Shown here: piece by piece, positions 1 to 64,000 of the stretch | Layout of the letters: each line of letters opens with the position of its first letter | How positions within the stretch are numbered: the stretch's first letter is position 1 | Origin: a virus | Lineage: Duplodnaviria > Caudoviricetes | Strand: one strand, 5' to 3' | Virus record (IMG/VR): IMGVR_UViG_3300010163_000003 | Location: 96,001 to 160,000 of that record | Length of the DNA: 64,000 bases | The notes under the pieces: generated by a model | The model's database searches: none | Seen by the model: only the letters and a program-made list of their open reading frames with translations | Told to the model about the DNA's origin: nothing | Translations under genes and position numbers: made by a program

Positions 1-47
1 TCTAGAGCTTTCTTTGGTGAGTATTTGATTATCATGTTCAACAACAT

Positions 48-1274
48 TCATAAGCTCACCTTTACCTTAGAATAAAAATTTATAATTATTGTAGCATTGT
101 TAATTTCTTTAGCTTTATCTGGATCACGATCTAATGCTTTTTTATTTAAAGAAGCTTTTGCCCAATATTTAGGAATATTAGAAGGATCATATGCAATACC
201 GCCAAACAAGGAACCAGATATAGCATTATTAATAGTATACATGTATGGCAAATTTGCTATCAGCCTATTACCATTAGATTCAAAATCTAATAAAGTATCT
301 ACTTCGCAGCTGGAAAGTTCCTGTTCTCTTTCTTTTAATTCTTCTAAAATAGAATTAGGAATATTATTTTCTAAATAATATCCTGTAGGAGTGTTGTTTT
401 CTTCTACCAATAAGTCAGAAACTTTTATAGTTATTTGACCAACGAAACTTAATCCATTTTTAATTGCATCACTTACTTTATCTTTTACGACATAATCATT
501 AAGATTAAGCTCTAATTTTAATTTGTCAATTTCTTCGTCTGTGTATTGTTTTGACATTGCTAAGTACTTTTTATTTTCTGATTCTATATTTAGGCGTATT
601 TGCTTAATAAGATCTTCAATGTATTTAACTTTATCATCAATATTTTTAATTTTATTTGGAATATCTTTAATGAAGTCATCAATTTGTTTTTCTATTCTTT
701 TAACAACTTTATCGATATCTGTTTCTAAGGTTTCTATAAAATATAAATCTATCTGTTTTTTCTGCCCTGTATAAATTAATTTATCTAATACACCTTTATT
801 ATTGTGTTCATGAACATAACCATTAACTCTATTAACTTCTCCAGCTAATTTACTTAAGACACCATCAAGGCCAACTACTTCTGATATCTGGTGTTGATGT
901 GGCAATGGATTTCTTGCATCAGATAACCGAGGGTCATTACCTTCGCAAGCAGTATTGGCTTTATCTCCAAAGTTTACATTGAATGCTGTAAGCTTTGGAT
1001 TTATAGCTGGCTCTCCTCCAAGATCTTGTATACTAAGATTAACTGGACCAGTATGGACAGACCCATCTGGAAGAGTAATACTTAATACGCCTATATGATC
1101 AAAAGACAATTCTTCTTTCATTCTCTTGACAGCTAGTTTAATAATATATTCTTTAGATGTAACTTGAGCTACATTAGAATCTCTAAAATATCTACGAACA
1201 AGTTCTAGTAAATATCTTTCTACGCTATCTGTACTTTTATTGTATCTGCTATTAGTAAGTTCTTCCATGCGCAT
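48..1274 (-). CDS. Putative tail fibre / fibre-associated protein (408 aa)
   Basis: Contains GNDPRLSDAR..PHQHQISEVVGL and HEHNNKGVLDKL, HxH-type motifs typical of phage fibres, followed by a coiled-coil stretch. GGTGA RBS upstream. Confidence 0.55.
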   Translation of the reverse strand: MRMEELTNSRYNKSTDSVERYLLELVRRYFRDSNVAQVTSKEYIIKLAVKRMKEELSFDHIGVLSITLPDGSVHTGPVNLSIQDLGGEPAINPKLTAFNVNFGDKANTACEGNDPRLSDARNPLPHQHQISEVVGLDGVLSKLAGEVNRVNGYVHEHNNKGVLDKLIYTGQKKQIDLYFIETLETDIDKVVKRIEKQIDDFIKDIPNKIKNIDDKVKYIEDLIKQIRLNIESENKKYLAMSKQYTDEEIDKLKLELNLNDYVVKDKVSDAIKNGLSFVGQITIKVSDLLVEENNTPTGYYLENNIPNSILEELKEREQELSSCEVDTLLDFESNGNRLIANLPYMYTINNAISGSLFGGIAYDPSNIPKYWAKASLNKKALDRDPDKAKEINNATIIINFYSKVKVSL

Positions 1275-1284
1275 ATATAATCAC

Positions 1285-1689
1285 CTACTTTGTATATACG
1301 ACATCTGGGTCTAAATCTGCTGGTCCAACAGTTGTTTCTTTTAGTATATCTAGTTGTTCTACTTTATTTTTAAGTTGGTCAAATAGCATACATTGCTTAC
1401 AGCTTCTTATAAGTTTGACATTGTCCAAAACTTTGTCTCCAAATTCAGTGGATTGCTGTACCTTTTTCAGAACGGTAATGGTTTCATCTTCACTGGTCAA
1501 ATACGGTCCATAGAATAAAGAATGAATCTGATTGACTTCGACACCGTTATAATTAGGCCAATTGGTCGATACGTAGGCCAGCCGTCTTTCCTCATCTTCT
1601 ATGTTATAGGTCAATCTAACAGTGTCCAGTGGTTCAATGACTTTAACTACTTTATCGTCTAATGCTCTATCACGAATAAGTATAACCAT
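1285..1689 (-). CDS. Hypothetical protein (134 aa), probably virion-associated
   Basis: Tightly packed ORF in the structural operon; no motif recognised. Confidence 0.45.
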   Translation of the reverse strand: MVILIRDRALDDKVVKVIEPLDTVRLTYNIEDEERRLAYVSTNWPNYNGVEVNQIHSLFYGPYLTSEDETITVLKKVQQSTEFGDKVLDNVKLIRSCKQCMLFDQLKNKVEQLDILKETTVGPADLDPDVVYTK

Positions 1690-1714
1690 ACCGTCATCTG
1701 AACCTATTTCGACG

Positions 1715-2371
1715 CTAGGGAAATCGCTGGAGGTCCGGGTTGGTTAGACCCAGAGCCTCCTCTACACCAGCATCCCAAAAAAGAACAGCATAACCATTAA
1801 TAATTGGTACATTGCCAAGATTGTTGGCATTTAATTCTACAACAACTTTAAATCCATATTTAAGATTATTCATCAAATGCATAGGTGTTTTAACTGCATT
1901 TGGGGTCAAAGGCCAACGCTCACCTAGACTATTCTCAAGATAATATTTTATTGAAGCACCTACTGGAATTACTTCATTAGCAATGAGAATAAAATCATTC
2001 ATTTCAACGCTTAATCCATAAGTGCTTTCTATTAACGTACTTGTCATTAAACCAGTGATTGAGTTTTGTATAAGAGTAAGATGACCGCTTTCAAAGTCAA
2101 CTTTAACATTGTTTGATTCATTCATATTAACATATTCGCCAGTATTAAATATATCTAAAAACATGGCATTGGTATATAAGTTGTTCTCAAATATAGTATA
2201 AACACGTTCTTCAAAAGCGGTATCTTTAACTCTATTTGTTTGAAGTTGTTGAGCGTTAAGATCATCTTGAAGGCTATTAACAGTAGAGGCATCAACACGC
2301 TCACTTGTATTATTGACATGTCTTTTATATTTAGTATATTGTCTTGTTCCATCATACTGATTCATAGCCAT
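1715..2371 (-). CDS. Putative tail/baseplate structural protein (218 aa)
   Basis: AAGGAAG RBS. Short N-terminal helix followed by a beta-rich body; structural context. Confidence 0.45.
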   Translation of the reverse strand: MAMNQYDGTRQYTKYKRHVNNTSERVDASTVNSLQDDLNAQQLQTNRVKDTAFEERVYTIFENNLYTNAMFLDIFNTGEYVNMNESNNVKVDFESGHLTLIQNSITGLMTSTLIESTYGLSVEMNDFILIANEVIPVGASIKYYLENSLGERWPLTPNAVKTPMHLMNNLKYGFKVVVELNANNLGNVPIINGYAVLFWDAGVEEALGLTNPDLQRFP

Positions 2372-2385
2372 GATGATCTTCCTTT

Positions 2386-3393
2386 CTATCCTTTAAATAA
2401 ATCAGATTTCTTCATGGCGGCAATTATGTCTCCACCATAAGAAATAACAACTCTATCACCTTTAACTTCAGTAACGGTATGAGTTACTTCATATACAAAT
2501 GACGCGAGATATTGATTAGTATAACTATGAGCACCAGGTTTAATCTTAACTTTATCGCCAACTTTAATATTGACAACAGGAGTCGCTAAGGTATTATCGC
2601 TTTTAACGATTGTACCACCAGTAGTGGTCATAAATGTACTAAATCCAGCTTTCTTCATCTTAGCCTGTAATGCTGCTGCGTTATCTTTAACAGCAAATGC
2701 GCCTGTCTGTACTTTGTACAAGCCACCAGCATGTACAAGAATAGCATCGAATCCCGCAGCTTCTACTTTTTTAAGTTCGGCATCAGCATTAGATTTATCT
2801 TTAAAAGCACCTGTCTGTATCCTATATAAGGTTTTTGTTGTGGCTGGTTTAGAAGACGATGTTGAAACTCCCAATAATTTATTTACTTCATCAGCAATAT
2901 AACCTTGTTTACTCATTAAGTATTCGCCAGGACAATCAGTATTAGCAAACCAACGATGTACAGTCATGTTTTGTTTATCAACCTGACCAATTAAGCTCTT
3001 ATCGTTCTTCCATATAAGTTTCTTAATGTCGTTGCGCTTACAAATATCAGCTACAAGCTTAATAAGAGCGTTCATTGCTTTATCATTTACATGCCAGTTA
3101 GGAGCACCACCATCATTGGCAACTTCTATAGTAACAGCACGATTATCATTAGAGCGACTAGCTGTAGTCCATGCTCTATCTTTTTCTTCTACATACATAC
3201 CAATGCGACCTTTTGAGTCAACACCGTAATTAGAAGATGCTTGTCGTGAAGTAGGAGCAAACACATTTGCACAAGATTCTACTGTAAGATTACCAGCCAT
3301 GCAATGGATTGTAATAGTATCAATCTTATGATTACGAGGTGAAGATTTGTTAGGAGAAATTTTAGTATAATTTACTAATGGACTGTTGCTCAT
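2386..3393 (-). CDS. N-acetylmuramoyl-L-alanine amidase (Amidase_2) with two SPOR-type repeats; probable endolysin
   Basis: Zn ligand/catalytic motifs TIHCMAG, TIEVAND, TVHRWF and TDCPG. SPOR-like repeats LYRIQTGAFKDKSNA and LYKVQTGAFAVKDNA. AGGTAGGTG RBS. Confidence 0.9.
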   Translation of the reverse strand: MSNSPLVNYTKISPNKSSPRNHKIDTITIHCMAGNLTVESCANVFAPTSRQASSNYGVDSKGRIGMYVEEKDRAWTTASRSNDNRAVTIEVANDGGAPNWHVNDKAMNALIKLVADICKRNDIKKLIWKNDKSLIGQVDKQNMTVHRWFANTDCPGEYLMSKQGYIADEVNKLLGVSTSSSKPATTKTLYRIQTGAFKDKSNADAELKKVEAAGFDAILVHAGGLYKVQTGAFAVKDNAAALQAKMKKAGFSTFMTTTGGTIVKSDNTLATPVVNIKVGDKVKIKPGAHSYTNQYLASFVYEVTHTVTEVKGDRVVISYGGDIIAAMKKSDLFKG

Positions 3394-3408
3394 AACAGTA
3401 CACCTACC

Positions 3409-3903
3409 TTAAATAATAACATTATGAGAACCATATTCATAGTTCTCCTCAAAAACAGGGGTTACATAAATAGTACAATCATCCTCCAATACATATGATC
3501 GTTTAATTACATCTTGAAAATAAGTCATTTCCGCTTTTACTGTAGAATCATATGTAATTATAGCTTTATCTAAAGTAATAAGCTTACTTATGCGATTAAA
3601 ACTATAATGCATTGTACTTTGTAACACACCATTAAGATATATTTTAAATTTATGATCGGTATCTAAGTAAGCATCGTCTGGCAGTTTCCACGTTCCATCT
3701 TCGTTATATGGCAATATAATAGTTTTTTGTACAGGAGAAGGAACAGAAGGATTATCAAAGACTTCTAAAGTTTCATATCGTATACCACTAGTATAAGTAG
3801 AATCTTTAAATGCAGCTTGTATTTTGTATTGCTTAACATGCTTATCTTTAATTCTTCTAAATGTAATATTTTTAGTAATCAATCCTGGCAGGAATTCAGC
3901 CAT
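3409..3903 (-). CDS. Hypothetical structural protein (164 aa), small beta-sandwich
   Basis: GGAG RBS. FKIYLNGVLQ..HY motif shared with other virion proteins in the window. Confidence 0.5.
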   Translation of the reverse strand: MAEFLPGLITKNITFRRIKDKHVKQYKIQAAFKDSTYTSGIRYETLEVFDNPSVPSPVQKTIILPYNEDGTWKLPDDAYLDTDHKFKIYLNGVLQSTMHYSFNRISKLITLDKAIITYDSTVKAEMTYFQDVIKRSYVLEDDCTIYVTPVFEENYEYGSHNVII

Positions 3904-3914
3904 AGTACCACTCC

Positions 3915-5084
3915 TTATATCTTAAAGATTATAGTAGTAGGTGGCGATATATTACCATATACATCTTGTAAGTAAAATGTTAACCTGAAAGGAATACCAG
4001 GAGCGGCTTGTATTTGTTTTGTAATATAGTCTTCAGTAGAGTTTTCTGAGAAGATAGCTATATCTTCTTCTAATGGTATATTATACTTGTTTAATCCTAA
4101 GTGACTATGCTCCTTAGTATTATAATATACACCATCTCTACGAATAATACTATATCTTTTAAATCCAATTTCCTTGCCTAATTCTGGAGTATCAGGAGAA
4201 TATTCAAAAGGAATATGAGAATTTCCCATCTTATCACAATACATTTGCAGAATAGTCATTTTCTCTATGGAAACTGGCAATAAACTTTGAAATGTAGGCT
4301 CACTAAAATCGCCAATAAAATCATTAGAAACATTACGTATTTTAAATGATTTTAATTTACGATAATTGAAACGTGTGTTGTTCTTTTGCCATACATTTGG
4401 TATATCAACAGTTATATAATTATATGTGGCAAGATATTTGGTTGAATATTTTATTTCATCTTCTGTGAAAATAGGAACATTTTTGGGAAATGGAATTCCA
4501 TATTTACTTATTGAAGAAACATCTGTAATGTCTCCAATAATGATATCATTTCCCCAAGGAGCTACACCTACACGTTCCCAATCATTATCTTCAATAGAAG
4601 TTAAGTCTTTAGTGCAAAATATTTCACACTGTATATCTTTTTCTAAATCTATTGGCAACAATATTTCTCTTATAGTAGATAGGTGAGTTATTGTGTTATT
4701 TGATTGATCTACTCCTATCACAGAATAATATAATATTGTACCTTTAGATTCTGTAACTATATTACTAAAAGTAATAACATTTACATATGTATAATCATTA
4801 ATTTTAGCAATGTCAACAAATTGTTCATATTCTGTAACTGGCATGATATTTGCCAAAGGACCATTCCATGTTACGCCAGGTTGATTTAAGTTAGGTTTAT
4901 CTTGAACAACATAACATTCTTTACCGTTTACCATATGTGTATCAGCAAGTGACTCGTTAATAATTATGTTGGGTATAAGCGTGCGCACTTTTGATATTGT
5001 ATTTATATCATTAGGATTTTTGGAGCAATACACATACAATAGGTAATTCCCGGACAGTTTAGGTATGGTAATCTCAGTATACAT
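3915..5084 (-). CDS. Hypothetical structural protein (389 aa)
   Basis: AAGGAG RBS. Beta-rich; ends in LQDVYGNIS, resembling an Ig/FN3 terminal strand. Confidence 0.5.
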   Translation of the reverse strand: MYTEITIPKLSGNYLLYVYCSKNPNDINTISKVRTLIPNIIINESLADTHMVNGKECYVVQDKPNLNQPGVTWNGPLANIMPVTEYEQFVDIAKINDYTYVNVITFSNIVTESKGTILYYSVIGVDQSNNTITHLSTIREILLPIDLEKDIQCEIFCTKDLTSIEDNDWERVGVAPWGNDIIIGDITDVSSISKYGIPFPKNVPIFTEDEIKYSTKYLATYNYITVDIPNVWQKNNTRFNYRKLKSFKIRNVSNDFIGDFSEPTFQSLLPVSIEKMTILQMYCDKMGNSHIPFEYSPDTPELGKEIGFKRYSIIRRDGVYYNTKEHSHLGLNKYNIPLEEDIAIFSENSTEDYITKQIQAAPGIPFRLTFYLQDVYGNISPPTTIIFKI

Positions 5085-5103
5085 AAGTATTCTCCTTTAA
5101 TAA

Positions 5104-5129
5104 TTTAGGGCAGGAGAACCTGCCCTAAA
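5104..5129 (-). terminator. Stem-loop, possible weak intrinsic terminator or processing hairpin
   Basis: Perfect 11-bp inverted repeat TTTAGGGCAGG / CCTGCCCTAAA with a 4-nt loop, intergenic. Only a short TTATT tail on the minus strand. Confidence 0.55.
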
Positions 5130-5149
5130 GCCTCTATTCTATTATATAT

Positions 5150-8100
5150 CTAATCTCTTTTACATTCAAGATATATTTCTGGAGTAATATCAATTACATT
5201 GCTGTACGTATCTTCAACTACTAGACTGTATTGAGGCATATCATATTTATTATATGTGTCTACATATTCTATGATAGGATATACGCCAAGACCAAGCCAT
5301 CGTTTAACTTTTTGCTCTACGTCTCCTTGAGTAAACATGCCGCCAAATTCTTTAAGAACTTTCTTATCAAGTCTGATAATTATAACTCCATTTTCTTGAT
5401 AAGGTTCTCCATCATAATACCCTATATCAAGATAATAATCAGAGTCTGGTTCAAGTTCATGTCTTAAATCATCTTTCATGGATTCGATAATACCGCCACC
5501 ACGAGTACGTGAATCTACAAGTACAGTAGAATGTAAAGACGTGTTCTGTCTGATGTATACAGAACCTATTTGAATATCTACACTACTCTGTGGCATTGGA
5601 TTGTCTATTTGATGATATATACATGCTTTATTGAGCTGAACTACATCTTTAATCATACTATCGTCTTCTCTATCAACTACCATACTGTTATAATCAGGGT
5701 CTACTTCACATATAATAGTAGGCTTTAAGAAGAAATAAATAACTTTATTGAATAAATTTTTAGATGGTTTATCTTCAGATGGAGTATATGTCAAATCAGA
5801 ATAAGTATGATACATATTCGGATTTAAGTCTATACGAGCAAAGTCACTTTTATTGCGCCAAAATCCACGATATACATAGCTTTCTTCTATATAAGTATAA
5901 GTACATACTATGTTATCATTTTCACTTATAGCTTCGTCTGTAATAATTATTCCATCAGAAAAAGATACGTCTTTAATTTTAACTTCATATAATACATTAT
6001 CTACTTTTTTATAAAGCTTAATTGTATTAAATGGTTCAAAACTACATATAAATCCATTAAGCTTATGACTATCATTATAATCGTTCCAAGTACCATTATT
6101 ATATATGCACATGTAATCTTCATTGCCACCAGTTTGATTAGGCTCTCCTGGTGCCCAGTTAGTGTATGTCATTGGTGTTTGTAATGGATCGTCTAACCAA
6201 TACCATGTTCCCTCTTGCATTTCATCAGTGCCACCTACCCAAGCAGAAGGTAATGTGGTTTTTTTAAGTATTTCAACAAAGAAGTCATTTTCTTTTGGTG
6301 TCTTAATAGAAGCTAAACATCCATTTGCATTTTCACAAAATTCTTTTGCTTGTTTCCATGTGGTAGGTTTACTGTATAAACGATAATACTTACCAAATTT
6401 ATAATAAGTATTCTCATCCATATTTATGTCATTAATAAATAATGGATAACATTTAGTTTTAACCATATGAGAATTAATAATAGTTACTGGTTCTTCTACT
6501 ATGTCTACATATGGTCTTTTAAATTTAGGAGAATAATGTTGTAAATCATATTCAGGCATGCTATAGCTTACTTTAGTATGTGTATGATACTGGTCCATTA
6601 TTTGACTATAATGACCAAACTGAATACGGGGATGCCAAGATTCTAACAACCCTTCTTCTCTTGGAGGTAATACAGTAATCTGTCTACTATCTACACATTT
6701 AACTTTAATTCCTGGATAAATCCATGTGCAAGGAAGCTCTTCTTTCTTTTTGCTTATAGGATCTTCATGAATATAGCTTCCACGTTCAACGTAATAAGGA
6801 TTGTTAAATACAAGCTTTTTAGTATATGTTTCTGTATTATCATCTAAAAACCCAGTATCTATAGTAGTTTCAGCTAAAACATAGCCACTGCCATCTGGGT
6901 TACAATATACATTTACGCCACCAATAACTAGCGAATCTTCCTCTGTGTTATTAACTTCAATATAATATATCAATTCAGGACTTTTTAATACATTATTATA
7001 ATCTCCACTAACATCTAATCCACTAATGGTTTTCAAAATTATATCTTTAGGACTAAGATATACACCATCTGACATTGGAGATATAATCATAGCTCTATCA
7101 ACAAATTTTTCATACTCAACTGCAAGAGCATAATCTTTGTTTAGTATATCCGCTTGCATCCATGGAGACATAAATTTCTTATATGGAATAACGTTATTAT
7201 TATTTGAAATAGAGGGTAAATCTTGATGTTCAGCTATTACCCTAAACGAAAAACGAACGTACCTGCGAGTATCTCTTATCCTTAATGGCTGTGCAAGACG
7301 TATTCTATTAACTCTTAAATTTGTATCAATAGCTTCTACAAAGTAATCTCTATTCTGAACCATGTAAGGATAATTATATATATCTTCAGTAACACCATTA
7401 TCTAGCGCTACATTATCTTTATCGTTATCATCATATGCATTATACGTAACTTTAAATGTGTCTGTGGAACTAGATATAAATGATGTAAATAAATCAGCTC
7501 GATATCGCAAAGGACGCTCTACATCTTGAAGTTTATTATCTATTAATTCTTTTGTTGTTTCTGTTTCTTCTATTGTTAATTTCAAAGCATGTTTATACGT
7601 ATTAGGGATATCTTTAAAATTAGAAGTAAATATCTTTACGGCATCGCCTTCATAAAATCCTCGTTCATCAGGGCCGCGATAATCATATATAGGTTTCTTA
7701 AGTGTATGTTTATAGAAACAAGCAACGCCATCTTTAAATACATCTGTAAGATAAACGAAATCTGCTTCTACCCTTGTATAATTCTTTACTTTAGGGATAC
7801 CATTAGCATCTACGCGCTGATTACCTTCTTCATCTAAATCAGGGAAAGGTCTTCGTAATACTCCTTCTGCGTCACTATACATAAGGATTTCATTATCGTC
7901 AGTTACATTCATATTACCAATGGCATTTCCTTTGGTTACAGCTCCTCTATAATAAGCCATTCCATCGTAATCGTACCATACCATTCTAATAACACCGACA
8001 TAAGTAGCAGTTGCTTTGTATTCACTTATTACTTCTTTATACGAAGTTATAGTTTTCTTAAGTAAACCAGCGTATGATACAGTTACATTATATAAATGAC

Positions 8101-9346
8101 TTCCAAATGAAATACCAGAACTAATCTTGCCTTTATATTTAAATTCAAAATGAAATTTAGTATATAACTCTGTTTCTTGATCTACAACTATTTCTGAACT
8201 TTCCATTTGAATACAAATATCTGAATATTTAGATGTAATAGCATCGTTTATTTGTCTTTCAGCATTACTTGGGTCTCCATCAGCTCCACTTAGTAAGTAG
8301 AGAAACTCTTTAATTGCATCATATTTGTAGATATAACTTGTGTCATCAAATTCTGCAAGATAAGAACCTTGTACTTCATCGCCAATTAGATCTTCTAATT
8401 GTTTGCTCATGAACTTTTCCATCTTATCTATTTTTTCTTGTATAGAAAGATTACTGTCCGCTTTAGCTTTGTCATATTTAAAAGTCCTACTTAATATTGT
8501 AACGCCATCTAAATCTATTTCAGTAATTTTACTGGTTTCATTTGTAGGAGAATCTGGATCTTCTACAATATCAAGATTAGGACCGTCGCTAAATGACAAT
8601 GTGCCAGTAGCTTGATCTAATGTATTGGGTCTACCCTTAATAAAGTTTTTTACATCAGTATTACATGAGCCAACAACACCACAGTTTCCATCATTTATTG
8701 TGATACCGCTAGGCCATAAGCCACCTTTCTTTGGAGACTTCATCCATTTATCTACTTCAGATGCTGGCATATAATGTCCATAGATATCATAATAACTTAT
8801 TTCATAGTTATTAATTTGTCTATCAAGAACTTCTGTTTTAGGAATTTTTTCTGTTTTACTTTCTTCATATGTAACAGTATCTAAGTATAGAGTTCCTTCA
8901 TACCCTCTTGAATCCTTTTTGTATTCATAAGATTTGGGAATGCTATCTTTATTTTTGCGAGGGAGATAATAAGTTTCAGTTTTAGTTGCAGATTCTATTT
9001 CTATATGGGCATCTTTATTCCATTGCACATACATACGTCCTAGTTTACCAGAGTACCCTTCTTCGTCTTCATAAGTAATGAACCCTGGGAAAAGATTATC
9101 ATCTGCTACAGCTTTATTAAAAAGATATCTATACCCTTCTTCTATACGATGATCTACAGTATTTCTAGGTGCATCAGACGTTAAAACTTTTTCCGCATCA
9201 GTTGCAACAGGATTATAATAGTATGCAAGATTAACTGCCTCTGGCGGGACAGTGCGCCCAATCCGAAGGGAAGGTTCCTTCGGATGGGTAGATATAGTAT
9301 CGCTAAAAGGTCTTGTTGCTTTAAACATATTGCACCGTCCATTCAT
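5150..9346 (-). CDS. Large baseplate/tail protein (1398 aa) with an internal C-type lectin domain
   Basis: CTL domain at about 6035-6400 (TWKQAKEFCE..GCLASI..E...AWVGGTDEMQEGTWYW...YTNWAPGEPN...WND...FIC). The true start may be the ATG at 9328. Confidence 0.75.
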   Translation of the reverse strand: MNGRCNMFKATRPFSDTISTHPKEPSLRIGRTVPPEAVNLAYYYNPVATDAEKVLTSDAPRNTVDHRIEEGYRYLFNKAVADDNLFPGFITYEDEEGYSGKLGRMYVQWNKDAHIEIESATKTETYYLPRKNKDSIPKSYEYKKDSRGYEGTLYLDTVTYEESKTEKIPKTEVLDRQINNYEISYYDIYGHYMPASEVDKWMKSPKKGGLWPSGITINDGNCGVVGSCNTDVKNFIKGRPNTLDQATGTLSFSDGPNLDIVEDPDSPTNETSKITEIDLDGVTILSRTFKYDKAKADSNLSIQEKIDKMEKFMSKQLEDLIGDEVQGSYLAEFDDTSYIYKYDAIKEFLYLLSGADGDPSNAERQINDAITSKYSDICIQMESSEIVVDQETELYTKFHFEFKYKGKISSGISFGSHLYNVTVSYAGLLKKTITSYKEVISEYKATATYVGVIRMVWYDYDGMAYYRGAVTKGNAIGNMNVTDDNEILMYSDAEGVLRRPFPDLDEEGNQRVDANGIPKVKNYTRVEADFVYLTDVFKDGVACFYKHTLKKPIYDYRGPDERGFYEGDAVKIFTSNFKDIPNTYKHALKLTIEETETTKELIDNKLQDVERPLRYRADLFTSFISSSTDTFKVTYNAYDDNDKDNVALDNGVTEDIYNYPYMVQNRDYFVEAIDTNLRVNRIRLAQPLRIRDTRRYVRFSFRVIAEHQDLPSISNNNNVIPYKKFMSPWMQADILNKDYALAVEYEKFVDRAMIISPMSDGVYLSPKDIILKTISGLDVSGDYNNVLKSPELIYYIEVNNTEEDSLVIGGVNVYCNPDGSGYVLAETTIDTGFLDDNTETYTKKLVFNNPYYVERGSYIHEDPISKKKEELPCTWIYPGIKVKCVDSRQITVLPPREEGLLESWHPRIQFGHYSQIMDQYHTHTKVSYSMPEYDLQHYSPKFKRPYVDIVEEPVTIINSHMVKTKCYPLFINDINMDENTYYKFGKYYRLYSKPTTWKQAKEFCENANGCLASIKTPKENDFFVEILKKTTLPSAWVGGTDEMQEGTWYWLDDPLQTPMTYTNWAPGEPNQTGGNEDYMCIYNNGTWNDYNDSHKLNGFICSFEPFNTIKLYKKVDNVLYEVKIKDVSFSDGIIITDEAISENDNIVCTYTYIEESYVYRGFWRNKSDFARIDLNPNMYHTYSDLTYTPSEDKPSKNLFNKVIYFFLKPTIICEVDPDYNSMVVDREDDSMIKDVVQLNKACIYHQIDNPMPQSSVDIQIGSVYIRQNTSLHSTVLVDSRTRGGGIIESMKDDLRHELEPDSDYYLDIGYYDGEPYQENGVIIIRLDKKVLKEFGGMFTQGDVEQKVKRWLGLGVYPIIEYVDTYNKYDMPQYSLVVEDTYSNVIDITPEIYLECKRD

Positions 9347-12300
9347 TAAACATTGTCTATACTTAATGATTTATAAATATAATCAGTACCGCCTCTGTAA
9401 ACTGTTGCAGTAAGAATATCTGTACATTTGCCATTAAATGAAGTATACGTTGCTTTAGCAGTTCCTTTGCTATCTGTTTTAACAATTCCTGGAGTAAGTT
9501 TACCATAGTTAGTTGTACATTTAAAGTATACTTGTTGATTAGGTATGGGTTGACCATTTTGATCCATAACTTTAACTGTAACATTTACTTTTTCTGTTCC
9601 ATTGCCTTGTACTATAGATTTATTAGAAGTCATAGTCATTCTATCTATAGTAGTAATAAAATTCATTGCATTCTTTTCGTTAGTAATTTGTATAGAATTA
9701 GATATTGTTCTTCCGTCATCAGTAATTACACGAGCAGTAATAATATCCATACATTCTACTACAGCAGATTGATATAATACATGAACAACTCCATTTATAT
9801 CAGTAATATATGAGTCGGAATCTATAATACCTCCGCCAGGTTCAAATCTTCCGCCTGATGTTGGTCTGTATGCATTGCCACAATCTATATATACTTGTTT
9901 TTCAATAACAGGATTATCAAGTATATCTAATACTTCTATGCAAATATCAAGTTTATCGTAACCGCCAGCTTCGATAGTAGTTGGATTACAATATATATTG
10001 ATTTTATAGGCATCATTATGATCATCAGTAAGATATATAAATCCTTTATAATCTGTTCTATAAACAGGATTGAGGCTTAATGTACTTGCTACTAATTTAT
10101 TGTTAGATGTATTAGTTTCAAAGTATACTTTAACTTTATTAGGGACAGGAATATCTTCACCAGTGTGTAGATATATGATAGTAGTATTAGCATCTCTATC
10201 TATATCAGCTATGAAGCTATACAAAATACAATATTCTACTTTAATTTTATGACCACTTTCAATAAGGTCTTTAAAAATAGCATAATGATTAGCTAACTTA
10301 TAATCGTTATCTTTATCGAGTTCTTTCCCATCTAAGAAAAGCTTGATTCGTTTTGGATCATATCTACTAGTTGGTAACTCAATGTATTTAGTATCTTCTA
10401 TAAGTTCATATTCTTTTTCTAATAAGAAAGAATCTTGATGATGCAATTCTATGTAAGTATTACCTTCAGGGTCTTCTATAGAAATAGGAGCATATTGTTG
10501 AGGAGTACCTATAATTTTTACAATATCATGCTCATCTCTTTCATCTCGTTCAACAAAAATATATGGAGTCTTCACTGGGTTAATCTTAGGAGTTAATGGA
10601 GCTTTTGCTTCAATAGCCGTGTTAAGGTAATCCCATGGTCTTGCTCCTAATATATTTTTATTATATCTAAGAGTAATAGATTTAGCAGAACATTGAATAT
10701 TAATCTTATCTATTTCAGAATACGCATAATTACGCTCTAATATATCTGCCCCAATAACTTTTTCTATATCTTCAAATACGGTATGATATTCTCCGTCCAT
10801 TGGAATTTCTATAGCCTCAGTATTAATAAAGTTTTCTACGATATCACTAGCTGCATATGTACCAGTCATAGAAATCTTTTTAATATATGGTAAGTTGTCT
10901 TCTACTGTGCGTTTAGTGGTAATTTGCTTGTGAAGCCAATATACTTTTTGTCCGCTAGGGATAATGATTTTATATCTAACGTAACGACCTTTTAAAGAAC
11001 CACTAATGCTATTTGCATTTTTCCATGCAACACGTTCCATCAATAATGAATCTTCATCATTGGATGCTGCATAATATAATGCACATTTAGCGCCTTTATA
11101 TTTTTTTGCGTCAGTAGAAGCAAATATACTTAATTTAATTTCAGATTCGCAACCAAAATCTATTATGCGAGATACGAATTCACCATTATTAGGTAATCCA
11201 CCGGTAGTAATATGGTCAGTAATAGTGACAACATTTAGAGAATTTGCTTCACTAATATCATCTTTCCAGTCAAGATAACAACATGCATAATCATTCCATG
11301 TAAATTCTTCATTAACTGGTGCTGCACTTAATGTGCAACAAATTTGATATGCGTTACTTAATGGGATGCTAGATGTAATTGGTACTGAATTATTTGCAAT
11401 ATATGTCCAGTCAGACCATTTACCAGTTTCAATAATGTAACTACGAGCCATAAGGAATGGGATTGTAGCTCCATTATTTGCTTCAAAATCTACACTGATA
11501 GTGCCTGCTGTTGTAAGTTTATTTGGGAATAATATAACAGGAGACTCATATATTTGAGGTTCATACTCTCTATAATATTCGCCATTAATAGTTGGTTTTA
11601 GCGTAAGACCTTTTTCTTTTTCCCATATAAATAGATTTTCGTTTTTTAGTAAAGAAGAACGAGTCTGTTTTACAATTTCATAATTTTCAGGAGCAGCAGC
11701 TTTGTGCCTTAATGTTACATCAAAGATAACATGTCCCCATGCAATATCAACGTTATTTTCGTCATATGTTTCAAAGTTAGCTTGGACATCAAATTCACTA
11801 TAAGCGTAATATTCGTGTTGATTCAAATAATAATATCCATTGTGAACATGAGGAGACCATTTACTAGTAGCATTAACAACGCCTTTAAATGCAACTGTAA
11901 CATTTGCCTTACCAGCGTCATCAAACATAATTTCATTTGGATACCTTAGAGGCATTACATCTGAGTTATCAGTTGCAACATCAAGATAATAATTCTCATA
12001 AGTATATACAGTACTTGGTTTTTCTAACTCATATGTTGTTTCTCTTGTCTTATTGTCGAATATCTCTTGATTCTCTCTATTGATAGTTTGAATAACATCG
12101 TAATAATCGACATCTTTCCATACTACAGAATCGCAACTAAATATAGCTGTATCTCCATTAAATCTAGTAATATCATCTATTGGCTTTTTAGTTATCGAAT
12201 CAGTAATAGGATGACTCCAACGATAATATACTATAGAATCTTCAGGATAGTATTCTGTGATTAGCATATATATCTCTATAGTTTTACGATCTACGCTTGT

Positions 12301-15300
12301 AGGAATGTTAAACTGTGGAGTGTCTACAACTAGATCTTTTTTACCATTAACATTTCCTGCACTATATTGACCGTTTACCTGGCCATAAAATTCTGGCATA
12401 TTTGGCCCTGGTAATTCATCATAATATGGAATAACTTTATCTTTTGGCTTAGATCGAAAATGTATATAATCGTCTACTGTCCAACCGTTATCAATTTCAC
12501 CTTTCCACTCACGTTGTGTCCATTGTATAACTCCTTCTTTAATGGAAGGAGACCATGTTCTATCTCCTACGATTGGTGGATCAGACATTGGATCTGGAGA
12601 AATATCAGGGCTACAATAATTGCTAATATAATATTTATCTGTATCACCCATACTATATATATTATTGGCATAATATATCCTAAGAAATACAATATGTAAG
12701 TATTCATTATATGGGTCACAATCAGGTAAAATTTCTTTTATAGGTGTATCAGCCATTGGGTCTTCTATATTAAAACGATAATCAAGTATAGGAGAAGAAT
12801 AATATCTAGATATTTCTGCAACAATATCTTTTTTAAGCGGGTCAAAAGTTTCTTCGTCACCAGCAGTCTTTAATTTTTTAGCTCCAGATATAGTAACATC
12901 GTCGTCTAATTGTATTAACGTAAGATGATGATTTATATCAGAAGGACTCATTCCTGTTGGAGATAAACCTTTGCGTTTTCTATTATGTAAATCACTGCTA
13001 TAATTTTTGTTGGAATCCAATAATATTACCCTGTTCATGTCATAGGCATTAAGTTCATGTTCTATATACCTATCCCCATCATAGATAATAGCGTCGGTAT
13101 ACCCACTAATTTGGAGTTTGCTATTGTTTGTAATAAAATATACGTCATCACCAAATGTAGTACTCTTACCTTTGTTCCATATATTACAGGTAGCGTCAAC
13201 AGTGCCTTCTATACCAGATGACTCATCTGAGAATAAACTTTCAGACGAATCAGTATTATCTTCATCTGATAATCTAAAATCTTTAAAGATACGAAAGTTA
13301 TTAACAAGAATAGTGTCTTTCCCTTTTACTTTTATAAAATCATACCCGTCTGGTAAATCCACTTTATCTTTTATTGCTTGTAAAAGATTATTACATAATA
13401 TTTTGGGATTACTTTTTGGGATGACACTGCCAATTATAGCTCTCTTTTCAGATTTAGAGTATCCAACTGGAGTAACGGTATTGTCGAATGTAAAAGGATA
13501 TGGATCACTTTCTACATGAATAGATTTTAGCGTATCGATTTCAGCAGGAGCTTCTATTTCTACATCAGTTTCTGAAGTTGGAACCCATTCTTTAAAAGCA
13601 TCTTCTGTCTCTGTGCTAGGTTCATCCATTTTAGTTCTAATCTTTACAGTAGGAAGAGAATCAACAATATTTTTAGCAACTTCTTGGAATAAACTATAAT
13701 GACTTTCGGTAAGGAAGCCAGTGTTGTCCATGTAACGGACTCCTTCATATAACACATCGACACTAGGAACGCCATAGCGTTTCTTATTTTCTTCTGTCAT
13801 CCATGCGAAATGCCATTGATAGATAAATTCAAACCAATCTCGGCCTTTAGTTGTATCTATTGTTGGATGTCCACCTGGTTTGATTTTCTCTCTTTCTAAA
13901 ATTGTTTTTATTTGTTGTGTCCAAGATGCATTCTTGTGACTTTCTGGATATAGAATCATTTCAGGCCATACTTCTCTTTTAGCTCTAAGTCTACATGTTT
14001 CTATTGCGGTTGCACATGGATTGCCTAAAAATGTTCTACCTGCTTTATGTGGATAGAACACTTCGCCCATTGCATAACTTCCATCATCTTTTTTTCTTTT
14101 ATATTTACTATCATAAGCATGCCAAAATGCTTTTATAGTCATTGCCATATATCTGGTAAGTTGACAATCATTATCTGACTGCATTATCGCTCCATTATTA
14201 TTTCTACCGTCAAGACCACCTATATAGTTACCTCCTCCAACTTTTCTATAGGTTCCTCCCATACATAATGGAGGTAGATGACCTTGAGGATCGTTCGGGC
14301 CATGTTCGCCAGCTAAATATTTATAAGAGTCAGAATTAAACATTGCATCAGTTATAGCAAATGAAGTTAAACTTGCAGGATCATTAACATTTGTACCGCC
14401 CTCATTGGGTAATTCCATTGACCAAGTAGCTTCGGAAGTTAATTTAAATCCAGACATTATGAATACAAAATTTCTAACATCGCTTTTAAGTTTTCCACCC
14501 CTGAATTTTGCGCCAGGGGCAACTTCTGTGTCTTCACCAAATGCTGCACTGATTGAATTGTATATTCTATGGTCTTCATATTTATATATTTCATTTCCTC
14601 CTCTTGGGAGGTACATATAGTCGGATTTTTCTTTATTGCTAGCAAACCAGTGAGAAGGGTTATTAGGATCATGTCCGTACTCATGTCTTCCCTTGCTGTT
14701 ACTTTCGTACCATCGAGTTCCTCCGTGTCCAATATTGGTTCCGCCATCAGTAAAAATACATTGAATCACAGTTCTTTTTATCTTTGTAGCACTTAAGTAT
14801 CCTACTCCGCCTATACCTGGGTCTGTGTCTTTTACTAATTCGCCAAATTTAGACTTAGTAGTATTCCATGACAATCCTTTCATAAAATTGCGATTGTAAT
14901 CTATACTTTGATGAGGACCCACAGCCACTCCCCAATAAGCACAAGAGCCATCACCAGCAGGATATTGATCTCTATCGCCATAATTTCTAGCTTGATCAGT
15001 ATCAGGATAACCATTACAATTTTTATTATATTGACTCGAACCGTTTAAGCTATAATCACCTAAAATACATAGTTCTTTGGGAATTGGTGGATTAAATTTA
15101 TTTTTAGCCCATGAGTAACAAAACTTTTCTATATAGCCGCCATTGATTACTTTTTTAGCAACTTCAGGACTATATCCTTTATAAAAAACTTTAGCAGTTA
15201 CTGCACCACTATCGCTTCCGCCCATTATACTATTATATTTTACTGTTTCTCCGCCTGGACCAAATCTATCTCTTGCGCAAATATTCCCGCCGAATCCAAC

Positions 15301-16857
15301 AATCACGTATTGAACCGCTATACTCTCATTCATATTGCTTACTGGATCAGGACCGCCTTTAGGATCTGGTCTTAGGCTGCGTCCAACAGGCCATTCCAAA
15401 ATATATTTTCTTAATTCTGGTTCATATCCAGGTTCTTTTGCTTGAATTTTTTTATCTATTTCTTGAACTACTTGCATGTATCTTGCGCGTTCTTTTTCCG
15501 CTTCTCCGCCGATATAATTAATTATGATAGTAGCTCCATCTCTTGAAGCACCAAACGTAGTAGTACTTACTTGCTGCCCATTATAGTTATGCCATTTACT
15601 ATCGGCTGTAGGAGGCTTAGTATCCCATCCATTACATCTTATTGACTTATGAGGAACACTTTCATCAAACATAGAACCAGACATATCTATAGAAATTACT
15701 AATGTTATAGGCATAATGAATTTAAATGTATCATTAGCTCCTGGAACACCAGGAATTGTAACTCCTTCTTCATAAACGCCTTCAGCCATTGTAATATTAA
15801 CGTCGCTCGTCTCATCAGTAGTTTTGCGAAGAAATACGTCACAACTAAAATAAGTATTAATTGTAATTGGTTTAACGCACCACATATAATCATGAGCGCG
15901 AACCCATTCCCTTGGGTATGCAGTTAAATCAAAAGCAACTTCACCTTCTTGATCTGTAACCGTTTGTTCTCCTTCAAGGCATATTTTATAATTAAAGTTC
16001 ACTTTATCAAAACGTTTTTCTTTTTGAATACGTCTACCAGTAATCTTAAAATATGCTTTAAACTTTTGATAAAAATCTGCATCCATTTGTTTATAGACTT
16101 TTAAATCTGTAAAATCTCCAACACCAGAATGAAACGCTTTCATTCTAGAATTCATAATTAAACATTTGCCTTCATCAGTAATCAAATCATAGCTCTTAGC
16201 AATACCATACTTTTCAAGAGAAATGGATGGATTTACAGTCTCTGTATGAACAGTACAGTTAGCAGATGGAAATGATATTTGTTTATCATTGAAACTGATA
16301 AGACGACGTGTATATGCAGTGTTGGGTTTAAGTCCAGTTTCGGTATATATATTTACGCCTATAGGTAACTCAGCTATGATAGCTTCTTTGTCATCCTCAT
16401 TATCAAAATCTATAGCTCTTGTAACAAGACGATGAGCACATCCATCATCTTCCCATGACCATATGATAGTCGTGCTATCATATGCTTCACCATGTAGTTC
16501 AGGAATGTCTAAAGGTTTTAAAAAAGGATGTATATAACATTTAAACGTGGGTTTTAATGAAGCCTCATTTTGTTCATTTGTAAATTCAAAATATACATCA
16601 ACCATTTCATCTGCACTAATGGCTTCAAATTCATCTATTTCTATATCACGTTCGGTAAGTTTATTATTTTTTAGATATTGGTTTATCTCTTTACGAAACA
16701 ACTCTAAGAGGTAAACATTCTCCTGAAGAACATGGTGATTGTTATATAATAAATCACCTGATTCTTGAATGTCTTTTTCAAAGAGTTTAATAAATGTTTC
16801 CTTTGCATTCGTAATAAGATTTACGATAGTTACGGATAACTCATATTGTATAACCAT
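9346..16857 (-). CDS. Giant tail/baseplate adhesin-like protein (2503 aa): FN3-like, vWA and C-terminal invasin-type Ig-like domains
   Basis: FN3 signature IIWSW...YTETGLKPNTAYTRRL. vWA motifs LVISIDMSGSM and CIFTDGGTN. Two Big_1-like C-terminal repeats (VTVKVMDQNGQPIPNQQVYF...KTDSKGTAKATY). Confidence 0.75.
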   Translation of the reverse strand: MVIQYELSVTIVNLITNAKETFIKLFEKDIQESGDLLYNNHHVLQENVYLLELFRKEINQYLKNNKLTERDIEIDEFEAISADEMVDVYFEFTNEQNEASLKPTFKCYIHPFLKPLDIPELHGEAYDSTTIIWSWEDDGCAHRLVTRAIDFDNEDDKEAIIAELPIGVNIYTETGLKPNTAYTRRLISFNDKQISFPSANCTVHTETVNPSISLEKYGIAKSYDLITDEGKCLIMNSRMKAFHSGVGDFTDLKVYKQMDADFYQKFKAYFKITGRRIQKEKRFDKVNFNYKICLEGEQTVTDQEGEVAFDLTAYPREWVRAHDYMWCVKPITINTYFSCDVFLRKTTDETSDVNITMAEGVYEEGVTIPGVPGANDTFKFIMPITLVISIDMSGSMFDESVPHKSIRCNGWDTKPPTADSKWHNYNGQQVSTTTFGASRDGATIIINYIGGEAEKERARYMQVVQEIDKKIQAKEPGYEPELRKYILEWPVGRSLRPDPKGGPDPVSNMNESIAVQYVIVGFGGNICARDRFGPGGETVKYNSIMGGSDSGAVTAKVFYKGYSPEVAKKVINGGYIEKFCYSWAKNKFNPPIPKELCILGDYSLNGSSQYNKNCNGYPDTDQARNYGDRDQYPAGDGSCAYWGVAVGPHQSIDYNRNFMKGLSWNTTKSKFGELVKDTDPGIGGVGYLSATKIKRTVIQCIFTDGGTNIGHGGTRWYESNSKGRHEYGHDPNNPSHWFASNKEKSDYMYLPRGGNEIYKYEDHRIYNSISAAFGEDTEVAPGAKFRGGKLKSDVRNFVFIMSGFKLTSEATWSMELPNEGGTNVNDPASLTSFAITDAMFNSDSYKYLAGEHGPNDPQGHLPPLCMGGTYRKVGGGNYIGGLDGRNNNGAIMQSDNDCQLTRYMAMTIKAFWHAYDSKYKRKKDDGSYAMGEVFYPHKAGRTFLGNPCATAIETCRLRAKREVWPEMILYPESHKNASWTQQIKTILEREKIKPGGHPTIDTTKGRDWFEFIYQWHFAWMTEENKKRYGVPSVDVLYEGVRYMDNTGFLTESHYSLFQEVAKNIVDSLPTVKIRTKMDEPSTETEDAFKEWVPTSETDVEIEAPAEIDTLKSIHVESDPYPFTFDNTVTPVGYSKSEKRAIIGSVIPKSNPKILCNNLLQAIKDKVDLPDGYDFIKVKGKDTILVNNFRIFKDFRLSDEDNTDSSESLFSDESSGIEGTVDATCNIWNKGKSTTFGDDVYFITNNSKLQISGYTDAIIYDGDRYIEHELNAYDMNRVILLDSNKNYSSDLHNRKRKGLSPTGMSPSDINHHLTLIQLDDDVTISGAKKLKTAGDEETFDPLKKDIVAEISRYYSSPILDYRFNIEDPMADTPIKEILPDCDPYNEYLHIVFLRIYYANNIYSMGDTDKYYISNYCSPDISPDPMSDPPIVGDRTWSPSIKEGVIQWTQREWKGEIDNGWTVDDYIHFRSKPKDKVIPYYDELPGPNMPEFYGQVNGQYSAGNVNGKKDLVVDTPQFNIPTSVDRKTIEIYMLITEYYPEDSIVYYRWSHPITDSITKKPIDDITRFNGDTAIFSCDSVVWKDVDYYDVIQTINRENQEIFDNKTRETTYELEKPSTVYTYENYYLDVATDNSDVMPLRYPNEIMFDDAGKANVTVAFKGVVNATSKWSPHVHNGYYYLNQHEYYAYSEFDVQANFETYDENNVDIAWGHVIFDVTLRHKAAAPENYEIVKQTRSSLLKNENLFIWEKEKGLTLKPTINGEYYREYEPQIYESPVILFPNKLTTAGTISVDFEANNGATIPFLMARSYIIETGKWSDWTYIANNSVPITSSIPLSNAYQICCTLSAAPVNEEFTWNDYACCYLDWKDDISEANSLNVVTITDHITTGGLPNNGEFVSRIIDFGCESEIKLSIFASTDAKKYKGAKCALYYAASNDEDSLLMERVAWKNANSISGSLKGRYVRYKIIIPSGQKVYWLHKQITTKRTVEDNLPYIKKISMTGTYAASDIVENFINTEAIEIPMDGEYHTVFEDIEKVIGADILERNYAYSEIDKINIQCSAKSITLRYNKNILGARPWDYLNTAIEAKAPLTPKINPVKTPYIFVERDERDEHDIVKIIGTPQQYAPISIEDPEGNTYIELHHQDSFLLEKEYELIEDTKYIELPTSRYDPKRIKLFLDGKELDKDNDYKLANHYAIFKDLIESGHKIKVEYCILYSFIADIDRDANTTIIYLHTGEDIPVPNKVKVYFETNTSNNKLVASTLSLNPVYRTDYKGFIYLTDDHNDAYKINIYCNPTTIEAGGYDKLDICIEVLDILDNPVIEKQVYIDCGNAYRPTSGGRFEPGGGIIDSDSYITDINGVVHVLYQSAVVECMDIITARVITDDGRTISNSIQITNEKNAMNFITTIDRMTMTSNKSIVQGNGTEKVNVTVKVMDQNGQPIPNQQVYFKCTTNYGKLTPGIVKTDSKGTAKATYTSFNGKCTDILTATVYRGGTDYIYKSLSIDNV

Positions 16858-16861
16858 ATGG

Positions 16862-17188
16862 TTACTCCTTTACTGTATAATTACCTCTTTGAATTACATA
16901 ATAGTCGTTAGAGAGTTTATAAAACTTGCCATAAATCTCACTATTAACAATAGCTTTTATCTTATATGATACATTAGCAGGCATAGGGCCAACTATATGC
17001 TTAGGGTCTAATGTAGGCATTTTACGAAAAACAGATTTATTATCGTTAGCGATAACAAATGGATATGTATGCTTTTCTTTAACTGGAGCATCATTTTTAA
17101 TCTCAATAACAGGTTCAATATTATTTTTTTCTTTTTGAGGAATGTTTTCTTCAATTATTGGAGCCTGATATTTCTTTGGTCTTGCCAT
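16862..17188 (-). CDS. Hypothetical protein (about 108 aa) with a possible SH3-like C-terminus
   Basis: GGAGG RBS precedes the ATG at 17188 (MARPKKY), so the start is revised from the ORF track's 17212. Confidence 0.5.
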   Translation of the reverse strand: MARPKKYQAPIIEENIPQKEKNNIEPVIEIKNDAPVKEKHTYPFVIANDNKSVFRKMPTLDPKHIVGPMPANVSYKIKAIVNSEIYGKFYKLSNDYYVIQRGNYTVKE

Positions 17189-19121
17189 TATTAATGTCCT
17201 CCTTAATTTCATTATCGTATATTTCTGCTATACTAGCGTTTACATTATAATCTTGAAAACAAAATACATCCCATATAGATGCATATTTGTTTAGCAAACC
17301 TGTTTGCTTTGGAGCCATAATTCTAAATAGCCCAAAATAGTGTCTATCTTCTTTAGATTCTAAATCCTGCAAGCATATAATAAATTGCTCCCAAGTGATT
17401 ATAAATTGATTGGCCCACGTAAAATATGGTCGAAATTCTTCTGTCAAGTCTATATCTTTCATAGTTTCTTTTTCAACATAGATTATTTGAAATGTAATAT
17501 CTGGATATTTTTTATAAATAATGCCAGGCACATAATACATATGCTTAAATTTATATAAACCATGTTTATACATTATGGTGAACCAATTGGGGCCTTCTTT
17601 TTTAATCTTAATATTTGATTCTATTATAATACCTTCATCAAGATAATTCAACCTTAATCTGTCCTTACCTGGTTCACATAAATATATTACTACATTTTCT
17701 ATGTCATAATCATTTCCAACTTCTATTGCAGGGCCTTCATACCATACTTGCAATGATGAAGTTTCAAAATTAACAATAGGAATAGTCACCTTTTCAAGTA
17801 ATTTTCTATATTGCCAACTTGCTTGATATCCTATTTTGTTTCCATCTTCATCAATGTGATACTGCCACCATGGATATAATCTTTTCCATTGAATGAATAA
17901 AGCGCCATTATTATATTGAGTAACGATATTAGAAAAAGCAAAATCCCACTCTTCTCCTTTAGCATCAAGTTCTTCAATAAAATGTATTTCACCATTTCTT
18001 ATTTCTCGTATATATTCTATTTTTACATGTATTTCATCCTTTTCTACTATATCGCCATAAGTTTTAATCCCTCCAATGTATTCAGGAATAATTCTATATG
18101 GTCTAGCTATTGTAGGGATTTCAACTTCTAATAAATGTTTCCCTCCAAATTCATCAGTACATTCTACAGTTCTTAGGATAGTTATATCATTATTATCATT
18201 AAAAATAGGTCCAGAATCTATTAAAAGATCAAAACACTCATATTCTTCTCTATCAAGATCGCGTTTCTTTCCATCTGAATATGTGAATGTTATCCATATT
18301 TCATATGGATTATATTCCTCACCAACTATCACAGCAGCTCCAGTATATTTAATGCTAATATCTATATCATAACCAATAACATTAAATGTAGCAGTTATAT
18401 TTATATCGTCCACATAAGTTATAGTAAATGTATTTATTCCTTCGACATTAACATATACATCAGATAATATATACTCGCTTGAATCTAACCTTTTAGAGTC
18501 TCCATCATCCCAGGAAATAGTTACGATAAGATCTTTTACATTATATTTATTACCTATATATATATCTGGTCCATTATATATTACAGTAAAACCAGTGATA
18601 CTTCTTTGTATGCTTGTATAGATGCTTCCTAATGGCTGGTTACGTTGATCATATACATATAGTCTATTACCTTTATAAGCATATTGCTGATAATGATCTA
18701 AACACTTTTTGCCAACATTATCATTAAGAGTATCTATTATATACTTACATAGTATAGTTCCGTTGGTAAATGTAATATCATCTACAGGAATATATAAATT
18801 TAATGCTCTATTTAATGCACTTGCATTTAATTGTTTCACATATGGATCAGGTGTTATTGATTTCTTAACAAATATAATAGTATAGTGGGCTTGGCATGTA
18901 GCACAAGTCGTGTCTATGCCAAACCCCACTAAATCTGTTGCTTTATAATCTTTGCCCAATCCATTAAAATCTACAGATACACACGTAAATCCACTCGGAT
19001 TTTTTGATGGGTCATTTTTGTTAAAGTCATGATCTATAGCAATATCATCATAATCAGAAGGTATAATATCATTCATATTAATAGCATTATTGCCTATAAT
19101 ATCTATTAACGTTTTTGCCAT
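17151..19121 (-). CDS. Tail-associated protein (656 aa): N-terminal CxxC domain plus about four bacterial Ig-like repeats
   Basis: Repeats of type YxGPxIxVGxxY..xD/NxxV...G.N.FTIxY. N-terminal TCATC motif. GAGGGTG RBS. Confidence 0.6.
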   Translation of the reverse strand: MAKTLIDIIGNNAINMNDIIPSDYDDIAIDHDFNKNDPSKNPSGFTCVSVDFNGLGKDYKATDLVGFGIDTTCATCQAHYTIIFVKKSITPDPYVKQLNASALNRALNLYIPVDDITFTNGTILCKYIIDTLNDNVGKKCLDHYQQYAYKGNRLYVYDQRNQPLGSIYTSIQRSITGFTVIYNGPDIYIGNKYNVKDLIVTISWDDGDSKRLDSSEYILSDVYVNVEGINTFTITYVDDINITATFNVIGYDIDISIKYTGAAVIVGEEYNPYEIWITFTYSDGKKRDLDREEYECFDLLIDSGPIFNDNNDITILRTVECTDEFGGKHLLEVEIPTIARPYRIIPEYIGGIKTYGDIVEKDEIHVKIEYIREIRNGEIHFIEELDAKGEEWDFAFSNIVTQYNNGALFIQWKRLYPWWQYHIDEDGNKIGYQASWQYRKLLEKVTIPIVNFETSSLQVWYEGPAIEVGNDYDIENVVIYLCEPGKDRLRLNYLDEGIIIESNIKIKKEGPNWFTIMYKHGLYKFKHMYYVPGIIYKKYPDITFQIIYVEKETMKDIDLTEEFRPYFTWANQFIITWEQFIICLQDLESKEDRHYFGLFRIMAPKQTGLLNKYASIWDVFCFQDYNVNASIAEIYDNEIKEDINNGKTKEISGSNN

Positions 19122-19133
19122 AATTACACCCTC

Positions 19134-20936
19134 TTACTCAAAAGTAACACTAATTATAGTTTCTCTTATGCCAGAAGAAGTATTGCTATATTCTACAGGC
19201 ATACCAAGGTATGATAAATGAGGCATACTAGCTATATATATCATATCATTTAAAATAGAATACATGTCATTTGATGTTATTCCTCCATTAATAGTAAAAT
19301 CTGTACGCTGATCTTCACACTTAGCAATAATCTTAAGATGCGTTGTACCTTTAGGAACAGTAATATTATATCTTGCTATGTTAGGATCAAATGCAGGAGT
19401 TAAAACACCAGGAGATACTTCTAATTGGGATAACCTCAATGATACTTTGTCAACTTTTTCTTTAACAATCTTAAATCTATATTCTCTTACCATATTGTTA
19501 ATGTTGCCGCCTATGGTTGGAATTTCATTATATTCTATTCTAGAAAAACAAGATATTACAAAAGTATCTGTTTCCATGTGATCAATAAGATATTTACCGT
19601 CGGAAGCAAGACCTACAGTAGAAGAAAAAGTAGCTCTATTGTCTGCTAATGTACAGGGAATTTCAATAAACACAGCGTCTTCTGGTAACGTAGCCACATA
19701 ATCTGTAATATAAGGATTAAATTCTGGTTCAAGTTTCCCATTAAGAAGACTAAGAGTTTTTAGATATAACGATATAGGCTCTGGCTTTGGAGGCTCCACA
19801 ACCTTTGGAGGTTTATATTCAATTAAACCATATTTAGAAAATCCATTTATATAACCATCATAAAGATGAGGAATATATCCTACACCAGAAACATCGGATG
19901 CGTTTTGATCCCAGTAATGCTCATTCCAATGGAACGAATCCCAAAAGATAGGAGATTCAGAATTTAAAATACTTATGTATTTCTTAAGTCTGTTTTTTGC
20001 TTTATGTTCAGCAGTAAATAATTCATTGTATAGTTTAATGTCATCTTTATTGTGTAATTGATGCATTTCTAATCCATGTACATAGCTTACAACATGATTT
20101 CGTATGGGAATATATTTGTTTACATCACTTGCTTTAAGAAGAACAGTGCCAACGTCTGTAATGAATACACTAGAATCTTGCACTGGTTGCTTATCTATGG
20201 TAATAGAATTTAGCACTATCATTGAATCTTTTAATTCTATATCAGACATTGGATTATCCCAATGAATAAAGCGCCTTAATGACAGTTCTCTTCCGATACC
20301 ATTTATTAAACCAGGCTTGCTGGCTCCAGCAGGATTAATAAATACATCTACAATGCGTTTACCATAATCAAAATTAGATTCTTCTGGTAAACGAGGACAA
20401 GATAATAAGTTACCGATTTCATCAAAAAAATTCCATACGTGATGAGGCATTAACTTATATGTTTGTTCTTTATCATCTTTAAATACTATTCGTATTTTAC
20501 CATTATTGTTTATTGCATCTACATTAAATTTTTTTCTTACATATATTATATTACGTTTAGTGTCTACGTAATATGTTTCAAATGAATATGCGGTGGTATC
20601 AACAATACCATTTCTATTTACCCCAAAGAATTCTCTTACGGTATCTACTTTAGATAAGCCTACATTATTAGCAAATACACCTTTAATGTCTCCACTTTTA
20701 AATGGCATAGGTAATATTACTTTATAACAGAAATCTGCTTGATCCATATCCAATGTATTGACATAACATTGGCGATAAGCATAATCTATTACATAACGCA
20801 TATCATCTAATTCTAGTCCACATACGTTAAGAAATCTAGCACCTATGCTGTCTTTAGAATATTTTCGTATTTGAAACCAATATGGGAGCATATTTAATAT
20901 AGCGTTCGTATATCGTGCAAATACTAAGTCTGCCAT
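19134..20936 (-). CDS. Baseplate wedge-like protein (600 aa) with two C-terminal cadherin-like beta-sandwich domains
   Basis: Follows the baseplate J-like gene. Contains LDEIG..L...RLPEESN-type segment (FDEIGNLLSCPRLPEESN). C-terminal LKTLSLLNGKLEPEFNPYITDY and LSQLEVSPGVLTPAFDPNIARY repeats. Confidence 0.65.
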   Translation of the reverse strand: MADLVFARYTNAILNMLPYWFQIRKYSKDSIGARFLNVCGLELDDMRYVIDYAYRQCYVNTLDMDQADFCYKVILPMPFKSGDIKGVFANNVGLSKVDTVREFFGVNRNGIVDTTAYSFETYYVDTKRNIIYVRKKFNVDAINNNGKIRIVFKDDKEQTYKLMPHHVWNFFDEIGNLLSCPRLPEESNFDYGKRIVDVFINPAGASKPGLINGIGRELSLRRFIHWDNPMSDIELKDSMIVLNSITIDKQPVQDSSVFITDVGTVLLKASDVNKYIPIRNHVVSYVHGLEMHQLHNKDDIKLYNELFTAEHKAKNRLKKYISILNSESPIFWDSFHWNEHYWDQNASDVSGVGYIPHLYDGYINGFSKYGLIEYKPPKVVEPPKPEPISLYLKTLSLLNGKLEPEFNPYITDYVATLPEDAVFIEIPCTLADNRATFSSTVGLASDGKYLIDHMETDTFVISCFSRIEYNEIPTIGGNINNMVREYRFKIVKEKVDKVSLRLSQLEVSPGVLTPAFDPNIARYNITVPKGTTHLKIIAKCEDQRTDFTINGGITSNDMYSILNDMIYIASMPHLSYLGMPVEYSNTSSGIRETIISVTFE

Positions 20937-20947
20937 ATACTCACCCC

Positions 20948-21790
20948 TTATATTATAACAACGTTATCAGCTTCATTAGATGGAGCAAATATTTCAAACC
21001 ATCTACAAGATTGATTTACATACAAAGCTTTCTCTCCATTAATCTTTAATTCAATGTTGGCTTCTTGAATGATGTGATTTGATACATTCATAATTAATTG
21101 TGTAATTTTATCTACATTAAAGTCTTCTCCTATGGTAAGAGATGACAAATATTTTATTAATTCTGCTTGAACAGTATATCTAATTTCCTGTTTTTCCAAT
21201 GTAGATAATTTGTCATCAAAAAATATTTGATGTTTAATTGATATATACGTAAGAGTTGGAGTAGTTACATTATATCTAATTCCATATCCATGTATATTAG
21301 AAAGTCTAGTGTAAACCCTATTTATAACATCTTGTTCTGTAAAATCGGATGATAGTACGCTTGTATCTAATATCAATATAACAGAAAAAGAACCTGCACC
21401 CATAGCATATGGTTTTAATACAACATCGCTTACGCCATATGTAGTAAGAACAGTTAAACGAATTGACGTTGCATTAGATGTAGCAAGAGTAAGACATTGT
21501 CTTGTAATTCTATATCTATAATTATTGTCAGTTTCATCTGTTTGCCTGAAACATTGTAATAATGCTCCTATTGCATCAAGAGCATCTCCATCGGCAGTAG
21601 TTACAAATGCACGCAAATGATTTACTGTTAATGTTTGATATAAGTCTGCTATATTCTTATTAACGATATTCATAAATAATTTTGCTACACTACCTGGACT
21701 TGTATCAAACCCTATAGCTTCCAAATCTTTAGTTGACTCTTTTCGTAATTCTTCAAAAGTTTTTGTATTCAAAACAATCATATATGTCAC
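20948..21790 (-). CDS. Baseplate J-like wedge protein (280 aa)
   Basis: GSVAKLF...FVTTADGDALDAIGALLQCFRQTDETDNNYRYRI...GVSDV...GAGSFSV, matching the gpJ/gp6-type pattern. Confidence 0.75.
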   Translation of the reverse strand: MTYMIVLNTKTFEELRKESTKDLEAIGFDTSPGSVAKLFMNIVNKNIADLYQTLTVNHLRAFVTTADGDALDAIGALLQCFRQTDETDNNYRYRITRQCLTLATSNATSIRLTVLTTYGVSDVVLKPYAMGAGSFSVILILDTSVLSSDFTEQDVINRVYTRLSNIHGYGIRYNVTTPTLTYISIKHQIFFDDKLSTLEKQEIRYTVQAELIKYLSSLTIGEDFNVDKITQLIMNVSNHIIQEANIELKINGEKALYVNQSCRWFEIFAPSNEADNVVII

Positions 21791-22314
21791 CTCTGTTCGG
21801 GGGCTGGTATCGACCGTTTATAGTCGATACCAGCAAAATTCCCTGTACGTTTAGGATTCCACCCTAAACGTACATAAACACCTTTAACTAAATCAAGAGT
21901 AACATTTATCTCGTAGCAATATGGATCGTTAGTAGTAGTAGATATAGGATTAACAGTAGTATCTTCTGGGTCATATAATTTGAGATAGATATTATATTCT
22001 ATCAAAACATTATTTTTTATGGTAGCCATTATAAATACCTCATGACTAAGCCATAACTTATCATAGGTTAATACGTCTAATATTTTTTGCTTCCCATATT
22101 CTACTATGTCTTGTGTACAATGTTGCCCTATTAATTCTTCAAGATTGGCTCCAATATTATCTATAAACCAGTCATGTGTTATAGACTTAATGCGACTATA
22201 TGAAAGTTGAACTTTTAAATCATTTTGAGTTACAGTTTCTATCTCATGATTGCTTTGGTTAACTTCAATTTCCCCTTGAGGAAGAAGTTTAAAATCGAAA
22301 CCATTAGCTGCCAT
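21787..22314 (-). CDS. gp25-like baseplate wedge / sheath initiator (175 aa)
   Basis: D(F)KL...G...Q...RIKS...DW...IGANLEELIG pattern, located directly before the J-like gene. Confidence 0.65.
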   Translation of the reverse strand: MAANGFDFKLLPQGEIEVNQSNHEIETVTQNDLKVQLSYSRIKSITHDWFIDNIGANLEELIGQHCTQDIVEYGKQKILDVLTYDKLWLSHEVFIMATIKNNVLIEYNIYLKLYDPEDTTVNPISTTTNDPYCYEINVTLDLVKGVYVRLGWNPKRTGNFAGIDYKRSIPAPEQR

Positions 22315-22468
22315 GTGAGTCTTCCTCTTTTATTTTATTAACATTTACTTTTTTAACGTTCATTCTTTTTTTTAAAGCGTCTAGCTCTTCTTTTGATATT
22401 CCTATATTGGGTAAACGCTTCTTGAATTTTGAATCATTCCCCGGAGACTTAAAATCAATTTGTTTCAT
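22304..22468 (-). CDS. Small basic hypothetical protein (54 aa)
   Basis: GGAGG RBS before the ATG at 22468 (MKQIDFK). Fills the gap between its neighbours. Confidence 0.5.
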   Translation of the reverse strand: MKQIDFKSPGNDSKFKKRLPNIGISKEELDALKKRMNVKKVNVNKIKEEDSHGS

Positions 22469-22469
22469 A

Positions 22470-25412
22470 TTAAAATCCTCCATATAGAGTATTACCTTCG
22501 TACTTGTTAGAGTTACATGTGCCAATTGGATATTTTAAATATGTGCCAATTTCTTGAGAGCCATCAGGATTGTATCCGCTATCTTGATTTTCTTTCTGGT
22601 ATGTATCCCTAAACCTAGATGGGCCTTGATGTTCGGAAAAAGCTAGATCGGTTCCTGGAATTTGAATTTGCCCAACATAAATACCATTATTGATTTCAGC
22701 AGTAGGAACATTAAAATGATTCCATATACAAATACTTGCAAGAGCTGATTCTGTAAATCCTTGAGATGCAGCACTATCGGCCAATGAACGAGATGATACA
22801 TCGTCATGCGTACAATCTACTTCTTGCCAATAAGAACCTGTCATTCCGCATTCTTTTGGTGTTTTTTGTTCATAAGAAACCATGTTCCAGTCATGGTTTC
22901 CATCCCGTTCATTGCCAACATGCCCTACGACAATAAGGCAAGAGATTCCCCATCTATCACAGCAATATTTAAATGCTCTTGCGTAAGATGCACAAATTGG
23001 ATCATATTCTCCCTTAGAAAGAGCAGGATATGCGATTTGATTAAGCATAATCCCATCGACCCATGGCGGCTTAGTAGCTTCCATCGAAGTATCTCCATAA
23101 TGATTATGTGTTTCTATCCAATCATGAATGACTTTGGCAATTTGTTTCTTCTGTGTTTTTGTATATCTTCTATTATTATTATAAAATGTATCTTCAACAT
23201 AATCAATATTGTAATACTGTTTAATAATTCCACATATTTCTTTAAATGTAGAGTCCATAGTTTTAAGCATTTTATTTGCCGTACTTTCATTAAAGTATGG
23301 GACAAGGTGAAAATATATTTGTCCAGTGTCTGAGTCATAAAGATCTCCATCTGTTTCATATTTCCATTGATAAAGAAGATGTGGACAATCATATTCAACA
23401 ATTCTTTGGACACGATCGACATCATAATAATCTAAATTAAGATCTTCAACGGGGATACAGAGATATTTGCCATTCATTTCATTAAACATAGAATCGAAAC
23501 CTTGCTCAGAAGAATTGAATATGGCATTTTGAGTTATTTCACCAGAACCATCAAAAGATGTATAAATAATAGGCTTTTTGCCATTGTTTACATAAGAATT
23601 ATAAATTCTAGTATAAAGCTCTTGTAATGCCTTATTTCCAGATAACTCATCCCATCCCCATTGATCTGTAAAATCCTTAACTTCGCTAATATTATAATAT
23701 TCAGAAGTGTCAGAAGGCGTTGGAGGGTTCGGAGGTGGGTCAGGATCATCTGTGGAAGGACCAGGGTTAGGAGATTCGCCTGGGTCTTCAGGCTTAGGAG
23801 GATCATTATTATCAGACTCGTATAAATCTATATCAAATTCATAGTCTATGTCATAATTAATTATAGCATTATCCATACAGCTAGGTGTATCATGTGCGCT
23901 AAATACAAAGAATCTTACTTGTCTTATATCATCATTCTTTGTAAATGTCATTCTTTCAGCTTCAGACTTGCCAGGAACATAATGATTAACATCATTTAAA
24001 TCAGCTCTTTGTAATGTAACATTTCCAAATACAAGAGGACCATGTGGACCATCAGTAACCATTGCAGTTGTCCCAAGGTTAGTAAGGTTAACCCTTCTTT
24101 CTTCAGTGTTACCTAAGTCCCATATTGTATAAGTTTTACCATCTGTTTTCTTTGCAAATATTGCAAGTGCATCAGTCTTTTTACTGTTACCATGCCCATC
24201 AAATTTTAAATGGAACTTAACAGCAGATATATAAGCACCAAATACAACTGATGTGGTAATCCATCCACTATCATACCATGAGCCATAACCCTTATTTACA
24301 CTCATAGTTCCGTTGCCACTCATATTACCATCGCTACCCATTACTTTTATAACGCCAGCAGCAGTCTTTGGTTCAACAGATGGAGCATTATGTGTTACTA
24401 CAACCGGATATATGCCTACTTCATTAAAAGTGAATTGATGCTTATAATAAATAGCTCTTTTTTCAATATCTTCCTTAACATCTTTATATCCAGAACAATC
24501 ATATGTCCTTTCAAGGTTTGGATAACTTGGATCTTGTCCTTCAACTTTCATTATGACAGTTTCAATCCCAGTTTTTTTATCTAATTTTCCATCATTAGCA
24601 TATTCAAAAGAAAGCGTGATATCATCTAAATTCATTAATTGCCAAAGAGCATATACTACCCCGTCAGGAATTAAATGAGTAACTGTTTTATTAGTAATAG
24701 CTGAAGTAGAATCTGGAGCTTCTCCCCAACCCATAAAACGGTATGTAGCTTTGGATGGAACGATAGACGTATTAAGAATAAAGTTATGTTCTTCATCTGA
24801 AGTAGGTCCGTATGTATCTACAGGAGGCTCTCCAGTTCCACCATTAGGATTATAGGTTAATGTATACATATAAAGTTTACGCCATACAGCATATAAATAA
24901 GCAATATGCTCTGGAGTATCTAGATCTCTTTCAAATTCAAAATTGGACACTAACATATTTGGAAGATAATGAGGCTCTTCGGCCTTCCAATTAGAGGACC
25001 ATCCAAGAAATTCTTCATTAGGAACTTCAGGATGCATATTGGAACCTTCTAAAAAATCAGGTACAGTAAATGATTCTCCAATGTTTACATATTGTCGTTT
25101 TGCTTCGCATCCTTGACGGTTCCATACGTAACCAATAACATAATCCTTTAAAAATGCTTTAACTCCATTTTTATAATATCCTCCAGGTAACTCTTTCTGT
25201 TTTTCATTTACAGAAAGAGTTATATTTCCATCTTGCTCTGGAACTTCTCCAAGACAAGTTATAGCTCTTATTTTTTCTGCCATTTCTGATGACTTCATTG
25301 GTGATTCAATAGGTTCAGGAGAACCATTAATTTTGTATTTTTCATTAATAGCCTCACGAGCATTGTCTATATCTTTAATGACTTGACTTAACTCATTTGA
25401 TAATATTGCCAT
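22470..25412 (-). CDS. Multidomain tail-associated protein (980 aa): InlB/Listeria-Bacteroides repeats, Pro-rich linker, transglutaminase-like domain
   Basis: YTLTYNPNGGTG...YRFMGW...VYALW repeats. Cys-His-Asp triad in ICASYARAF / NHDWNMV / WQEVDCT. Confidence 0.7.
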   Translation of the reverse strand: MAILSNELSQVIKDIDNAREAINEKYKINGSPEPIESPMKSSEMAEKIRAITCLGEVPEQDGNITLSVNEKQKELPGGYYKNGVKAFLKDYVIGYVWNRQGCEAKRQYVNIGESFTVPDFLEGSNMHPEVPNEEFLGWSSNWKAEEPHYLPNMLVSNFEFERDLDTPEHIAYLYAVWRKLYMYTLTYNPNGGTGEPPVDTYGPTSDEEHNFILNTSIVPSKATYRFMGWGEAPDSTSAITNKTVTHLIPDGVVYALWQLMNLDDITLSFEYANDGKLDKKTGIETVIMKVEGQDPSYPNLERTYDCSGYKDVKEDIEKRAIYYKHQFTFNEVGIYPVVVTHNAPSVEPKTAAGVIKVMGSDGNMSGNGTMSVNKGYGSWYDSGWITTSVVFGAYISAVKFHLKFDGHGNSKKTDALAIFAKKTDGKTYTIWDLGNTEERRVNLTNLGTTAMVTDGPHGPLVFGNVTLQRADLNDVNHYVPGKSEAERMTFTKNDDIRQVRFFVFSAHDTPSCMDNAIINYDIDYEFDIDLYESDNNDPPKPEDPGESPNPGPSTDDPDPPPNPPTPSDTSEYYNISEVKDFTDQWGWDELSGNKALQELYTRIYNSYVNNGKKPIIYTSFDGSGEITQNAIFNSSEQGFDSMFNEMNGKYLCIPVEDLNLDYYDVDRVQRIVEYDCPHLLYQWKYETDGDLYDSDTGQIYFHLVPYFNESTANKMLKTMDSTFKEICGIIKQYYNIDYVEDTFYNNNRRYTKTQKKQIAKVIHDWIETHNHYGDTSMEATKPPWVDGIMLNQIAYPALSKGEYDPICASYARAFKYCCDRWGISCLIVVGHVGNERDGNHDWNMVSYEQKTPKECGMTGSYWQEVDCTHDDVSSRSLADSAASQGFTESALASICIWNHFNVPTAEINNGIYVGQIQIPGTDLAFSEHQGPSRFRDTYQKENQDSGYNPDGSQEIGTYLKYPIGTCNSNKYEGNTLYGGF

Positions 25413-26443
25413 TAATCAAGCCCCCATTTCTTTCTACCAAGAGCAAGCTCTTTACAGAAGTAATTATAATAGTCCATAACTTGGTTATATACTGCTTTAA
25501 CTTTATCAAGAGTATCATATTCATAAAAGCGATATTGACTTTTAAGAGTTTCATACTGTTGAATTTGTTCATCTATGTCGCTAAATACTTGTGTATCTCC
25601 AGTAATAATTTTTGTATTGGCAACACACTTTTTGAATTCTTGTATGTCTCCATCTATACGCATAAATAGTTTTTCAATGTCTTTCATAAGATCATCAATA
25701 AGCTTTTTGTTTTCTTCAGGTTCTGGTTCGTATGGACAGTTCTTGCACTTATTTAATATCTCAATTAAATTATACTCTCCATTGATACCAATTTCAAACC
25801 CATAAAAATATATCTTATGGTTTTTCTTAGAAATTCTAATGCCTATATTGTTTTCAACAAAGATATCTATATCTCCATTACTTCTCATTTTTAAAGTAGA
25901 TTTAGTATCCAAATTTGTTATACCTACTTCATCTTGTTTGTATTTATCTAAATCCATTATTAAATCATGAGAAACGGCGTTAGCATCTAATGAAGAATAT
26001 ACGCCAATATAGTTGTCATATTTATCTTTATCGATATTGTCTTTATCGATCCAATCCTCTACCATAGGAACAATGGTAGAGGATTGGATTTCGCGAATGT
26101 CTTCGTCTATAAGATAAGCCCCTTGTCTTGTGTTAGTTTTATCGTTATATGTACTATCAGTAATGCCAGTTATGACCGGAGCAAGTATGTTTCCATTGAT
26201 AAATGTTATAGAACATGTTTGACCTACTTGTAATCCTCCAGTTGTCATAGCTCCTAAACTATTTGCAATTGGAGTAGCTTCTTTAATAAGATATCCTTCG
26301 CCAGTTGGATTAGAATACCTTATTTTTGCAAGATTATATATTTTATCATATTCAAGAATTGTGGCTGCTGAGGTATGTATTTCAAGTCTATTATTGGTAT
26401 TTATCTGATTCTGAATAGCATTCTTAATAATACCCATATACAC
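25412..26443 (-). CDS. Putative baseplate spike / gp5-gpV-like protein (343 aa)
   Basis: N-terminal OB-fold-like segment (ATILEYD...GLQVGQTCSITFING..APVI), beta-repeat middle (STLKMRSNGDIDIF) and coiled-coil tail. Lies just after the hub gene. Confidence 0.5.
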   Translation of the reverse strand: MYMGIIKNAIQNQINTNNRLEIHTSAATILEYDKIYNLAKIRYSNPTGEGYLIKEATPIANSLGAMTTGGLQVGQTCSITFINGNILAPVITGITDSTYNDKTNTRQGAYLIDEDIREIQSSTIVPMVEDWIDKDNIDKDKYDNYIGVYSSLDANAVSHDLIMDLDKYKQDEVGITNLDTKSTLKMRSNGDIDIFVENNIGIRISKKNHKIYFYGFEIGINGEYNLIEILNKCKNCPYEPEPEENKKLIDDLMKDIEKLFMRIDGDIQEFKKCVANTKIITGDTQVFSDIDEQIQQYETLKSQYRFYEYDTLDKVKAVYNQVMDYYNYFCKELALGRKKWGLD

Positions 26444-26449
26444 ACCTTC

Positions 26450-29400
26450 TTATTTTTTAGTATCCCATGAATCTTGCATAGTAGGATCGCCTGATAACGA
26501 AGCTCCGCCCATTCCAGGAGCCATGCTGTAATCATCGGATAGAGAATAACTAGGGTCTTTTGCTCTTATGTTACTATTGCTATTTGTTACAAATTCAGAC
26601 TTATGCATGCCTTGTTCTATATTAGTCGCCCCAATAGCATCTCCTTGGTCATTCTCATCAGTTAAAAGATAATCTCCCATAAGAAGAATTTTTTCTCCAG
26701 AATGTACACCGCTAACAAAAGCCGAATTTTCCCACCACATTGGGAGTAAGACAATAACGTTACGATTATCGAGCCATTCAAATACACTTGTAATAAGTTT
26801 ATCAATAATAATAGATACAGCAAACCATACAACAGCACCTATACCAGTAGGGGCAACTATAGCACCTATGCCAGCTCTTAGCTTTTCTAAAGCAAATTTA
26901 ACAGAGACAACTTTACTTTTTGTAAAAAGAGATGCAAGATGATAAGCGCGTCTTGTTCTTTTTATGGTTTTAACAACGGAGCTATATAACCCCTTAGCTG
27001 CTATTTTTAAAGCTGCGAAATCTTTTATTTTTAAAGTATTTCTCATTAATGAAGTAGCCTCATATATTTGGCTAACAGTCCATACTCCAGTAAAAATATG
27101 AGTAGCAGTAGTAACATTTTCATGCCATTGATTTGTTGCCTCTACAGACATTATACCATGTTTATATTTTTCCATCATAGTATCAGATAATGCGTCTATA
27201 GAATAATATTGAGTATGAGTCTTAACAAGTTGTCTCCTTGCATTTGTAATGGCAGAAAATACATTCAATGTCCCAAGTAAGTTTTGACAATGCACTATGA
27301 GTCCAGAATTTTGATGAGTATCAAAAGCTATCATCCCTGGAGTAACAGATGTAGTAAATCCAGTCATAGAACTAAAACTATGAATTACTTCTCTTGCAAA
27401 AGATAAACCATAAACATATGAAAAAGTATCATTAATCATCATATAGTCATTAGGCTTAATTCCAGGCCAACCATAAAGGATTAGCTGTCCTTGATATTGT
27501 TGATTCCAACCATATATTAATGTACTAATGCCTATACGAGTTGCTGATTCTTTACCTATTTTATACCCTAAAAATTCCCATAAAGCATCAGGGCCTAGTG
27601 CATCTTGTACTATGGGGCTATCTAATATAGTAGTTTTTTGATATGCAAAATCAATAGTGTCATCACTATGAAGAACAGCAGTAGAAACAGGTTTATTCCC
27701 ACGAACATACATTACCTTAACGTTAGTAGAACTAAACTTAGATGTAACACGAATTTGATTATCTATAATAGAAGTTAAAGAATCAAGGTAATGAACCTGT
27801 GCAGCCGTTTTACATTCTTCATACAAGACTTCTCCAAAATTTTTATAAGTTACTTTTTGTGTAGTTTTTTTTGTATTTTGTTTATTTACTACGACATCGT
27901 CATAAATAATTTCCCAGTCTAATACAGTTGCTTTTTGACAACAATTAACATGACTAGAAGGTACATGTACAAAAAAATCAGCATAATCATAATTTTCAAG
28001 AGAACCAATACTACCTGTGCCACCAATGACATCATCTGGGACGCAAAGAACATTTAAACCAGAACCTAGATTTCCACTAAAAACTTCACATGGAACGCTT
28101 CTACCACTTGAATCGTGAAGCGTAATAATAACTTTATCAGGGTCACTTCTAGAGCCATTATTATGCCCTGGCAATTGGATTCTAAAAATAACTTTTTTCA
28201 TTCCTTTTATCCATTGCCCATTTTCATATTTACCTTGTTTAACTGCTCTAAATTCTGACGCTCCGTTTTCAAATTTAGCACCATTAGAAAGGCTATCTCC
28301 CTTAACCGTAGTTTCTTGTGAAGACCCACCTGAATTTACCATTCCTTCTGATGTGCCAGGAATACCACCAAAATAATCATACCTAAACTTTTCCATAAAG
28401 CATGGAAGCCCATAATATACACGAGAATCAAATTGATGGTATGAAGATTTAAATATGTATTCTGGAGTATTTTGAGTAGCAACCTGAAATACGTCCCATG
28501 GAGTCATATTATATTTATTAAATGCTACATTTTGTTCTCCATCAAAAATAGGCATATAGTCACGACATACATATGATATTCCGTCATAATTTCCCACATA
28601 TACATTTTTTAATATATCATAAAATTCTTGTCTATCATTCCATATATCTTCTAAGTTTACACCGCCACTACCAGTTACTATATCGCCAATAGTGCCAACA
28701 GCTCCGCCAGCAATAGTTCCTATGGCAGCTCCACTAACAGCTCCGGTAGCTACACCAATAGGATTACCTGTAACGACTCCTCCAAGTGCGCCAACTGAAC
28801 CACCTACTATTCCTGTCATTGCTGCCGCAAAACTAGCTTTTTGTCCGAATAATGTTTGCCTGAAATATATTCCATAATGTTCTATACCATATTTACTACC
28901 TTCATATATATTTTTATGAAGATGAGACATCCAGCTTTGTCTTTGTGTCATTATATGTGCAATAATATTGCTAGATTCTTGTACTGCCCCTAATCCAAAT
29001 AGTCCAAGCCATCCAGTGTCTACATCGTGCTCTTTAGCACTTGTAATATGATTAATTAATTCATTGCCATCAGACATAGCTACAATAGAAACTTGCTCAC
29101 CGATAGTGATATCGCTAATATGACCATTTAATACTGGCGCTAATGACATTGGGTCTGAACCATAGCCGATTCTTAAATGTATACGCGCGCCTTCACGTAA
29201 TTTAGCATGATCATATATCATTTGATGTACTTTAATAAGTTTATCGGTAAGTTTCATGCCCAAACTTATAAACATACCAGTATATTTATAAATACCCTTA
29301 ACAACCTTGCCTAACAAATTACTATCATCAATAGCATCACTCAAACTTGTGTATGGCAAATTTCTTTGTGTTCTATCAAGATTATGATAATAATTAGTAA

Positions 29401-32400
29401 TGGTTAAAGTAGCAGTTTCTATTGGCATATCATTAGCAGCGTGCGTATTAATATCTATAATTGAACGATACACATAAAAATTAGTCCATAACTTTCTTCC
29501 GTCAAACCATTGTGCATTATCATCTAATATGCAAAATAGATACGCAGGGAATGCTCTTACTAACCTTCCTCGTGCAGAGTATTGATACATATCACAAAAG
29601 CTACTATTGTATACACATCTATAATCATTTAATTCGTCTCTTACAAAACGTGTTTTGGTTAATTCGCTAGTATTACATATAGATGGTTCCGCAAAATATT
29701 TTAAGTCATTACTCGTCATTGTTATAGAGTCATACTCAACATTATTATCTGTTTTTGTTGGAGTAATATTTACACTGCCAATACCTTTTTTGTCTACAAT
29801 GGTATATTGTACTTTAGATGATGGAGTAGATTTTCCCCAAAATGTATGATCATCCACTTTTCCTACCCTAGTCATATATTTATTATAGGTGGCAAAATCA
29901 CTGACAGAGTTGTCGGATGTTAAAAAATTAGTTACTATTTTAGAAGATAGATATTTGTTACCATCGCAAAATACTTTTTTAACATTACTTTTAATGCTTT
30001 CTGTAACAGTACCTGTTTTCCCACTGAAAGGAGGAGAGGCCAATATTTGATTTAATGTACCATATCCATTTGTTAGCCTATCATAAATTACTTGCGCAAC
30101 TGCTTTTTCTATAGTTCTATCACTAGCACTACCTTCATCTTCTGTTTCTCCAGCAACTGCCTTGCATATAGCATCAAACTCATCTTCAGTTAATATTGCT
30201 GTAGATTCACTTGTACTTTTATAAGAGCTATCAGTGTTAACAATATTATTAGATATATCTGCATTTTTTATATCACTAGTGGTCGCCCCGCCAGTATATC
30301 TAACAAATGTTCTACTGGATGGGTTAGTAAGAGTAGCAAGTTCCCATTTATTATTTTTAGTATTCAAATGCCAATATTTATTATTACCAGCATATATACC
30401 AACATCTTTTTTACCATCAGCACAAACAAGATCATTTGGTAATGCTTCTGAATGTTTAATAGTTGTAAATAATCCACTGTTTTTAAGATTATAAAAATTA
30501 ACATAGCTTTGAGAAATAAGCCCTTGTTCTTTAAGAAGTTTTTGCACATAATCAAAAGAGCTATTATATTTTTTATTTACTGTCGTAGTCTTGTTATAAC
30601 TTGATACAAATTTATTCCCAGTAGATATCAAATTATTACTTTTTATTATATTATTTGTAACAGTGCTAGATGTAGGAGTATTATCTACCCAATTATCATT
30701 GTTGCCTTCGATATCATACGTATTAATATTTTTCTTTATAGTATCACGTTGTATAGGAGTGTATCCATAATAATCCTTATCTTCTTCTAAATAAGAAGCA
30801 TAAGTGTCATGATAGAAAACATAAAAATCTGGGTCTACGTATAAATCATATTCATATAAAGATGTGTCTATGTCGGATGGATGAAATCTTACTCCTGGAG
30901 CAGTTGTCGATCCCGCAGAAAAACTGTTATATAAAATATTAGTAGGATTTGTTGGATATTTTTTGTACGGCAAATCAGACAAATTAAATTCTTTTCTAAA
31001 TGCAATACACTTACTTATAAATTCATCGGTTTCTTTATAAGTTGGTAATCTTAAATCTGGATATATTTCCATATGTGCTCTTAAATAAGCCTCAGTATAA
31101 TTATCTTGTTGTACTTTAGTCAGCACTCCAGACGGATCTTGTTCTATAGCCTGTTCCCAATGAATTTCTCCATTGTCATTATCTATATCATGATAATCTG
31201 AAGTTCCATTACTTTTTTCATCAGATTTTGCTCCAACTCCACATGCAAACGGCCTAAAACCATTCAAAGTTTCTCTTTCAGATTGCCACATATCAAATCC
31301 AACGCATTGCATTTGTATATGGAATAAACCAGGAAAACCGGGAACAGTATTTACATTTATAGTATCTATCATGACAAATAAAGAACCAGTAAATTCAACA
31401 AGTTCAGATTCAAGTTTTACAAAACCACATGAATGAATTTTAATATTTTTGCGCGTTAATATGTCATTTGCAATTTGACATTGCTCTAAAGATTGAACAA
31501 CATTAATATCTGTAGTTTCAATAGTAATATTATATATAGTGTCCATACCGCCCATATATTGAACGGTAGGACTGTTAGCGTCAGACATTTGTAAATTAGC
31601 TAATAAGTTAGAATAACCGCATTGAAATTCTACAATCTTAGCATCGTCTACCGTACTATCTACCCATGTGATATAATTAGTTTCTTGATTAGTACATACT
31701 TTTACTTTATCAGTAATAATATCGTACATATTATATTTATATTCTTTATCAAGATAATTAGTTTCATTAGTGTCTTCAAATGCTTCATCGCTTAAAATAC
31801 TAAGTTTAAAATGATTATATTCTTTGTTAGCTGGTAGGCTTTGTAGTTTTCTGTATTCATGAGTATCTGTAAGTAATCTTTGATAATAAAATCTAAATAA
31901 ATCCCAATCAATCATATATTTAAACGCCAAATCAGGCATTTCTATATAAGGCATCATGTTAATTTCCTGAAGAGAAATCTGTGCAGTCATTGTATCTGGA
32001 AAGCCAGACATAGTTGATATAGTAATAGATTGAAGAACTACAGTAAAGATTCCATAAGTAACATTGATTAATTCATTTGTTATAGGAAGAAAAGGTGTAC
32101 ATTTAAATTCCGCAAATAACTGGCGCAATCCATCAACATAATAGTATCCTTCCGGCCCTACGACTTTAAATCCATTTATAGAATCATGCCCATGGAATAC
32201 CAAATCAATAATAATATTTCTTCTATGATATCCAGATTTAGATTTCTGAGTATTCTCTTGACGTAATGTACTTATTTTTTGAGTAATAGATTCTGATTGA
32301 ACCATAATAAATTCTGGTGGAATCATAAACCATACGTCACCAATACGCAGATTATACATATCGTAAAAAGCTCTATGTGGATATATAATATTATCATAGT

Positions 32401-32671
32401 AGTCGAGAGGCTGTACGCGCCTCTCGACTTTTACTCGTGTCAATTTGTCAAGCATTCTAGTTCCAGTTTCCATGTCGGCTATATTCAAAACTTTTGGTTC
32501 ATTATAAACCATGTTTTTAATTGGCTTTTCTTTCTTCCCTTCTACAGTAGGCGTATCAGATGATTTTACTGTAGAATAATCATTGGATAAAGGAGGCGTT
32601 ACATAATTATCTGAAACCATTGTATAATCGTCAGATAATGAGTGTGTATATATAGGCTCTTTAATTGCCAT
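26450..32671 (-). CDS. Baseplate hub / tail lysin-like protein (2073 aa) with SleB-type hydrolase, degenerate NlpC/P60 and glycine-zipper segment
   Basis: Hub-like motifs RIHLRIGYGS..L..VLNGHI and GWPGIKPNDY...VIHSFS..TGFTTSVTP. SleB-like FDAICKAVAGET...KAVAQVIYDR...DDHTFW. Gly-rich hydrophobic stretch at 28660-28840. Confidence 0.7.
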   Translation of the reverse strand: MAIKEPIYTHSLSDDYTMVSDNYVTPPLSNDYSTVKSSDTPTVEGKKEKPIKNMVYNEPKVLNIADMETGTRMLDKLTRVKVERRVQPLDYYDNIIYPHRAFYDMYNLRIGDVWFMIPPEFIMVQSESITQKISTLRQENTQKSKSGYHRRNIIIDLVFHGHDSINGFKVVGPEGYYYVDGLRQLFAEFKCTPFLPITNELINVTYGIFTVVLQSITISTMSGFPDTMTAQISLQEINMMPYIEMPDLAFKYMIDWDLFRFYYQRLLTDTHEYRKLQSLPANKEYNHFKLSILSDEAFEDTNETNYLDKEYKYNMYDIITDKVKVCTNQETNYITWVDSTVDDAKIVEFQCGYSNLLANLQMSDANSPTVQYMGGMDTIYNITIETTDINVVQSLEQCQIANDILTRKNIKIHSCGFVKLESELVEFTGSLFVMIDTINVNTVPGFPGLFHIQMQCVGFDMWQSERETLNGFRPFACGVGAKSDEKSNGTSDYHDIDNDNGEIHWEQAIEQDPSGVLTKVQQDNYTEAYLRAHMEIYPDLRLPTYKETDEFISKCIAFRKEFNLSDLPYKKYPTNPTNILYNSFSAGSTTAPGVRFHPSDIDTSLYEYDLYVDPDFYVFYHDTYASYLEEDKDYYGYTPIQRDTIKKNINTYDIEGNNDNWVDNTPTSSTVTNNIIKSNNLISTGNKFVSSYNKTTTVNKKYNSSFDYVQKLLKEQGLISQSYVNFYNLKNSGLFTTIKHSEALPNDLVCADGKKDVGIYAGNNKYWHLNTKNNKWELATLTNPSSRTFVRYTGGATTSDIKNADISNNIVNTDSSYKSTSESTAILTEDEFDAICKAVAGETEDEGSASDRTIEKAVAQVIYDRLTNGYGTLNQILASPPFSGKTGTVTESIKSNVKKVFCDGNKYLSSKIVTNFLTSDNSVSDFATYNKYMTRVGKVDDHTFWGKSTPSSKVQYTIVDKKGIGSVNITPTKTDNNVEYDSITMTSNDLKYFAEPSICNTSELTKTRFVRDELNDYRCVYNSSFCDMYQYSARGRLVRAFPAYLFCILDDNAQWFDGRKLWTNFYVYRSIIDINTHAANDMPIETATLTITNYYHNLDRTQRNLPYTSLSDAIDDSNLLGKVVKGIYKYTGMFISLGMKLTDKLIKVHQMIYDHAKLREGARIHLRIGYGSDPMSLAPVLNGHISDITIGEQVSIVAMSDGNELINHITSAKEHDVDTGWLGLFGLGAVQESSNIIAHIMTQRQSWMSHLHKNIYEGSKYGIEHYGIYFRQTLFGQKASFAAAMTGIVGGSVGALGGVVTGNPIGVATGAVSGAAIGTIAGGAVGTIGDIVTGSGGVNLEDIWNDRQEFYDILKNVYVGNYDGISYVCRDYMPIFDGEQNVAFNKYNMTPWDVFQVATQNTPEYIFKSSYHQFDSRVYYGLPCFMEKFRYDYFGGIPGTSEGMVNSGGSSQETTVKGDSLSNGAKFENGASEFRAVKQGKYENGQWIKGMKKVIFRIQLPGHNNGSRSDPDKVIITLHDSSGRSVPCEVFSGNLGSGLNVLCVPDDVIGGTGSIGSLENYDYADFFVHVPSSHVNCCQKATVLDWEIIYDDVVVNKQNTKKTTQKVTYKNFGEVLYEECKTAAQVHYLDSLTSIIDNQIRVTSKFSSTNVKVMYVRGNKPVSTAVLHSDDTIDFAYQKTTILDSPIVQDALGPDALWEFLGYKIGKESATRIGISTLIYGWNQQYQGQLILYGWPGIKPNDYMMINDTFSYVYGLSFAREVIHSFSSMTGFTTSVTPGMIAFDTHQNSGLIVHCQNLLGTLNVFSAITNARRQLVKTHTQYYSIDALSDTMMEKYKHGIMSVEATNQWHENVTTATHIFTGVWTVSQIYEATSLMRNTLKIKDFAALKIAAKGLYSSVVKTIKRTRRAYHLASLFTKSKVVSVKFALEKLRAGIGAIVAPTGIGAVVWFAVSIIIDKLITSVFEWLDNRNVIVLLPMWWENSAFVSGVHSGEKILLMGDYLLTDENDQGDAIGATNIEQGMHKSEFVTNSNSNIRAKDPSYSLSDDYSMAPGMGGASLSGDPTMQDSWDTKK

Positions 32672-32686
32672 ATTATCCCTCCGTTA

Positions 32687-35600
32687 TTATTGAGCTAATT
32701 CTGCAAATTTGTTTGCTAACCAATTATCATTTACTCCACTATTGTCAATATAAGAATACATAGAAGTTGAGCCACCGCCAGCTTTATTTATTATAGCTCC
32801 ATTATTTTGCGCATTAATATCCATTTGGGTTTTTGCTCTAATATTAAAAGACAATCCACTGTGTGTATCTTGATATATTACATTTCTACTTTTAGGCGTT
32901 GAAGGAACTTGTTTACCATTAATGTTGGGTTGATTATATAAACCAGATTCTTGGGGCTGTAATGGAGTCTTGTCTTGATCTTTATGCATAACGTTAGTTA
33001 ACAATCCCAATGCAACTAAAGAACCAGCAGCCATACCTACATGTTTTTTTGATATATCTAAATCAGATAAAGTATCATCAAAAAACTGTGACAAAGTCCT
33101 TCTTTTTAATGGATTGTTTGCATTGTTATTATTTAATATTTTAATAATTTCTCTATCACTTAAAACTTTGTTTTTATTTAAATATGATATAATGCTGTCT
33201 GTTTGTGCCTTTAAGCTTTCAACTCTATGACTAATAGACTCTGACATACCAGAAAGAGATAATGCATCTGAAGCTTTAAATACATGTCCACTAGCTTTAT
33301 ATTCTTCTAATTTTTTAAGAGTAGTCTCCACAGAGAATTTAATCTTATCGCTAGGTTTTTTACCAAGCATTTTCGATGCTTCTTCTAAAACATAATCATA
33401 ATCTTTTGAATTAAGATTACTAAATTTAGTCCCCATAAATGATCCAAAGCCTACACGCATTTCATCAAAAGACCCATTAAAATTAAATAAAGAAGCTGCA
33501 TCGTCTGATTTGACAAGCATACTAAATATTTTATCTTGAGCTTGTTTTATAGAGTTTAAACGCTCATTTTCCATAATGTCTATCAAAGAACCTGGGGTTC
33601 CTTTAGGACCCAAGTCTGTATATTTATGTGAAAGCATTTCTTTTAATGTATCAAGCTGTTCAGTTGGAGCATTAGGTTTAGCCTGAATTTTCTTTATATA
33701 TTGCTCTAAAATATCATATTGACCTTGAAGTCTTTTTGCCTCACTAGGTATATCATAAACGTTTTTGCGGAGTTTTTCAATACTTTCGTAATAATTTTGA
33801 AAATCGAAGTTACCAAGAGCGTTGACTTTATTATAATGATGTTGCATATTAGCACTAGAGTCAACGTTTAACACTTCTTGTTCAATGGTTTGTTTAAATA
33901 TTTCATTAAGAGTGCCTAAAGATTTAATTGCGTCTTTATCGTTGAAATTAATTTTTCGTCCATTATTTGCTATATTTTTATTGACACTGCGTAATAATTC
34001 TACTGCTGGATCTAAGCCACGTTGTCCAGCATCTATCATATATTGCGCACGCCAAGATTCATACGCATTACCAAGTTTTTTAGTTTCATCAAACGTAGTT
34101 ATTATTGCACTTAATGCCTTATTTGGATCAGTATCTGTAATACCTAATATTTGTTGAAGTACGCTTGTCATTGGAGCTGAGCTACCTGCTTCTCCATAAA
34201 ACTGGCCAAGATTAGATATTCTACCATATTTGTTCTTAGATATGCCAGTAGCTCTTAATATTGATTTTTCAAATGTTCCTGTAAATTCTGGAGTATTAGT
34301 ATTTTTATTTATTTTTGCCGTTCTTATCTTGGATGTACCATTACTTTCATAAAGTATAGCGTCATCAAGCATGCCAGTTAATTTAACCTCTGCCGCATCT
34401 TTTTGTATATTAACTCTAAGCTCTGGATCAATATGAAGATTACCTATATAATAAGGAGAAGAGCCTTTAGAAGAATCATGGGTTATTTGTTTAAAGAATT
34501 TTTCTTCAAAAGTAGCATTAGGACTATGCAAGTCTATTACTTCGCCTTTTAATTGTACGCCTTTATCGTTAATATTTACTCTATTAAATTTCCCATTTCC
34601 AGTATAAGCATAGTAATTAATTTCTGCGTTATTTTTACCTAATTGTCCAGTATATGTGTATAATGTATTGACATCAAATGGATCTCTTAATGCATTTACT
34701 TTTGTCATTAAATATTCTGCCATGTCAGTATCAATAGCGCTGACAAGTTTCTTTACATCTTTAGGGTTTAATGATTTAAGGTTGTTTATCATATCTTCTA
34801 ACCCAAAAAGATCTCTACGCTTCATTACTGTATTCCATACTTCAGTTAATTCTGGAACTTCAATTTTAGCTTTGTTCATTAAATGAAAAGAACGAAGATA
34901 TTCTAACAAAGCGGTATCGTCTTGAGTAAATACTTTACCATTAAGAGTAACTGTTTCTATTACGCCTTGTAAGTTAGATTGTTTAAGAATCCTTAAAGCA
35001 TCATCTATTTGATTTAATGTTACGCCAGGCCCTATATGAGGAATTCCATTTTTACTAAATCCATTGACTTTCCTTAAGGAATCGCCCATTATAAAGTTAT
35101 CGACATAAGTTTCTATTTCATTGTCATTTATTTTTAATACTTTAGAGCCAATGGAATCAACCATTCCAATCATATGTAATCTTTGAGCTTGGACATCATT
35201 AGTCTCTAAAAACCCATAAGCATGTTCACTAAAGCGTCTAATTTTTGATAAATCTAAACTATCTCTAGCATGTTTTGGGTCAACGGCTGTTTGTTCTGTT
35301 ACACTAAACAAACCACCATCTCCACTAAGCATGTTTGAAAAACTAATTAATGACTCATTCATAAGTTTAGTTTGTTCGCCAGTTAAATTCTTTAAGCTCA
35401 TAGTTTGATAGAATGTTTCTTTAATGCGATACATAGGAGTTGAAACATGCCCAATTAAATTTTTTCTTAACCTTGCTACAGTCGCAGATACTAATTGAGC
35501 TTCATTCAATAATGTGTTACCTACAGAAGACTTAAAGAATGAATCTACCTCATTAGAATGTAAAGCTGCTTCAAAAATGCCAGAAAATTTTTTATCTTTT

Positions 35601-38600
35601 TGGTTACTTAATATATCTTCAACTTTATATGTGCCACCATTAAGATGTATACGATTATCACTTGACTGGCTTGCTAAATTATTAAGATATTCTTTTATAG
35701 AATTTTGATATTCTTTACTATCAATAATCTCTAATAATTTAGATTTTTGTTTGTTAACTGCGCTTGGATCGTTAAACAAAAACGGATTGCCTTCTTTAAT
35801 TGCTTCACTTAATAAGATTGGAGCTTCTCTAGTGATAAATCTTTCATATCTAGTTTTTTGTAAATTAAATAACTTAGAATTAGATTTTAATATACTGGCG
35901 CCATCAGCGATTGTACTTACAAATACTTTATCTCCATCAAAATCTAAGTGAGTTAAGTATGACAATATAGGATTGGATACGTTTACTTGATTCCCTGATA
36001 GATGTTCTCCTAAAGCAAGTCTAACAATTGGCTGACTACGAAATGACGGGAAACGTAAAAACTCAGCAAAAATACCTACTTCACTAAAGAATTGTTGAGC
36101 TATGCCACTTTGTTTAAAAAGTTTAAGATTACTTCCAAGTAAGCCTTCAGCATTTTTAAACTGTCCTTCAAGAATTTCATCATACTGTTTTAATGCTTTC
36201 TCTGCGCTATCTATACTATCTTGCATTGCTGCTCGTATTTGTTTATATGCATCTCTATCTTTAACACTGGCATTTACTTTTTCTATTCCTTCTAGGACAT
36301 GTATTTGTTCTCGTGATTTGTCTAATGTTCTTTGAGCTTTCTTTTTACCTTCTTGAATTACTCCCATATAGTTATCAAGAGTACTTATTAAATTACCTTG
36401 GCCTTTAATTTCTAATTTATCTATAGTTTGATAATATGTTTTACTATCAACTTTAGCCATTTTCTTAATCGCACTATCAATATCTTTATCAGTACCTGAT
36501 TCAAGAAGAGTATGTATATCTTCTAACGTTTTATTGTTTAATCCTGCAATTCTATTAGACTGGAAACTAATTGACTTAAGATGATCTGGAGGTTTTGTGT
36601 TATCATTAAATGCTTGAATTAAATCATTATATGATTTTTGGAATCTACTACTTTGAACAAGATCACTCATGCCTTCAATAGTATATTTTCCATCTTTCAT
36701 ATGTTTCTCGTAATCATTGATTATATCTGCTGCTACAATACTAAAATCGTATCCTTGACGCTCTAAAGCTTGTTGACTTACTTGAACGACAAGACCGTTA
36801 TATTCTACTCCATTAATAGTTGTTCTAGCAAGTTTTTTTAAAGAGTCACTAACGTTATCTGGCAATATTAATTTTGCAGCATTACTAGAATTAGTAAGAA
36901 CTTCTTTACTAGAAGCCTTTATTGCGGCATCAAAATCATTCTTCGCTTGAGTTAATTCCTCAATAATGCTCATATCATATGGATTATCACGAAGTTGAGC
37001 ATATAATCCTTTTTGCGTACTAGTTCCACGTAATTTTTCATATGCTTTTCTAACGTTGCTATTTTTAGCAATTTGTTCTTCTAATAACGGAGAGAATTCA
37101 CTTTGTCCTAAATACTCAGAAGAATTAGGCATTACAAAACTCTGAAAAGCTTTATAAATATCAGTATCTTTTTTCATAAAATCTGTTTGTCTGTAAAGTT
37201 CTTTAACCATGGTGCTATATATCTTGCCGATTCTTTCATTCATTACTTCTCGTATTATTTTTGGATCATCATTTCCAATAGTGTTACCAAGAGAATTAAC
37301 CAAAAATTTACCAGGATTTTTTCTTAATTCATCAATTTCTTTTAATCTTTGATTTACAATACCTATGCTTTTTTGAAACAAAAACTTTTCGTTTTCTTGA
37401 ATAGTGGTAACTCCGTGTATTGGAATAAGTAATCCTTCTAATTCTGTGCCATTTACTTTTGGCTTAATAACATGAACATCTGGATTATTGTCTAAAGCAA
37501 CAAATATGTTAAAGCTATCATTATTTAGATCTACACCTTGTTCTCTAGCTTTTTTAAGTAAGAATTCGCTTGGTTTACCATCTATAAAAAACATTGTGTT
37601 ATCTAGGTCTTTTACCCTATCATAACCAGTGCGCATTCTTTCCCCATTGCCTTCAACTATTTCATCTAAAGTTAAAGTAAGTATATTAGACTTTTTTATA
37701 TCTTCTAATGTATATTTGCCTTCTAAGAATTCTTTAGAATATTTTGTTCCAACAATGCCACGTCTTAATTCTTGATGTGGATTATTTTGACGAGCACGTT
37801 CATAGTTTAAATCCATCGCATAGTCGTTGAGTTCTTTACCAAGATATTTAAGTTCTTTTAAAGATTTTGTTTCACCATGAGTACGCCCATACTCTAATGC
37901 TTCTTTTTTTAGTAATTGCATGTACTCTACATCTTTTGGATCTATTCCATGAACAGTATCATTATAACCAAATGGGTCTTTAAATAGTCCACGGAAAATT
38001 ATGCCTTGCTCAGCACGTTTATCCATAACAAAATATTTGCCCATATGATCATTCATAATTTGTCTACGGAAAGTAAACCAGTCTGACATAGTTGCTTCTA
38101 GATCATCAAGTTCATTTATAATAGATTGACTAATCGAATTTCCATTTTTAGTTGCATCTTCTCTAAGCAAATCTTTAAGCTTAAGATCAAATGACGATGG
38201 ATCAGGCATTTCTGCCATTGTTACATAAAGACGTTTATTGTCAGCAGAAGCTTGAAAAGATATATTTGGCGTTTTACCATTAATAGGGTCAAATTGGTGC
38301 GTATCTTTAGCTGCTTGATTCATTAAATCAACTAAATGATCTACTTGTCCAGCTTTAGAATATCTATCAGTTGCCAAATCAAATATTGCTTGTGCATGCA
38401 TTATTCCGCCATGTTTGCTGAAATTAGGATTGCCAACAAATATAGCGCCATCAAACATTTCGCCAAATAATGTAGAAAGTAATGTATTTGCTTGTTGCTT
38501 ATTATAAACATTGCTACCCTGGTTTATAATTGAATAAATATCTTCTGGTCTGATTGAGTGTACAGTGGCTTTTTCAAGACCATTTATTGTTATCTTTTGA

Positions 38601-41600
38601 TCAACAATATCTCCTACATAAGTTTCTAGTCTAGTTTTCCCTATTCCATTATCTATGCCAGACAATAATTGATCTACATTTTCCTGAGTTAATATAGATT
38701 TAGGTTTATTAAAGAATATACGAGAACCATCATTTCTAAATCCAATAACAGTATTTGTATCTATATCTTTACCAACTAGATTATTTAATAATTCAGTGGT
38801 TCTTTGTATATCTGCTTTGCTCCAGTTTAATTCAAGCTTAACTGCATCTGGTTTTGTGAAGAAATCAAATTGTTGTATAAATGGATTAGCAAACATTTTA
38901 TCTTCATAAAGAGAATTATAATGAGCTTGAAACACTTTTATTAATTCCCTTGTTTGCTTAGAATCTACACTAACTCCAGTTTGAGATAATTTTTTAGCTA
39001 ATGAATCTATTGCTGCATTATCAGACAGTATGTCATTGTACTTAATTTGCAAGTCAGCATCATTAATAAATTTGAATCTAGCCATAAATTCATGTTCATC
39101 TAATGTTATTTTGCCATTAGTACTAGCTTCGAGACTGTCTTTAATTCCTTTCTCTAAATGAGTCATAGCGTTATTTCCAAAAGATATAGCGCTATAACCT
39201 TTTTCAGTGAGACCTTTAGCCATATTAGGGGCATTAACGTTATTTGATAACTGTGATAATACACTAGATACTTGATTTATGTCATATGTAACAGGATTTC
39301 CTTGCTGTACATATAACGGACGCATTATATTGTATAAGCCAGAATGTGTCTGAAAATCACCAAACATACGTGAATAATATATACCACGCTCTAAGGCGCT
39401 TTCAGAACCTATAGGATTAAGTCCAGAAGTTTTATTAACATTTACAACTCGTGATACCGCATCTACAGCAAAATCACTAATCATAGAATCTTTACGAATT
39501 CTATCATCATGTATAAGGTCATTAATAATATTGAGAAAATTTTTAGAATCTCCAGTATCAAAGAAGTCTTCATAACCAGCATTTTTAAAATTAATTCTTA
39601 ATTGATCAGCCCAAGATACACCATTTGCTTGCCAGTCTTCACTTAATACAGTACCAATCAGCATACGCCTATGGAAAAACTCATGAAATTCTTGACTGTT
39701 CAATATTTCACGGTAAGAATATAATGAATTAACATCTCCAAGCCCTACATGTTCTGCAAATGTTTTAACAATAAGTTGTGCAGGATTTAGCTCAGCAGAA
39801 ATAGCATTAGGATTTTTAAATGAACCTAGGGTTAACTGTTCAAATATATCACGTAGTCCTTTATGATAACTATATCCAAAAGCATTCATTATACTATTAG
39901 GATTAAGATGTACGTTACGGCTTACTCCACTAATAGAATTATCTGAAGCTAATCCTCCAAGGTAGTCAGTAAGAATTCTACGCATTCTACGGCTACCTTC
40001 TCCATAATTACCATCTAAGGCTAATTCTTCTGCATTAGCAAGTCCCTTACGAAATATGGACAATACGGCAGTAGAACCATCACCTTCACTAACTTGGAGA
40101 ATTCCGTTTTTGTCAAGATAAGTATCCAATGAACGGGCATGTAAGTACTTAGGATAGTTATCTCCTTGATTAATGAAACGTAAAGATTCAACAGATGCAA
40201 GCCCAGAATTGTTTGAACGTATATCAAATTCTCTAACCCTTGGTAGTTCTACTACGGTAGCGTATTTACTAATATCACTATCCATTACATTCTTATAAGA
40301 AGATGTAATATTTTTAAATTCATCGTCTGTAAGATTATCTATAAAAGAAGCAAGTTTATGAGAATCACCTGTCTTGGTAAGAAGCATATATCCACTTTTA
40401 CCTTCGTGTTTAGCAACATTAAGATTTGAATAAGGAGTAATGATTAATGCTTGTAGTCCTTTTCCTTTTTTAGAATTTAAACTATATTTTTTACTGTCAA
40501 GAAGTATATCATTAAGTAATTTTGTTTTAGCAGCTATATCTTCACTAGTGCCATAATTCATTCCTAAAGCTTCTAGCAATGAACGTTCAAAAGTTTCATA
40601 TTGTAAGTCGGTAGCGGCAGACGTAATATATCTATATGGAGTATAATTATCAAATACTTCTTTTATTGCATCATTTACTTTTTTGGCTTGTGTAGGATTT
40701 GAATTTAAATTATTGAAAAAGTCTCTTAGGCTACTATCTTTATATTTAAGAAATGGAGCATCAATATCATAGTTATCATGACCTATACTATGCAATATAC
40801 GTTTTTGTACATCTTCATCGGACATGCTCGATGTTATAGAATCAGCAAGTATACTTCCCGGAGTATTTTTCAGCTTCCATATTTCAGTAGCTATCTCTGT
40901 AGATAAACCAAAAGTATAAGAACTTTTTTGTTTAGCATTAAGAGGAAGAAGAGAATCTAGTGTTTTGATATATTTACTAGCATCTTTAATAATTCCTCTA
41001 TCTTGTAAATTATTTAATCCATTGATAATTGTATTGTTGTCTTTAGCTTCATCTAAGAAATTTTTTATTCCTTGTTCTATTGTCTTTTCGCTATGATCGT
41101 TTATTCTTTTGAAAGCCCCATTGTCAGAAATAATGTCAAAATCATAAAGGTCTGAATATGAGAAACGCCCTCTATCTTTAAAATATTCAAAAGCTCCACT
41201 ATTATCAAGTTCAATATTCTCGCTCTCTAATACTTTAGCTAAAGCTTTGCGTATTTTAGAAAATAAGACTGTCTGTTCTCTATTGAGTTCTGGAGAATTT
41301 ATACCAGATAAAGGTTGTGATGGATCATAAGGGGAGTTCTTAAAATAATCATTAACTGCTTTAAATATTACATCATGCACAGGAGATTCATTATCTAAAA
41401 TTCTCTTATAGGACAAAAAAGCCTGCATTTCATATGGAGTGTTAATTAATCCATTTTTGAGAGCATTACTTGATCTTCTTGAAGTACCAAAAGTTTGTTC
41501 AATAAAACTTTTTAAATCTCTATATCTTGCATCATAATCAGTAAGAGGATTTATAGAAGCAAGATGATTATTATAAGCTTCATTGAACTTCCTTATCTCT

Positions 41601-43453
41601 GCTAATTTTTGATAGCCATTAGCACCAATTTGTCTTTTAAGAGTATTATCATATTCCATGCGAACTTCTGATGGATCAAAAAGTCTTGCAATTTCTCTTC
41701 TACCAGAATCCAGAGAATCATTTTCTCTAATAGTTTGAATGAAATTTTGAGTTAATGAACTTTCGTCATATATGTCTGCTCCATTAATAATACGGTGCAA
41801 TCTTTCAAATACCTCTTCTTGAGTATCCCCAACAAGATACATTACATCTGCATCTGCACCCTGAGCATAATTCCGTAAAGCAATAGAATATCTTGTTACG
41901 TTCTGGCCATCTATATTTTGAGTAAACGTTTTAGTTTGAGAAGTGTCAACTTTCCAAAAATTATTCTTAATCGAATAAGAGTTAGTTCCAAAGTCATCTC
42001 CAGCTTGTACAACAAATTCTTTAGCTTCTTCTTTCTGTAAAGCTCCTGAGCGAAGATAGAATACTGTATTATCTAAATCTCCATAAGTTAATTGTTTAGT
42101 ATAAGGCTCTTTCTTTAAGGCTTCCAGCGCGTTACTATTATTAGAAAATAGAATAACGTCATTGTCAATCAATAACCCTTGGTTATTGATATCACTTATA
42201 GCAATATGAGCTTGGTGTTCTTGGAGTCCTAATGCTTCAAGCCTTTCGTTTATAGATACACCAACTCGTTTACCATATAATAATTCATTTAATTCTAATG
42301 GACTTAAATGTTGAGCTTCTGCAACAGCACGAACAATATGAATGTTATCTAATATTTTACTTTGAGCAATTTTAAGCTTCTTGATTAATATCTCTTTTTC
42401 TTGAAGAGTTTTGGATGATTGTTTTACGTATGCTATTAACCTATTAACATCGAATTCACTATTCGCTGCGTTTAAAAAATTAGTGTCGGTAGGATTGTCT
42501 ACAATTTTGTCAATAACAAGTGAAATAAAATCATCAGCAGCATTAGAGAATCCATTTTTCGAGTCTAATATTGCATTACTTGCTTGTTCAAAATTACGCC
42601 AACCGCTGAGAGCTTCAGCATAATTTATATTTGTTGGCTTACCCTTTTTTACTACTTTGTATTTATGTTTTTGTCCAAATAAATCAACTTCAACATCAGT
42701 AAAAACATCAGTATAATTACCAGCATAAACAGCAGCACGCTCCATAGAAATTCTTTCAGATTCGCTTAAGCTATCCCAGCCATATTTCCTAAATTTCTCT
42801 AGCGTATCCATCATAAATTTCTTTTGTGGAGCACTTGTCATAGGAACAACAAATGATTGTCCTCTGGGGTCTGGAACGCTGTGTAATTTTCTATCGTATC
42901 TTCTTAAATTAACGCCTAACTCTGTAATAGTTGAAGTACCATCGGCAATATCGCCTAATGTTTCTGTATCGAATCCCCATAAAGAAATATTCTTATATAA
43001 GCCATTATCTCCTTTATCTATAACAGCTTTGGCAAATGCTTGCCATCTATCATGAGCACCCAATACTTGATCTACAGACTTCTGATTAATATAAGTAGCC
43101 ATTTTTAAATAGTCTGTAGGGTCAAATGATGAAGTATTAAAATTTACTCCAGTATTAAGAATAGCTTGTGGAGTTTGATCAAGAAGTTCTCTTTGCAAAT
43201 TCCAAGCTTGATTCCTATAATTAGAACGTAATATTTTTCTAGCAGTTTCTTCAGTATCAGCTTGACCTGAATTTATCAAATTACTAATTTCATTTAATAC
43301 ATTTTGATCTGTTGTACTAGATGATTTTCTAATAGCGTAAGTTTCTGGATCTAATCTGCTTCCATCATATTCTACAGTAAATTTATTTGCATTATTATAT
43401 TGTGACCAAACATCTGGTAATCTATAATGAAATGCATATATTTCATCTCTCAT
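32687..43453 (-). CDS. Giant single-chain two-barrel DNA-dependent RNA polymerase with N-terminal DEDDh exonuclease (3588 aa); probable virion RNAP
   Basis: beta'-like RFP (aa 2467) and HLDFDGD (D2504-D2508). beta-like YED (1516-1518) and DQKITINGLEK (K1620/K1628). Exonuclease motifs FDTET, NSEFD and HIAISD. Confidence 0.8.
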   Translation of the reverse strand: MRDEIYAFHYRLPDVWSQYNNANKFTVEYDGSRLDPETYAIRKSSSTTDQNVLNEISNLINSGQADTEETARKILRSNYRNQAWNLQRELLDQTPQAILNTGVNFNTSSFDPTDYLKMATYINQKSVDQVLGAHDRWQAFAKAVIDKGDNGLYKNISLWGFDTETLGDIADGTSTITELGVNLRRYDRKLHSVPDPRGQSFVVPMTSAPQKKFMMDTLEKFRKYGWDSLSESERISMERAAVYAGNYTDVFTDVEVDLFGQKHKYKVVKKGKPTNINYAEALSGWRNFEQASNAILDSKNGFSNAADDFISLVIDKIVDNPTDTNFLNAANSEFDVNRLIAYVKQSSKTLQEKEILIKKLKIAQSKILDNIHIVRAVAEAQHLSPLELNELLYGKRVGVSINERLEALGLQEHQAHIAISDINNQGLLIDNDVILFSNNSNALEALKKEPYTKQLTYGDLDNTVFYLRSGALQKEEAKEFVVQAGDDFGTNSYSIKNNFWKVDTSQTKTFTQNIDGQNVTRYSIALRNYAQGADADVMYLVGDTQEEVFERLHRIINGADIYDESSLTQNFIQTIRENDSLDSGRREIARLFDPSEVRMEYDNTLKRQIGANGYQKLAEIRKFNEAYNNHLASINPLTDYDARYRDLKSFIEQTFGTSRRSSNALKNGLINTPYEMQAFLSYKRILDNESPVHDVIFKAVNDYFKNSPYDPSQPLSGINSPELNREQTVLFSKIRKALAKVLESENIELDNSGAFEYFKDRGRFSYSDLYDFDIISDNGAFKRINDHSEKTIEQGIKNFLDEAKDNNTIINGLNNLQDRGIIKDASKYIKTLDSLLPLNAKQKSSYTFGLSTEIATEIWKLKNTPGSILADSITSSMSDEDVQKRILHSIGHDNYDIDAPFLKYKDSSLRDFFNNLNSNPTQAKKVNDAIKEVFDNYTPYRYITSAATDLQYETFERSLLEALGMNYGTSEDIAAKTKLLNDILLDSKKYSLNSKKGKGLQALIITPYSNLNVAKHEGKSGYMLLTKTGDSHKLASFIDNLTDDEFKNITSSYKNVMDSDISKYATVVELPRVREFDIRSNNSGLASVESLRFINQGDNYPKYLHARSLDTYLDKNGILQVSEGDGSTAVLSIFRKGLANAEELALDGNYGEGSRRMRRILTDYLGGLASDNSISGVSRNVHLNPNSIMNAFGYSYHKGLRDIFEQLTLGSFKNPNAISAELNPAQLIVKTFAEHVGLGDVNSLYSYREILNSQEFHEFFHRRMLIGTVLSEDWQANGVSWADQLRINFKNAGYEDFFDTGDSKNFLNIINDLIHDDRIRKDSMISDFAVDAVSRVVNVNKTSGLNPIGSESALERGIYYSRMFGDFQTHSGLYNIMRPLYVQQGNPVTYDINQVSSVLSQLSNNVNAPNMAKGLTEKGYSAISFGNNAMTHLEKGIKDSLEASTNGKITLDEHEFMARFKFINDADLQIKYNDILSDNAAIDSLAKKLSQTGVSVDSKQTRELIKVFQAHYNSLYEDKMFANPFIQQFDFFTKPDAVKLELNWSKADIQRTTELLNNLVGKDIDTNTVIGFRNDGSRIFFNKPKSILTQENVDQLLSGIDNGIGKTRLETYVGDIVDQKITINGLEKATVHSIRPEDIYSIINQGSNVYNKQQANTLLSTLFGEMFDGAIFVGNPNFSKHGGIMHAQAIFDLATDRYSKAGQVDHLVDLMNQAAKDTHQFDPINGKTPNISFQASADNKRLYVTMAEMPDPSSFDLKLKDLLREDATKNGNSISQSIINELDDLEATMSDWFTFRRQIMNDHMGKYFVMDKRAEQGIIFRGLFKDPFGYNDTVHGIDPKDVEYMQLLKKEALEYGRTHGETKSLKELKYLGKELNDYAMDLNYERARQNNPHQELRRGIVGTKYSKEFLEGKYTLEDIKKSNILTLTLDEIVEGNGERMRTGYDRVKDLDNTMFFIDGKPSEFLLKKAREQGVDLNNDSFNIFVALDNNPDVHVIKPKVNGTELEGLLIPIHGVTTIQENEKFLFQKSIGIVNQRLKEIDELRKNPGKFLVNSLGNTIGNDDPKIIREVMNERIGKIYSTMVKELYRQTDFMKKDTDIYKAFQSFVMPNSSEYLGQSEFSPLLEEQIAKNSNVRKAYEKLRGTSTQKGLYAQLRDNPYDMSIIEELTQAKNDFDAAIKASSKEVLTNSSNAAKLILPDNVSDSLKKLARTTINGVEYNGLVVQVSQQALERQGYDFSIVAADIINDYEKHMKDGKYTIEGMSDLVQSSRFQKSYNDLIQAFNDNTKPPDHLKSISFQSNRIAGLNNKTLEDIHTLLESGTDKDIDSAIKKMAKVDSKTYYQTIDKLEIKGQGNLISTLDNYMGVIQEGKKKAQRTLDKSREQIHVLEGIEKVNASVKDRDAYKQIRAAMQDSIDSAEKALKQYDEILEGQFKNAEGLLGSNLKLFKQSGIAQQFFSEVGIFAEFLRFPSFRSQPIVRLALGEHLSGNQVNVSNPILSYLTHLDFDGDKVFVSTIADGASILKSNSKLFNLQKTRYERFITREAPILLSEAIKEGNPFLFNDPSAVNKQKSKLLEIIDSKEYQNSIKEYLNNLASQSSDNRIHLNGGTYKVEDILSNQKDKKFSGIFEAALHSNEVDSFFKSSVGNTLLNEAQLVSATVARLRKNLIGHVSTPMYRIKETFYQTMSLKNLTGEQTKLMNESLISFSNMLSGDGGLFSVTEQTAVDPKHARDSLDLSKIRRFSEHAYGFLETNDVQAQRLHMIGMVDSIGSKVLKINDNEIETYVDNFIMGDSLRKVNGFSKNGIPHIGPGVTLNQIDDALRILKQSNLQGVIETVTLNGKVFTQDDTALLEYLRSFHLMNKAKIEVPELTEVWNTVMKRRDLFGLEDMINNLKSLNPKDVKKLVSAIDTDMAEYLMTKVNALRDPFDVNTLYTYTGQLGKNNAEINYYAYTGNGKFNRVNINDKGVQLKGEVIDLHSPNATFEEKFFKQITHDSSKGSSPYYIGNLHIDPELRVNIQKDAAEVKLTGMLDDAILYESNGTSKIRTAKINKNTNTPEFTGTFEKSILRATGISKNKYGRISNLGQFYGEAGSSAPMTSVLQQILGITDTDPNKALSAIITTFDETKKLGNAYESWRAQYMIDAGQRGLDPAVELLRSVNKNIANNGRKINFNDKDAIKSLGTLNEIFKQTIEQEVLNVDSSANMQHHYNKVNALGNFDFQNYYESIEKLRKNVYDIPSEAKRLQGQYDILEQYIKKIQAKPNAPTEQLDTLKEMLSHKYTDLGPKGTPGSLIDIMENERLNSIKQAQDKIFSMLVKSDDAASLFNFNGSFDEMRVGFGSFMGTKFSNLNSKDYDYVLEEASKMLGKKPSDKIKFSVETTLKKLEEYKASGHVFKASDALSLSGMSESISHRVESLKAQTDSIISYLNKNKVLSDREIIKILNNNNANNPLKRRTLSQFFDDTLSDLDISKKHVGMAAGSLVALGLLTNVMHKDQDKTPLQPQESGLYNQPNINGKQVPSTPKSRNVIYQDTHSGLSFNIRAKTQMDINAQNNGAIINKAGGGSTSMYSYIDNSGVNDNWLANKFAELAQ

Positions 43454-43462
43454 TTATATCAC

Positions 43463-46400
43463 CTATATATTCATATTTCCTATACGTGATTCTACATCAG
43501 ATCTTCCATCTTTGTATACTTCCATTTTAGTTTGTGTATCATTTAAAGCGCTTGTATAAGATATTTGAACATCATCATATCCGTTTTCACCAAGAATATG
43601 TTTAAGCCTTGTACGTATTTGAGCAGCATTTGTATGTTTATCTATTTTAGGAATAGGAATATTAGTCATATTAGCTTTATTTTTATTATCTTGCCATATA
43701 TCAAATTCACCGGGGTCTAATTTTTCTTTATGGACAAGTTTAACTTTAACATCATCTAAATTAGTATTTTCATCCCAACCTACCCAATTTGCATTAGGTA
43801 AGGCATGCTGAGTAAAATATTCTTGTAAACTAGGTTTTACATCTGGCTTCATTCCCCAAGTCGATTGTAATGCTCGTCTCATATAGCTTGGAGCAACACG
43901 AAGTATTTTATCTTTTTCTTCTTCTGGAGCATTCATGAAATGCTTAAAATATTGTCTATCCTTTTTAGGTAATGCAGACATAATATCTACCATTGATTTT
44001 CCTGGCTCATATCCATACATGGTTTTATCGGCTGCATTTTTATATTGAATAGCTTTCATAGCATTTAATGGAACCTTGACAGTTTTTCTATCACTTTGTA
44101 TTTCTTTGATTTCTTGATTTACTGCTTTAATGATTCCTTCTCTTCCCATATTTGGTTTCATATATTTTGGTTTACCATATTGAAAATCGAATTTATCACT
44201 ATGTTTAAAATCCATTTTAACTTGCCGCTTATATGCTTCAAGCTCTTGCTTTCTTATTTTATTATAAGCACCATGTGATTCTGTGCTATTCATATATTGG
44301 CGAACATCGAAATGATCTTCCGCCATAGACTTGTCTGCATATTGATTAAATAAACGCATGTTTTTTACATACTTTAAAGTATCAACGTATTCGTTTACTT
44401 TTTCTTGTTGTACTCTTCTGTTTGGTCTCCAATCTCTTTCTTTAGTAGAACCAGCAGAAAAAGCAATCTGGCCTATTGTTGGGATAGCTCCTCCAACAAA
44501 TCCTCCCATTATTGCACCAAAATTATTTCTACCAAATAATCTACCTATAAATGTACCAGTAACTATGCCAAGTAATCCGTTTGCAATTGGTTTATCAACC
44601 ATGTTAGGCATAAATAAGTCTCTAATTGGATGATCCCAGCTTTGAAAGTCTTTCCCATATACTTCTCTATCTCTATATTGTTCATATGGAGAACGTACTT
44701 GATAAATTTTGCTACCTATAAATGGGATATTTCCAATAATACTATGGGCAGTTGTTTCCATTGCAGAACCAAATGCGATTTCTCCTTTGCTATATCTCGC
44801 ATGAATACCAGCAGGAGAATCATCGTTTTCATTTTCTTTAGCATGACCTTTATTAAGCAATATTTGATTTACATTTCTTCCTCCAGAAATAACAACAGAA
44901 CGTATAGAGTCAGTAGAATCGCCAGAAAACTTATTAGCAGAATCTGCATCGTATTGGATAGTAATTCTTCCACCTTTATGTATATGCTTTTTAATTTCAT
45001 CGTAAGCCGCTTCACGTTTCGTTGGCCCCTTTTCTAATTCTTTACGGATATTATGAATTATTTTTTCAGCGCCTTTACGTCGTTTGCGCGGATATTCTTT
45101 TTTGTTAACTAAGTCACTAGATTCTGTTACAGTAATACCAGCAAACTTAATAGCATGCTGCGCACCATATTCTTTAGTGACAATAGTATTGTTGTCTAAT
45201 ATTTTGTCTACAGTTACAACTTCACTAACAAGATTCGATGTTTTAAATTTATAAGGATATACACGAAGAGGTTCTTTCTGCTGAGTTATTCTTTTGCGAA
45301 TTTGTTGAACTTCTTTTTTTTCTTCATCAGTTAATTGTTCACGAGATAACTTAGCAGTAGCTTGTTTAAACTCATCAGAATAGGGTGCTACATCCGCTAG
45401 AATGCGATATTGATCAAGAGGACTATATAAGTCACCTCTACCTATTACGCCTTTTTCTATGCCCTTTCTGATGTCAGCACGAGCGTCATTAAGATTCTTT
45501 AAAGTATCGCGAAGTAATTTATCGTCATATTTAAACCCAACAGTATATGAGTCCGTAGGATTTTCTTTGTCTACATAATGAATATATCCTTTAGACTCTG
45601 TATTGCCAGTTGCCCATAAATAATAATTTACTTGACGCTTATGATAGTCTAATGGTCTGCCACTTTTTCGGAGTTCTTTAAGCTTCTTTGCAGACGTTGT
45701 TTTAATATCAACTATACCAACACCAGTGGGTGAACTCATGTCATATACAGCAGCGTCAAAATATCCAAGTATGCCATTACGTTCATCTTTTATTTCGCCT
45801 TCCGTTTTAAAAGCTATACCTTGTTCTTTCCAAGCAGCTTCTATTTGTCTATGCAGTTTAGTTCCTTTATTAAGAGTATCTTCTTGGAATTGAGTATTAA
45901 CAAAATCTTGATGCAACAAATGACGTATAATATGTTCTTTATCGTACCCAATAGATGAAGATCCTGTACGCATATCTAAAACATTATTAATGCCATACAT
46001 GCGTTCATACCCTTCTCCAGGCAAACGTTCTTCGCCATTAGCGATTTTAGTATATGGATCTCCATGTTTAAAATCTGTAAAATAGTTACTACCAGGCATC
46101 CAATCTGGCATTGTGTTTCTTATTGGATTAATATATTCAGTTGTAGTATTGCGTTTAGGCATAAAACGACGAGATATTTCTGACAGGCTTCCACCGAGAC
46201 CGCCCATGTTTTCATCCCAAAAAGAACGACGAGCGCTATATGCCCAACCAGAATCTTCTATAGTTCGAGCATCGACATTATGTTTACCAGTAATAAGAGA
46301 TTGTGTTATAAACCCTTTTAAACCTGCTACATCTGCTAACCAGTTTAGTTCTTCTTTACTATTATACATAAAAGCATTGTCTATTGCTTTAGAATCATTG

Positions 46401-49400
46401 CCAACAGGTATATCAGGATTTAAATTAGGAGTTAATTCTACTCTGTCTTTAGCACCAATAATTTTTTTAATACTATATTCTTTTAAGTCTTTATTTACTT
46501 CCCACAAGTTCATATCATTTGGTATATCAACTACACTTAATTTACCAGAAGGAGTAGAATATATCTCATATGGTGGAACAGAATCGTCATGACCAGATAT
46601 GCTATAGCCATATGGACTAGGTAGCGTGTCAGGCGTATAAGGTTTAGGTTTATAAGATTGAGCTTTTGGAAATGCAGAATAAAGAGCATCTGTAACAGAA
46701 TTTGAAGGCATTTTTTGAATAATGTCTCTAACGTCAAATGTAACACCATTAGAATTAGTAGTTTTGTATTTAACAATTTTTTGAGCTTGATAAATAGAAG
46801 CATCCATCGCTTGAGTATAAGCTGCTTGATTTGCTGTTAATTCTTTTTGCAATTCTACAAAACTATTAATATTTTCTTGTGCTTGAGCCATAAATTTTTT
46901 ACGATTTAATTCAAGTTTTCCTGTTGTAAGTATAGGATTGGGTTGCTCGTCTGCTGGATTAACATTTATTTGACCTTGATACTCCATATGCATCATTTGA
47001 GGAGGAGAAATAATAGTTCCTATAGTAGATGCAAATATAGGTCCTATAAACGGAATATCATTGCCAATTGGAGCAGTTTTAAGATATGGTCTATCCTGAA
47101 GATGTTTATAATCATAATGATGTTTGTCGAAAATAAAATAGTTTAATGGAGCCAATGGATTAAAGATATTCGGATACCAAGTATGATTATAATATTCTTT
47201 ACGAGAACCCCACTTAGTATCACTAAAATCAACATCAGCTTCAATACGACGATATAAGTTTGGTCTCCAGTATTCTATTTTCCCTCCAGTAAACGGAGTA
47301 TTACCTGCTCCCCACCAGCGTCCTTTACGGATAGGATCAAAGCCATTTTCAATATACTCTTTACGTTCTTCTTTGGTTTGTCCTAAACCCATTTGATGTA
47401 TCAATGGTAATTCCGTTATTTGTTCAGTGCCAGGAATCATGTCTTGCATAAATTTCACAAGTTTAGTAGCTCCAGTAATATCCATCATGTTATGAGCTTG
47501 AATATCTAATGGCTTTACAACTTTTCGCATTAAAAACTTTGTTATATTGTCTTGTTTGCCAGTATTAGTTTCATCATCCTTTCTAAAAAATGGTTCACTA
47601 AGATAGTTAATCATATCAGGAACCTGTGTAAGCATATATATCGGTAATGCACGTTTAGCTATTAAATTTCCAGCATAAGACCCTACGCTATGTTTTGCTT
47701 GAGTACTAAATCCGAAAAGATATACACTGTTAGCTAACTGATTATTTAATGCATCAAATAATCCCCAAGTTCTAGTAGTCCGCTCTGTAAAATATTTGCC
47801 AGCCATGCCATTTCTGTCGAATCCAGAACCAAATTGTCCAACAAATTTTATTAAATTTTCAAAAGCATCGACAGGTCTTTTGTCCATTAGATCTGTTACT
47901 ACAGTTCCGAGCTTATACCCTTCTTTAGTAACATTAAAAGTATGCGGGGTATACTTTATATTGTTTTTAATATATTCACCAAATCCATTGCCAAGAACGT
48001 CACTATGATCATATTTTTGAGCAGCTTGCAACATCTCATTAACCGAGTCATATTCAAATCCATTCACTCTAATTTTTCTTGTCATTCTATCTATAAACCT
48101 ATCAGTAGTTTCATCTATTGCAGTTGCGCTATCAAAACTTCTGGTAATATCTTTCGCTTCTGTTTGCCATTCTTCAAATCCCATGTCTAATACTTTTGCT
48201 GTTCTGTATCTAAGTTTTTCTGAAGCTGTTAATTTTCTACCAAGACGTTTTTCGTAATCCGTTATGCTTTCTTTGATAGGTTCTCCATATGACAATCCAG
48301 CCATTTCTCTCATAGCATTAATTTGATGAGTGCCATATCCATAACGAGTCATGTTAGTGGTGTCATACAAATGAAGGTTTTCCGCTATTTTCATTAACCT
48401 TCCATCAGTAGTAGTAGTGTAAGCAGAACCATTAATGACAGCTACAGATTTATTTGCATATTCATCTCCAAGATTTTCTGCTAACCATTCTCCTATTGTA
48501 TATCTACCACCACGTTCAGTAAGAAATGGACTAATTTGCTCGCTACTTAACAAGCCAGCAAAAGGCTCTTTGTATCCGAGCTTATTCAAACCAAGATAAT
48601 TAAATCCACTTTTTAAAGGATTAAATTTAACAACAGGTAATCCAAAATCTTCAGCAAGAGAATTAATAAATCCATATAAATCTTGTTTGGGCATACGATA
48701 ATCTATAAACTTACCAACTTCATCTATGCGAATATCTGAATCTAAGGTTAAATTTTTCCATGCTCCTCTAGAATACATTGTTTGAACATGACCAAATTCA
48801 TCTGTATATTTATGATTAAGATTACCCATAAAATTATTAATGCTATCTAGGAAAGAATGTCCCATTTGGTCTTTCGCTTTGTCTAAATCAATAACAGCAT
48901 TACTTTTTACTTGTAATCTTTTAATGCCATTAGAGTCAATTACTTCTTCTAAAATATCTCCAAGAACCAATTGGCGATATCCTGTTGTACGCAATTGTTC
49001 TCTTGCTTTTTCAGCGGTTAAACTTCTTAATTCCAAAAATTCTTCCATCATTTTTTGAGTATATATAGAAGCTTGATCTGGATGATATTCGGTAGCAGTA
49101 AATTCAACTTCTTGTAGGCGTTGCATAAATTTCTTAAGGTCAGTATCAAAATAAGAATATCTTCTTTCTGTAGAACGAGAAAGTCCGTCTTCTATTATAC
49201 TATGCATAACTTTTAAATCGTCTTCAGTATCTTGTAATATACGCTTCATGCGATTAAAGTGAGACATAGAAGAAGAACCAGTCAAGTCTGATATATCTTG
49301 AAATAAATCAAAAGCAACACTACTTGAACGCTTATGAAATAAGCTATGTTCTGGAATATTCCAACTACGACCAGATTTTGCAAGAGCTGAAGAATCTATA

Positions 49401-49684
49401 TGTTCAGAATTAGCCCACTTTTTTATGCTAGACATAACAACGCTAGCTTTATCTAACCCTTGTTCAGAAATAACATCGCCAAGTTCTAGCATAGGTTTAA
49501 TTATTCCCTTTAAAAGGCCAGATTTATATGTACCGTAACCAGCTATAGCAATTAAACCCATTTTTACGGCATTCAGTAATACACTGGCATCGTTCACGTT
49601 TTGTGGGTCATTAACGGTCGCATTATCTTTATCGTTATAATTCCCTGTTAGCGTTCTTTGCTGCAATCTGTTGTCTGATGGCAT
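43463..49684 (-). CDS. Tape-measure-position / ejection protein (2073 aa) with PD-(D/E)xK (Cas4-like) nuclease, thermonuclease-like domain and membrane segments
   Basis: GTKLHRQIE...EGEI...GYFDA...IVDIKT...QVNYY. SNase-like VDKILDNNT..IKFAGI...NVNQILLNKGHA. Gly-rich hydrophobic helices. GGAGGT RBS. Follows the tail chaperones. Confidence 0.7.
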   Translation of the reverse strand: MPSDNRLQQRTLTGNYNDKDNATVNDPQNVNDASVLLNAVKMGLIAIAGYGTYKSGLLKGIIKPMLELGDVISEQGLDKASVVMSSIKKWANSEHIDSSALAKSGRSWNIPEHSLFHKRSSSVAFDLFQDISDLTGSSSMSHFNRMKRILQDTEDDLKVMHSIIEDGLSRSTERRYSYFDTDLKKFMQRLQEVEFTATEYHPDQASIYTQKMMEEFLELRSLTAEKAREQLRTTGYRQLVLGDILEEVIDSNGIKRLQVKSNAVIDLDKAKDQMGHSFLDSINNFMGNLNHKYTDEFGHVQTMYSRGAWKNLTLDSDIRIDEVGKFIDYRMPKQDLYGFINSLAEDFGLPVVKFNPLKSGFNYLGLNKLGYKEPFAGLLSSEQISPFLTERGGRYTIGEWLAENLGDEYANKSVAVINGSAYTTTTDGRLMKIAENLHLYDTTNMTRYGYGTHQINAMREMAGLSYGEPIKESITDYEKRLGRKLTASEKLRYRTAKVLDMGFEEWQTEAKDITRSFDSATAIDETTDRFIDRMTRKIRVNGFEYDSVNEMLQAAQKYDHSDVLGNGFGEYIKNNIKYTPHTFNVTKEGYKLGTVVTDLMDKRPVDAFENLIKFVGQFGSGFDRNGMAGKYFTERTTRTWGLFDALNNQLANSVYLFGFSTQAKHSVGSYAGNLIAKRALPIYMLTQVPDMINYLSEPFFRKDDETNTGKQDNITKFLMRKVVKPLDIQAHNMMDITGATKLVKFMQDMIPGTEQITELPLIHQMGLGQTKEERKEYIENGFDPIRKGRWWGAGNTPFTGGKIEYWRPNLYRRIEADVDFSDTKWGSRKEYYNHTWYPNIFNPLAPLNYFIFDKHHYDYKHLQDRPYLKTAPIGNDIPFIGPIFASTIGTIISPPQMMHMEYQGQINVNPADEQPNPILTTGKLELNRKKFMAQAQENINSFVELQKELTANQAAYTQAMDASIYQAQKIVKYKTTNSNGVTFDVRDIIQKMPSNSVTDALYSAFPKAQSYKPKPYTPDTLPSPYGYSISGHDDSVPPYEIYSTPSGKLSVVDIPNDMNLWEVNKDLKEYSIKKIIGAKDRVELTPNLNPDIPVGNDSKAIDNAFMYNSKEELNWLADVAGLKGFITQSLITGKHNVDARTIEDSGWAYSARRSFWDENMGGLGGSLSEISRRFMPKRNTTTEYINPIRNTMPDWMPGSNYFTDFKHGDPYTKIANGEERLPGEGYERMYGINNVLDMRTGSSSIGYDKEHIIRHLLHQDFVNTQFQEDTLNKGTKLHRQIEAAWKEQGIAFKTEGEIKDERNGILGYFDAAVYDMSSPTGVGIVDIKTTSAKKLKELRKSGRPLDYHKRQVNYYLWATGNTESKGYIHYVDKENPTDSYTVGFKYDDKLLRDTLKNLNDARADIRKGIEKGVIGRGDLYSPLDQYRILADVAPYSDEFKQATAKLSREQLTDEEKKEVQQIRKRITQQKEPLRVYPYKFKTSNLVSEVVTVDKILDNNTIVTKEYGAQHAIKFAGITVTESSDLVNKKEYPRKRRKGAEKIIHNIRKELEKGPTKREAAYDEIKKHIHKGGRITIQYDADSANKFSGDSTDSIRSVVISGGRNVNQILLNKGHAKENENDDSPAGIHARYSKGEIAFGSAMETTAHSIIGNIPFIGSKIYQVRSPYEQYRDREVYGKDFQSWDHPIRDLFMPNMVDKPIANGLLGIVTGTFIGRLFGRNNFGAIMGGFVGGAIPTIGQIAFSAGSTKERDWRPNRRVQQEKVNEYVDTLKYVKNMRLFNQYADKSMAEDHFDVRQYMNSTESHGAYNKIRKQELEAYKRQVKMDFKHSDKFDFQYGKPKYMKPNMGREGIIKAVNQEIKEIQSDRKTVKVPLNAMKAIQYKNAADKTMYGYEPGKSMVDIMSALPKKDRQYFKHFMNAPEEEKDKILRVAPSYMRRALQSTWGMKPDVKPSLQEYFTQHALPNANWVGWDENTNLDDVKVKLVHKEKLDPGEFDIWQDNKNKANMTNIPIPKIDKHTNAAQIRTRLKHILGENGYDDVQISYTSALNDTQTKMEVYKDGRSDVESRIGNMNI

Positions 49685-50369
49685 CTAATACCTCCTCATC
49701 ATTCCAATGAACTCCGCCAATCAATGGGAAGTCAACTAATGTACGATGGTTCAAATCTTGTAAATTGTCTGCGAAGTAAAACATTGGGTCAATGCCATTC
49801 TTGATAAGTTCTTGTATATACTCTTCATTTTCAATATCAATTTTAGAAACGGCTTCATTAAACTCTTCGCTCTTGTCTTCAACATGCCAATCGAATCCTT
49901 TAAGCGCAGCTACCTTTTCTGCTCTTACAACTATTTGCATTAGTTTGGTCCATGTCCATGTTTCCATTTCTTCGTAAGTATATTCGGGGATAAATGCCTT
50001 TATTAAATCCATGCATTGAGTATCAAGATTGTCATATGCTTTAAATTTGCGATATTCATCTAAAATATCATTTATATCTATAAACCCAGAATATTTTTCT
50101 ATATGTTGAGCGACATATTCATTTAGTCCTGCAAAACCACAATAACAAAAATCATATTCTTCTGGGAAGACACAAGCTGTATTACATATTGCATCTTCTA
50201 TATCCATTCTATCTGAATTTTCAGCTAATATATATCTATACTCTTTTCTAGTAAGAGTTCTAAAAATAAAGTCGGTATCGCAAAAGCGGACATAAATAAT
50301 TTTATGTCCGCCATACAAGTCCTTATAATAATGTAACAGGGCAATATCGACGGCTTTTTCTTGCTTCAT
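49635..50369 (-). CDS. Tail assembly chaperone-like protein 2 (244 aa)
   Basis: FIFRTLTRKEY...EDAICNTACVFP, paralogous to the upstream gene. Position between tube genes and the tape-measure slot. Confidence 0.6.
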   Translation of the reverse strand: MKQEKAVDIALLHYYKDLYGGHKIIYVRFCDTDFIFRTLTRKEYRYILAENSDRMDIEDAICNTACVFPEEYDFCYCGFAGLNEYVAQHIEKYSGFIDINDILDEYRKFKAYDNLDTQCMDLIKAFIPEYTYEEMETWTWTKLMQIVVRAEKVAALKGFDWHVEDKSEEFNEAVSKIDIENEEYIQELIKNGIDPMFYFADNLQDLNHRTLVDFPLIGGVHWNDEEVLDAIRQQIAAKNANREL

Positions 50370-50372
50370 TAT

Positions 50373-50948
50373 TTAAAGTACCTCGATTCCATATTGCTTA
50401 GTAAACCCTGAGTTTTCCATAATAATTTGCGCTAAGGTACTAGGGTAGCCACTATCTTCTGCTGCCATAGTTTTAAAGTTATAGTTTCTAGGCCATAATA
50501 CACAAGTATGGCATATAATTTCTTCTCTGTATAATGCATCTATATTTTGAATACTAACTAATTGTTTATATTCAAAACGATTCATTGTACGGAAAACAAA
50601 ATGTTTTTCAAGTACTTGAGTGTGGAATATCTTTTCATTAGAGAATTGTTTTTTCCACAGCTCAACTTGACTGGCACCAGGACCACCTTCAAAAATAGGA
50701 TCGTCATCAATTAAATCATAATCCTCTTCTGGTTCTCCAGAATATTGAAGACTGATATCATTATAATTACTATCTGGACGATACTGAATAGTAGCTTCTC
50801 CATATTCATCATTTGCCATTTCTTGTTTCATGGCTGCATATATATCTTCACCTGTGACAGATTCAGAATCTCTTGCCGCAATTTTCTTTTGTACATTAAG
50901 TTTTTGATTAGCTGCACTCATTAAATCATTGAGTCTATCTTGTTCCAT
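50373..50948 (-). CDS. Tail assembly chaperone-like protein 1 (191 aa)
   Basis: VELWKKQF...FVFRTMNRFEY...EEIICHTCVLWP...GYPSTLAQIIMENSGF. AAGGAG RBS. Confidence 0.6.
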   Translation of the reverse strand: MEQDRLNDLMSAANQKLNVQKKIAARDSESVTGEDIYAAMKQEMANDEYGEATIQYRPDSNYNDISLQYSGEPEEDYDLIDDDPIFEGGPGASQVELWKKQFSNEKIFHTQVLEKHFVFRTMNRFEYKQLVSIQNIDALYREEIICHTCVLWPRNYNFKTMAAEDSGYPSTLAQIIMENSGFTKQYGIEVL

Positions 50949-50958
50949 AGTAATCTCC

Positions 50959-51330
50959 TTACATTAAAGTGTGTGTTTCATCGTCATATAAATTATTTAA
51001 TCTTTGTTCAATATTTTCTAATCTTATTCTTTGTTCTTCAATTAATTCTGGATCTGCATTAGAAGAACGTAATTTTTCGAGTTTATGCTCTCTATATGTT
51101 TTTTCTTTTTCAACATGCTCTATCTTTGCCATTACTAAGTAAAAACCTGAATATATACTAGCAAATGTAAATGCTGAAATAATAAGCTGTGGCATCGAGC
51201 TATAATCACAAGAACGGTGCATTTCAATCATTGCATATACAGTAATAATAAAGACAAAGAAAAATGCTACAAGACCTATTAGTTTAGACATTGCCATAAA
51301 CCTAAGTTTAAATTCTTCTTTTGTTTCCAT
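50959..51330 (-). CDS. Two-TM membrane protein, holin-like (123 aa)
   Basis: Two hydrophobic helices (LIGLVAFFFVFIITVYAMI; LIISAFTFASIYSGFYLVM) and a charged C-terminus. Adjacent to an amidase gene. Confidence 0.55.
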   Translation of the reverse strand: METKEEFKLRFMAMSKLIGLVAFFFVFIITVYAMIEMHRSCDYSSMPQLIISAFTFASIYSGFYLVMAKIEHVEKEKTYREHKLEKLRSSNADPELIEEQRIRLENIEQRLNNLYDDETHTLM

Positions 51331-51339
51331 TGTATCACC

Positions 51340-52953
51340 TTAGTTATAATCAGAATTATTTCTCCAAGCTTCTATTACTGGCACGCCAGTTTTTGATAAT
51401 ATTTGATTTTCATCTGAAGATGTTGGAATAGATGCATCTTTAGAATAATACTTATAATCTGAAGCCGCAAGACCGTTATATTCTTCATATTTATCTTCGT
51501 CTGTAGCTTCGTCAGATTCAATTACATCCCTAGCGATAAATTCATATACTTCTGATATTGGATTACCAGATGTATCTACTTCAACACTAACACTTCTCAT
51601 AAATACATCTTTAATAGTTTTAGTTATACTAGAATTTCCAAATACTATTTTAATGTCTTTGTGATTTAATCTAGCTACTTTACTTGCATTGGTATTAAAA
51701 TATGAATCATAGTGAGCATTAAATTCAGGATCTTCTTCAATTTTTATCTCATCTATAGGAGCTTCTTCTTCAATAACATCATTGGCGTTTTCATTAGCCT
51801 TTTCAACTATTTTATCCAATAAGTCTTGATTCGTGATTCCATCTTCAGTAAGCCCATTATCTTTTTGAAATTTTTTAACAATGTTTTCAACAGCTTGATC
51901 GTATAATCCATCTTTATGATCAGATGAAATAGGATATCCTGCCTTATCTAAATATTTTATAATATCTTCGATAGGAGTGTTAGTCATGTTTGGTCGTTTT
52001 TGAGATTCTGAACCAGAGGCACCGTTTTTATCAGTAAGAGGATGTTTTTGAGATTCTGAACCTGAAGTACCATGCGAATCATCAAGACCAAGGTCAGGTC
52101 TAACATAAGGCGGCTCTTCTGGTTTAGCTGGAGGATATGGAGCAGATTCAGTCCCAGAAGTTCCATTAGCATCAGTAAGAGGTTTTTTGGGAATCTCAGG
52201 ATGTTTTTGAGATTCTGAACCCGAAGTACCGTTAGCATCAGTTAATTTTGCTAATGCATTTTTAGAGCCAGAAGAAGGTTCGGCAGAATCATATTTATAT
52301 TCTTTTTTATTGTTTGAGCTTTTAACTGGAGTTGGATTAATTACCGTCTCATTAGTGGGTGGAGGAGTTGGATTTTCAGTAGTATCATTATATTTTAATC
52401 CAAATCCTTCAGCAATTCCTCCAACAACAGCCTTTACTACTTTATCTTTTTGAGAACGATAAAGATCCATGTCATCAATATCGTCAATAAAACAAGTTTC
52501 TAATAGTGCATGACTAATCCCGTATTTCTTTTTGACGGTGTTCATTACTAAAAGACCGTCTCTACGCTGTACGCCACGATTTGTGAAACCAAGATCAGAC
52601 ATACGTTTACAAATGGCATTTCCTAAACTAGTATCATTTTCTGTGCTATGCATAAGTACTTCTGTACCAGTAGTTTTACCATCACCACTTGAATCATTTG
52701 CAGATGCGTTGAAATGTATTTCAAACACATAATCTATATTATCAAGAGGCAAAGAACCGCCGTTTTTGAGAACTTTATAAGCATCATTATTTTGGTCGTA
52801 CAAAATTGGATTAATATCTTGAACTTTTTTGAGTTCTTCTTGTACCATAAGAGCAAGCTCTCTCGTAAGCACTGCTTCTTTTTCTCCACTACCTATAGCA
52901 CCAGGATCATACGGAGTACCTCCATGCCCAGAAAGAATAAGAACATTTTTCAT
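51340..52953 (-). CDS. Amidase_3 + repeat linker + peptidoglycan-binding domain + C-terminal half of a tail-tube-like fold (537 aa)
   Basis: Catalytic motifs SGHGG, KEAVL, EIHFNA and LLETCFID. PG-binding VKKFQKDNGLTEDGI. AGGGGG RBS supports the ATG at 52953 rather than the ORF track's 53022. Confidence 0.8.
   Translation of the reverse strand: MKNVLILSGHGGTPYDPGAIGSGEKEAVLTRELALMVQEELKKVQDINPILYDQNNDAYKVLKNGGSLPLDNIDYVFEIHFNASANDSSGDGKTTGTEVLMHSTENDTSLGNAICKRMSDLGFTNRGVQRRDGLLVMNTVKKKYGISHALLETCFIDDIDDMDLYRSQKDKVVKAVVGGIAEGFGLKYNDTTENPTPPPTNETVINPTPVKSSNNKKEYKYDSAEPSSGSKNALAKLTDANGTSGSESQKHPEIPKKPLTDANGTSGTESAPYPPAKPEEPPYVRPDLGLDDSHGTSGSESQKHPLTDKNGASGSESQKRPNMTNTPIEDIIKYLDKAGYPISSDHKDGLYDQAVENIVKKFQKDNGLTEDGITNQDLLDKIVEKANENANDVIEEEAPIDEIKIEEDPEFNAHYDSYFNTNASKVARLNHKDIKIVFGNSSITKTIKDVFMRSVSVEVDTSGNPISEVYEFIARDVIESDEATDEDKYEEYNGLAASDYKYYSKDASIPTSSDENQILSKTGVPVIEAWRNNSDYN
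51990..52245 (-). repeat. Four imperfect intragenic repeats encoding LTD(A/K)NG(T/A)SG(S/T)ES(QKHP)
   Basis: The DNA word TTTTTGAGATTCTGAACC recurs three times. The peptide repeats are visible in translation. Confidence 0.85.
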
Positions 52954-52988
52954 TTTATTGCCCCCTACTAGAAAAACATTTATGTCAT

Positions 52989-53834
52989 TTATTGAGTATA
53001 AGAATAATCTGGGCAAATCCATCCGTCTATTTCAACTTCAGGGTCGTCATTAAATACATGAACCCAAGTATGACCATTTGAATCTACTGTAGACTCTTTT
53101 TGTGTAACAGTTGCAATATTAACAATAGAATATAATTTTTGAGTATTTTCTCCAGGTCCAGAATAAACAATAGTATTAACAGGAAGATTAAAAGTAGCAT
53201 TAGTATATAAATGCTTTAAATATAATGCATCTATAGCCTTTCTAGTTTCTGTTCCTAATTCTCCATATTCTGAGCTTAAATCTTTGTAGTATTTTGTCTT
53301 ATATTCATTTTGAAATCTCATTAGTAAATTTTTGAGATTGTACTCAGCTTCATTATTGGGAGTATATCCAATAGTATGTAACTTATTTCTATATGTATTT
53401 TCAAGATCTGTAAGAGATTGCGTATTATCTGATTTAGATTGAGCATTTGGTTTGGAGTTATTAACCCAATCGATGTTATCTTTTAATGCTTGTTGAGTTT
53501 CATTATATTGTTCATTTGATTCCGTTTGAGATGATTTAAATATATCTGAATTTCCAAATACGGTTTGTTGTTCTGGATTTTTAATTGGCATTTTAAAAGC
53601 ACCAGTTACAACCCTATTACCAACAGCAACATCATCCCATGTACGAGAAGCATATCCATAAATAGGCTTAAGTTGCTCTTGTACTGAATAATTAATATAC
53701 CCTATTTCTGTTTGCTCTTCATCATTAAAATATATCTTTGTATCTGTACTTGAATAATATTCCTCTATGAAGAAATTCGGTTGTCGTGGTTCTTCAGGTG
53801 GGATATATTTATATGTCATAGAAGCTTCAGACAT
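52989..53834 (-). CDS. N-terminal half of a tail-tube-like fold + PG-binding-like + SH3-like domain (281 aa)
   Basis: YYSSTDTKIYFN...INYSVQEQLKPIYGYAS...VAVGNRVVTG aligns with the tube N-half. C-terminal VYSGPG...TWVHV...GWI resembles SH3b. Confidence 0.65.
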   Translation of the reverse strand: MSEASMTYKYIPPEEPRQPNFFIEEYYSSTDTKIYFNDEEQTEIGYINYSVQEQLKPIYGYASRTWDDVAVGNRVVTGAFKMPIKNPEQQTVFGNSDIFKSSQTESNEQYNETQQALKDNIDWVNNSKPNAQSKSDNTQSLTDLENTYRNKLHTIGYTPNNEAEYNLKNLLMRFQNEYKTKYYKDLSSEYGELGTETRKAIDALYLKHLYTNATFNLPVNTIVYSGPGENTQKLYSIVNIATVTQKESTVDSNGHTWVHVFNDDPEVEIDGWICPDYSYTQ

Positions 53835-53846
53835 ATATACACCTTC

Positions 53847-55742
53847 TTATCTATAGTTAAAAGTATATTTATATACTTGTTTAAAATCAATGGGCCAAAT
53901 AATTATTTCTGCCTTAGATGCTTTATAATCTTTATTGCCATTATATGACGAACAATTTATTAAATCATAATAAAATGTGTCATGTTCTTTTCCTTTATCG
54001 TCTGGATCAATCCATCTTAATGGATTAAACTCTAAAATATCAGAAACGCTTTTGTTAATAACATTACTTTTATATCTTTTATCTTTTGTTTTACTATCAT
54101 AATACTCTATTATGATAGTAAATTTTATTGTTTTAAGATTATTTTTCTGATTTTCAAATATAATATTATACGGCTCCAATATTAAAGCTGCTGGCTCATT
54201 TTGTATGCCCATACTATTTGAAAAATCATTGTATGATAAAGCATATTCTCCAGGTAACATATTGAATGAAATCTTTAAATCTTCTTTTATATTTTTGTCT
54301 TTATTAGATGTAGCATTTCCTATAAATTCCCACGTATTCCTATCGACAAGACCTACTGCATCTATTTCTAATGCGTGTTCTTTTTTAAATTTATTTACAT
54401 ATTCTAATGTATCTTCTCCATATATCCCATCAACATTTATAGTATGTTCAGGGTATATATTGTTTAAAGCATTTTGTAATATGGTAACGTAGACATTTCT
54501 ATCCCCTAATCTTACGTCAGGAAAAGAATATTGAGTTTTCATTTCTGAACCACTAAATATATCTGGAACTCTTACATATCCACCATTAACTTCATAATAT
54601 TCATTTCCATCTTTATCTTTTAAAGTTTTTAAATCAGAATTAATATATGTACCATATTTAAGTACTTTTATTATTGGAGAAGATAGATTAGGATCTCTAT
54701 ATACTTTAGCCCCATTTCTATTTAATACAACTGACTTTTTATCTTTTCTATCTTTCATTAAAGACATATATGTTCTATAATCAACATTACCAGTTGGATA
54801 TAAGTTATGATCCTTTTGGTATGTCCTAACTGCATTAGACATTGCATCTGTATAAAATCCATCGAACGAATCATAATACCTTGAATCTTTTAATGCTTGT
54901 TGTAAGTCTAAAATATCAGAACCAGACATAGCTCTATTCAATGAAGAATCATAATAATATTCCCTTGATGGCATTAATCTATTTAATGGAGTATTATAAA
55001 GTTTTCCTGCATAATTATAATCTCTGTATTCGCTATTAACTCCATCTTCTGGAGAACTACCCCCATTCCATGGCCATGGAACACCATTGTTAAAATCTTT
55101 ATTTGTGTTAATAGGTGTTTTATTTACTTTATCTTTTATGGCGTTTTCTTTATTTAATATATCATTCCATGATACATTAGAATCTACAACATAAAACCTT
55201 TGTGAGATAGATTCTTTTTGAGTAGCAGAACCAGAATTCCCATTTGAACTAAATATATTAATAGCTTGAAATGTCTCAATGTCTCGCGCCACAAAACTAA
55301 ATGTATTTTCTGTAAACAAATCTTGTACTGAAATAGTTTGAGCTTCATCTGTAAAATCAATACCAAACATGTACATAACAACAGCGCTACCATATTCGTT
55401 AGCAGATACAATCATTATATCGAATAATGGCAATTCATCTGCTTTCAGGTCTTTCATATTTGCTAAATATGAAACTTCTGCTTGAACATCTCTAAGCCAA
55501 TGTTGATTTATCAATGTAAATATTATAGTACCAGCGAATATACGAGAACCTCTAGTAACACCATTTATATTTGTTCTGCCTATATTTATTACAGGCTTTT
55601 TGTTTCTATACATAGAATAACTAATAGTAGTTACTGAGCCTAATGTAATAGGTGTGCATCCTGGAAGCATCATAAAGGCAATAGTGTCAGTACCAGAATA
55701 TGATTGATAAAATTTAGATAGTATATTAGCCAATATAGTCAC
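53847..55742 (-). CDS. Tail-tube paralogue (probable tube initiator) fused to PG-binding and SH3-like domains (631 aa)
   Basis: SYSGTD...TISYSMYRNKKPV...RGSRIFAGTIIF...ADELPLFDI...FVARD matches the tube. Two PG_binding_1-like repeats. The start may be the TTG at 55733. Confidence 0.75.
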   Translation of the reverse strand: MTILANILSKFYQSYSGTDTIAFMMLPGCTPITLGSVTTISYSMYRNKKPVINIGRTNINGVTRGSRIFAGTIIFTLINQHWLRDVQAEVSYLANMKDLKADELPLFDIMIVSANEYGSAVVMYMFGIDFTDEAQTISVQDLFTENTFSFVARDIETFQAINIFSSNGNSGSATQKESISQRFYVVDSNVSWNDILNKENAIKDKVNKTPINTNKDFNNGVPWPWNGGSSPEDGVNSEYRDYNYAGKLYNTPLNRLMPSREYYYDSSLNRAMSGSDILDLQQALKDSRYYDSFDGFYTDAMSNAVRTYQKDHNLYPTGNVDYRTYMSLMKDRKDKKSVVLNRNGAKVYRDPNLSSPIIKVLKYGTYINSDLKTLKDKDGNEYYEVNGGYVRVPDIFSGSEMKTQYSFPDVRLGDRNVYVTILQNALNNIYPEHTINVDGIYGEDTLEYVNKFKKEHALEIDAVGLVDRNTWEFIGNATSNKDKNIKEDLKISFNMLPGEYALSYNDFSNSMGIQNEPAALILEPYNIIFENQKNNLKTIKFTIIIEYYDSKTKDKRYKSNVINKSVSDILEFNPLRWIDPDDKGKEHDTFYYDLINCSSYNGNKDYKASKAEIIIWPIDFKQVYKYTFNYR

Positions 55743-55762
55743 TTCCTTTACATCTATATTTG

Positions 55763-55791
55763 ATTATATCATATAATGAAACAAGAGCCAA
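55763..55791 (-). promoter_or_regulatory. Candidate sigma-A-type promoter (TTGGCT-17 bp-TATAAT with extended -10 TG)
   Basis: TG-A-TATAAT at 55771-55763, 17-nt spacer, weak -35 inside the terminator stem. The region is AT-rich, so chance is possible. Confidence 0.3.
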
Positions 55792-55814
55792 GGTTTTTTG
55801 CAACCTTGGCTCTT
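55783..55814 (-). terminator. Intrinsic terminator after the major tail tube gene
   Basis: Perfect 13-bp stem AAGAGCCAAGGTT / AACCTTGGCTCTT with a 6-nt loop, followed by GTTTCATT on the minus strand. Confidence 0.7.
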
Positions 55815-55828
55815 TAAATATTTTACAA

Positions 55829-56734
55829 TTAGGTATTATTAGTGGTGCTAGCATCATAATCTGTTGGCATAACACCGCGAATATTGCCAGCTTTGTCACG
55901 AGTATACACTCCACGAACCAGTGGACTCATACGACGCGCAATCCATGTTACTTGACGCGCCATAACTACTGTGTCAATAGACGCACCAGAACTTTCATTT
56001 AATATATCTACGTCATAAATCTTCTGGAAAGCTGTATGGCCATATTCAGAAGCAAACGTAAGAGTAATATCAAATGGCGGGAGCGTATCAGCATATACGA
56101 TATTTTCGCCACGAATTGGAGCAAAACCAGCGGGAACATAAATTTCATCACCAGTATTAGCATCCCATTCAGAGACTAATCCATCACTAGCATAGCTAAG
56201 AGGACTATTATTAGACCCTTTAGCTGTTTGAGCACTAATTGCATTAGTAAACTCACCTGCGCCAGTAGAACCAAATGAAAATCCATAACCATCACGATCA
56301 TTATTGCTAATGTCGGCAAGAGAATCGTGAGCCTCTCCAGTATTGTTGCTCTTATAAGTGCCATTTTGTACAGCACTTACTGTCTCATTCCATTTGATAA
56401 TATCAAGTGCATTCCTGAAATCTTCGTTAAGCGCAAGCTTATTATTAGCAGCCGCAGTAAACATAGCAGATGGGGCTATTTCATTCCATACACGCTGTAA
56501 AGTAGCTACTAAAGAATCGTGGTCAAACACTGCAAATACCATAGAACCAGCGAGTCCGCGCTTGCCACGAGAGAAAGAACGAGCATCAGGAGAACCACAG
56601 GTGAATACTGGAGCTTTATCCCTTTGGATAGCCCACGAAATTTGCTGAAGCTCACCGATTACTTGGTTAGCAAAGGTGGCAACCAAGTCAGCGCCGGAAA
56701 AGCTTGTTAAAGTTTGAATGGTTGGGCTTGCCAT
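55829..56734 (-). CDS. Major tail tube protein (301 aa)
   Basis: Directly after the sheath, strong AAGGAGG RBS. SFSGADLVATF...GELQQISW...RSFSRGKRGLAGSMVF...YADTLPPFDITL...WIAR. Confidence 0.8.
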   Translation of the reverse strand: MASPTIQTLTSFSGADLVATFANQVIGELQQISWAIQRDKAPVFTCGSPDARSFSRGKRGLAGSMVFAVFDHDSLVATLQRVWNEIAPSAMFTAAANNKLALNEDFRNALDIIKWNETVSAVQNGTYKSNNTGEAHDSLADISNNDRDGYGFSFGSTGAGEFTNAISAQTAKGSNNSPLSYASDGLVSEWDANTGDEIYVPAGFAPIRGENIVYADTLPPFDITLTFASEYGHTAFQKIYDVDILNESSGASIDTVVMARQVTWIARRMSPLVRGVYTRDKAGNIRGVMPTDYDASTTNNT

Positions 56735-56762
56735 TATTAATTCCTCCTTATCAACCTATCCC

Positions 56763-56786
56763 CCAGAGCAGACTATGCTGCTCTGG
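56763..56786 (-). promoter_or_regulatory. GC-rich hairpin between sheath and tube genes, no U-tract
   Basis: CCAGAGCAG / CTGCTCTGG 9-bp stem with a 6-nt loop, followed by GGGATAGG rather than a T-run. Confidence 0.5.
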
Positions 56787-56807
56787 AGTTTAGTTCGTTA
56801 TTTTTAA

Positions 56808-59567
56808 TTACGCCGCAGAACGAAGAGATACAACAGTTGTAATCTTCCTTAATTCCGTTGGGCATACCAGAGTAAGAGCAATTGTACATTCACCAATGAG
56901 AACTTGTTCAATGGTTGCATTAACTTCAAACTCGTAGTAATTGATTTCGCCTTGTTCCATTAAATGGCTAAGCCGCTTAGAAATTAAGGCAGACATTGCG
57001 TTACGCTGTTCAACAGTATTTGGTTCACCAATGAATGGATCACATACTTCACGCACTTGGTCAACAACGTCTGTAACAACCGCTACAGTAGTCATGCGAG
57101 CATAGTCACAATTTGGAGCACCACCAGTCATTGCATCTACGCAGTATGGCGTAGTAGAAGCAGAAGCAGTACCTTCGTTCTTTAAGCGGAAACATACCAT
57201 ACGCTGACCAATAAGCTCATCCATTTGCTTATTAGAGAACTTATATTTCATGCCACGAACAGCAGGAAGAGCCTTGTTCATTGGAGAAGACTGAGGCTTC
57301 AGAGAGGCACAGAGAGCAGCATACGCAAGAGCTGGGGAACCATAATAAGTACCTAAAACATCAGAACTCATTATTGGATCTGGACCAACTACAACAGAAG
57401 TATACCAGCCAATATCCATACTGTTGCCATCACTATCAGTAATTACATTACCTTCTTGATCGGTCATATAATTCAAGTTTGGCATGGATTTAAGATGGTC
57501 AACATACTTACTAATGCCCTCAAGAGTAGTATTACGATTTGGCTTAACATCGATAAACCCATGGGTCATCTTAGTGCGATATGTTAATACTGCACACAAG
57601 AGAGCAAGTTCGTGATGGAAATCACTATGATATTTCTGAGCCAAAGTACAAGTAGAATCTGCATAAATACCAGCAACATAGATATAATCTACATTATAGT
57701 TTTCGAGAATCTGGTATGCACCACGTTCTTCAAGAACTCCATCATCATTACGCTTGCCAGAAAGAGCCTGGTACATCAGGTTAAGGTTCGTAATGTTTAC
57801 GCCATCATCTCCGCCTTCATTAAGTACATACTCACCATTAGGAAGAGCATCAAGCATAATGTTTTCCTGAAGCTCATCAGCAAGTACAATCTCGAATACA
57901 TTGTTGAGTGTGTAATCGGCAAGAGCTTTCTGGAGATTACCTAATGTTGGACAATCTTTAGAAGTAAAGAAGAATGGTTTATCAGCATCTCCAACCTTCT
58001 TTGCTTCTGGCTTATGGAAAGTAACTACTTTGCATTCTTCGCCGCCGATAGTGGTGTCAGCAATAACAAATTTGCCAGTATTATATACAGAACCACCATT
58101 AATAGATTGAACTGTAAAAGTACTTTCACCAGAGATTGGAGCACCATTATAAGTATATTGAACGCTATACTTACAATTTGGACTAACTGTATTCTTAAAG
58201 ACAATAGCGCCAGTTACGATACCATCATGTTCCGTATATTGAATATCATATTCGCTTGGATCTACAGTAACAGGATCTGTTGGAGAAGTAGCTCCCTGTA
58301 TTCCCACATTCATAACGGTTACGCTAGTAACATCATCTTCAGATGGGCAAACAAGTTCAAAAGAAATTTGTTCTTTACTATCTACTGGATCAGTAGAAGA
58401 AATAACTTCTTCCATTTTCACTTCAACATATGGATAATATTCAACAATAACCCTTACGCCGGGAGTAGCGGTAACTTTAGTGCTAGTATCTTTAAACTTA
58501 ATAGTCATAGTGCTCTCGTCTAAATCATAATCGACACCTTTTTCAAGAAGCACATTGCACGAACCAGCCACTTCATTATAGCTATTATCGTAAGTCATCA
58601 TTGTTACTATAATATCTTGATCTTGCTTAGTTACAGGGAGAATGCCAGTCTCATCTAAGGCATTATTGCCTGTATCATAAGTAGTAGTATACAACCCAAC
58701 TTTTGCAGTTGAATCTGTAGTAGTAGGCATAACAAGATTAATGTCTACAAATCCAGCGGGGTCGGATACTTCTACACCAAGACAGTTATTAGCATCCTTA
58801 ACTTTAGTGTCTACTTCCGTACCATCTACTGTTACTTTTGTAACATAGTTTTGAATTGATGTAGCAGGATCGGACGCAGTATAACTAGACCCAGTGGACT
58901 TATTTACACGATCATAATACATTTGATCTTGAATAGGACTCTTCCATGCAGTATTATCTGTGAAATTATTGATTTCACCGTCTTTATCGTAAATCTTTTT
59001 ATAAGAATATACGATTTTAACGTCGGAATGCATAGGAATTTGGCCTTCATTAATCTTAATAGGACTGTTATATTCGCCAAAGAAAACATTGTTGATTATG
59101 TCCCCAGTATTTGCATTATAAAATTTTGGGTCACTAGCGAAGGGACGTCCTATTGGATAAATAGGAATAAGTGCATTGCCCTTAGTTACGCCAGATACTG
59201 GAGAGGACGTTAATTGCTCATATTCAACAGTTTCACCAGTTTGCATAGTAACAGTCGTATATGCACGAGAACCTGTAACACGCATGCAGCGAACATCTCT
59301 AAATCCATGTCTAAAGGCTTGTTTCGCAGCTTTAGTAATAGTACCAGCACTTGGATAACCATTGTCATCTACTTCGGAGCCAAAAATTTTGCTTACATTT
59401 TCTTCAGTGACATTGACAGGTTCTTTAACTGGACCATCAAATGCAGTGCCAAGGATCAATAAGCTTTTATTGTATCCAGCATCTGTATTAGCATCACTAT
59501 GCAGCCTGCCATCGCGAAATTCTACGAGATGTCCTGGCAGATTAGGATACATATTAGTAATAGCCAT
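56808..59567 (-). CDS. Major tail sheath protein (919 aa) with large inserted surface domains
   Basis: YPNLPGHLVEF, ILGTAFDGPVKEPV, CMRVTG; C-terminal VREVCDPFIGEPN...ELRKITTVVSL. GGAGG RBS. Confidence 0.85.
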   Translation of the reverse strand: MAITNMYPNLPGHLVEFRDGRLHSDANTDAGYNKSLLILGTAFDGPVKEPVNVTEENVSKIFGSEVDDNGYPSAGTITKAAKQAFRHGFRDVRCMRVTGSRAYTTVTMQTGETVEYEQLTSSPVSGVTKGNALIPIYPIGRPFASDPKFYNANTGDIINNVFFGEYNSPIKINEGQIPMHSDVKIVYSYKKIYDKDGEINNFTDNTAWKSPIQDQMYYDRVNKSTGSSYTASDPATSIQNYVTKVTVDGTEVDTKVKDANNCLGVEVSDPAGFVDINLVMPTTTDSTAKVGLYTTTYDTGNNALDETGILPVTKQDQDIIVTMMTYDNSYNEVAGSCNVLLEKGVDYDLDESTMTIKFKDTSTKVTATPGVRVIVEYYPYVEVKMEEVISSTDPVDSKEQISFELVCPSEDDVTSVTVMNVGIQGATSPTDPVTVDPSEYDIQYTEHDGIVTGAIVFKNTVSPNCKYSVQYTYNGAPISGESTFTVQSINGGSVYNTGKFVIADTTIGGEECKVVTFHKPEAKKVGDADKPFFFTSKDCPTLGNLQKALADYTLNNVFEIVLADELQENIMLDALPNGEYVLNEGGDDGVNITNLNLMYQALSGKRNDDGVLEERGAYQILENYNVDYIYVAGIYADSTCTLAQKYHSDFHHELALLCAVLTYRTKMTHGFIDVKPNRNTTLEGISKYVDHLKSMPNLNYMTDQEGNVITDSDGNSMDIGWYTSVVVGPDPIMSSDVLGTYYGSPALAYAALCASLKPQSSPMNKALPAVRGMKYKFSNKQMDELIGQRMVCFRLKNEGTASASTTPYCVDAMTGGAPNCDYARMTTVAVVTDVVDQVREVCDPFIGEPNTVEQRNAMSALISKRLSHLMEQGEINYYEFEVNATIEQVLIGECTIALTLVCPTELRKITTVVSLRSAA

Positions 59568-59582
59568 TTGAATTTCCTCCTT

Positions 59583-60458
59583 TTAGCTTTTGTTAAAAGT
59601 TATACCATTATCTCCAGCAAAGAATTCTAAGTCTATTAACTCAGATCTGTTTTGCTCGATTAACGTTTTAACCTTTTGAGTATTGAGTTGATTTACGCCA
59701 ATCTCAGTATTAATCCTATTGATTACACTTTGTCGAATAGGCGTAATCGCTTCGAACCTTATATAATAATATATACAATGCATAAAAGCCGATTCGTCGT
59801 AATTTAAGGAACATTTTGGGTGAGTTTCTGACTCAAACCACAATTCACTAATTCCATGTTTCTTTAAATATCCAGTATATACAGTAAGTAAGTTTTCAAA
59901 ACGTTTCATTAAATCTCTAGACTCTTTTGAGTTTCTACCATATATATTAAATTCAACATTAGATGCAAACCATTGGCGATAAATCAAAAAAGCATCTCCA
60001 GTAGGATTTCCATTATCATCTAGTTCTTCAATAATATCAGTAAGCTTAGGCTTGTATCCACCAAGAGCCTCGTCTACTTCTCGAAGATTAGTTTCTATAG
60101 TAATTTGGGGAAGAATTACAACAGAACTATTTTCTCCTTTTTTAAGATCCATAGAAAATTCTCCCCAACCCTCTCCCCACGCTGCATTACATAATTTTTT
60201 AAGTATATCAGCTAATTGTTCAATGCTAGATATATTACCATCAGCCATTTGACGCAGTTTTGCTACATTATATTCTATACCAAGAGAAGATGATGTATCA
60301 TGAAAACGTTTATCTGTTACAGAGCTATATATTGCATGATTTAATTTAGATTTGTCAATAGTAACTTTTTCTTCTTTCTCTTCAGGTTTTATACCAAAAT
60401 ATGCATTGTATATTTCATCATTCATTATAGTCACCTTCAGTTCTTGTAACATCGACAA
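59583..60458 (-). CDS. Putative tail terminator/completion protein (291 aa)
   Basis: Immediately upstream of the sheath. QWFASNVEFNIYG...LMKRFENLL...HGISELWF pattern. Confidence 0.5.
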   Translation of the reverse strand: MSMLQELKVTIMNDEIYNAYFGIKPEEKEEKVTIDKSKLNHAIYSSVTDKRFHDTSSSLGIEYNVAKLRQMADGNISSIEQLADILKKLCNAAWGEGWGEFSMDLKKGENSSVVILPQITIETNLREVDEALGGYKPKLTDIIEELDDNGNPTGDAFLIYRQWFASNVEFNIYGRNSKESRDLMKRFENLLTVYTGYLKKHGISELWFESETHPKCSLNYDESAFMHCIYYYIRFEAITPIRQSVINRINTEIGVNQLNTQKVKTLIEQNRSELIDLEFFAGDNGITFNKS

Positions 60459-62010
60459 CTGAACAAACAGTAACGGCTTTAACCATGTAGTTTGTCATTA
60501 AAGACAAATATACTGTTATATGTCCTTCTATATAATTGTGTTCCAATTTAATTTTATATGCAGTAATTATCTCTCGCGCACGTAAAACTTTAAGTAGATT
60601 ATCTAAATCTTTTTCAAGTATATTTTTGTTAATGATACGAATCATATCATGTCCGATATAATATTGGAATAATTGATTCATCATTGATATACAAATTTGA
60701 ATCATGCGCACATTACAGTATAATCTAAAATTTTCATTATTACATGGAGTAATTCCATCGTATACAACTGGAGTATTATATAACGGACTATGGCGGAATA
60801 CAACTATGCCTGAATCAGCCATATTACTTAAAATATCTTCTGAAAACTCATGATATATTGAAAGAGTTTTAGATATAGGAATATTTGTTGTGCCTTCAAG
60901 ATATAATGTATTTGCACATAATGCGGCATAAGCTAAATATCCATTATCTATTATAGTACCTTTATTATACATTAAGTCTCCGCCAACTACAGACACCATA
61001 AAAGAATAAGCAGCATTATTGCAAACAGATAAATTATACTTTATGCATGCTTGATACATTTTTGCTAAGTCATCAGCCTCTGATAAATGTCTACACCAGT
61101 ATTGATAATTAGAGTTAAATCCTAAAATTCCATTTGTAACCATGCCAAAGTTTAATTGTATAATACAAAAATCAATTAGCTGATTCATGAAGGAACGTTT
61201 ACGTCCAAAATTATCTTCTGTAAGATAATCTCTATCATGATGATAATATGTTTTATTATATTGGAAACTGTCTTCTCCCATATCTGGGTACATGTCGTCT
61301 AAAAATGCATCAACAGGAACTATAATATCTATAGAATGAGATTCTAGTATATTATAAGCAGAAGATAAGCATGAATATAATTCATTCTTACTATAATTAA
61401 GACCGCTATTTCCTCCTTCTAAATATACCATAGAAGGGTTAACGCCATAAAAAGCATATTGGGTTGGTGTTTCAGAAGCAACATTGTGATATGCATATAT
61501 AAAACTTTTACGATTTTTTGTATCTTTATTTATAGCTTCTACTAATAAATCCATGTATGGATAATCAGCATATTTGTATATAATATCATTGATATTTAAA
61601 TCTTCAGGGAATCTAAACATTAAGCTATCTTCATTGACAACTATTTTAATATCATTAAATATTTCATTTGCTTGAGATGATGTAAGGACTAATCCATCAA
61701 AAGTAACTTCTCCAAATAAATTATTTACACTTAGGGTGCATTTAGCATGTTCTCCAGTTACCTTTACAACATATACCTGATTAGCTTTACTGGTATATTT
61801 AATAGCATGAAAAGCACTAACAAGAGTTCCTTTCGTACCAAATTTACTATGAAAACCAACAGTAGACTTTATAAGTATTGGTTCATTTACAGGGCCATAC
61901 TCAGCAGAACCAAGCAAATAAATACGCTTGCCATGAGTATTGTCAGAAACAACAGTTTTTAACCACTGTTCTCTTTCTTTTATCATCTTGTCAATAACTG
62001 TGCTGGCCAT
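60418..62010 (-). CDS. Second, compact tail-sheath paralogue (530 aa)
   Basis: YLLGSAEYGPVNEPI, VVKVTG, AYNILE, LAYAALCA and a sheath-like C-terminal domain, all parallel to the 919-aa protein. Confidence 0.75.
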   Translation of the reverse strand: MASTVIDKMIKEREQWLKTVVSDNTHGKRIYLLGSAEYGPVNEPILIKSTVGFHSKFGTKGTLVSAFHAIKYTSKANQVYVVKVTGEHAKCTLSVNNLFGEVTFDGLVLTSSQANEIFNDIKIVVNEDSLMFRFPEDLNINDIIYKYADYPYMDLLVEAINKDTKNRKSFIYAYHNVASETPTQYAFYGVNPSMVYLEGGNSGLNYSKNELYSCLSSAYNILESHSIDIIVPVDAFLDDMYPDMGEDSFQYNKTYYHHDRDYLTEDNFGRKRSFMNQLIDFCIIQLNFGMVTNGILGFNSNYQYWCRHLSEADDLAKMYQACIKYNLSVCNNAAYSFMVSVVGGDLMYNKGTIIDNGYLAYAALCANTLYLEGTTNIPISKTLSIYHEFSEDILSNMADSGIVVFRHSPLYNTPVVYDGITPCNNENFRLYCNVRMIQICISMMNQLFQYYIGHDMIRIINKNILEKDLDNLLKVLRAREIITAYKIKLEHNYIEGHITVYLSLMTNYMVKAVTVCSVVDVTRTEGDYNE

Positions 62011-62579
62011 ATATATTTGCCACCTTTCAGTAACTCATTCAAGCCCTTATTGTTTAAATTCTTCAAAGCTTGTGAGTAAGATGCCATTAAGTCTGTCTTA
62101 TCGTTTATTACACATCCATTTAATTCATTGCGTCCATTATCTCCACGCATTTCCCATACATTGATTATTTCTAATACTTTTAATACGTCAACAGGATTGC
62201 CTTTTTTATCCCATGTTACTTTAAGAATTATATCTCGTTCCTTGGGATTATATTGTTGACGTATGTAATATATTTCATTTTTCTGATCTGTTGCACCTAA
62301 AGCTGTTTGTATTATGGAGCTTGTATCTGAATATGCACTGTTAGAGCTTTCTATCGCTTTTATTTTTTGAATGCTAGCAAAATAGCCAGTACCATGACAA
62401 ATAGGACAATTGGGGTCGCCCGTTTTATGTAAATCATTGAAGCAACGACATCTCACAAATTTGCAGTTATGGATAAACAATATATCTATTCCAAATTCAT
62501 TTGTAAGCAATTCAGATTGAAATCGCATATCAATGTCTACATTGCGCAATTCAGCGGATTGATTCGTGAATTTGTACAT
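61983..62579 (-). CDS. Putative neck/head-closure protein with Zn-finger (198 aa)
   Basis: CRC...CPICHGTGY motif. Position upstream of the sheath genes. Confidence 0.55.
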   Translation of the reverse strand: MYKFTNQSAELRNVDIDMRFQSELLTNEFGIDILFIHNCKFVRCRCFNDLHKTGDPNCPICHGTGYFASIQKIKAIESSNSAYSDTSSIIQTALGATDQKNEIYYIRQQYNPKERDIILKVTWDKKGNPVDVLKVLEIINVWEMRGDNGRNELNGCVINDKTDLMASYSQALKNLNNKGLNELLKGGKYIWPAQLLTR

Positions 62580-63454
62580 TAGAAGTTCGTGGTTCTAGCC
62601 CAATCATCATATTTGTAATTATCAATAGCTTTGACCCCATAAGCTACGATATTTACGCCACGAATTTTATCATCGGCTTCTTTCCATTTATCTTTCAAGT
62701 CATCAAGAAGATTATCAAGATATGGGAGCTTTACATCTTTTTTAATACGAATATCGCCTATTTCTTTTTCTTGAGAACCATAACGAAGAGATATGCCATA
62801 GTAACGATTCATTATCAAATTAATCTCTGTTTGATATCGAACCCAGTCTCTTGCAGCGTTGCTTGAGAAAGTATAGTTGCCATCTTGATCTATTTCATAA
62901 GTAACGTTTTCTACAGGGTCTTCTTGATTGGCTAATTCATCTATTAATTCTATCACACCCATACTGTTTCTGTATAGCATAGAATTAATATATTCATCTG
63001 TAAATCCCTCAATAAATTCGCCAATATCCTCCCATACTTTTTTAGCGCTAGATAGGAGAGGATTTAATTGACTTACAAATGTCCACTTAAATAACTCTTT
63101 TCCGATGCATATACATGCTTCATACTTATTGTTTGGCTTTAACCTTTTAACAGTACCATATTTTTTATATAGGGCGTTCGGTTTATCCGCACGCCCTGTA
63201 GATAACACTTCTAAATTAAGCCTTTTAGAAGCAACATTAGATACTATAGAAACTATATCTCCAGCCAATAATGGTGAATTAAATGCTATACGTCCTGTAT
63301 CACGAGAAGTAATATAGTCTTTATCTTCACCAAATGTTTGGAGTTTCCCATTTAAAAAAACAGAGATAGATTCATTAATAAAAGGTTTTTCAACAGAAAA
63401 TATCTGTTGACCATGAGAAGCAGTATATGTTTCATTAATCATATATTTTCTCAT
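62579..63454 (-). CDS. Putative neck/adaptor protein (291 aa) with N-terminal beta-sandwich module
   Basis: GAGGA RBS. GQQIF..ISVFLNGKLQ..DY...GRIAF..L.AGD module, then a helical part ending in KEIGDIRI. Confidence 0.5.
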   Translation of the reverse strand: MRKYMINETYTASHGQQIFSVEKPFINESISVFLNGKLQTFGEDKDYITSRDTGRIAFNSPLLAGDIVSIVSNVASKRLNLEVLSTGRADKPNALYKKYGTVKRLKPNNKYEACICIGKELFKWTFVSQLNPLLSSAKKVWEDIGEFIEGFTDEYINSMLYRNSMGVIELIDELANQEDPVENVTYEIDQDGNYTFSSNAARDWVRYQTEINLIMNRYYGISLRYGSQEKEIGDIRIKKDVKLPYLDNLLDDLKDKWKEADDKIRGVNIVAYGVKAIDNYKYDDWARTTNF

Positions 63455-63467
63455 GTATTATATCCTC

Positions 63468-64000
63468 TTAATCTATAGTTTTGGTATACTCAAGAATAAC
63501 TACTGTTGGCGCATTAACAAAATCAGAGAAAAAGTATATAGAATGAGAATGCATGTTTACATAAGAAGCAACGTATACTAAATTATTATTAATATCATCA
63601 GTTGATGTTGAGTTTATAGGAAGATACATGTTAATGTTAGCTGCATCATCTTTTACATTAACAAACCCATAAAGATTTATGACGTTTTTGATATTCAAAC
63701 TGGATATATCAATAAATGGCGACAATCCATTTGGCGTAACCGCTGGAGTGGTAGTTTCAAAGACTTTTCTATAGATTGGTTTCCCATCTATCCAAGTACC
63801 AATTTTAATCTCTTCTGTAGAATATGTTTCTCCATTAGAACTTATGTCAGAATTACCACCAGACTCTTCAGAACCAGCACTACCTGTGCCATCATCTACT
63901 TCAGAAGTAACGACATCTTTTAAAGCTTTAGTTATAGCAGTGTCTACAGCAGGAAGGACGCTGTTTTGCACATAAGATATCATTTTATTTTCTGTAATTA
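63468..64000 (-). CDS. Fibre-type C-terminal domain protein, probably truncated by the window edge
   Basis: YSTEEIKIGTWIDGKPIYRKV...VILEYTK domain. The frame stays open past the ATG at 63983 to the window end and no RBS is visible. Confidence 0.55.
   Translation of the reverse strand, partial: ITENKMISYVQNSVLPAVDTAITKALKDVVTSEVDDGTGSAGSEESGGNSDISSNGETYSTEEIKIGTWIDGKPIYRKVFETTTPAVTPNGLSPFIDISSLNIKNVINLYGFVNVKDDAANINMYLPINSTSTDDINNNLVYVASYVNMHSHSIYFFSDFVNAPTVVILEYTKTID

Follow-up and report, generated by a model that had tools for sequence, protein, structure and literature searches.

The window analysed here, a 64,000-nucleotide stretch of a 218-kb phage genome, contains within its tail gene block one very long gene encoding a protein of 3588 aa (P0001). 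The following features, numbered from the first letter of the window, define the locus.

32687..43453, minus strand: whole gene of the 3588-aa protein, a single uninterrupted open reading frame
43459..43464, minus strand: ribosome-binding site AGGTGA, 5 nt before the ATG of this gene
43463..49684, minus strand: upstream giant of 2073 aa, homologous to virion protein gp145 of 0305phi8-36 (BLASTP E 7e-136)
26450..32671, minus strand: downstream 2073-aa hub/cell-wall hydrolase protein in the gp147 position (phrog_20474, E 2e-227)
32690..33079, minus strand: conserved C-terminal module, aa 3459-3588, the family's most conserved block

The ribosome-binding site shares nucleotides with the stop codon of the gene before it, which indicates that the two genes are tightly coupled. 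From N- to C-terminus, the protein comprises a leader, a putative DEDDh exonuclease domain, about 1100 aa without assignment, a two-barrel RNA polymerase (RNAP) core and a C-terminal region, whose conserved module carries a single hydrophobic helix (~3472-3489) and the tail ...DNWLANKFAEL. Profile searches with the whole protein returned no significant Pfam or PHROG family. A Cas4-like nuclease segment was found in the upstream giant at aa 1267-1410 (phrog_1706, E 4e-14), and the counterpart of the downstream neighbour in L001 and L008 has NLPC_P60 and lysozyme domains.

The order sheath, tube, chaperones, gp145-like gene, 3588-aa gene and hub/lysin is that of Bacillus phage 0305phi8-36 and recurs in three other ~200-kb contigs. 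By gene position and layout, the 3588-aa protein is a putative tape measure protein: its gene lies after the tail chaperones and before the hub, and its C-terminus has a hydrophobic segment. Another locus of the genome (genome coordinates 203557-208800) encodes a second polymerase, which is YonO-like; a whole-genome HMM scan with Pfam PF05183 (RdRP / YonO-like) matched two other ORFs and never the 3588-aa gene. The virus record ends in a 115-bp assembly overlap, and its physical genome termini are undefined.

The N-terminal exonuclease domain

The catalytic motifs that the earlier note had described were all located on the minus strand at the residues it had given.

42119..43051, minus strand: predicted DEDDh (DnaQ/RNase T-like) 3'-5' exonuclease domain, aa 135-445 (AF2 model, VIA, Foldseek)
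42959..42973, minus strand: ExoI motif FDTET, aa 161-165 (D162, E164), invariant in alignment A2
42464..42958, minus strand: segment between ExoI and ExoII, aa 166-330 (model secondary structure, aligned lengths)
42449..42463, minus strand: ExoII motif NSEFD, aa 331-335 (N331, D335), N and D invariant
42329..42355, minus strand: ILDNIHIVR element, aa 367-375, D369 invariant and R375 near-invariant
42191..42208, minus strand: ExoIII motif HIAISD, aa 416-421 (H416-x4-D421), H and D invariant

The span of 42160-42985 first proposed for the domain was correct in location and slightly too narrow for the folded unit. Based on the family profile compared with the PDB, ExoI aligns with FDLETTG of a TREX-like nuclease; ExoII aligns with HNS-FD of RNase T and TREX-like enzymes, and ExoIII with the H-x4-D of RNase T. 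The ILDNIHIVR element is the counterpart of the xDTLxLxR element in DnaQ-like enzymes, and a conserved ITE (I176-E178) lies downstream of ExoI. Alignment A2 contains 25 sequences that are 22-27% identical to the query, with a mean column identity of 30%. Only 14 of its 311 query positions are invariant, among them D162, E164, D335, D369, H416 and D421, and the same residues are invariant in two further relatives found via the polymerase part. Invariance of the catalytic residues at such low identity makes the motif set more than a chance resemblance.

The large insert that had been noted between ExoI and ExoII is also real. D162 and D335 are separated by 173 residues, compared with a spacing of about 90-100 in the enzymes epsilon, RNase T and ExoI. 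In VIA, no more than 170-190 of the 311 residues in the model could be aligned to these enzymes; about 120 residues are extra, mostly between the two motifs. In addition to the canonical beta2-beta3 strands and helices, aa 166-330 hold about 70-80 extra residues, modelled by AF2 as two helices, a beta-hairpin and two further helices.

The AF2 model of aa 135-445 (pLDDT 89.1, pTM 0.87) was matched best in VIA by E. coli ExoI (Z 13.4), followed closely by the DnaQ epsilon subunit (Z 13.3, 170/176 residues, 2.8 Å) and 3'hExo (Z 13.3); further matches were PolC, RNase T (Z 12.1), TREX and oligoribonuclease (Z 11.4). All 50 matches listed were DEDDh-type exonucleases or exonuclease domains, and the top Foldseek match was RNase T (E 3e-4). 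The earlier note had held that the reading would fall if no RNase H-like DEDD fold were predicted, or if the acidic residues were unconserved and the domain inactive; the fold is predicted and the residues are conserved. As to the profile check against RNase_T/DnaQ that it had proposed, sequence HMMs by themselves do not assign the domain to Pfam RNase_T. The family profile matched only DEDD nucleases in the PDB, albeit weakly (E 0.06-0.4), and the 24-bit cut-off of Pfam PF00929 (RNase_T) was not reached (14.4-15 bits, E 0.04-0.06, ExoIII half only), with an RNase_T match of any kind in only 3 of 25 family members. Four members gave weak Pfam matches to the Rv2179c-like 3'-5' exoribonuclease family. 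The RNase_T score below cut-off indicates that the domain is a divergent member of the superfamily.

With motif conservation, DEDD-only profile matches and predicted fold in agreement, the domain is a real and probably catalytically competent DEDDh exonuclease, although its activity is inferred from sequence and model without a biochemical assay. It could instead be an inactive structural or nucleic-acid-holding module in which only the fold has been kept, as the lack of measured activity, the large insert and the missed Pfam threshold would allow. However, sequences that are otherwise about 25% identical all retain the five catalytic residues, which inactivated DEDD domains normally lose; we consider an inactive domain highly improbable. 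Whether the substrate is DNA or RNA cannot be told from the fold: in VIA, the scores of DEDDh enzymes acting on one or the other differ by no more than about 2 Z units.

The polymerase core and its fusion to the nuclease

The second enzymatic part of the protein was identified from two barrel signatures and a structural model.

35204..38776, minus strand: two-barrel RNAP core as modelled, aa 1560-2750 (AF2 pLDDT 78, pTM 0.76)
38570..38596, minus strand: beta-like barrel signature K1620-x7-K1628 (KITINGLEK), invariant in 22 full-length homologues
35930..36055, minus strand: beta'-like barrel signature R2467-F-P2469 then D2504-F-D-G-D2508, with R, P, D, D, G and D invariant

The lysine spacing is that of the K-x7-K of bacterial beta, and the best PDB profile match of the second signature is the NADFDGD region of beta'. 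R2467, P2469, D2504, D2506, G2507 and D2508 are invariant across the family, the second position of DFDGD being replaced in four members (DNDGD, DHDGD, DVDGD and DMDGD). No invariant Asp could be identified in the family alignment on the beta-type side as the fourth catalytic aspartate, the equivalent of Rpb2 D837 / QDE-1 D709; the candidate, E1517-D1518, varies as E/Q and D/G. In VIA, the core model matched QDE-1 (Z 10.8), P74-26 gp62 (Z 10.1), RDR2 (Z 10.0) and P23-45 gp64 (Z 9.6), then Rpb1 and beta'; P23-45 gp64 and P74-26 gp62 are non-virion RNA polymerases. The alignment to QDE-1 covers its residues 725-1145, the span of both barrels. Scores for the 1191-residue model are moderate (Foldseek E 0.1-1, best VIA Z 10.8), and nearly all of its matches are RNAPs.

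A two-barrel enzyme may also make DNA, and the DEDDh domain would then be the proofreader of a primer-extending, DNA-synthesising polymerase rather than part of a transcriptase. DNA polymerases typically rely on DEDDh domains for proofreading (PolC, epsilon and the exonucleases of B-family polymerases are among the matches), and archaeal PolD provides an example of a two-barrel fold able to make DNA (PMC7281927). The top structural matches are RNAPs (QDE-1, gp64, RDR2 and Rpb1) and not PolD, however, and the position in the tail module favours an early, injected function, so that a DNA polymerase appears very unlikely.

Taken together, the family-invariant signatures and a core model spanning both QDE-1 barrels bear out the proposed fusion, and we are highly confident, on sequence and model evidence, that the protein joins an intact DEDDh exonuclease (aa 135-445) to a two-barrel polymerase. 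How often the fusion occurs in homologues had been left to a survey: nuclease and polymerase are both present in 24/24 full-length relatives. No two-barrel RNAP with a fused DEDDh nuclease was found in the literature searched. A tape-measure-fused virion RNAP is already known and characterised in P23-45 gp96 (PMC10770324), which makes the setting less novel and leaves the novelty of the nuclease fusion, the new part, unaffected.

The same co-occurrence bears on whether the exonuclease is an injected weapon that acts, with the neighbour's Cas4-like nuclease, against host DNA or RNA, defence nucleic acids or signalling oligonucleotides. A further nuclease-like segment (phrog_1706) is indeed present in the adjoining tail-module protein, whose homologue in 0305phi8-36 belongs to the virion, and short signalling nucleotides are degraded by DEDDh enzymes, oligoribonuclease being one (an Orn-pGG structure is among the VIA matches). 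However, the exonuclease always accompanies the polymerase, and 0305phi8-36 has the gp145 nuclease protein yet a gp146 without polymerase or exonuclease; both observations suggest a role tied to transcription. Few molecules per virion would also be a small dose for bulk degradation, and we regard a weapon as unlikely.

A possible route from ejection to transcription

By inference, the nuclease most likely resects 3' ends of the genome as it enters, to provide a single-stranded template for the polymerase. The 3588-aa protein occupies the place that the tape measure gene has in 0305phi8-36-like jumbo myophages, and it may travel in the tail and enter the cell by ejection before or with the DNA, like the tape-measure-fused virion RNAP of P23-45. 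The C-terminal hydrophobic module, putatively for membrane or hub docking, would exit first and anchor at the membrane, and the N-terminal exonuclease, which within the tail would be closest to the leading end of the DNA, would resect the 3'-ended strand. The ssDNA thus exposed would be the template form preferred in vitro by the related crAss-like gp66 and QDE-1: gp66 of phage phi14:2, a QDE-1-like two-barrel enzyme, transcribes ssDNA and not dsDNA, and QDE-1 prefers ssDNA templates (bioRxiv 10.1101/2020.03.07.982082). The fused polymerase could then make the first transcripts without the host RNA polymerase, and the separately encoded YonO-like polymerase may take over later.

Motifs and their conservation, predicted folds, polymerase signatures, gene position and universality of the fusion are results of the analysis. 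Virion packaging, ejection, nuclease activity, its substrate and its coupling to transcription are inferred, and the full chain from packaging through ejection and 3' resection to transcription remains tentative, with somewhat less than an even chance of holding throughout. Tail delivery is favoured by synteny with 0305phi8-36, for which mass spectrometry of virions detected gp145, gp146 and gp147, by the similar C-terminal helix and tail layout of gp146, and by the P23-45 gp96 precedent (PMC10770324). Packaging and ejection nevertheless rest on synteny with a distant relative, in the absence of biochemical, proteomic or transcript data on this phage. Folded enzyme domains do not fit inside a tail tube, which would require storage of the protein in an unfolded state or at another site. 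Coupling of nuclease and polymerase is favoured by their joint presence in every full-length relative and joint absence from the 0305phi8-36 positional counterpart. The Pfam RNase_T score under cut-off counts against the mechanism. Since 3' resection leaves a strand with its 5' end at the terminus, the polymerase would transcribe towards the genome end; the orientation of early genes relative to the genome ends cannot be checked because of the overlap at the record ends. P23-45 gp96, moreover, works without a nuclease, and its paper does not mention an ssDNA requirement (PMC10770324).

Resection could alternatively serve replication, with both genome ends trimmed so that annealed terminal repeats yield a circular or concatemeric genome. 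The record of the related phage 0305phi8-36 is linear, and a terminal repeat has been described for it (PMC2147016), and 3' resection at both termini would, by inference, leave complementary 5' tails. The physical ends and repeat length of the present genome are undetermined, however; strict co-inheritance with the polymerase would stay unexplained, and 0305phi8-36 manages without the exonuclease domain, all of which makes a replication role quite improbable.

An RNA-acting nuclease that removes misincorporated or backtracked 3' ends or trims the 3' ends of transcripts made by the fused polymerase, like coronavirus nsp14 ExoN, is a rather unlikely reading. 3'hExo, RNase T and oligoribonuclease match the fold as well as DNA-acting enzymes do, the four weak Rv2179c-like matches point to RNA, and proofreaders are usually tied to their polymerase in this covalent, universal way; single-chain two-barrel polymerases are not known to have Gre-type cleavage factors. 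Against this, the nuclease lies about 1100 residues from the polymerase core with no contact predicted, short-lived early transcripts have little need of high fidelity, and no two-barrel RNAP using a separate exonuclease was found in the literature searched. For the ~200-kb myophage clade as a whole, the tape-measure-slot protein could be an injected resect-and-transcribe machine with a processive DEDDh nuclease, or else hold the first dedicated proofreading exonuclease of a two-barrel RNAP, a broader proposal that we consider possible but doubtful.

Virion-delivered RNAPs allow infection to start independently of the host, and the only characterised tape-measure-fused example, from 2024, is that of the siphovirus P23-45. 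The present family extends this principle to jumbo contractile-tail phages and adds a conserved nuclease with catalytic residues that have withstood deep divergence. Template preparation by the nuclease, if it occurs, would account for the access of ssDNA-preferring QDE-1/crAss-type polymerases to a dsDNA genome, and resection would be a way to begin dsDNA transcription without promoter melting; editing of RNA would instead represent a new kind of proofreading in transcription. As the domain is compact (~310 aa) and confidently modelled, the question is directly testable with a recombinant fragment.

Comparison with known systems

Bacillus phage 0305phi8-36 gp146, annotated as a "hypothetical tape measure protein", occupies the same slot between gp145 and gp147 homologues and has a C-terminal hydrophobic helix and tail resembling those of the 3588-aa protein. 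It differs in being 2537 aa long and in lacking a D-x-D-x-D motif; no N-terminal exonuclease motif was found in it (the only D-x-E-T match is at aa 1222), and BLAST detected no similarity between the two proteins. With DnaQ epsilon, E. coli ExoI and RNase T, the phage domain shares the fold (Z 12-13.4, rmsd 2.8-4.2 Å) and the D-x-E, N-x3-D and H-x4-D catalytic set, at 11-17% identity and with its ~120 extra residues. Those enzymes are free enzymes or polymerase subunits, whereas the phage domain is part of a virion-type protein. Coronavirus nsp14 ExoN resembles the fusion as a DEDDh nuclease serving an RNA-synthesising enzyme, and differs in being a separate protein of an RNA virus with an unrelated right-hand RdRp.

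Like the 3588-aa protein, the virion RNAPs of crAss-like phage phi14:2 (gp66) and coliphage N4 are very large, virion-delivered and embedded in bigger proteins; unlike it, they lack a nuclease domain and are packaged in a podovirus capsid, and the enzyme of N4 is of the T7-like rather than the two-barrel type.

The closest known system is the tape-measure-fused virion RNAP of Thermus phage P23-45, gp96 (Chaban et al. 2024, PMC10770324), also a giant tail protein in the tape measure slot with a single-chain two-barrel RNAP bearing DFDGD. No sequence similarity between the two proteins was detectable by tblastn. gp96 has metallopeptidase and membrane domains, with no nuclease reported (PMC10770324). 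It belongs to a siphovirus and carries its polymerase N-terminally (aa 327-1124), whereas in the jumbo myovirus the polymerase is mid-protein and the DEDDh domain N-terminal. Both phages encode a second polymerase, that of P23-45 being a non-virion two-barrel enzyme.

The N-terminal nuclease domain

The earlier note had read P0001, a 3588-aa protein of the tail module, as an intact DEDDh exonuclease fused to the N-terminus of a putative RNA polymerase, and all four motifs behind that reading lie exactly where it placed them:

32687-43453, minus strand: P0001 ORF, 3588 aa; its ribosome-binding site (AGGTGA) overlaps the preceding gene's stop codon
P0001 aa 161-165: FDTET
P0001 aa 331-335: NSEFD
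P0001 aa 367-375: ILDNIHIVR
P0001 aa 416-421: HIAISD

Sequence HMMs by themselves are not decisive for DEDDh identity. In the RNase_T profile check that the same note proposed, the Pfam score stays at 14-15 bits, below the cut-off of 24, and only the ExoIII half is covered; phmmer with aa 100-480 found no PDB match at E up to 10. A family profile searched against the PDB matched DEDD nucleases only (a TREX-like enzyme, RNase T, the PolC exonuclease and the T4 polymerase exonuclease); these matches are weak (E 0.06-0.4), yet the catalytic motifs align residue for residue. Built on the family alignment, the AlphaFold2 model of aa 135-445 has high confidence (pLDDT 89.1, pTM 0.87). Foldseek placed RNase T at the top (E 3e-4), and VIA-align gave Z 13.4 to E. 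coli ExoI and Z 13.3 to both the epsilon proofreading subunit (170/176 residues, 2.8 A) and 3'hExo, followed by the Cas2-fused DnaQ domain, the DinG exonuclease domain, PolC, RNase T, TREX1/2 and oligoribonuclease. All 50 VIA-align matches listed are DEDDh-type enzymes. The aligned part comprises 170-190 of the 311 residues, and the remainder is mainly an insert of helices and a beta-hairpin between the ExoI and ExoII motifs, D162 and D335 being 173 residues apart. On the fold, profile and motif evidence, the domain belongs to the DnaQ-like superfamily as a real, though divergent, member and keeps its active-site set intact.

Twenty-five of the homologues described below were aligned over the nuclease (sharing 22-27% identity with P0001, with a column identity of 30% on average), and only 14 query positions are invariant, including D162, E164, N331, D335, D369, H416 and D421. 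Strict retention of the active-site set at about 25% overall identity speaks for a predicted exonuclease activity, and that the domain is an inactive module seems to us very unlikely. DNA- and RNA-acting relatives score too close to each other (a spread of about 2 Z units) to allow any inference on the substrate. That the nuclease proofreads or trims transcripts is a proposal which we consider doubtful without setting it aside.

Among viral structures in BFVD, those that match the nuclease model best are the N-terminal portions of other large proteins, A0A7R7G2L5_1 (E 1.8e-7, TMq 0.59) and A0A8S5RKK9 (E 7e-6), both of which share the domain together with its insert. Their values are better than those of free exonucleases, and the insert-bearing form may therefore start other giant phage proteins.

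Predicted polymerase core and distribution of the fusion

Conservation of the polymerase was assessed across 22 full-length homologues, in which K1620 and K1628 (K-x7-K, with the spacing of bacterial beta), R2467 and P2469, and D2504-x-D-G-D2508 are near-invariant. The last motif follows R2467/P2469 by 37 residues in surroundings that resemble the beta' active-site barrel, and in the PDB the family profile matches best to the NADFDGD segment of beta' (E 0.15). For the AlphaFold2 model of aa 1560-2750 (pLDDT 78, pTM 0.76), Foldseek with the 1191-residue core returned only weak matches, none below E 0.1 and mostly to the largest RNA polymerase subunits. VIA re-alignment placed single-chain two-barrel enzymes on top, then Rpb1 and beta': QDE-1 scored Z 10.8 over its residues 725-1145, which hold both barrels, followed by P74-26 gp62 (Z 10.1), plant RDR2 (Z 10.0) and P23-45 gp64 (Z 9.6). 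QDE-1 and gp64 emerged only through this re-alignment, not through Foldseek.

That the core is an RNA polymerase is well supported but not proven, and for a model this large the VIA scores are moderate. The reading of P0001 as a plain tape measure with a chance DFDGD was rejected: R-x-P, DFDGD and K-x7-K stay invariant across more than 20 divergent sequences, and the fold is in line with them. A two-barrel enzyme that synthesises DNA, with the nuclease as its proofreader, is a further reading; set against the RNA polymerase relatives of the core, we give it hardly any credence. No fourth catalytic aspartate was identified in the P0001 family. The 'ED' candidate of the earlier note (YEDKMF, aa 1516-1521) lacks strict conservation. 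Two homologues, P0004 and P0005, carry DNDGD and DHDGD in place of DFDGD and retain the nuclease residues.

PF05183 does not match the P0001 gene; it matches two other ORFs of this genome, one of them a YonO-like protein:

C1:203557-208800 of the genome, plus strand, outside the window: YonO-like polymerase, 1747 aa, PF05183, with its own DFDGD at aa 1025
C1:1999-4080 of the genome, plus strand, outside the window: 693-aa paralogue of the beta-like half of the YonO-like protein

The 693-aa paralogue stops right where the DFDGD barrel would start, and could represent a second copy that is split or truncated.

An exhaustive HMMER search with aa 120-470 against 1.84 billion representative proteins (E up to 0.001) matched 27 proteins, most of them 3100-4200 aa long with the matching part at about residues 90-430; a word-indexed search had given just 2-3 relatives per query. 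Two further relatives, P0029 and a 3161-aa ORF of the IMG/VR locus L007, were reached via the polymerase part and are thus unbiased as to the nuclease. The family HMM finds the domain in both (E 1e-75 and 6e-71), with all six nuclease residues kept, and the fusion is therefore present in 24/24 full-length family members. This survey, together with motif conservation, fold and polymerase signatures, supports the structural interpretation from which we started.

PHROGs yielded no family for P0001 or its nuclease domain, and megablast and tblastn searches of 50,697 phage records gave no match for the locus, the nuclease domain or aa 1900-2900, so that no deposited phage in that collection has a relative detectable by sequence. 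A search of IMG/VR added one locus. GTDB representative genomes, searched with the family alignment A5, contained no relative; hence nothing points to prophage copies, and the host is left unassigned.

Two other parts of P0001 stand out:

38777-42118, minus strand: region between nuclease and polymerase, aa 446-1559 (about 1100 residues)
32690-33079, minus strand: C-terminal 130 residues, aa 3459-3588, the family's most conserved block

The former has conserved positions (D582, R585, R586, D768, D773, R1378-P1379-x3-Q1383, K1461), with no family match and no usable match in the ESM Atlas. The latter contains a Gly/Ala-rich hydrophobic helix, SPL-x-P, TVYHD-x2-SGLNFKVSAKT and a DNWLANKFAEL tail, and is a candidate hub-docking or membrane-insertion module.

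Gene order around P0001

The IMG/VR record is 218,431 bp long, of which the window (GC about 32%) is bases 96001-160000, and all large genes of the window lie on the minus strand. Over the whole record, plus-strand genes run from about 203.5 kb via the origin to 68.8 kb and minus-strand genes from 69.4 to 203 kb. The tail module includes:

56808-59567: tail sheath, with 36% identity to its counterpart in the Bacillus jumbo myophage 0305phi8-36
51340-55742, minus strand: proteins with Amidase_3 and PG_binding_1 domains
43463-49684, minus strand: 2073-aa gp145 homologue upstream of P0001 (E 7e-136 to the 0305phi8-36 virion protein gp145)
26450-32671, minus strand: the other flanking giant, 2073 aa

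After the sheath, the order is that of 0305phi8-36: tube, wall-hydrolase proteins, small chaperone-sized genes, a protein of about 2000 aa, P0001 and a hub/lysin of about 2000 aa. By this comparison, P0001 occupies the slot of gp146, which is annotated as a 'hypothetical tape measure protein' and found in virions (PMC2147016). The protein gp146 lacks the D-x-D-x-D motif and has no BLAST similarity to P0001; their sole likeness is the C-terminal layout, a hydrophobic helix and then a tail ending W-L-x3-F. The flanking giants are each exactly 2073 aa yet unrelated, sharing a single 75-aa stretch (E 6e-5). The Amidase_3 and PG_binding_1 domains fit a Gram-positive (Firmicutes-type) host.

The gp145 homologue has a Cas4-like nuclease segment at aa 1267-1410 (phrog_1706, E 4e-14), which would be a second nuclease within the same tail module. 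Together with it, the P0001 nuclease could attack host or defence nucleic acids, an unlikely reading in our view.

Possible role of the nuclease and comparison with known systems

We favour, tentatively, a mechanism in which the nuclease would resect the DNA end and so feed the polymerase; the full chain is possible rather than probable. Supporting it, the nuclease is co-inherited with the polymerase without exception. A tape-measure-like arrangement, as generally understood for tape measure proteins, would put the N-terminus of P0001 beside the leading DNA end. Related polymerases would also want single-stranded templates: the structural relatives crAss-like gp66 and QDE-1 transcribe ssDNA far better than dsDNA (bioRxiv 10.1101/2020.03.07.982082). 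One weak point of this model is that the direction of transcription which 3' resection would imply is beyond checking: the physical ends of the genome are not known, the 'direct terminal repeat' of the record being a 115-bp exact overlap typical of circular assembly. A role of the nuclease in terminal-repeat annealing we regard as quite unlikely.

Among characterised systems, the nearest is the tape measure protein gp96 of Thermus phage P23-45 (5002 aa): its N-terminal part, a two-barrel virion RNA polymerase, transcribes pre-early genes, among them that of a second, non-virion polymerase (PMC10770324). No nuclease is mentioned for gp96 (PMC10770324), and that gp96 needs none is another weak point of the resection model. 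Here too, a tail-module polymerase is accompanied by another, YonO-like polymerase encoded elsewhere. Unlike gp96, P0001 comes from a jumbo myovirus lineage, has its polymerase mid-protein and carries the DEDDh exonuclease at the N-terminus. The earlier note knew of no characterised two-barrel RNA polymerase with a fused DEDDh nuclease, and in our full-text literature searches no RNA polymerase of virion or two-barrel type came with an exonuclease domain either. That a polymerase can occupy the tape measure slot has been known since 2024; what is new, to the extent that the literature and databases searched can show, is the conserved DEDDh fusion.

Follow-up and report, generated by a model that had tools for sequence, protein, structure and literature searches.

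The region at 51,340-53,834 of the window, the 64,000-nucleotide stretch of phage DNA analysed here (positions 96,001 to 160,000 of IMG/VR record IMGVR_UViG_3300010163_000003), raises the question of how a tail-tube fold comes to be divided between two neighbouring genes with an amidase lying between the halves. The source is a 218-kb jumbo phage, a 0305phi8-36-like myophage. As a rule, a tube-fold protein (phage tube, Hcp or tube initiator) is one chain. The first-pass annotation had proposed a tube ring assembled in trans that displays a muralytic enzyme, a frameshift fusion, or a recent split or sequence error. The first of these three readings was the best supported: its two polypeptides stood up to examination, and assembly in trans is the step that we infer. 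We assign a probability of about 0.7 to the reading that two separately translated genes give a tube-fold protomer in trans, which would form a minor distal ring bearing wall modules and the amidase. The locus is composed of the following elements:

55829..56734, minus strand: major tail tube protein, 301 aa (phrog_9206, E 2.8e-57)
55783..55814, minus strand: terminator-like hairpin with a 13-bp stem (pattern scan only)
53847..55742, minus strand: second tube paralog, 631 aa, with its tube domain unsplit and two PG_binding_1 domains after it (PHROG and Pfam)
52989..53834, minus strand: ORF281, the gene of the N-half, 281 aa (ORF list)
51340..52953, minus strand: gene of the C-half, 537 aa from the ATG at 52953 (ORF list and sequence)

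The family phrog_9206 is that of 0305phi8-36 gp140, for which the record note reads 'tail tube'. The second paralog matched phrog_34314 (E 4.5e-58), phrog_9206 (E 1.5e-31) and PF01471 (E 5e-20). In alignments, the major tube carried an insertion of about 100 residues between its N-half and C-half blocks, at the point where the third paralog is broken. The hairpin, which directly follows the major tube gene and precedes the paralogs, may act as a terminator.

ORF281, which ends with a TAA at 52989-52991, consists of the tube N-half, a three-helix module resembling a peptidoglycan-binding domain and a small SH3-like barrel:

53550..53789, minus strand: N-half of the tube fold, residues about 16-95 (phrog_33096, gp142 match, HMM)
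53010..53417, minus strand: PG_binding_1-like helical module (residues about 140-209) and SH3-like barrel (about 214-273) (AF2 model)

The N-half contains the motifs FFIEEYY, GYASRTWDD and GNRVVTGAF, and ORF281 matched phrog_33096 with E 1.2e-18. Its family comprises 251 homologues, mostly of 250-285 aa, which carry precomputed PF01471 and PF08239 labels; in the window's own copy, the PG-binding-like and SH3-like region gave no significant Pfam match. When ORF281 was modelled alone with AF2, these two modules were predicted as three helices followed by six strands, at pLDDT 75-84. A Foldseek search with the model returned nothing at E<=1e-3 and only weak SH3/Tudor-like rows, so 'SH3-like' should be taken as a weak label. 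The N-half, despite its high conservation, was modelled at pLDDT <40 and with almost no secondary structure (12-row alignment). This lack of a predicted fold for the N-half by itself fits a need for a partner; however, the low confidence may be due to the shallow alignment of 12 rows.

The longest form of the second ORF starts with an ATG at 53022 and encodes 560 aa; the database entry, with one member from one contig, also has 560 aa, and this form carries the precomputed label PF27529. The actual start is most likely the ATG at 52953 (537 aa), as AGGGGG lies 8 bases ahead of it and the match to Amidase_3 starts at residue 4. The gene thus reads, from its start to its end:

52961..52966, minus strand: Shine-Dalgarno-like AGGGGG, 8 bases before the ATG at 52953 (direct reading)
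52411..52944, minus strand: Amidase_3, N-acetylmuramoyl-L-alanine amidase (Pfam PF01520)
52003..52245, minus strand: Pro-rich linker with four degenerate peptide repeats, L(T/D)DxxG(T/A)SG(S/T)ES (regular expression on the translation)
51811..51972, minus strand: PG_binding_1 (PF01471, E 6.3e-10)
51439..51765, minus strand: C-half of the tube fold with a conserved acidic tail, residues 397-505 (HMM, alignments, PHROG)

The amidase domain scored 75.1 bits against PF01520 (cut-off 27) over profile positions 1-173 of 174 and 77.6 bits in the search of the genome, in which it was the sole Amidase_3. By inspection we found the motifs GHGG (H10), GEKEA (E24), EIHFNA (H80) and LLETCF (E152), two of which align with the solved endolysin 9jzo. 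On the basis of what is known of the family, H10, E24, H80 and E152 are the putative zinc-binding and catalytic residues. No tandem array was found at the DNA level under the peptide repeats. The PG_binding_1 domain can be aligned to its counterpart in the short C-half genes of relatives. The C-half contains the motifs HYDSYF, HKDIKIVFG and YEFIARD, its alignment over 22 sequences had 61% mean column identity, and the C-terminus of the protein (ORF537) matched phrog_36850 with E 3.5e-7.

Neither Pfam nor NCBIfam has a family for the tube N-half or C-half, and their assignment came from single-chain relatives and from profiles specific to each half. The third tube paralog is one chain in the cultured Bacillus phages 0305phi8-36 (gp142), WH1 (gp099) and KLEB27-3 (gp028). 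Residues 21-85 of ORF281 were 45% identical to gp142 (E 2e-15), the C-terminus of which matched residues 442-477 of ORF537 (E 1e-4); WH1 gp099 matched the same C-half with 43% identity (E 6e-6). In the window, the N-half HMM matched ORF281 with iE 1e-52 and the C-half HMM matched residues 397-505 of ORF537 with iE 7.5e-50, whereas in 0305phi8-36 and WH1 both HMMs matched within one frame. The N-half HMM also matched the window's major tube (5.7e-4) and second paralog (3.7e-3), and alignments with both showed motifs in common. At the level of sequence, the tube homology of both halves is far beyond chance. These results agree with what had been read from the letters, namely that the 281-aa ORF has the tube N-half only and that the C-half ends the next ORF after Amidase_3, repeats and a PG-binding domain. 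No relatives of WH1 gp099 were found in IMG/VR, and a profile of the fused forms found no relative among PDB sequences.

The gp142 protein of 0305phi8-36 is a virion protein by mass spectrometry, according to its record annotation. It occupies the same slot as the window pair, in the order sheath, tube, paralog 2, paralog 3, two chaperones and giant virion proteins, and likewise has an inserted segment between the halves; however, it is a single polypeptide, has no amidase, and in the family tree falls outside the split clade of the window, in a clade whose members are all fused.

To the fold itself, the minimal fused homologue P0250 gave access. Its AF2 model (pLDDT 71) had strands at 36-87 and a helix at 93-105 in the N-half and strands at 123-165 in the C-half. 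Foldseek matched it to phage 812 with E 1e-6 and gave 27 matches at E<=1e-3, of which all but one among those listed were labelled tail-tube, Hcp or tail-assembly; the top 50 structural rows were all tube or Hcp proteins. The VIA comparison with the phiCD508 tube (Z 11.1, rmsd 4.3, 121 aligned residues) covered model residues 15-169, that is, both halves. The predicted fold of the family is that of a tube protein, as modelled on P0250 rather than on the window pair.

We then asked how widely the two-gene form occurs. Two ORFs were present in 28 of the 28 related metagenomic loci read (26 and two more distant ones, L033 and L034), at about 40-60% identity. The check on whether homologues are single ORFs came out positive for the three cultured relatives and negative for these loci. 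Among the N-family proteins checked, the N-half was found in 121/121 and the C-half in 0/121; conversely, the best 38 of 149 C-half representatives had no N-half, and 21 more distant ones were fused. A tblastn search for split forms in cultured phages, with P0124 (a short C-half gene) as query and 50,697 phage records as target, found nothing, and ORF281 matched only six phage records, all of them fused forms or partial. As judged from the loci compared, many uncultured relatives have the split in common; of the two features, only the amidase is specific to this phage.

Co-folding of residues 1-130 of ORF281 with the C-half gave a score of 0.32 (best of three controls, 0.01), which we rated as weak support: 58/80 solved complexes and 2/110 mismatched pairs reached this mark, and scores up to 0.60 included 7/80 solved complexes and both passing mismatches. 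The runs shared at least 64% of contacts, with partner pLDDT of at least 53. The weak score leaves room for a reading that we consider unlikely, in which the halves have ceased to form a tube fold together and each gene has a role of its own; for example, product 2 would be a wall-targeted lysin or endolysin with the C-half as a mere docking or leftover segment, and product 1 a wall-binding tail decoration. Complete wall-binding modules on both products fit this reading, as does the fact that PHROG groups the amidase part among endolysins. At 2386-3393, the window also encodes a distinct Amidase_2 protein, in which SPOR-like repeats were visible by eye and which can serve as the endolysin; the Amidase_3 product could be a second endolysin rather than an entry enzyme. 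Against separate roles, conservation in both proteins is highest in the tube-derived segments, as seen in invariant alignment columns. The halves are direct neighbours in 27/28 loci, and in the exception, L022, only one gene, a Peptidase_C1 gene of 246 aa (741 nt), lies between them. As a rule, the C-half gene is short and lacks an enzyme, and fused forms recur inside the split clade; a quick tree of the family needs at least three changes between split and fused. This conservation and adjacency, together with the enzyme-less C-half genes and the recurrent fusions, suggests that the two parts are still one working unit.

Alternatively, the halves could be joined during translation by a programmed -1 frameshift, stop-codon readthrough or ribosomal bypass, to give a full-length paralog with the enzyme inserted. 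As the first-pass annotation had stated and the ORF list confirmed, the second ORF lies in the -1 frame, which is open from 53031 and overlaps the end of ORF281 by 40 nt; moreover, seven relatives have both halves in one frame with a single TAA between them. We regard such recoding as very improbable, however. As noted earlier, there is no X XXY YYZ slip site, and by eye we found no slippery heptamer in the overlap, 52992-53031, the translation of which (MDLPRLFLYSINDINVFLVGGNK) has no counterpart in relatives. The frame of the second gene is -1 in 8 loci and the window, +1 in 11 and the same in 7, and every junction in those loci has a stop codon, a Shine-Dalgarno sequence and an ATG; in the window, the ribosome-binding site and ATG at 52953 that had been proposed for the second gene were likewise found, and Amidase_3 begins at residue 4 from it. 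In L022, the 741-nt gene would also have to be crossed. It is barely credible that this one record owes its two ORFs to an indel from assembly or sequencing, or to a pseudogenising break of very recent date: one base within 52992-53031 would join the frames, but the same layout is kept in 28 independent loci including distant branches, both halves are strongly conserved and gene 2 has a good Shine-Dalgarno sequence and ATG. For this particular record, the exclusion of an indel comes from conservation. A split intein was considered separately and rejected: Pfam matches of either product or its relatives included no intein family, and gene 1 ends in the SH3-like barrel.

The break site is also a place where enzymes are found. 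In single-chain relatives, the loop at this position carries inserted cell-wall-binding or cell-wall-cutting domains, and the fused P0256 has NlpC/P60 and M23 between its halves. Peptidase_M15 lies on the N-half gene in L008; among relatives of ORF281 longer than usual, only P0126 stood out, an N-half gene with Peptidase_M15 and a separate C-half gene next to it. The combination of Amidase_3 with the C-half, searched in proteins of 295-940 aa, was found only in the window's own protein.

Returning to assembly in trans from two genes, we propose that the third tube paralog is encoded as two separately translated genes, with the break in a surface loop after the alpha-helix of the fold, and that products 1 and 2 may associate by beta-sheet complementation into one tube-fold protomer. 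Like tube initiators or adaptors, the protomers would make up a minor ring where the tube meets the baseplate, at its distal end. This role is suggested by the minor status of the paralog, its wall-directed domains and the terminator-like hairpin that follows the major tube gene; the place of the ring in the tail is argued by analogy and from the gene order. After contraction, the ring would bring its wall-binding modules, here with six amidases, into the peptidoglycan, where the amidase may act as a virion-associated lysin; it probably helps the tail tip to cross the host wall. To a joint reading that goes further we give even odds: the protomer would be naturally split in a 12-chain tip ring of six pairs, with halves that are useless alone and complement into one beta-sandwich, and its loop would have been repeatedly cut and rejoined, docking wall-degrading enzymes (the amidase, M15, C1, NlpC/P60 with M23) and, in addition, a nuclease toxin domain. 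The ring would then amount to a modular 'enzyme holder' borne by the tube as it penetrates.

Contractile systems have tail tube initiator or adaptor rings, among them T4 gp48/gp54 and Afp7/Pvc7. The window family resembles them in that the P0250 model matches tube-fold chains of both baseplate and tube structures. In contrast, those rings have one chain per protomer and their genes usually lie in the baseplate cluster, whereas the split-paralog genes adjoin the tube gene, outside any baseplate cluster. To our knowledge, no initiator or adaptor ring protein is split or bears an amidase. A tube ring made from two different polypeptides is likewise seen in the Hcp2-Hcp3 heterohexamer of the Bacteroides fragilis T6SS (PDB 9vne), but there each chain has a complete tube fold, whereas the window pair would contribute half a fold per chain. 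In phage 812, the tube initiator gp113 forms a minor tube-fold ring between hub and tube; initiator and hub pass through the wall at the tip of the tube, and one domain of the hub cleaves peptidoglycan (PMC13433997). This domain, together with T4 gp5 and the lysin domains of tape measures, exemplifies virion-associated lysins, peptidoglycan hydrolases within a tail component that reaches the wall at entry (PMC6116005; PMC13433997). Our literature search, which had partial coverage and counts as weak evidence, found no description of a split tube gene or a tube-borne lysin.

For annotation, these results are a warning that the gene pair should not be 'repaired' as a frameshift, and they account for two families of 'hypothetical protein', phrog_33096-like and phrog_36850-like, that occur across a large clade of uncultured phages of about 200 kb. 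The coincidence of the break with repeated acquisition of cell-wall enzymes points to a tube-ring subunit as a lysin carrier, one that is absent from the carriers given in a review, namely tape measure proteins, central fibres, tip knobs, puncturing devices and inner capsid proteins, with no tube-fold subunit (PMC6116005). A conserved natural fission within the tube fold shows where this fold tolerates a break and, if the proposed assembly is true, it would be a case of natural fragment complementation in a load-bearing part of the virion.

The contractile-tail module lies at 43.4-59.6 kb of the window on the minus strand, in a virus record that is complete at 218,431 bp with direct terminal repeats. 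The features that concern us are as follows.

Tail module, minus strand: sheath, 919 aa
55829-56734, minus strand: major tube, 301 aa
53847-55742, minus strand: second tube paralog, 631 aa, with two PG_binding_1 domains after a complete tube domain
52989-53834, minus strand: ORF281, the N-half gene, with a helical PG-binding-like module and a small SH3-like barrel after the N-half
Ending at 51340, minus strand: C-half ORF, with Amidase_3 (75 bits) before the repeats and PG_binding_1 between the repeats and the tube C-half
52003-52245, minus strand: four L(T/D)DxxG(T/A)SG(S/T)ES repeats in the C-half gene
50959-51330, minus strand: membrane and coiled-coil protein, 123 aa, directly after the C-half gene
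49635-50948, minus strand: two chaperone-like genes, 191 and 244 aa, paralogs of each other
Tail module, minus strand: virion protein, 2073 aa

The same order is found in the Bacillus jumbo phage 0305phi8-36 (sheath gp139, tube gp140, tube paralog gp141, gp142, chaperonins gp143 and gp144, giants gp145 and gp146) and likewise in WH1 and KLEB27-3. The chaperone-like pair cross-hits phrog_29362 and phrog_29368, and there is a 50-nt overlap between its second gene and the start of the 2073-aa protein. Genes of 122-140 aa resembling the 123-aa membrane protein lie 3' of the C-half gene in most relatives (not in the related locus L008 or in 0305phi8-36); since relatives without the amidase carry it too, its identification as a holin acquired with the amidase was ruled out.

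The first-pass annotation had proposed a tail-tube fold divided over two ORFs, and the homology searches bore this out. Residues ~16-95 of ORF281 matched the N-terminus of gp142, a single-chain paralog (45% identity over 65 residues, E 2e-15), and phrog_33096 (E 1.2e-18), while residues 397-505 of the C-half product matched the C-termini of gp142 (E 1e-4), of its WH1 counterpart gp099 (E 6e-6) and of phrog_36850. Each half also aligned with the corresponding half of the window's own major tube and second paralog. The domain matches and the translation likewise agreed with the earlier placement of Amidase_3, repeats and a PG-binding domain ahead of the tube C-half, and the conserved Amidase_3 motifs are present. 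The repeats occupy the position of a conserved N-terminal motif (IPELTNYEYSELSYNS-like) in the short C-half genes of relatives, and may derive from its duplication. The database entry P0279 (51340-53022, 560 aa) is labelled PF27529.1, an accession missing from the Pfam copy used.

Direct reading of the junction reproduced the frame geometry first described: ORF281 stops at a TAA (52989-52991), the reading frame at -1 has no stop from 53031 on, the ATG at 52953 has an AGGGGG eight bases ahead of it, and no slippery heptamer was found at the junction of the two genes. The Amidase_3 match begins at residue 4 from this ATG, thus the product is likely to be of 537 aa and not the 560-aa longest ORF.

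The first-pass annotation had also allowed a frameshift fusion, a sequencing error or a recent gene split. In the size class searched, ORF281 had 251 homologues at E<=1e-3; the 120 listed were of 170-302 aa, mostly 250-285 aa, many of them on contigs of 200-233 kb. The N-half was present in all 121 N-family proteins checked and the C-half in none. In 26 related loci (about 21 distinct; from assemblies, IMG/VR and metagenomes) the C-half always had its own ORF, adjoining or overlapping the N-half gene in 25; in L022 a 246-aa Peptidase_C1 (papain-family) gene intervenes (L022:4795-5535), an unusual enzyme for a phage tail module. Every one of these junctions combines a stop codon with a GGAGG-like site and an ATG; ATGA overlaps and spacers of 1-17 nt are common. 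The frame of the second gene is -1 in 8 loci and the window, +1 in 11, and the same after TAA in 7. Together with the L022 insertion, this argues strongly against a frameshift fusion and any conserved recoding signal. A C-half profile gave 149 matches among 1.84 billion representatives, the best 38 of which (E<=1e-25) all lacked the N-half, and an N-half gene also stands immediately upstream of P0192 and of P0172, two C-half genes that are far more distant. The conservation of this layout excludes a sequencing error or a recent break, and the split is old and widespread.

Whether homologues are single ORFs had a divided answer: all 26 related loci read as two, but 21 representatives have both halves in one chain, from 169 aa (P0250, minimal) to 915 aa (P0256, with NlpC/P60, Peptidase_M23 and PG_binding_1 inserted between the halves). 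In the AF2 model of P0250 (pLDDT 71) the N-half forms strands at 36-87 and a helix at 93-105, and the C-half strands at 123-165. Foldseek matched this model to tube proteins of phage 812, AFP, diffocin, phiCD508 and PVC and to Hcp (E 1e-6 to 1e-3); VIA-align gave Z 11.1 and rmsd 4.3 over 121 aligned residues with the phiCD508 tube, and its best 50 rows were all tube or Hcp proteins. On these matches the family has the tube fold, with the split or insertion point in the loop that follows the helix; between the same two blocks the major tube carries an insertion of ~100 residues of its own. A quick tree of concatenated halves (short alignment, root not inferred, indicative only) placed the Bacillus-phage proteins in an all-fused clade and 29 split and 8 fused rows in the other; at least 3 state changes were needed, 2 forced by well-supported branches, which suggests that fission or re-fusion occurred repeatedly.

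We infer that the two products act together as one tube-fold unit, because in 27 of the 28 loci read their genes adjoin each other (the exception is L022, with its one inserted gene), because conservation in both proteins is highest in the tube-derived segments, and because the N-half appears unfolded alone. When ORF281 was modelled by itself, its PG-binding-like and SH3-like modules were confident, but hardly any secondary structure was predicted for the conserved N-half (pLDDT <40); in the fused P0250 model its homologous counterpart is folded. When ORF281 residues 1-130 and the C-half were folded together, the pairing was weakly supported: the score was 0.32, against 0.01 for the best of three controls, the runs agreed in at least 64% of contacts, and the partner's pLDDT was at least 53. 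Of 80 solved complexes 58 reached the co-fold mark, as did 2 of 110 mismatches; with a score of 0.60 or under, only 7 of the 80 and both of the passing mismatches did so.

The gp142-type paralogs are the closest known proteins to the split pair, and tube initiators and virion-associated lysins its closest functional analogues. In the literature, partially covered and therefore weak evidence, we found no description of a tube-fold gene in two parts or of a tube-fold lysin carrier. A terminator-like hairpin (13-bp stem, 55783-55814, minus strand) directly 3' of the major tube gene fits lower expression of the paralogs; a promoter-like site (55763-55791, minus strand, 10/12 matches) overlaps it, and the hairpin may determine how much major tube there is relative to the minor paralogs.

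As to the role, gp142 is annotated as a virion protein in its record. It seems improbable that large insertions, wall-binding or enzymatic, could be housed between the tube and the surrounding sheath, but the distal end of the tube could take them. The tube tip of phage 812 carries the tube initiator and hub with it as it crosses the wall, and one of the hub's domains breaks down peptidoglycan (PMC13433997). Virion-associated lysins mostly occur as domains within tape measures, tip knobs or puncturing devices (PMC6116005). On these grounds we infer by analogy that the split paralog would form a distal tube ring with wall-binding modules and, in this phage, also an amidase. A separate 335-aa protein (2386-3393, minus strand; Amidase_2, two SPOR-like repeats by eye, SH3-like tail), amid structural-looking genes, is probably the endolysin, which makes an entry role of the tube-linked Amidase_3 more likely than one in lysis. 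In the protein database search, the Amidase_3 and C-half fusion was found in the window's phage only. In the metagenomic C-half gene P0191 (422 aa) the tube C-half is followed by an AHH (HNH/EndoVII-type) nuclease domain, which puts a toxin-like domain on a putative tube-ring subunit. Since L008 has a Peptidase_M15 on its N-half gene, L022 a Peptidase_C1 gene between the halves and P0256 two hydrolases in the loop, the break point acts as a site at which wall enzymes have been captured repeatedly.
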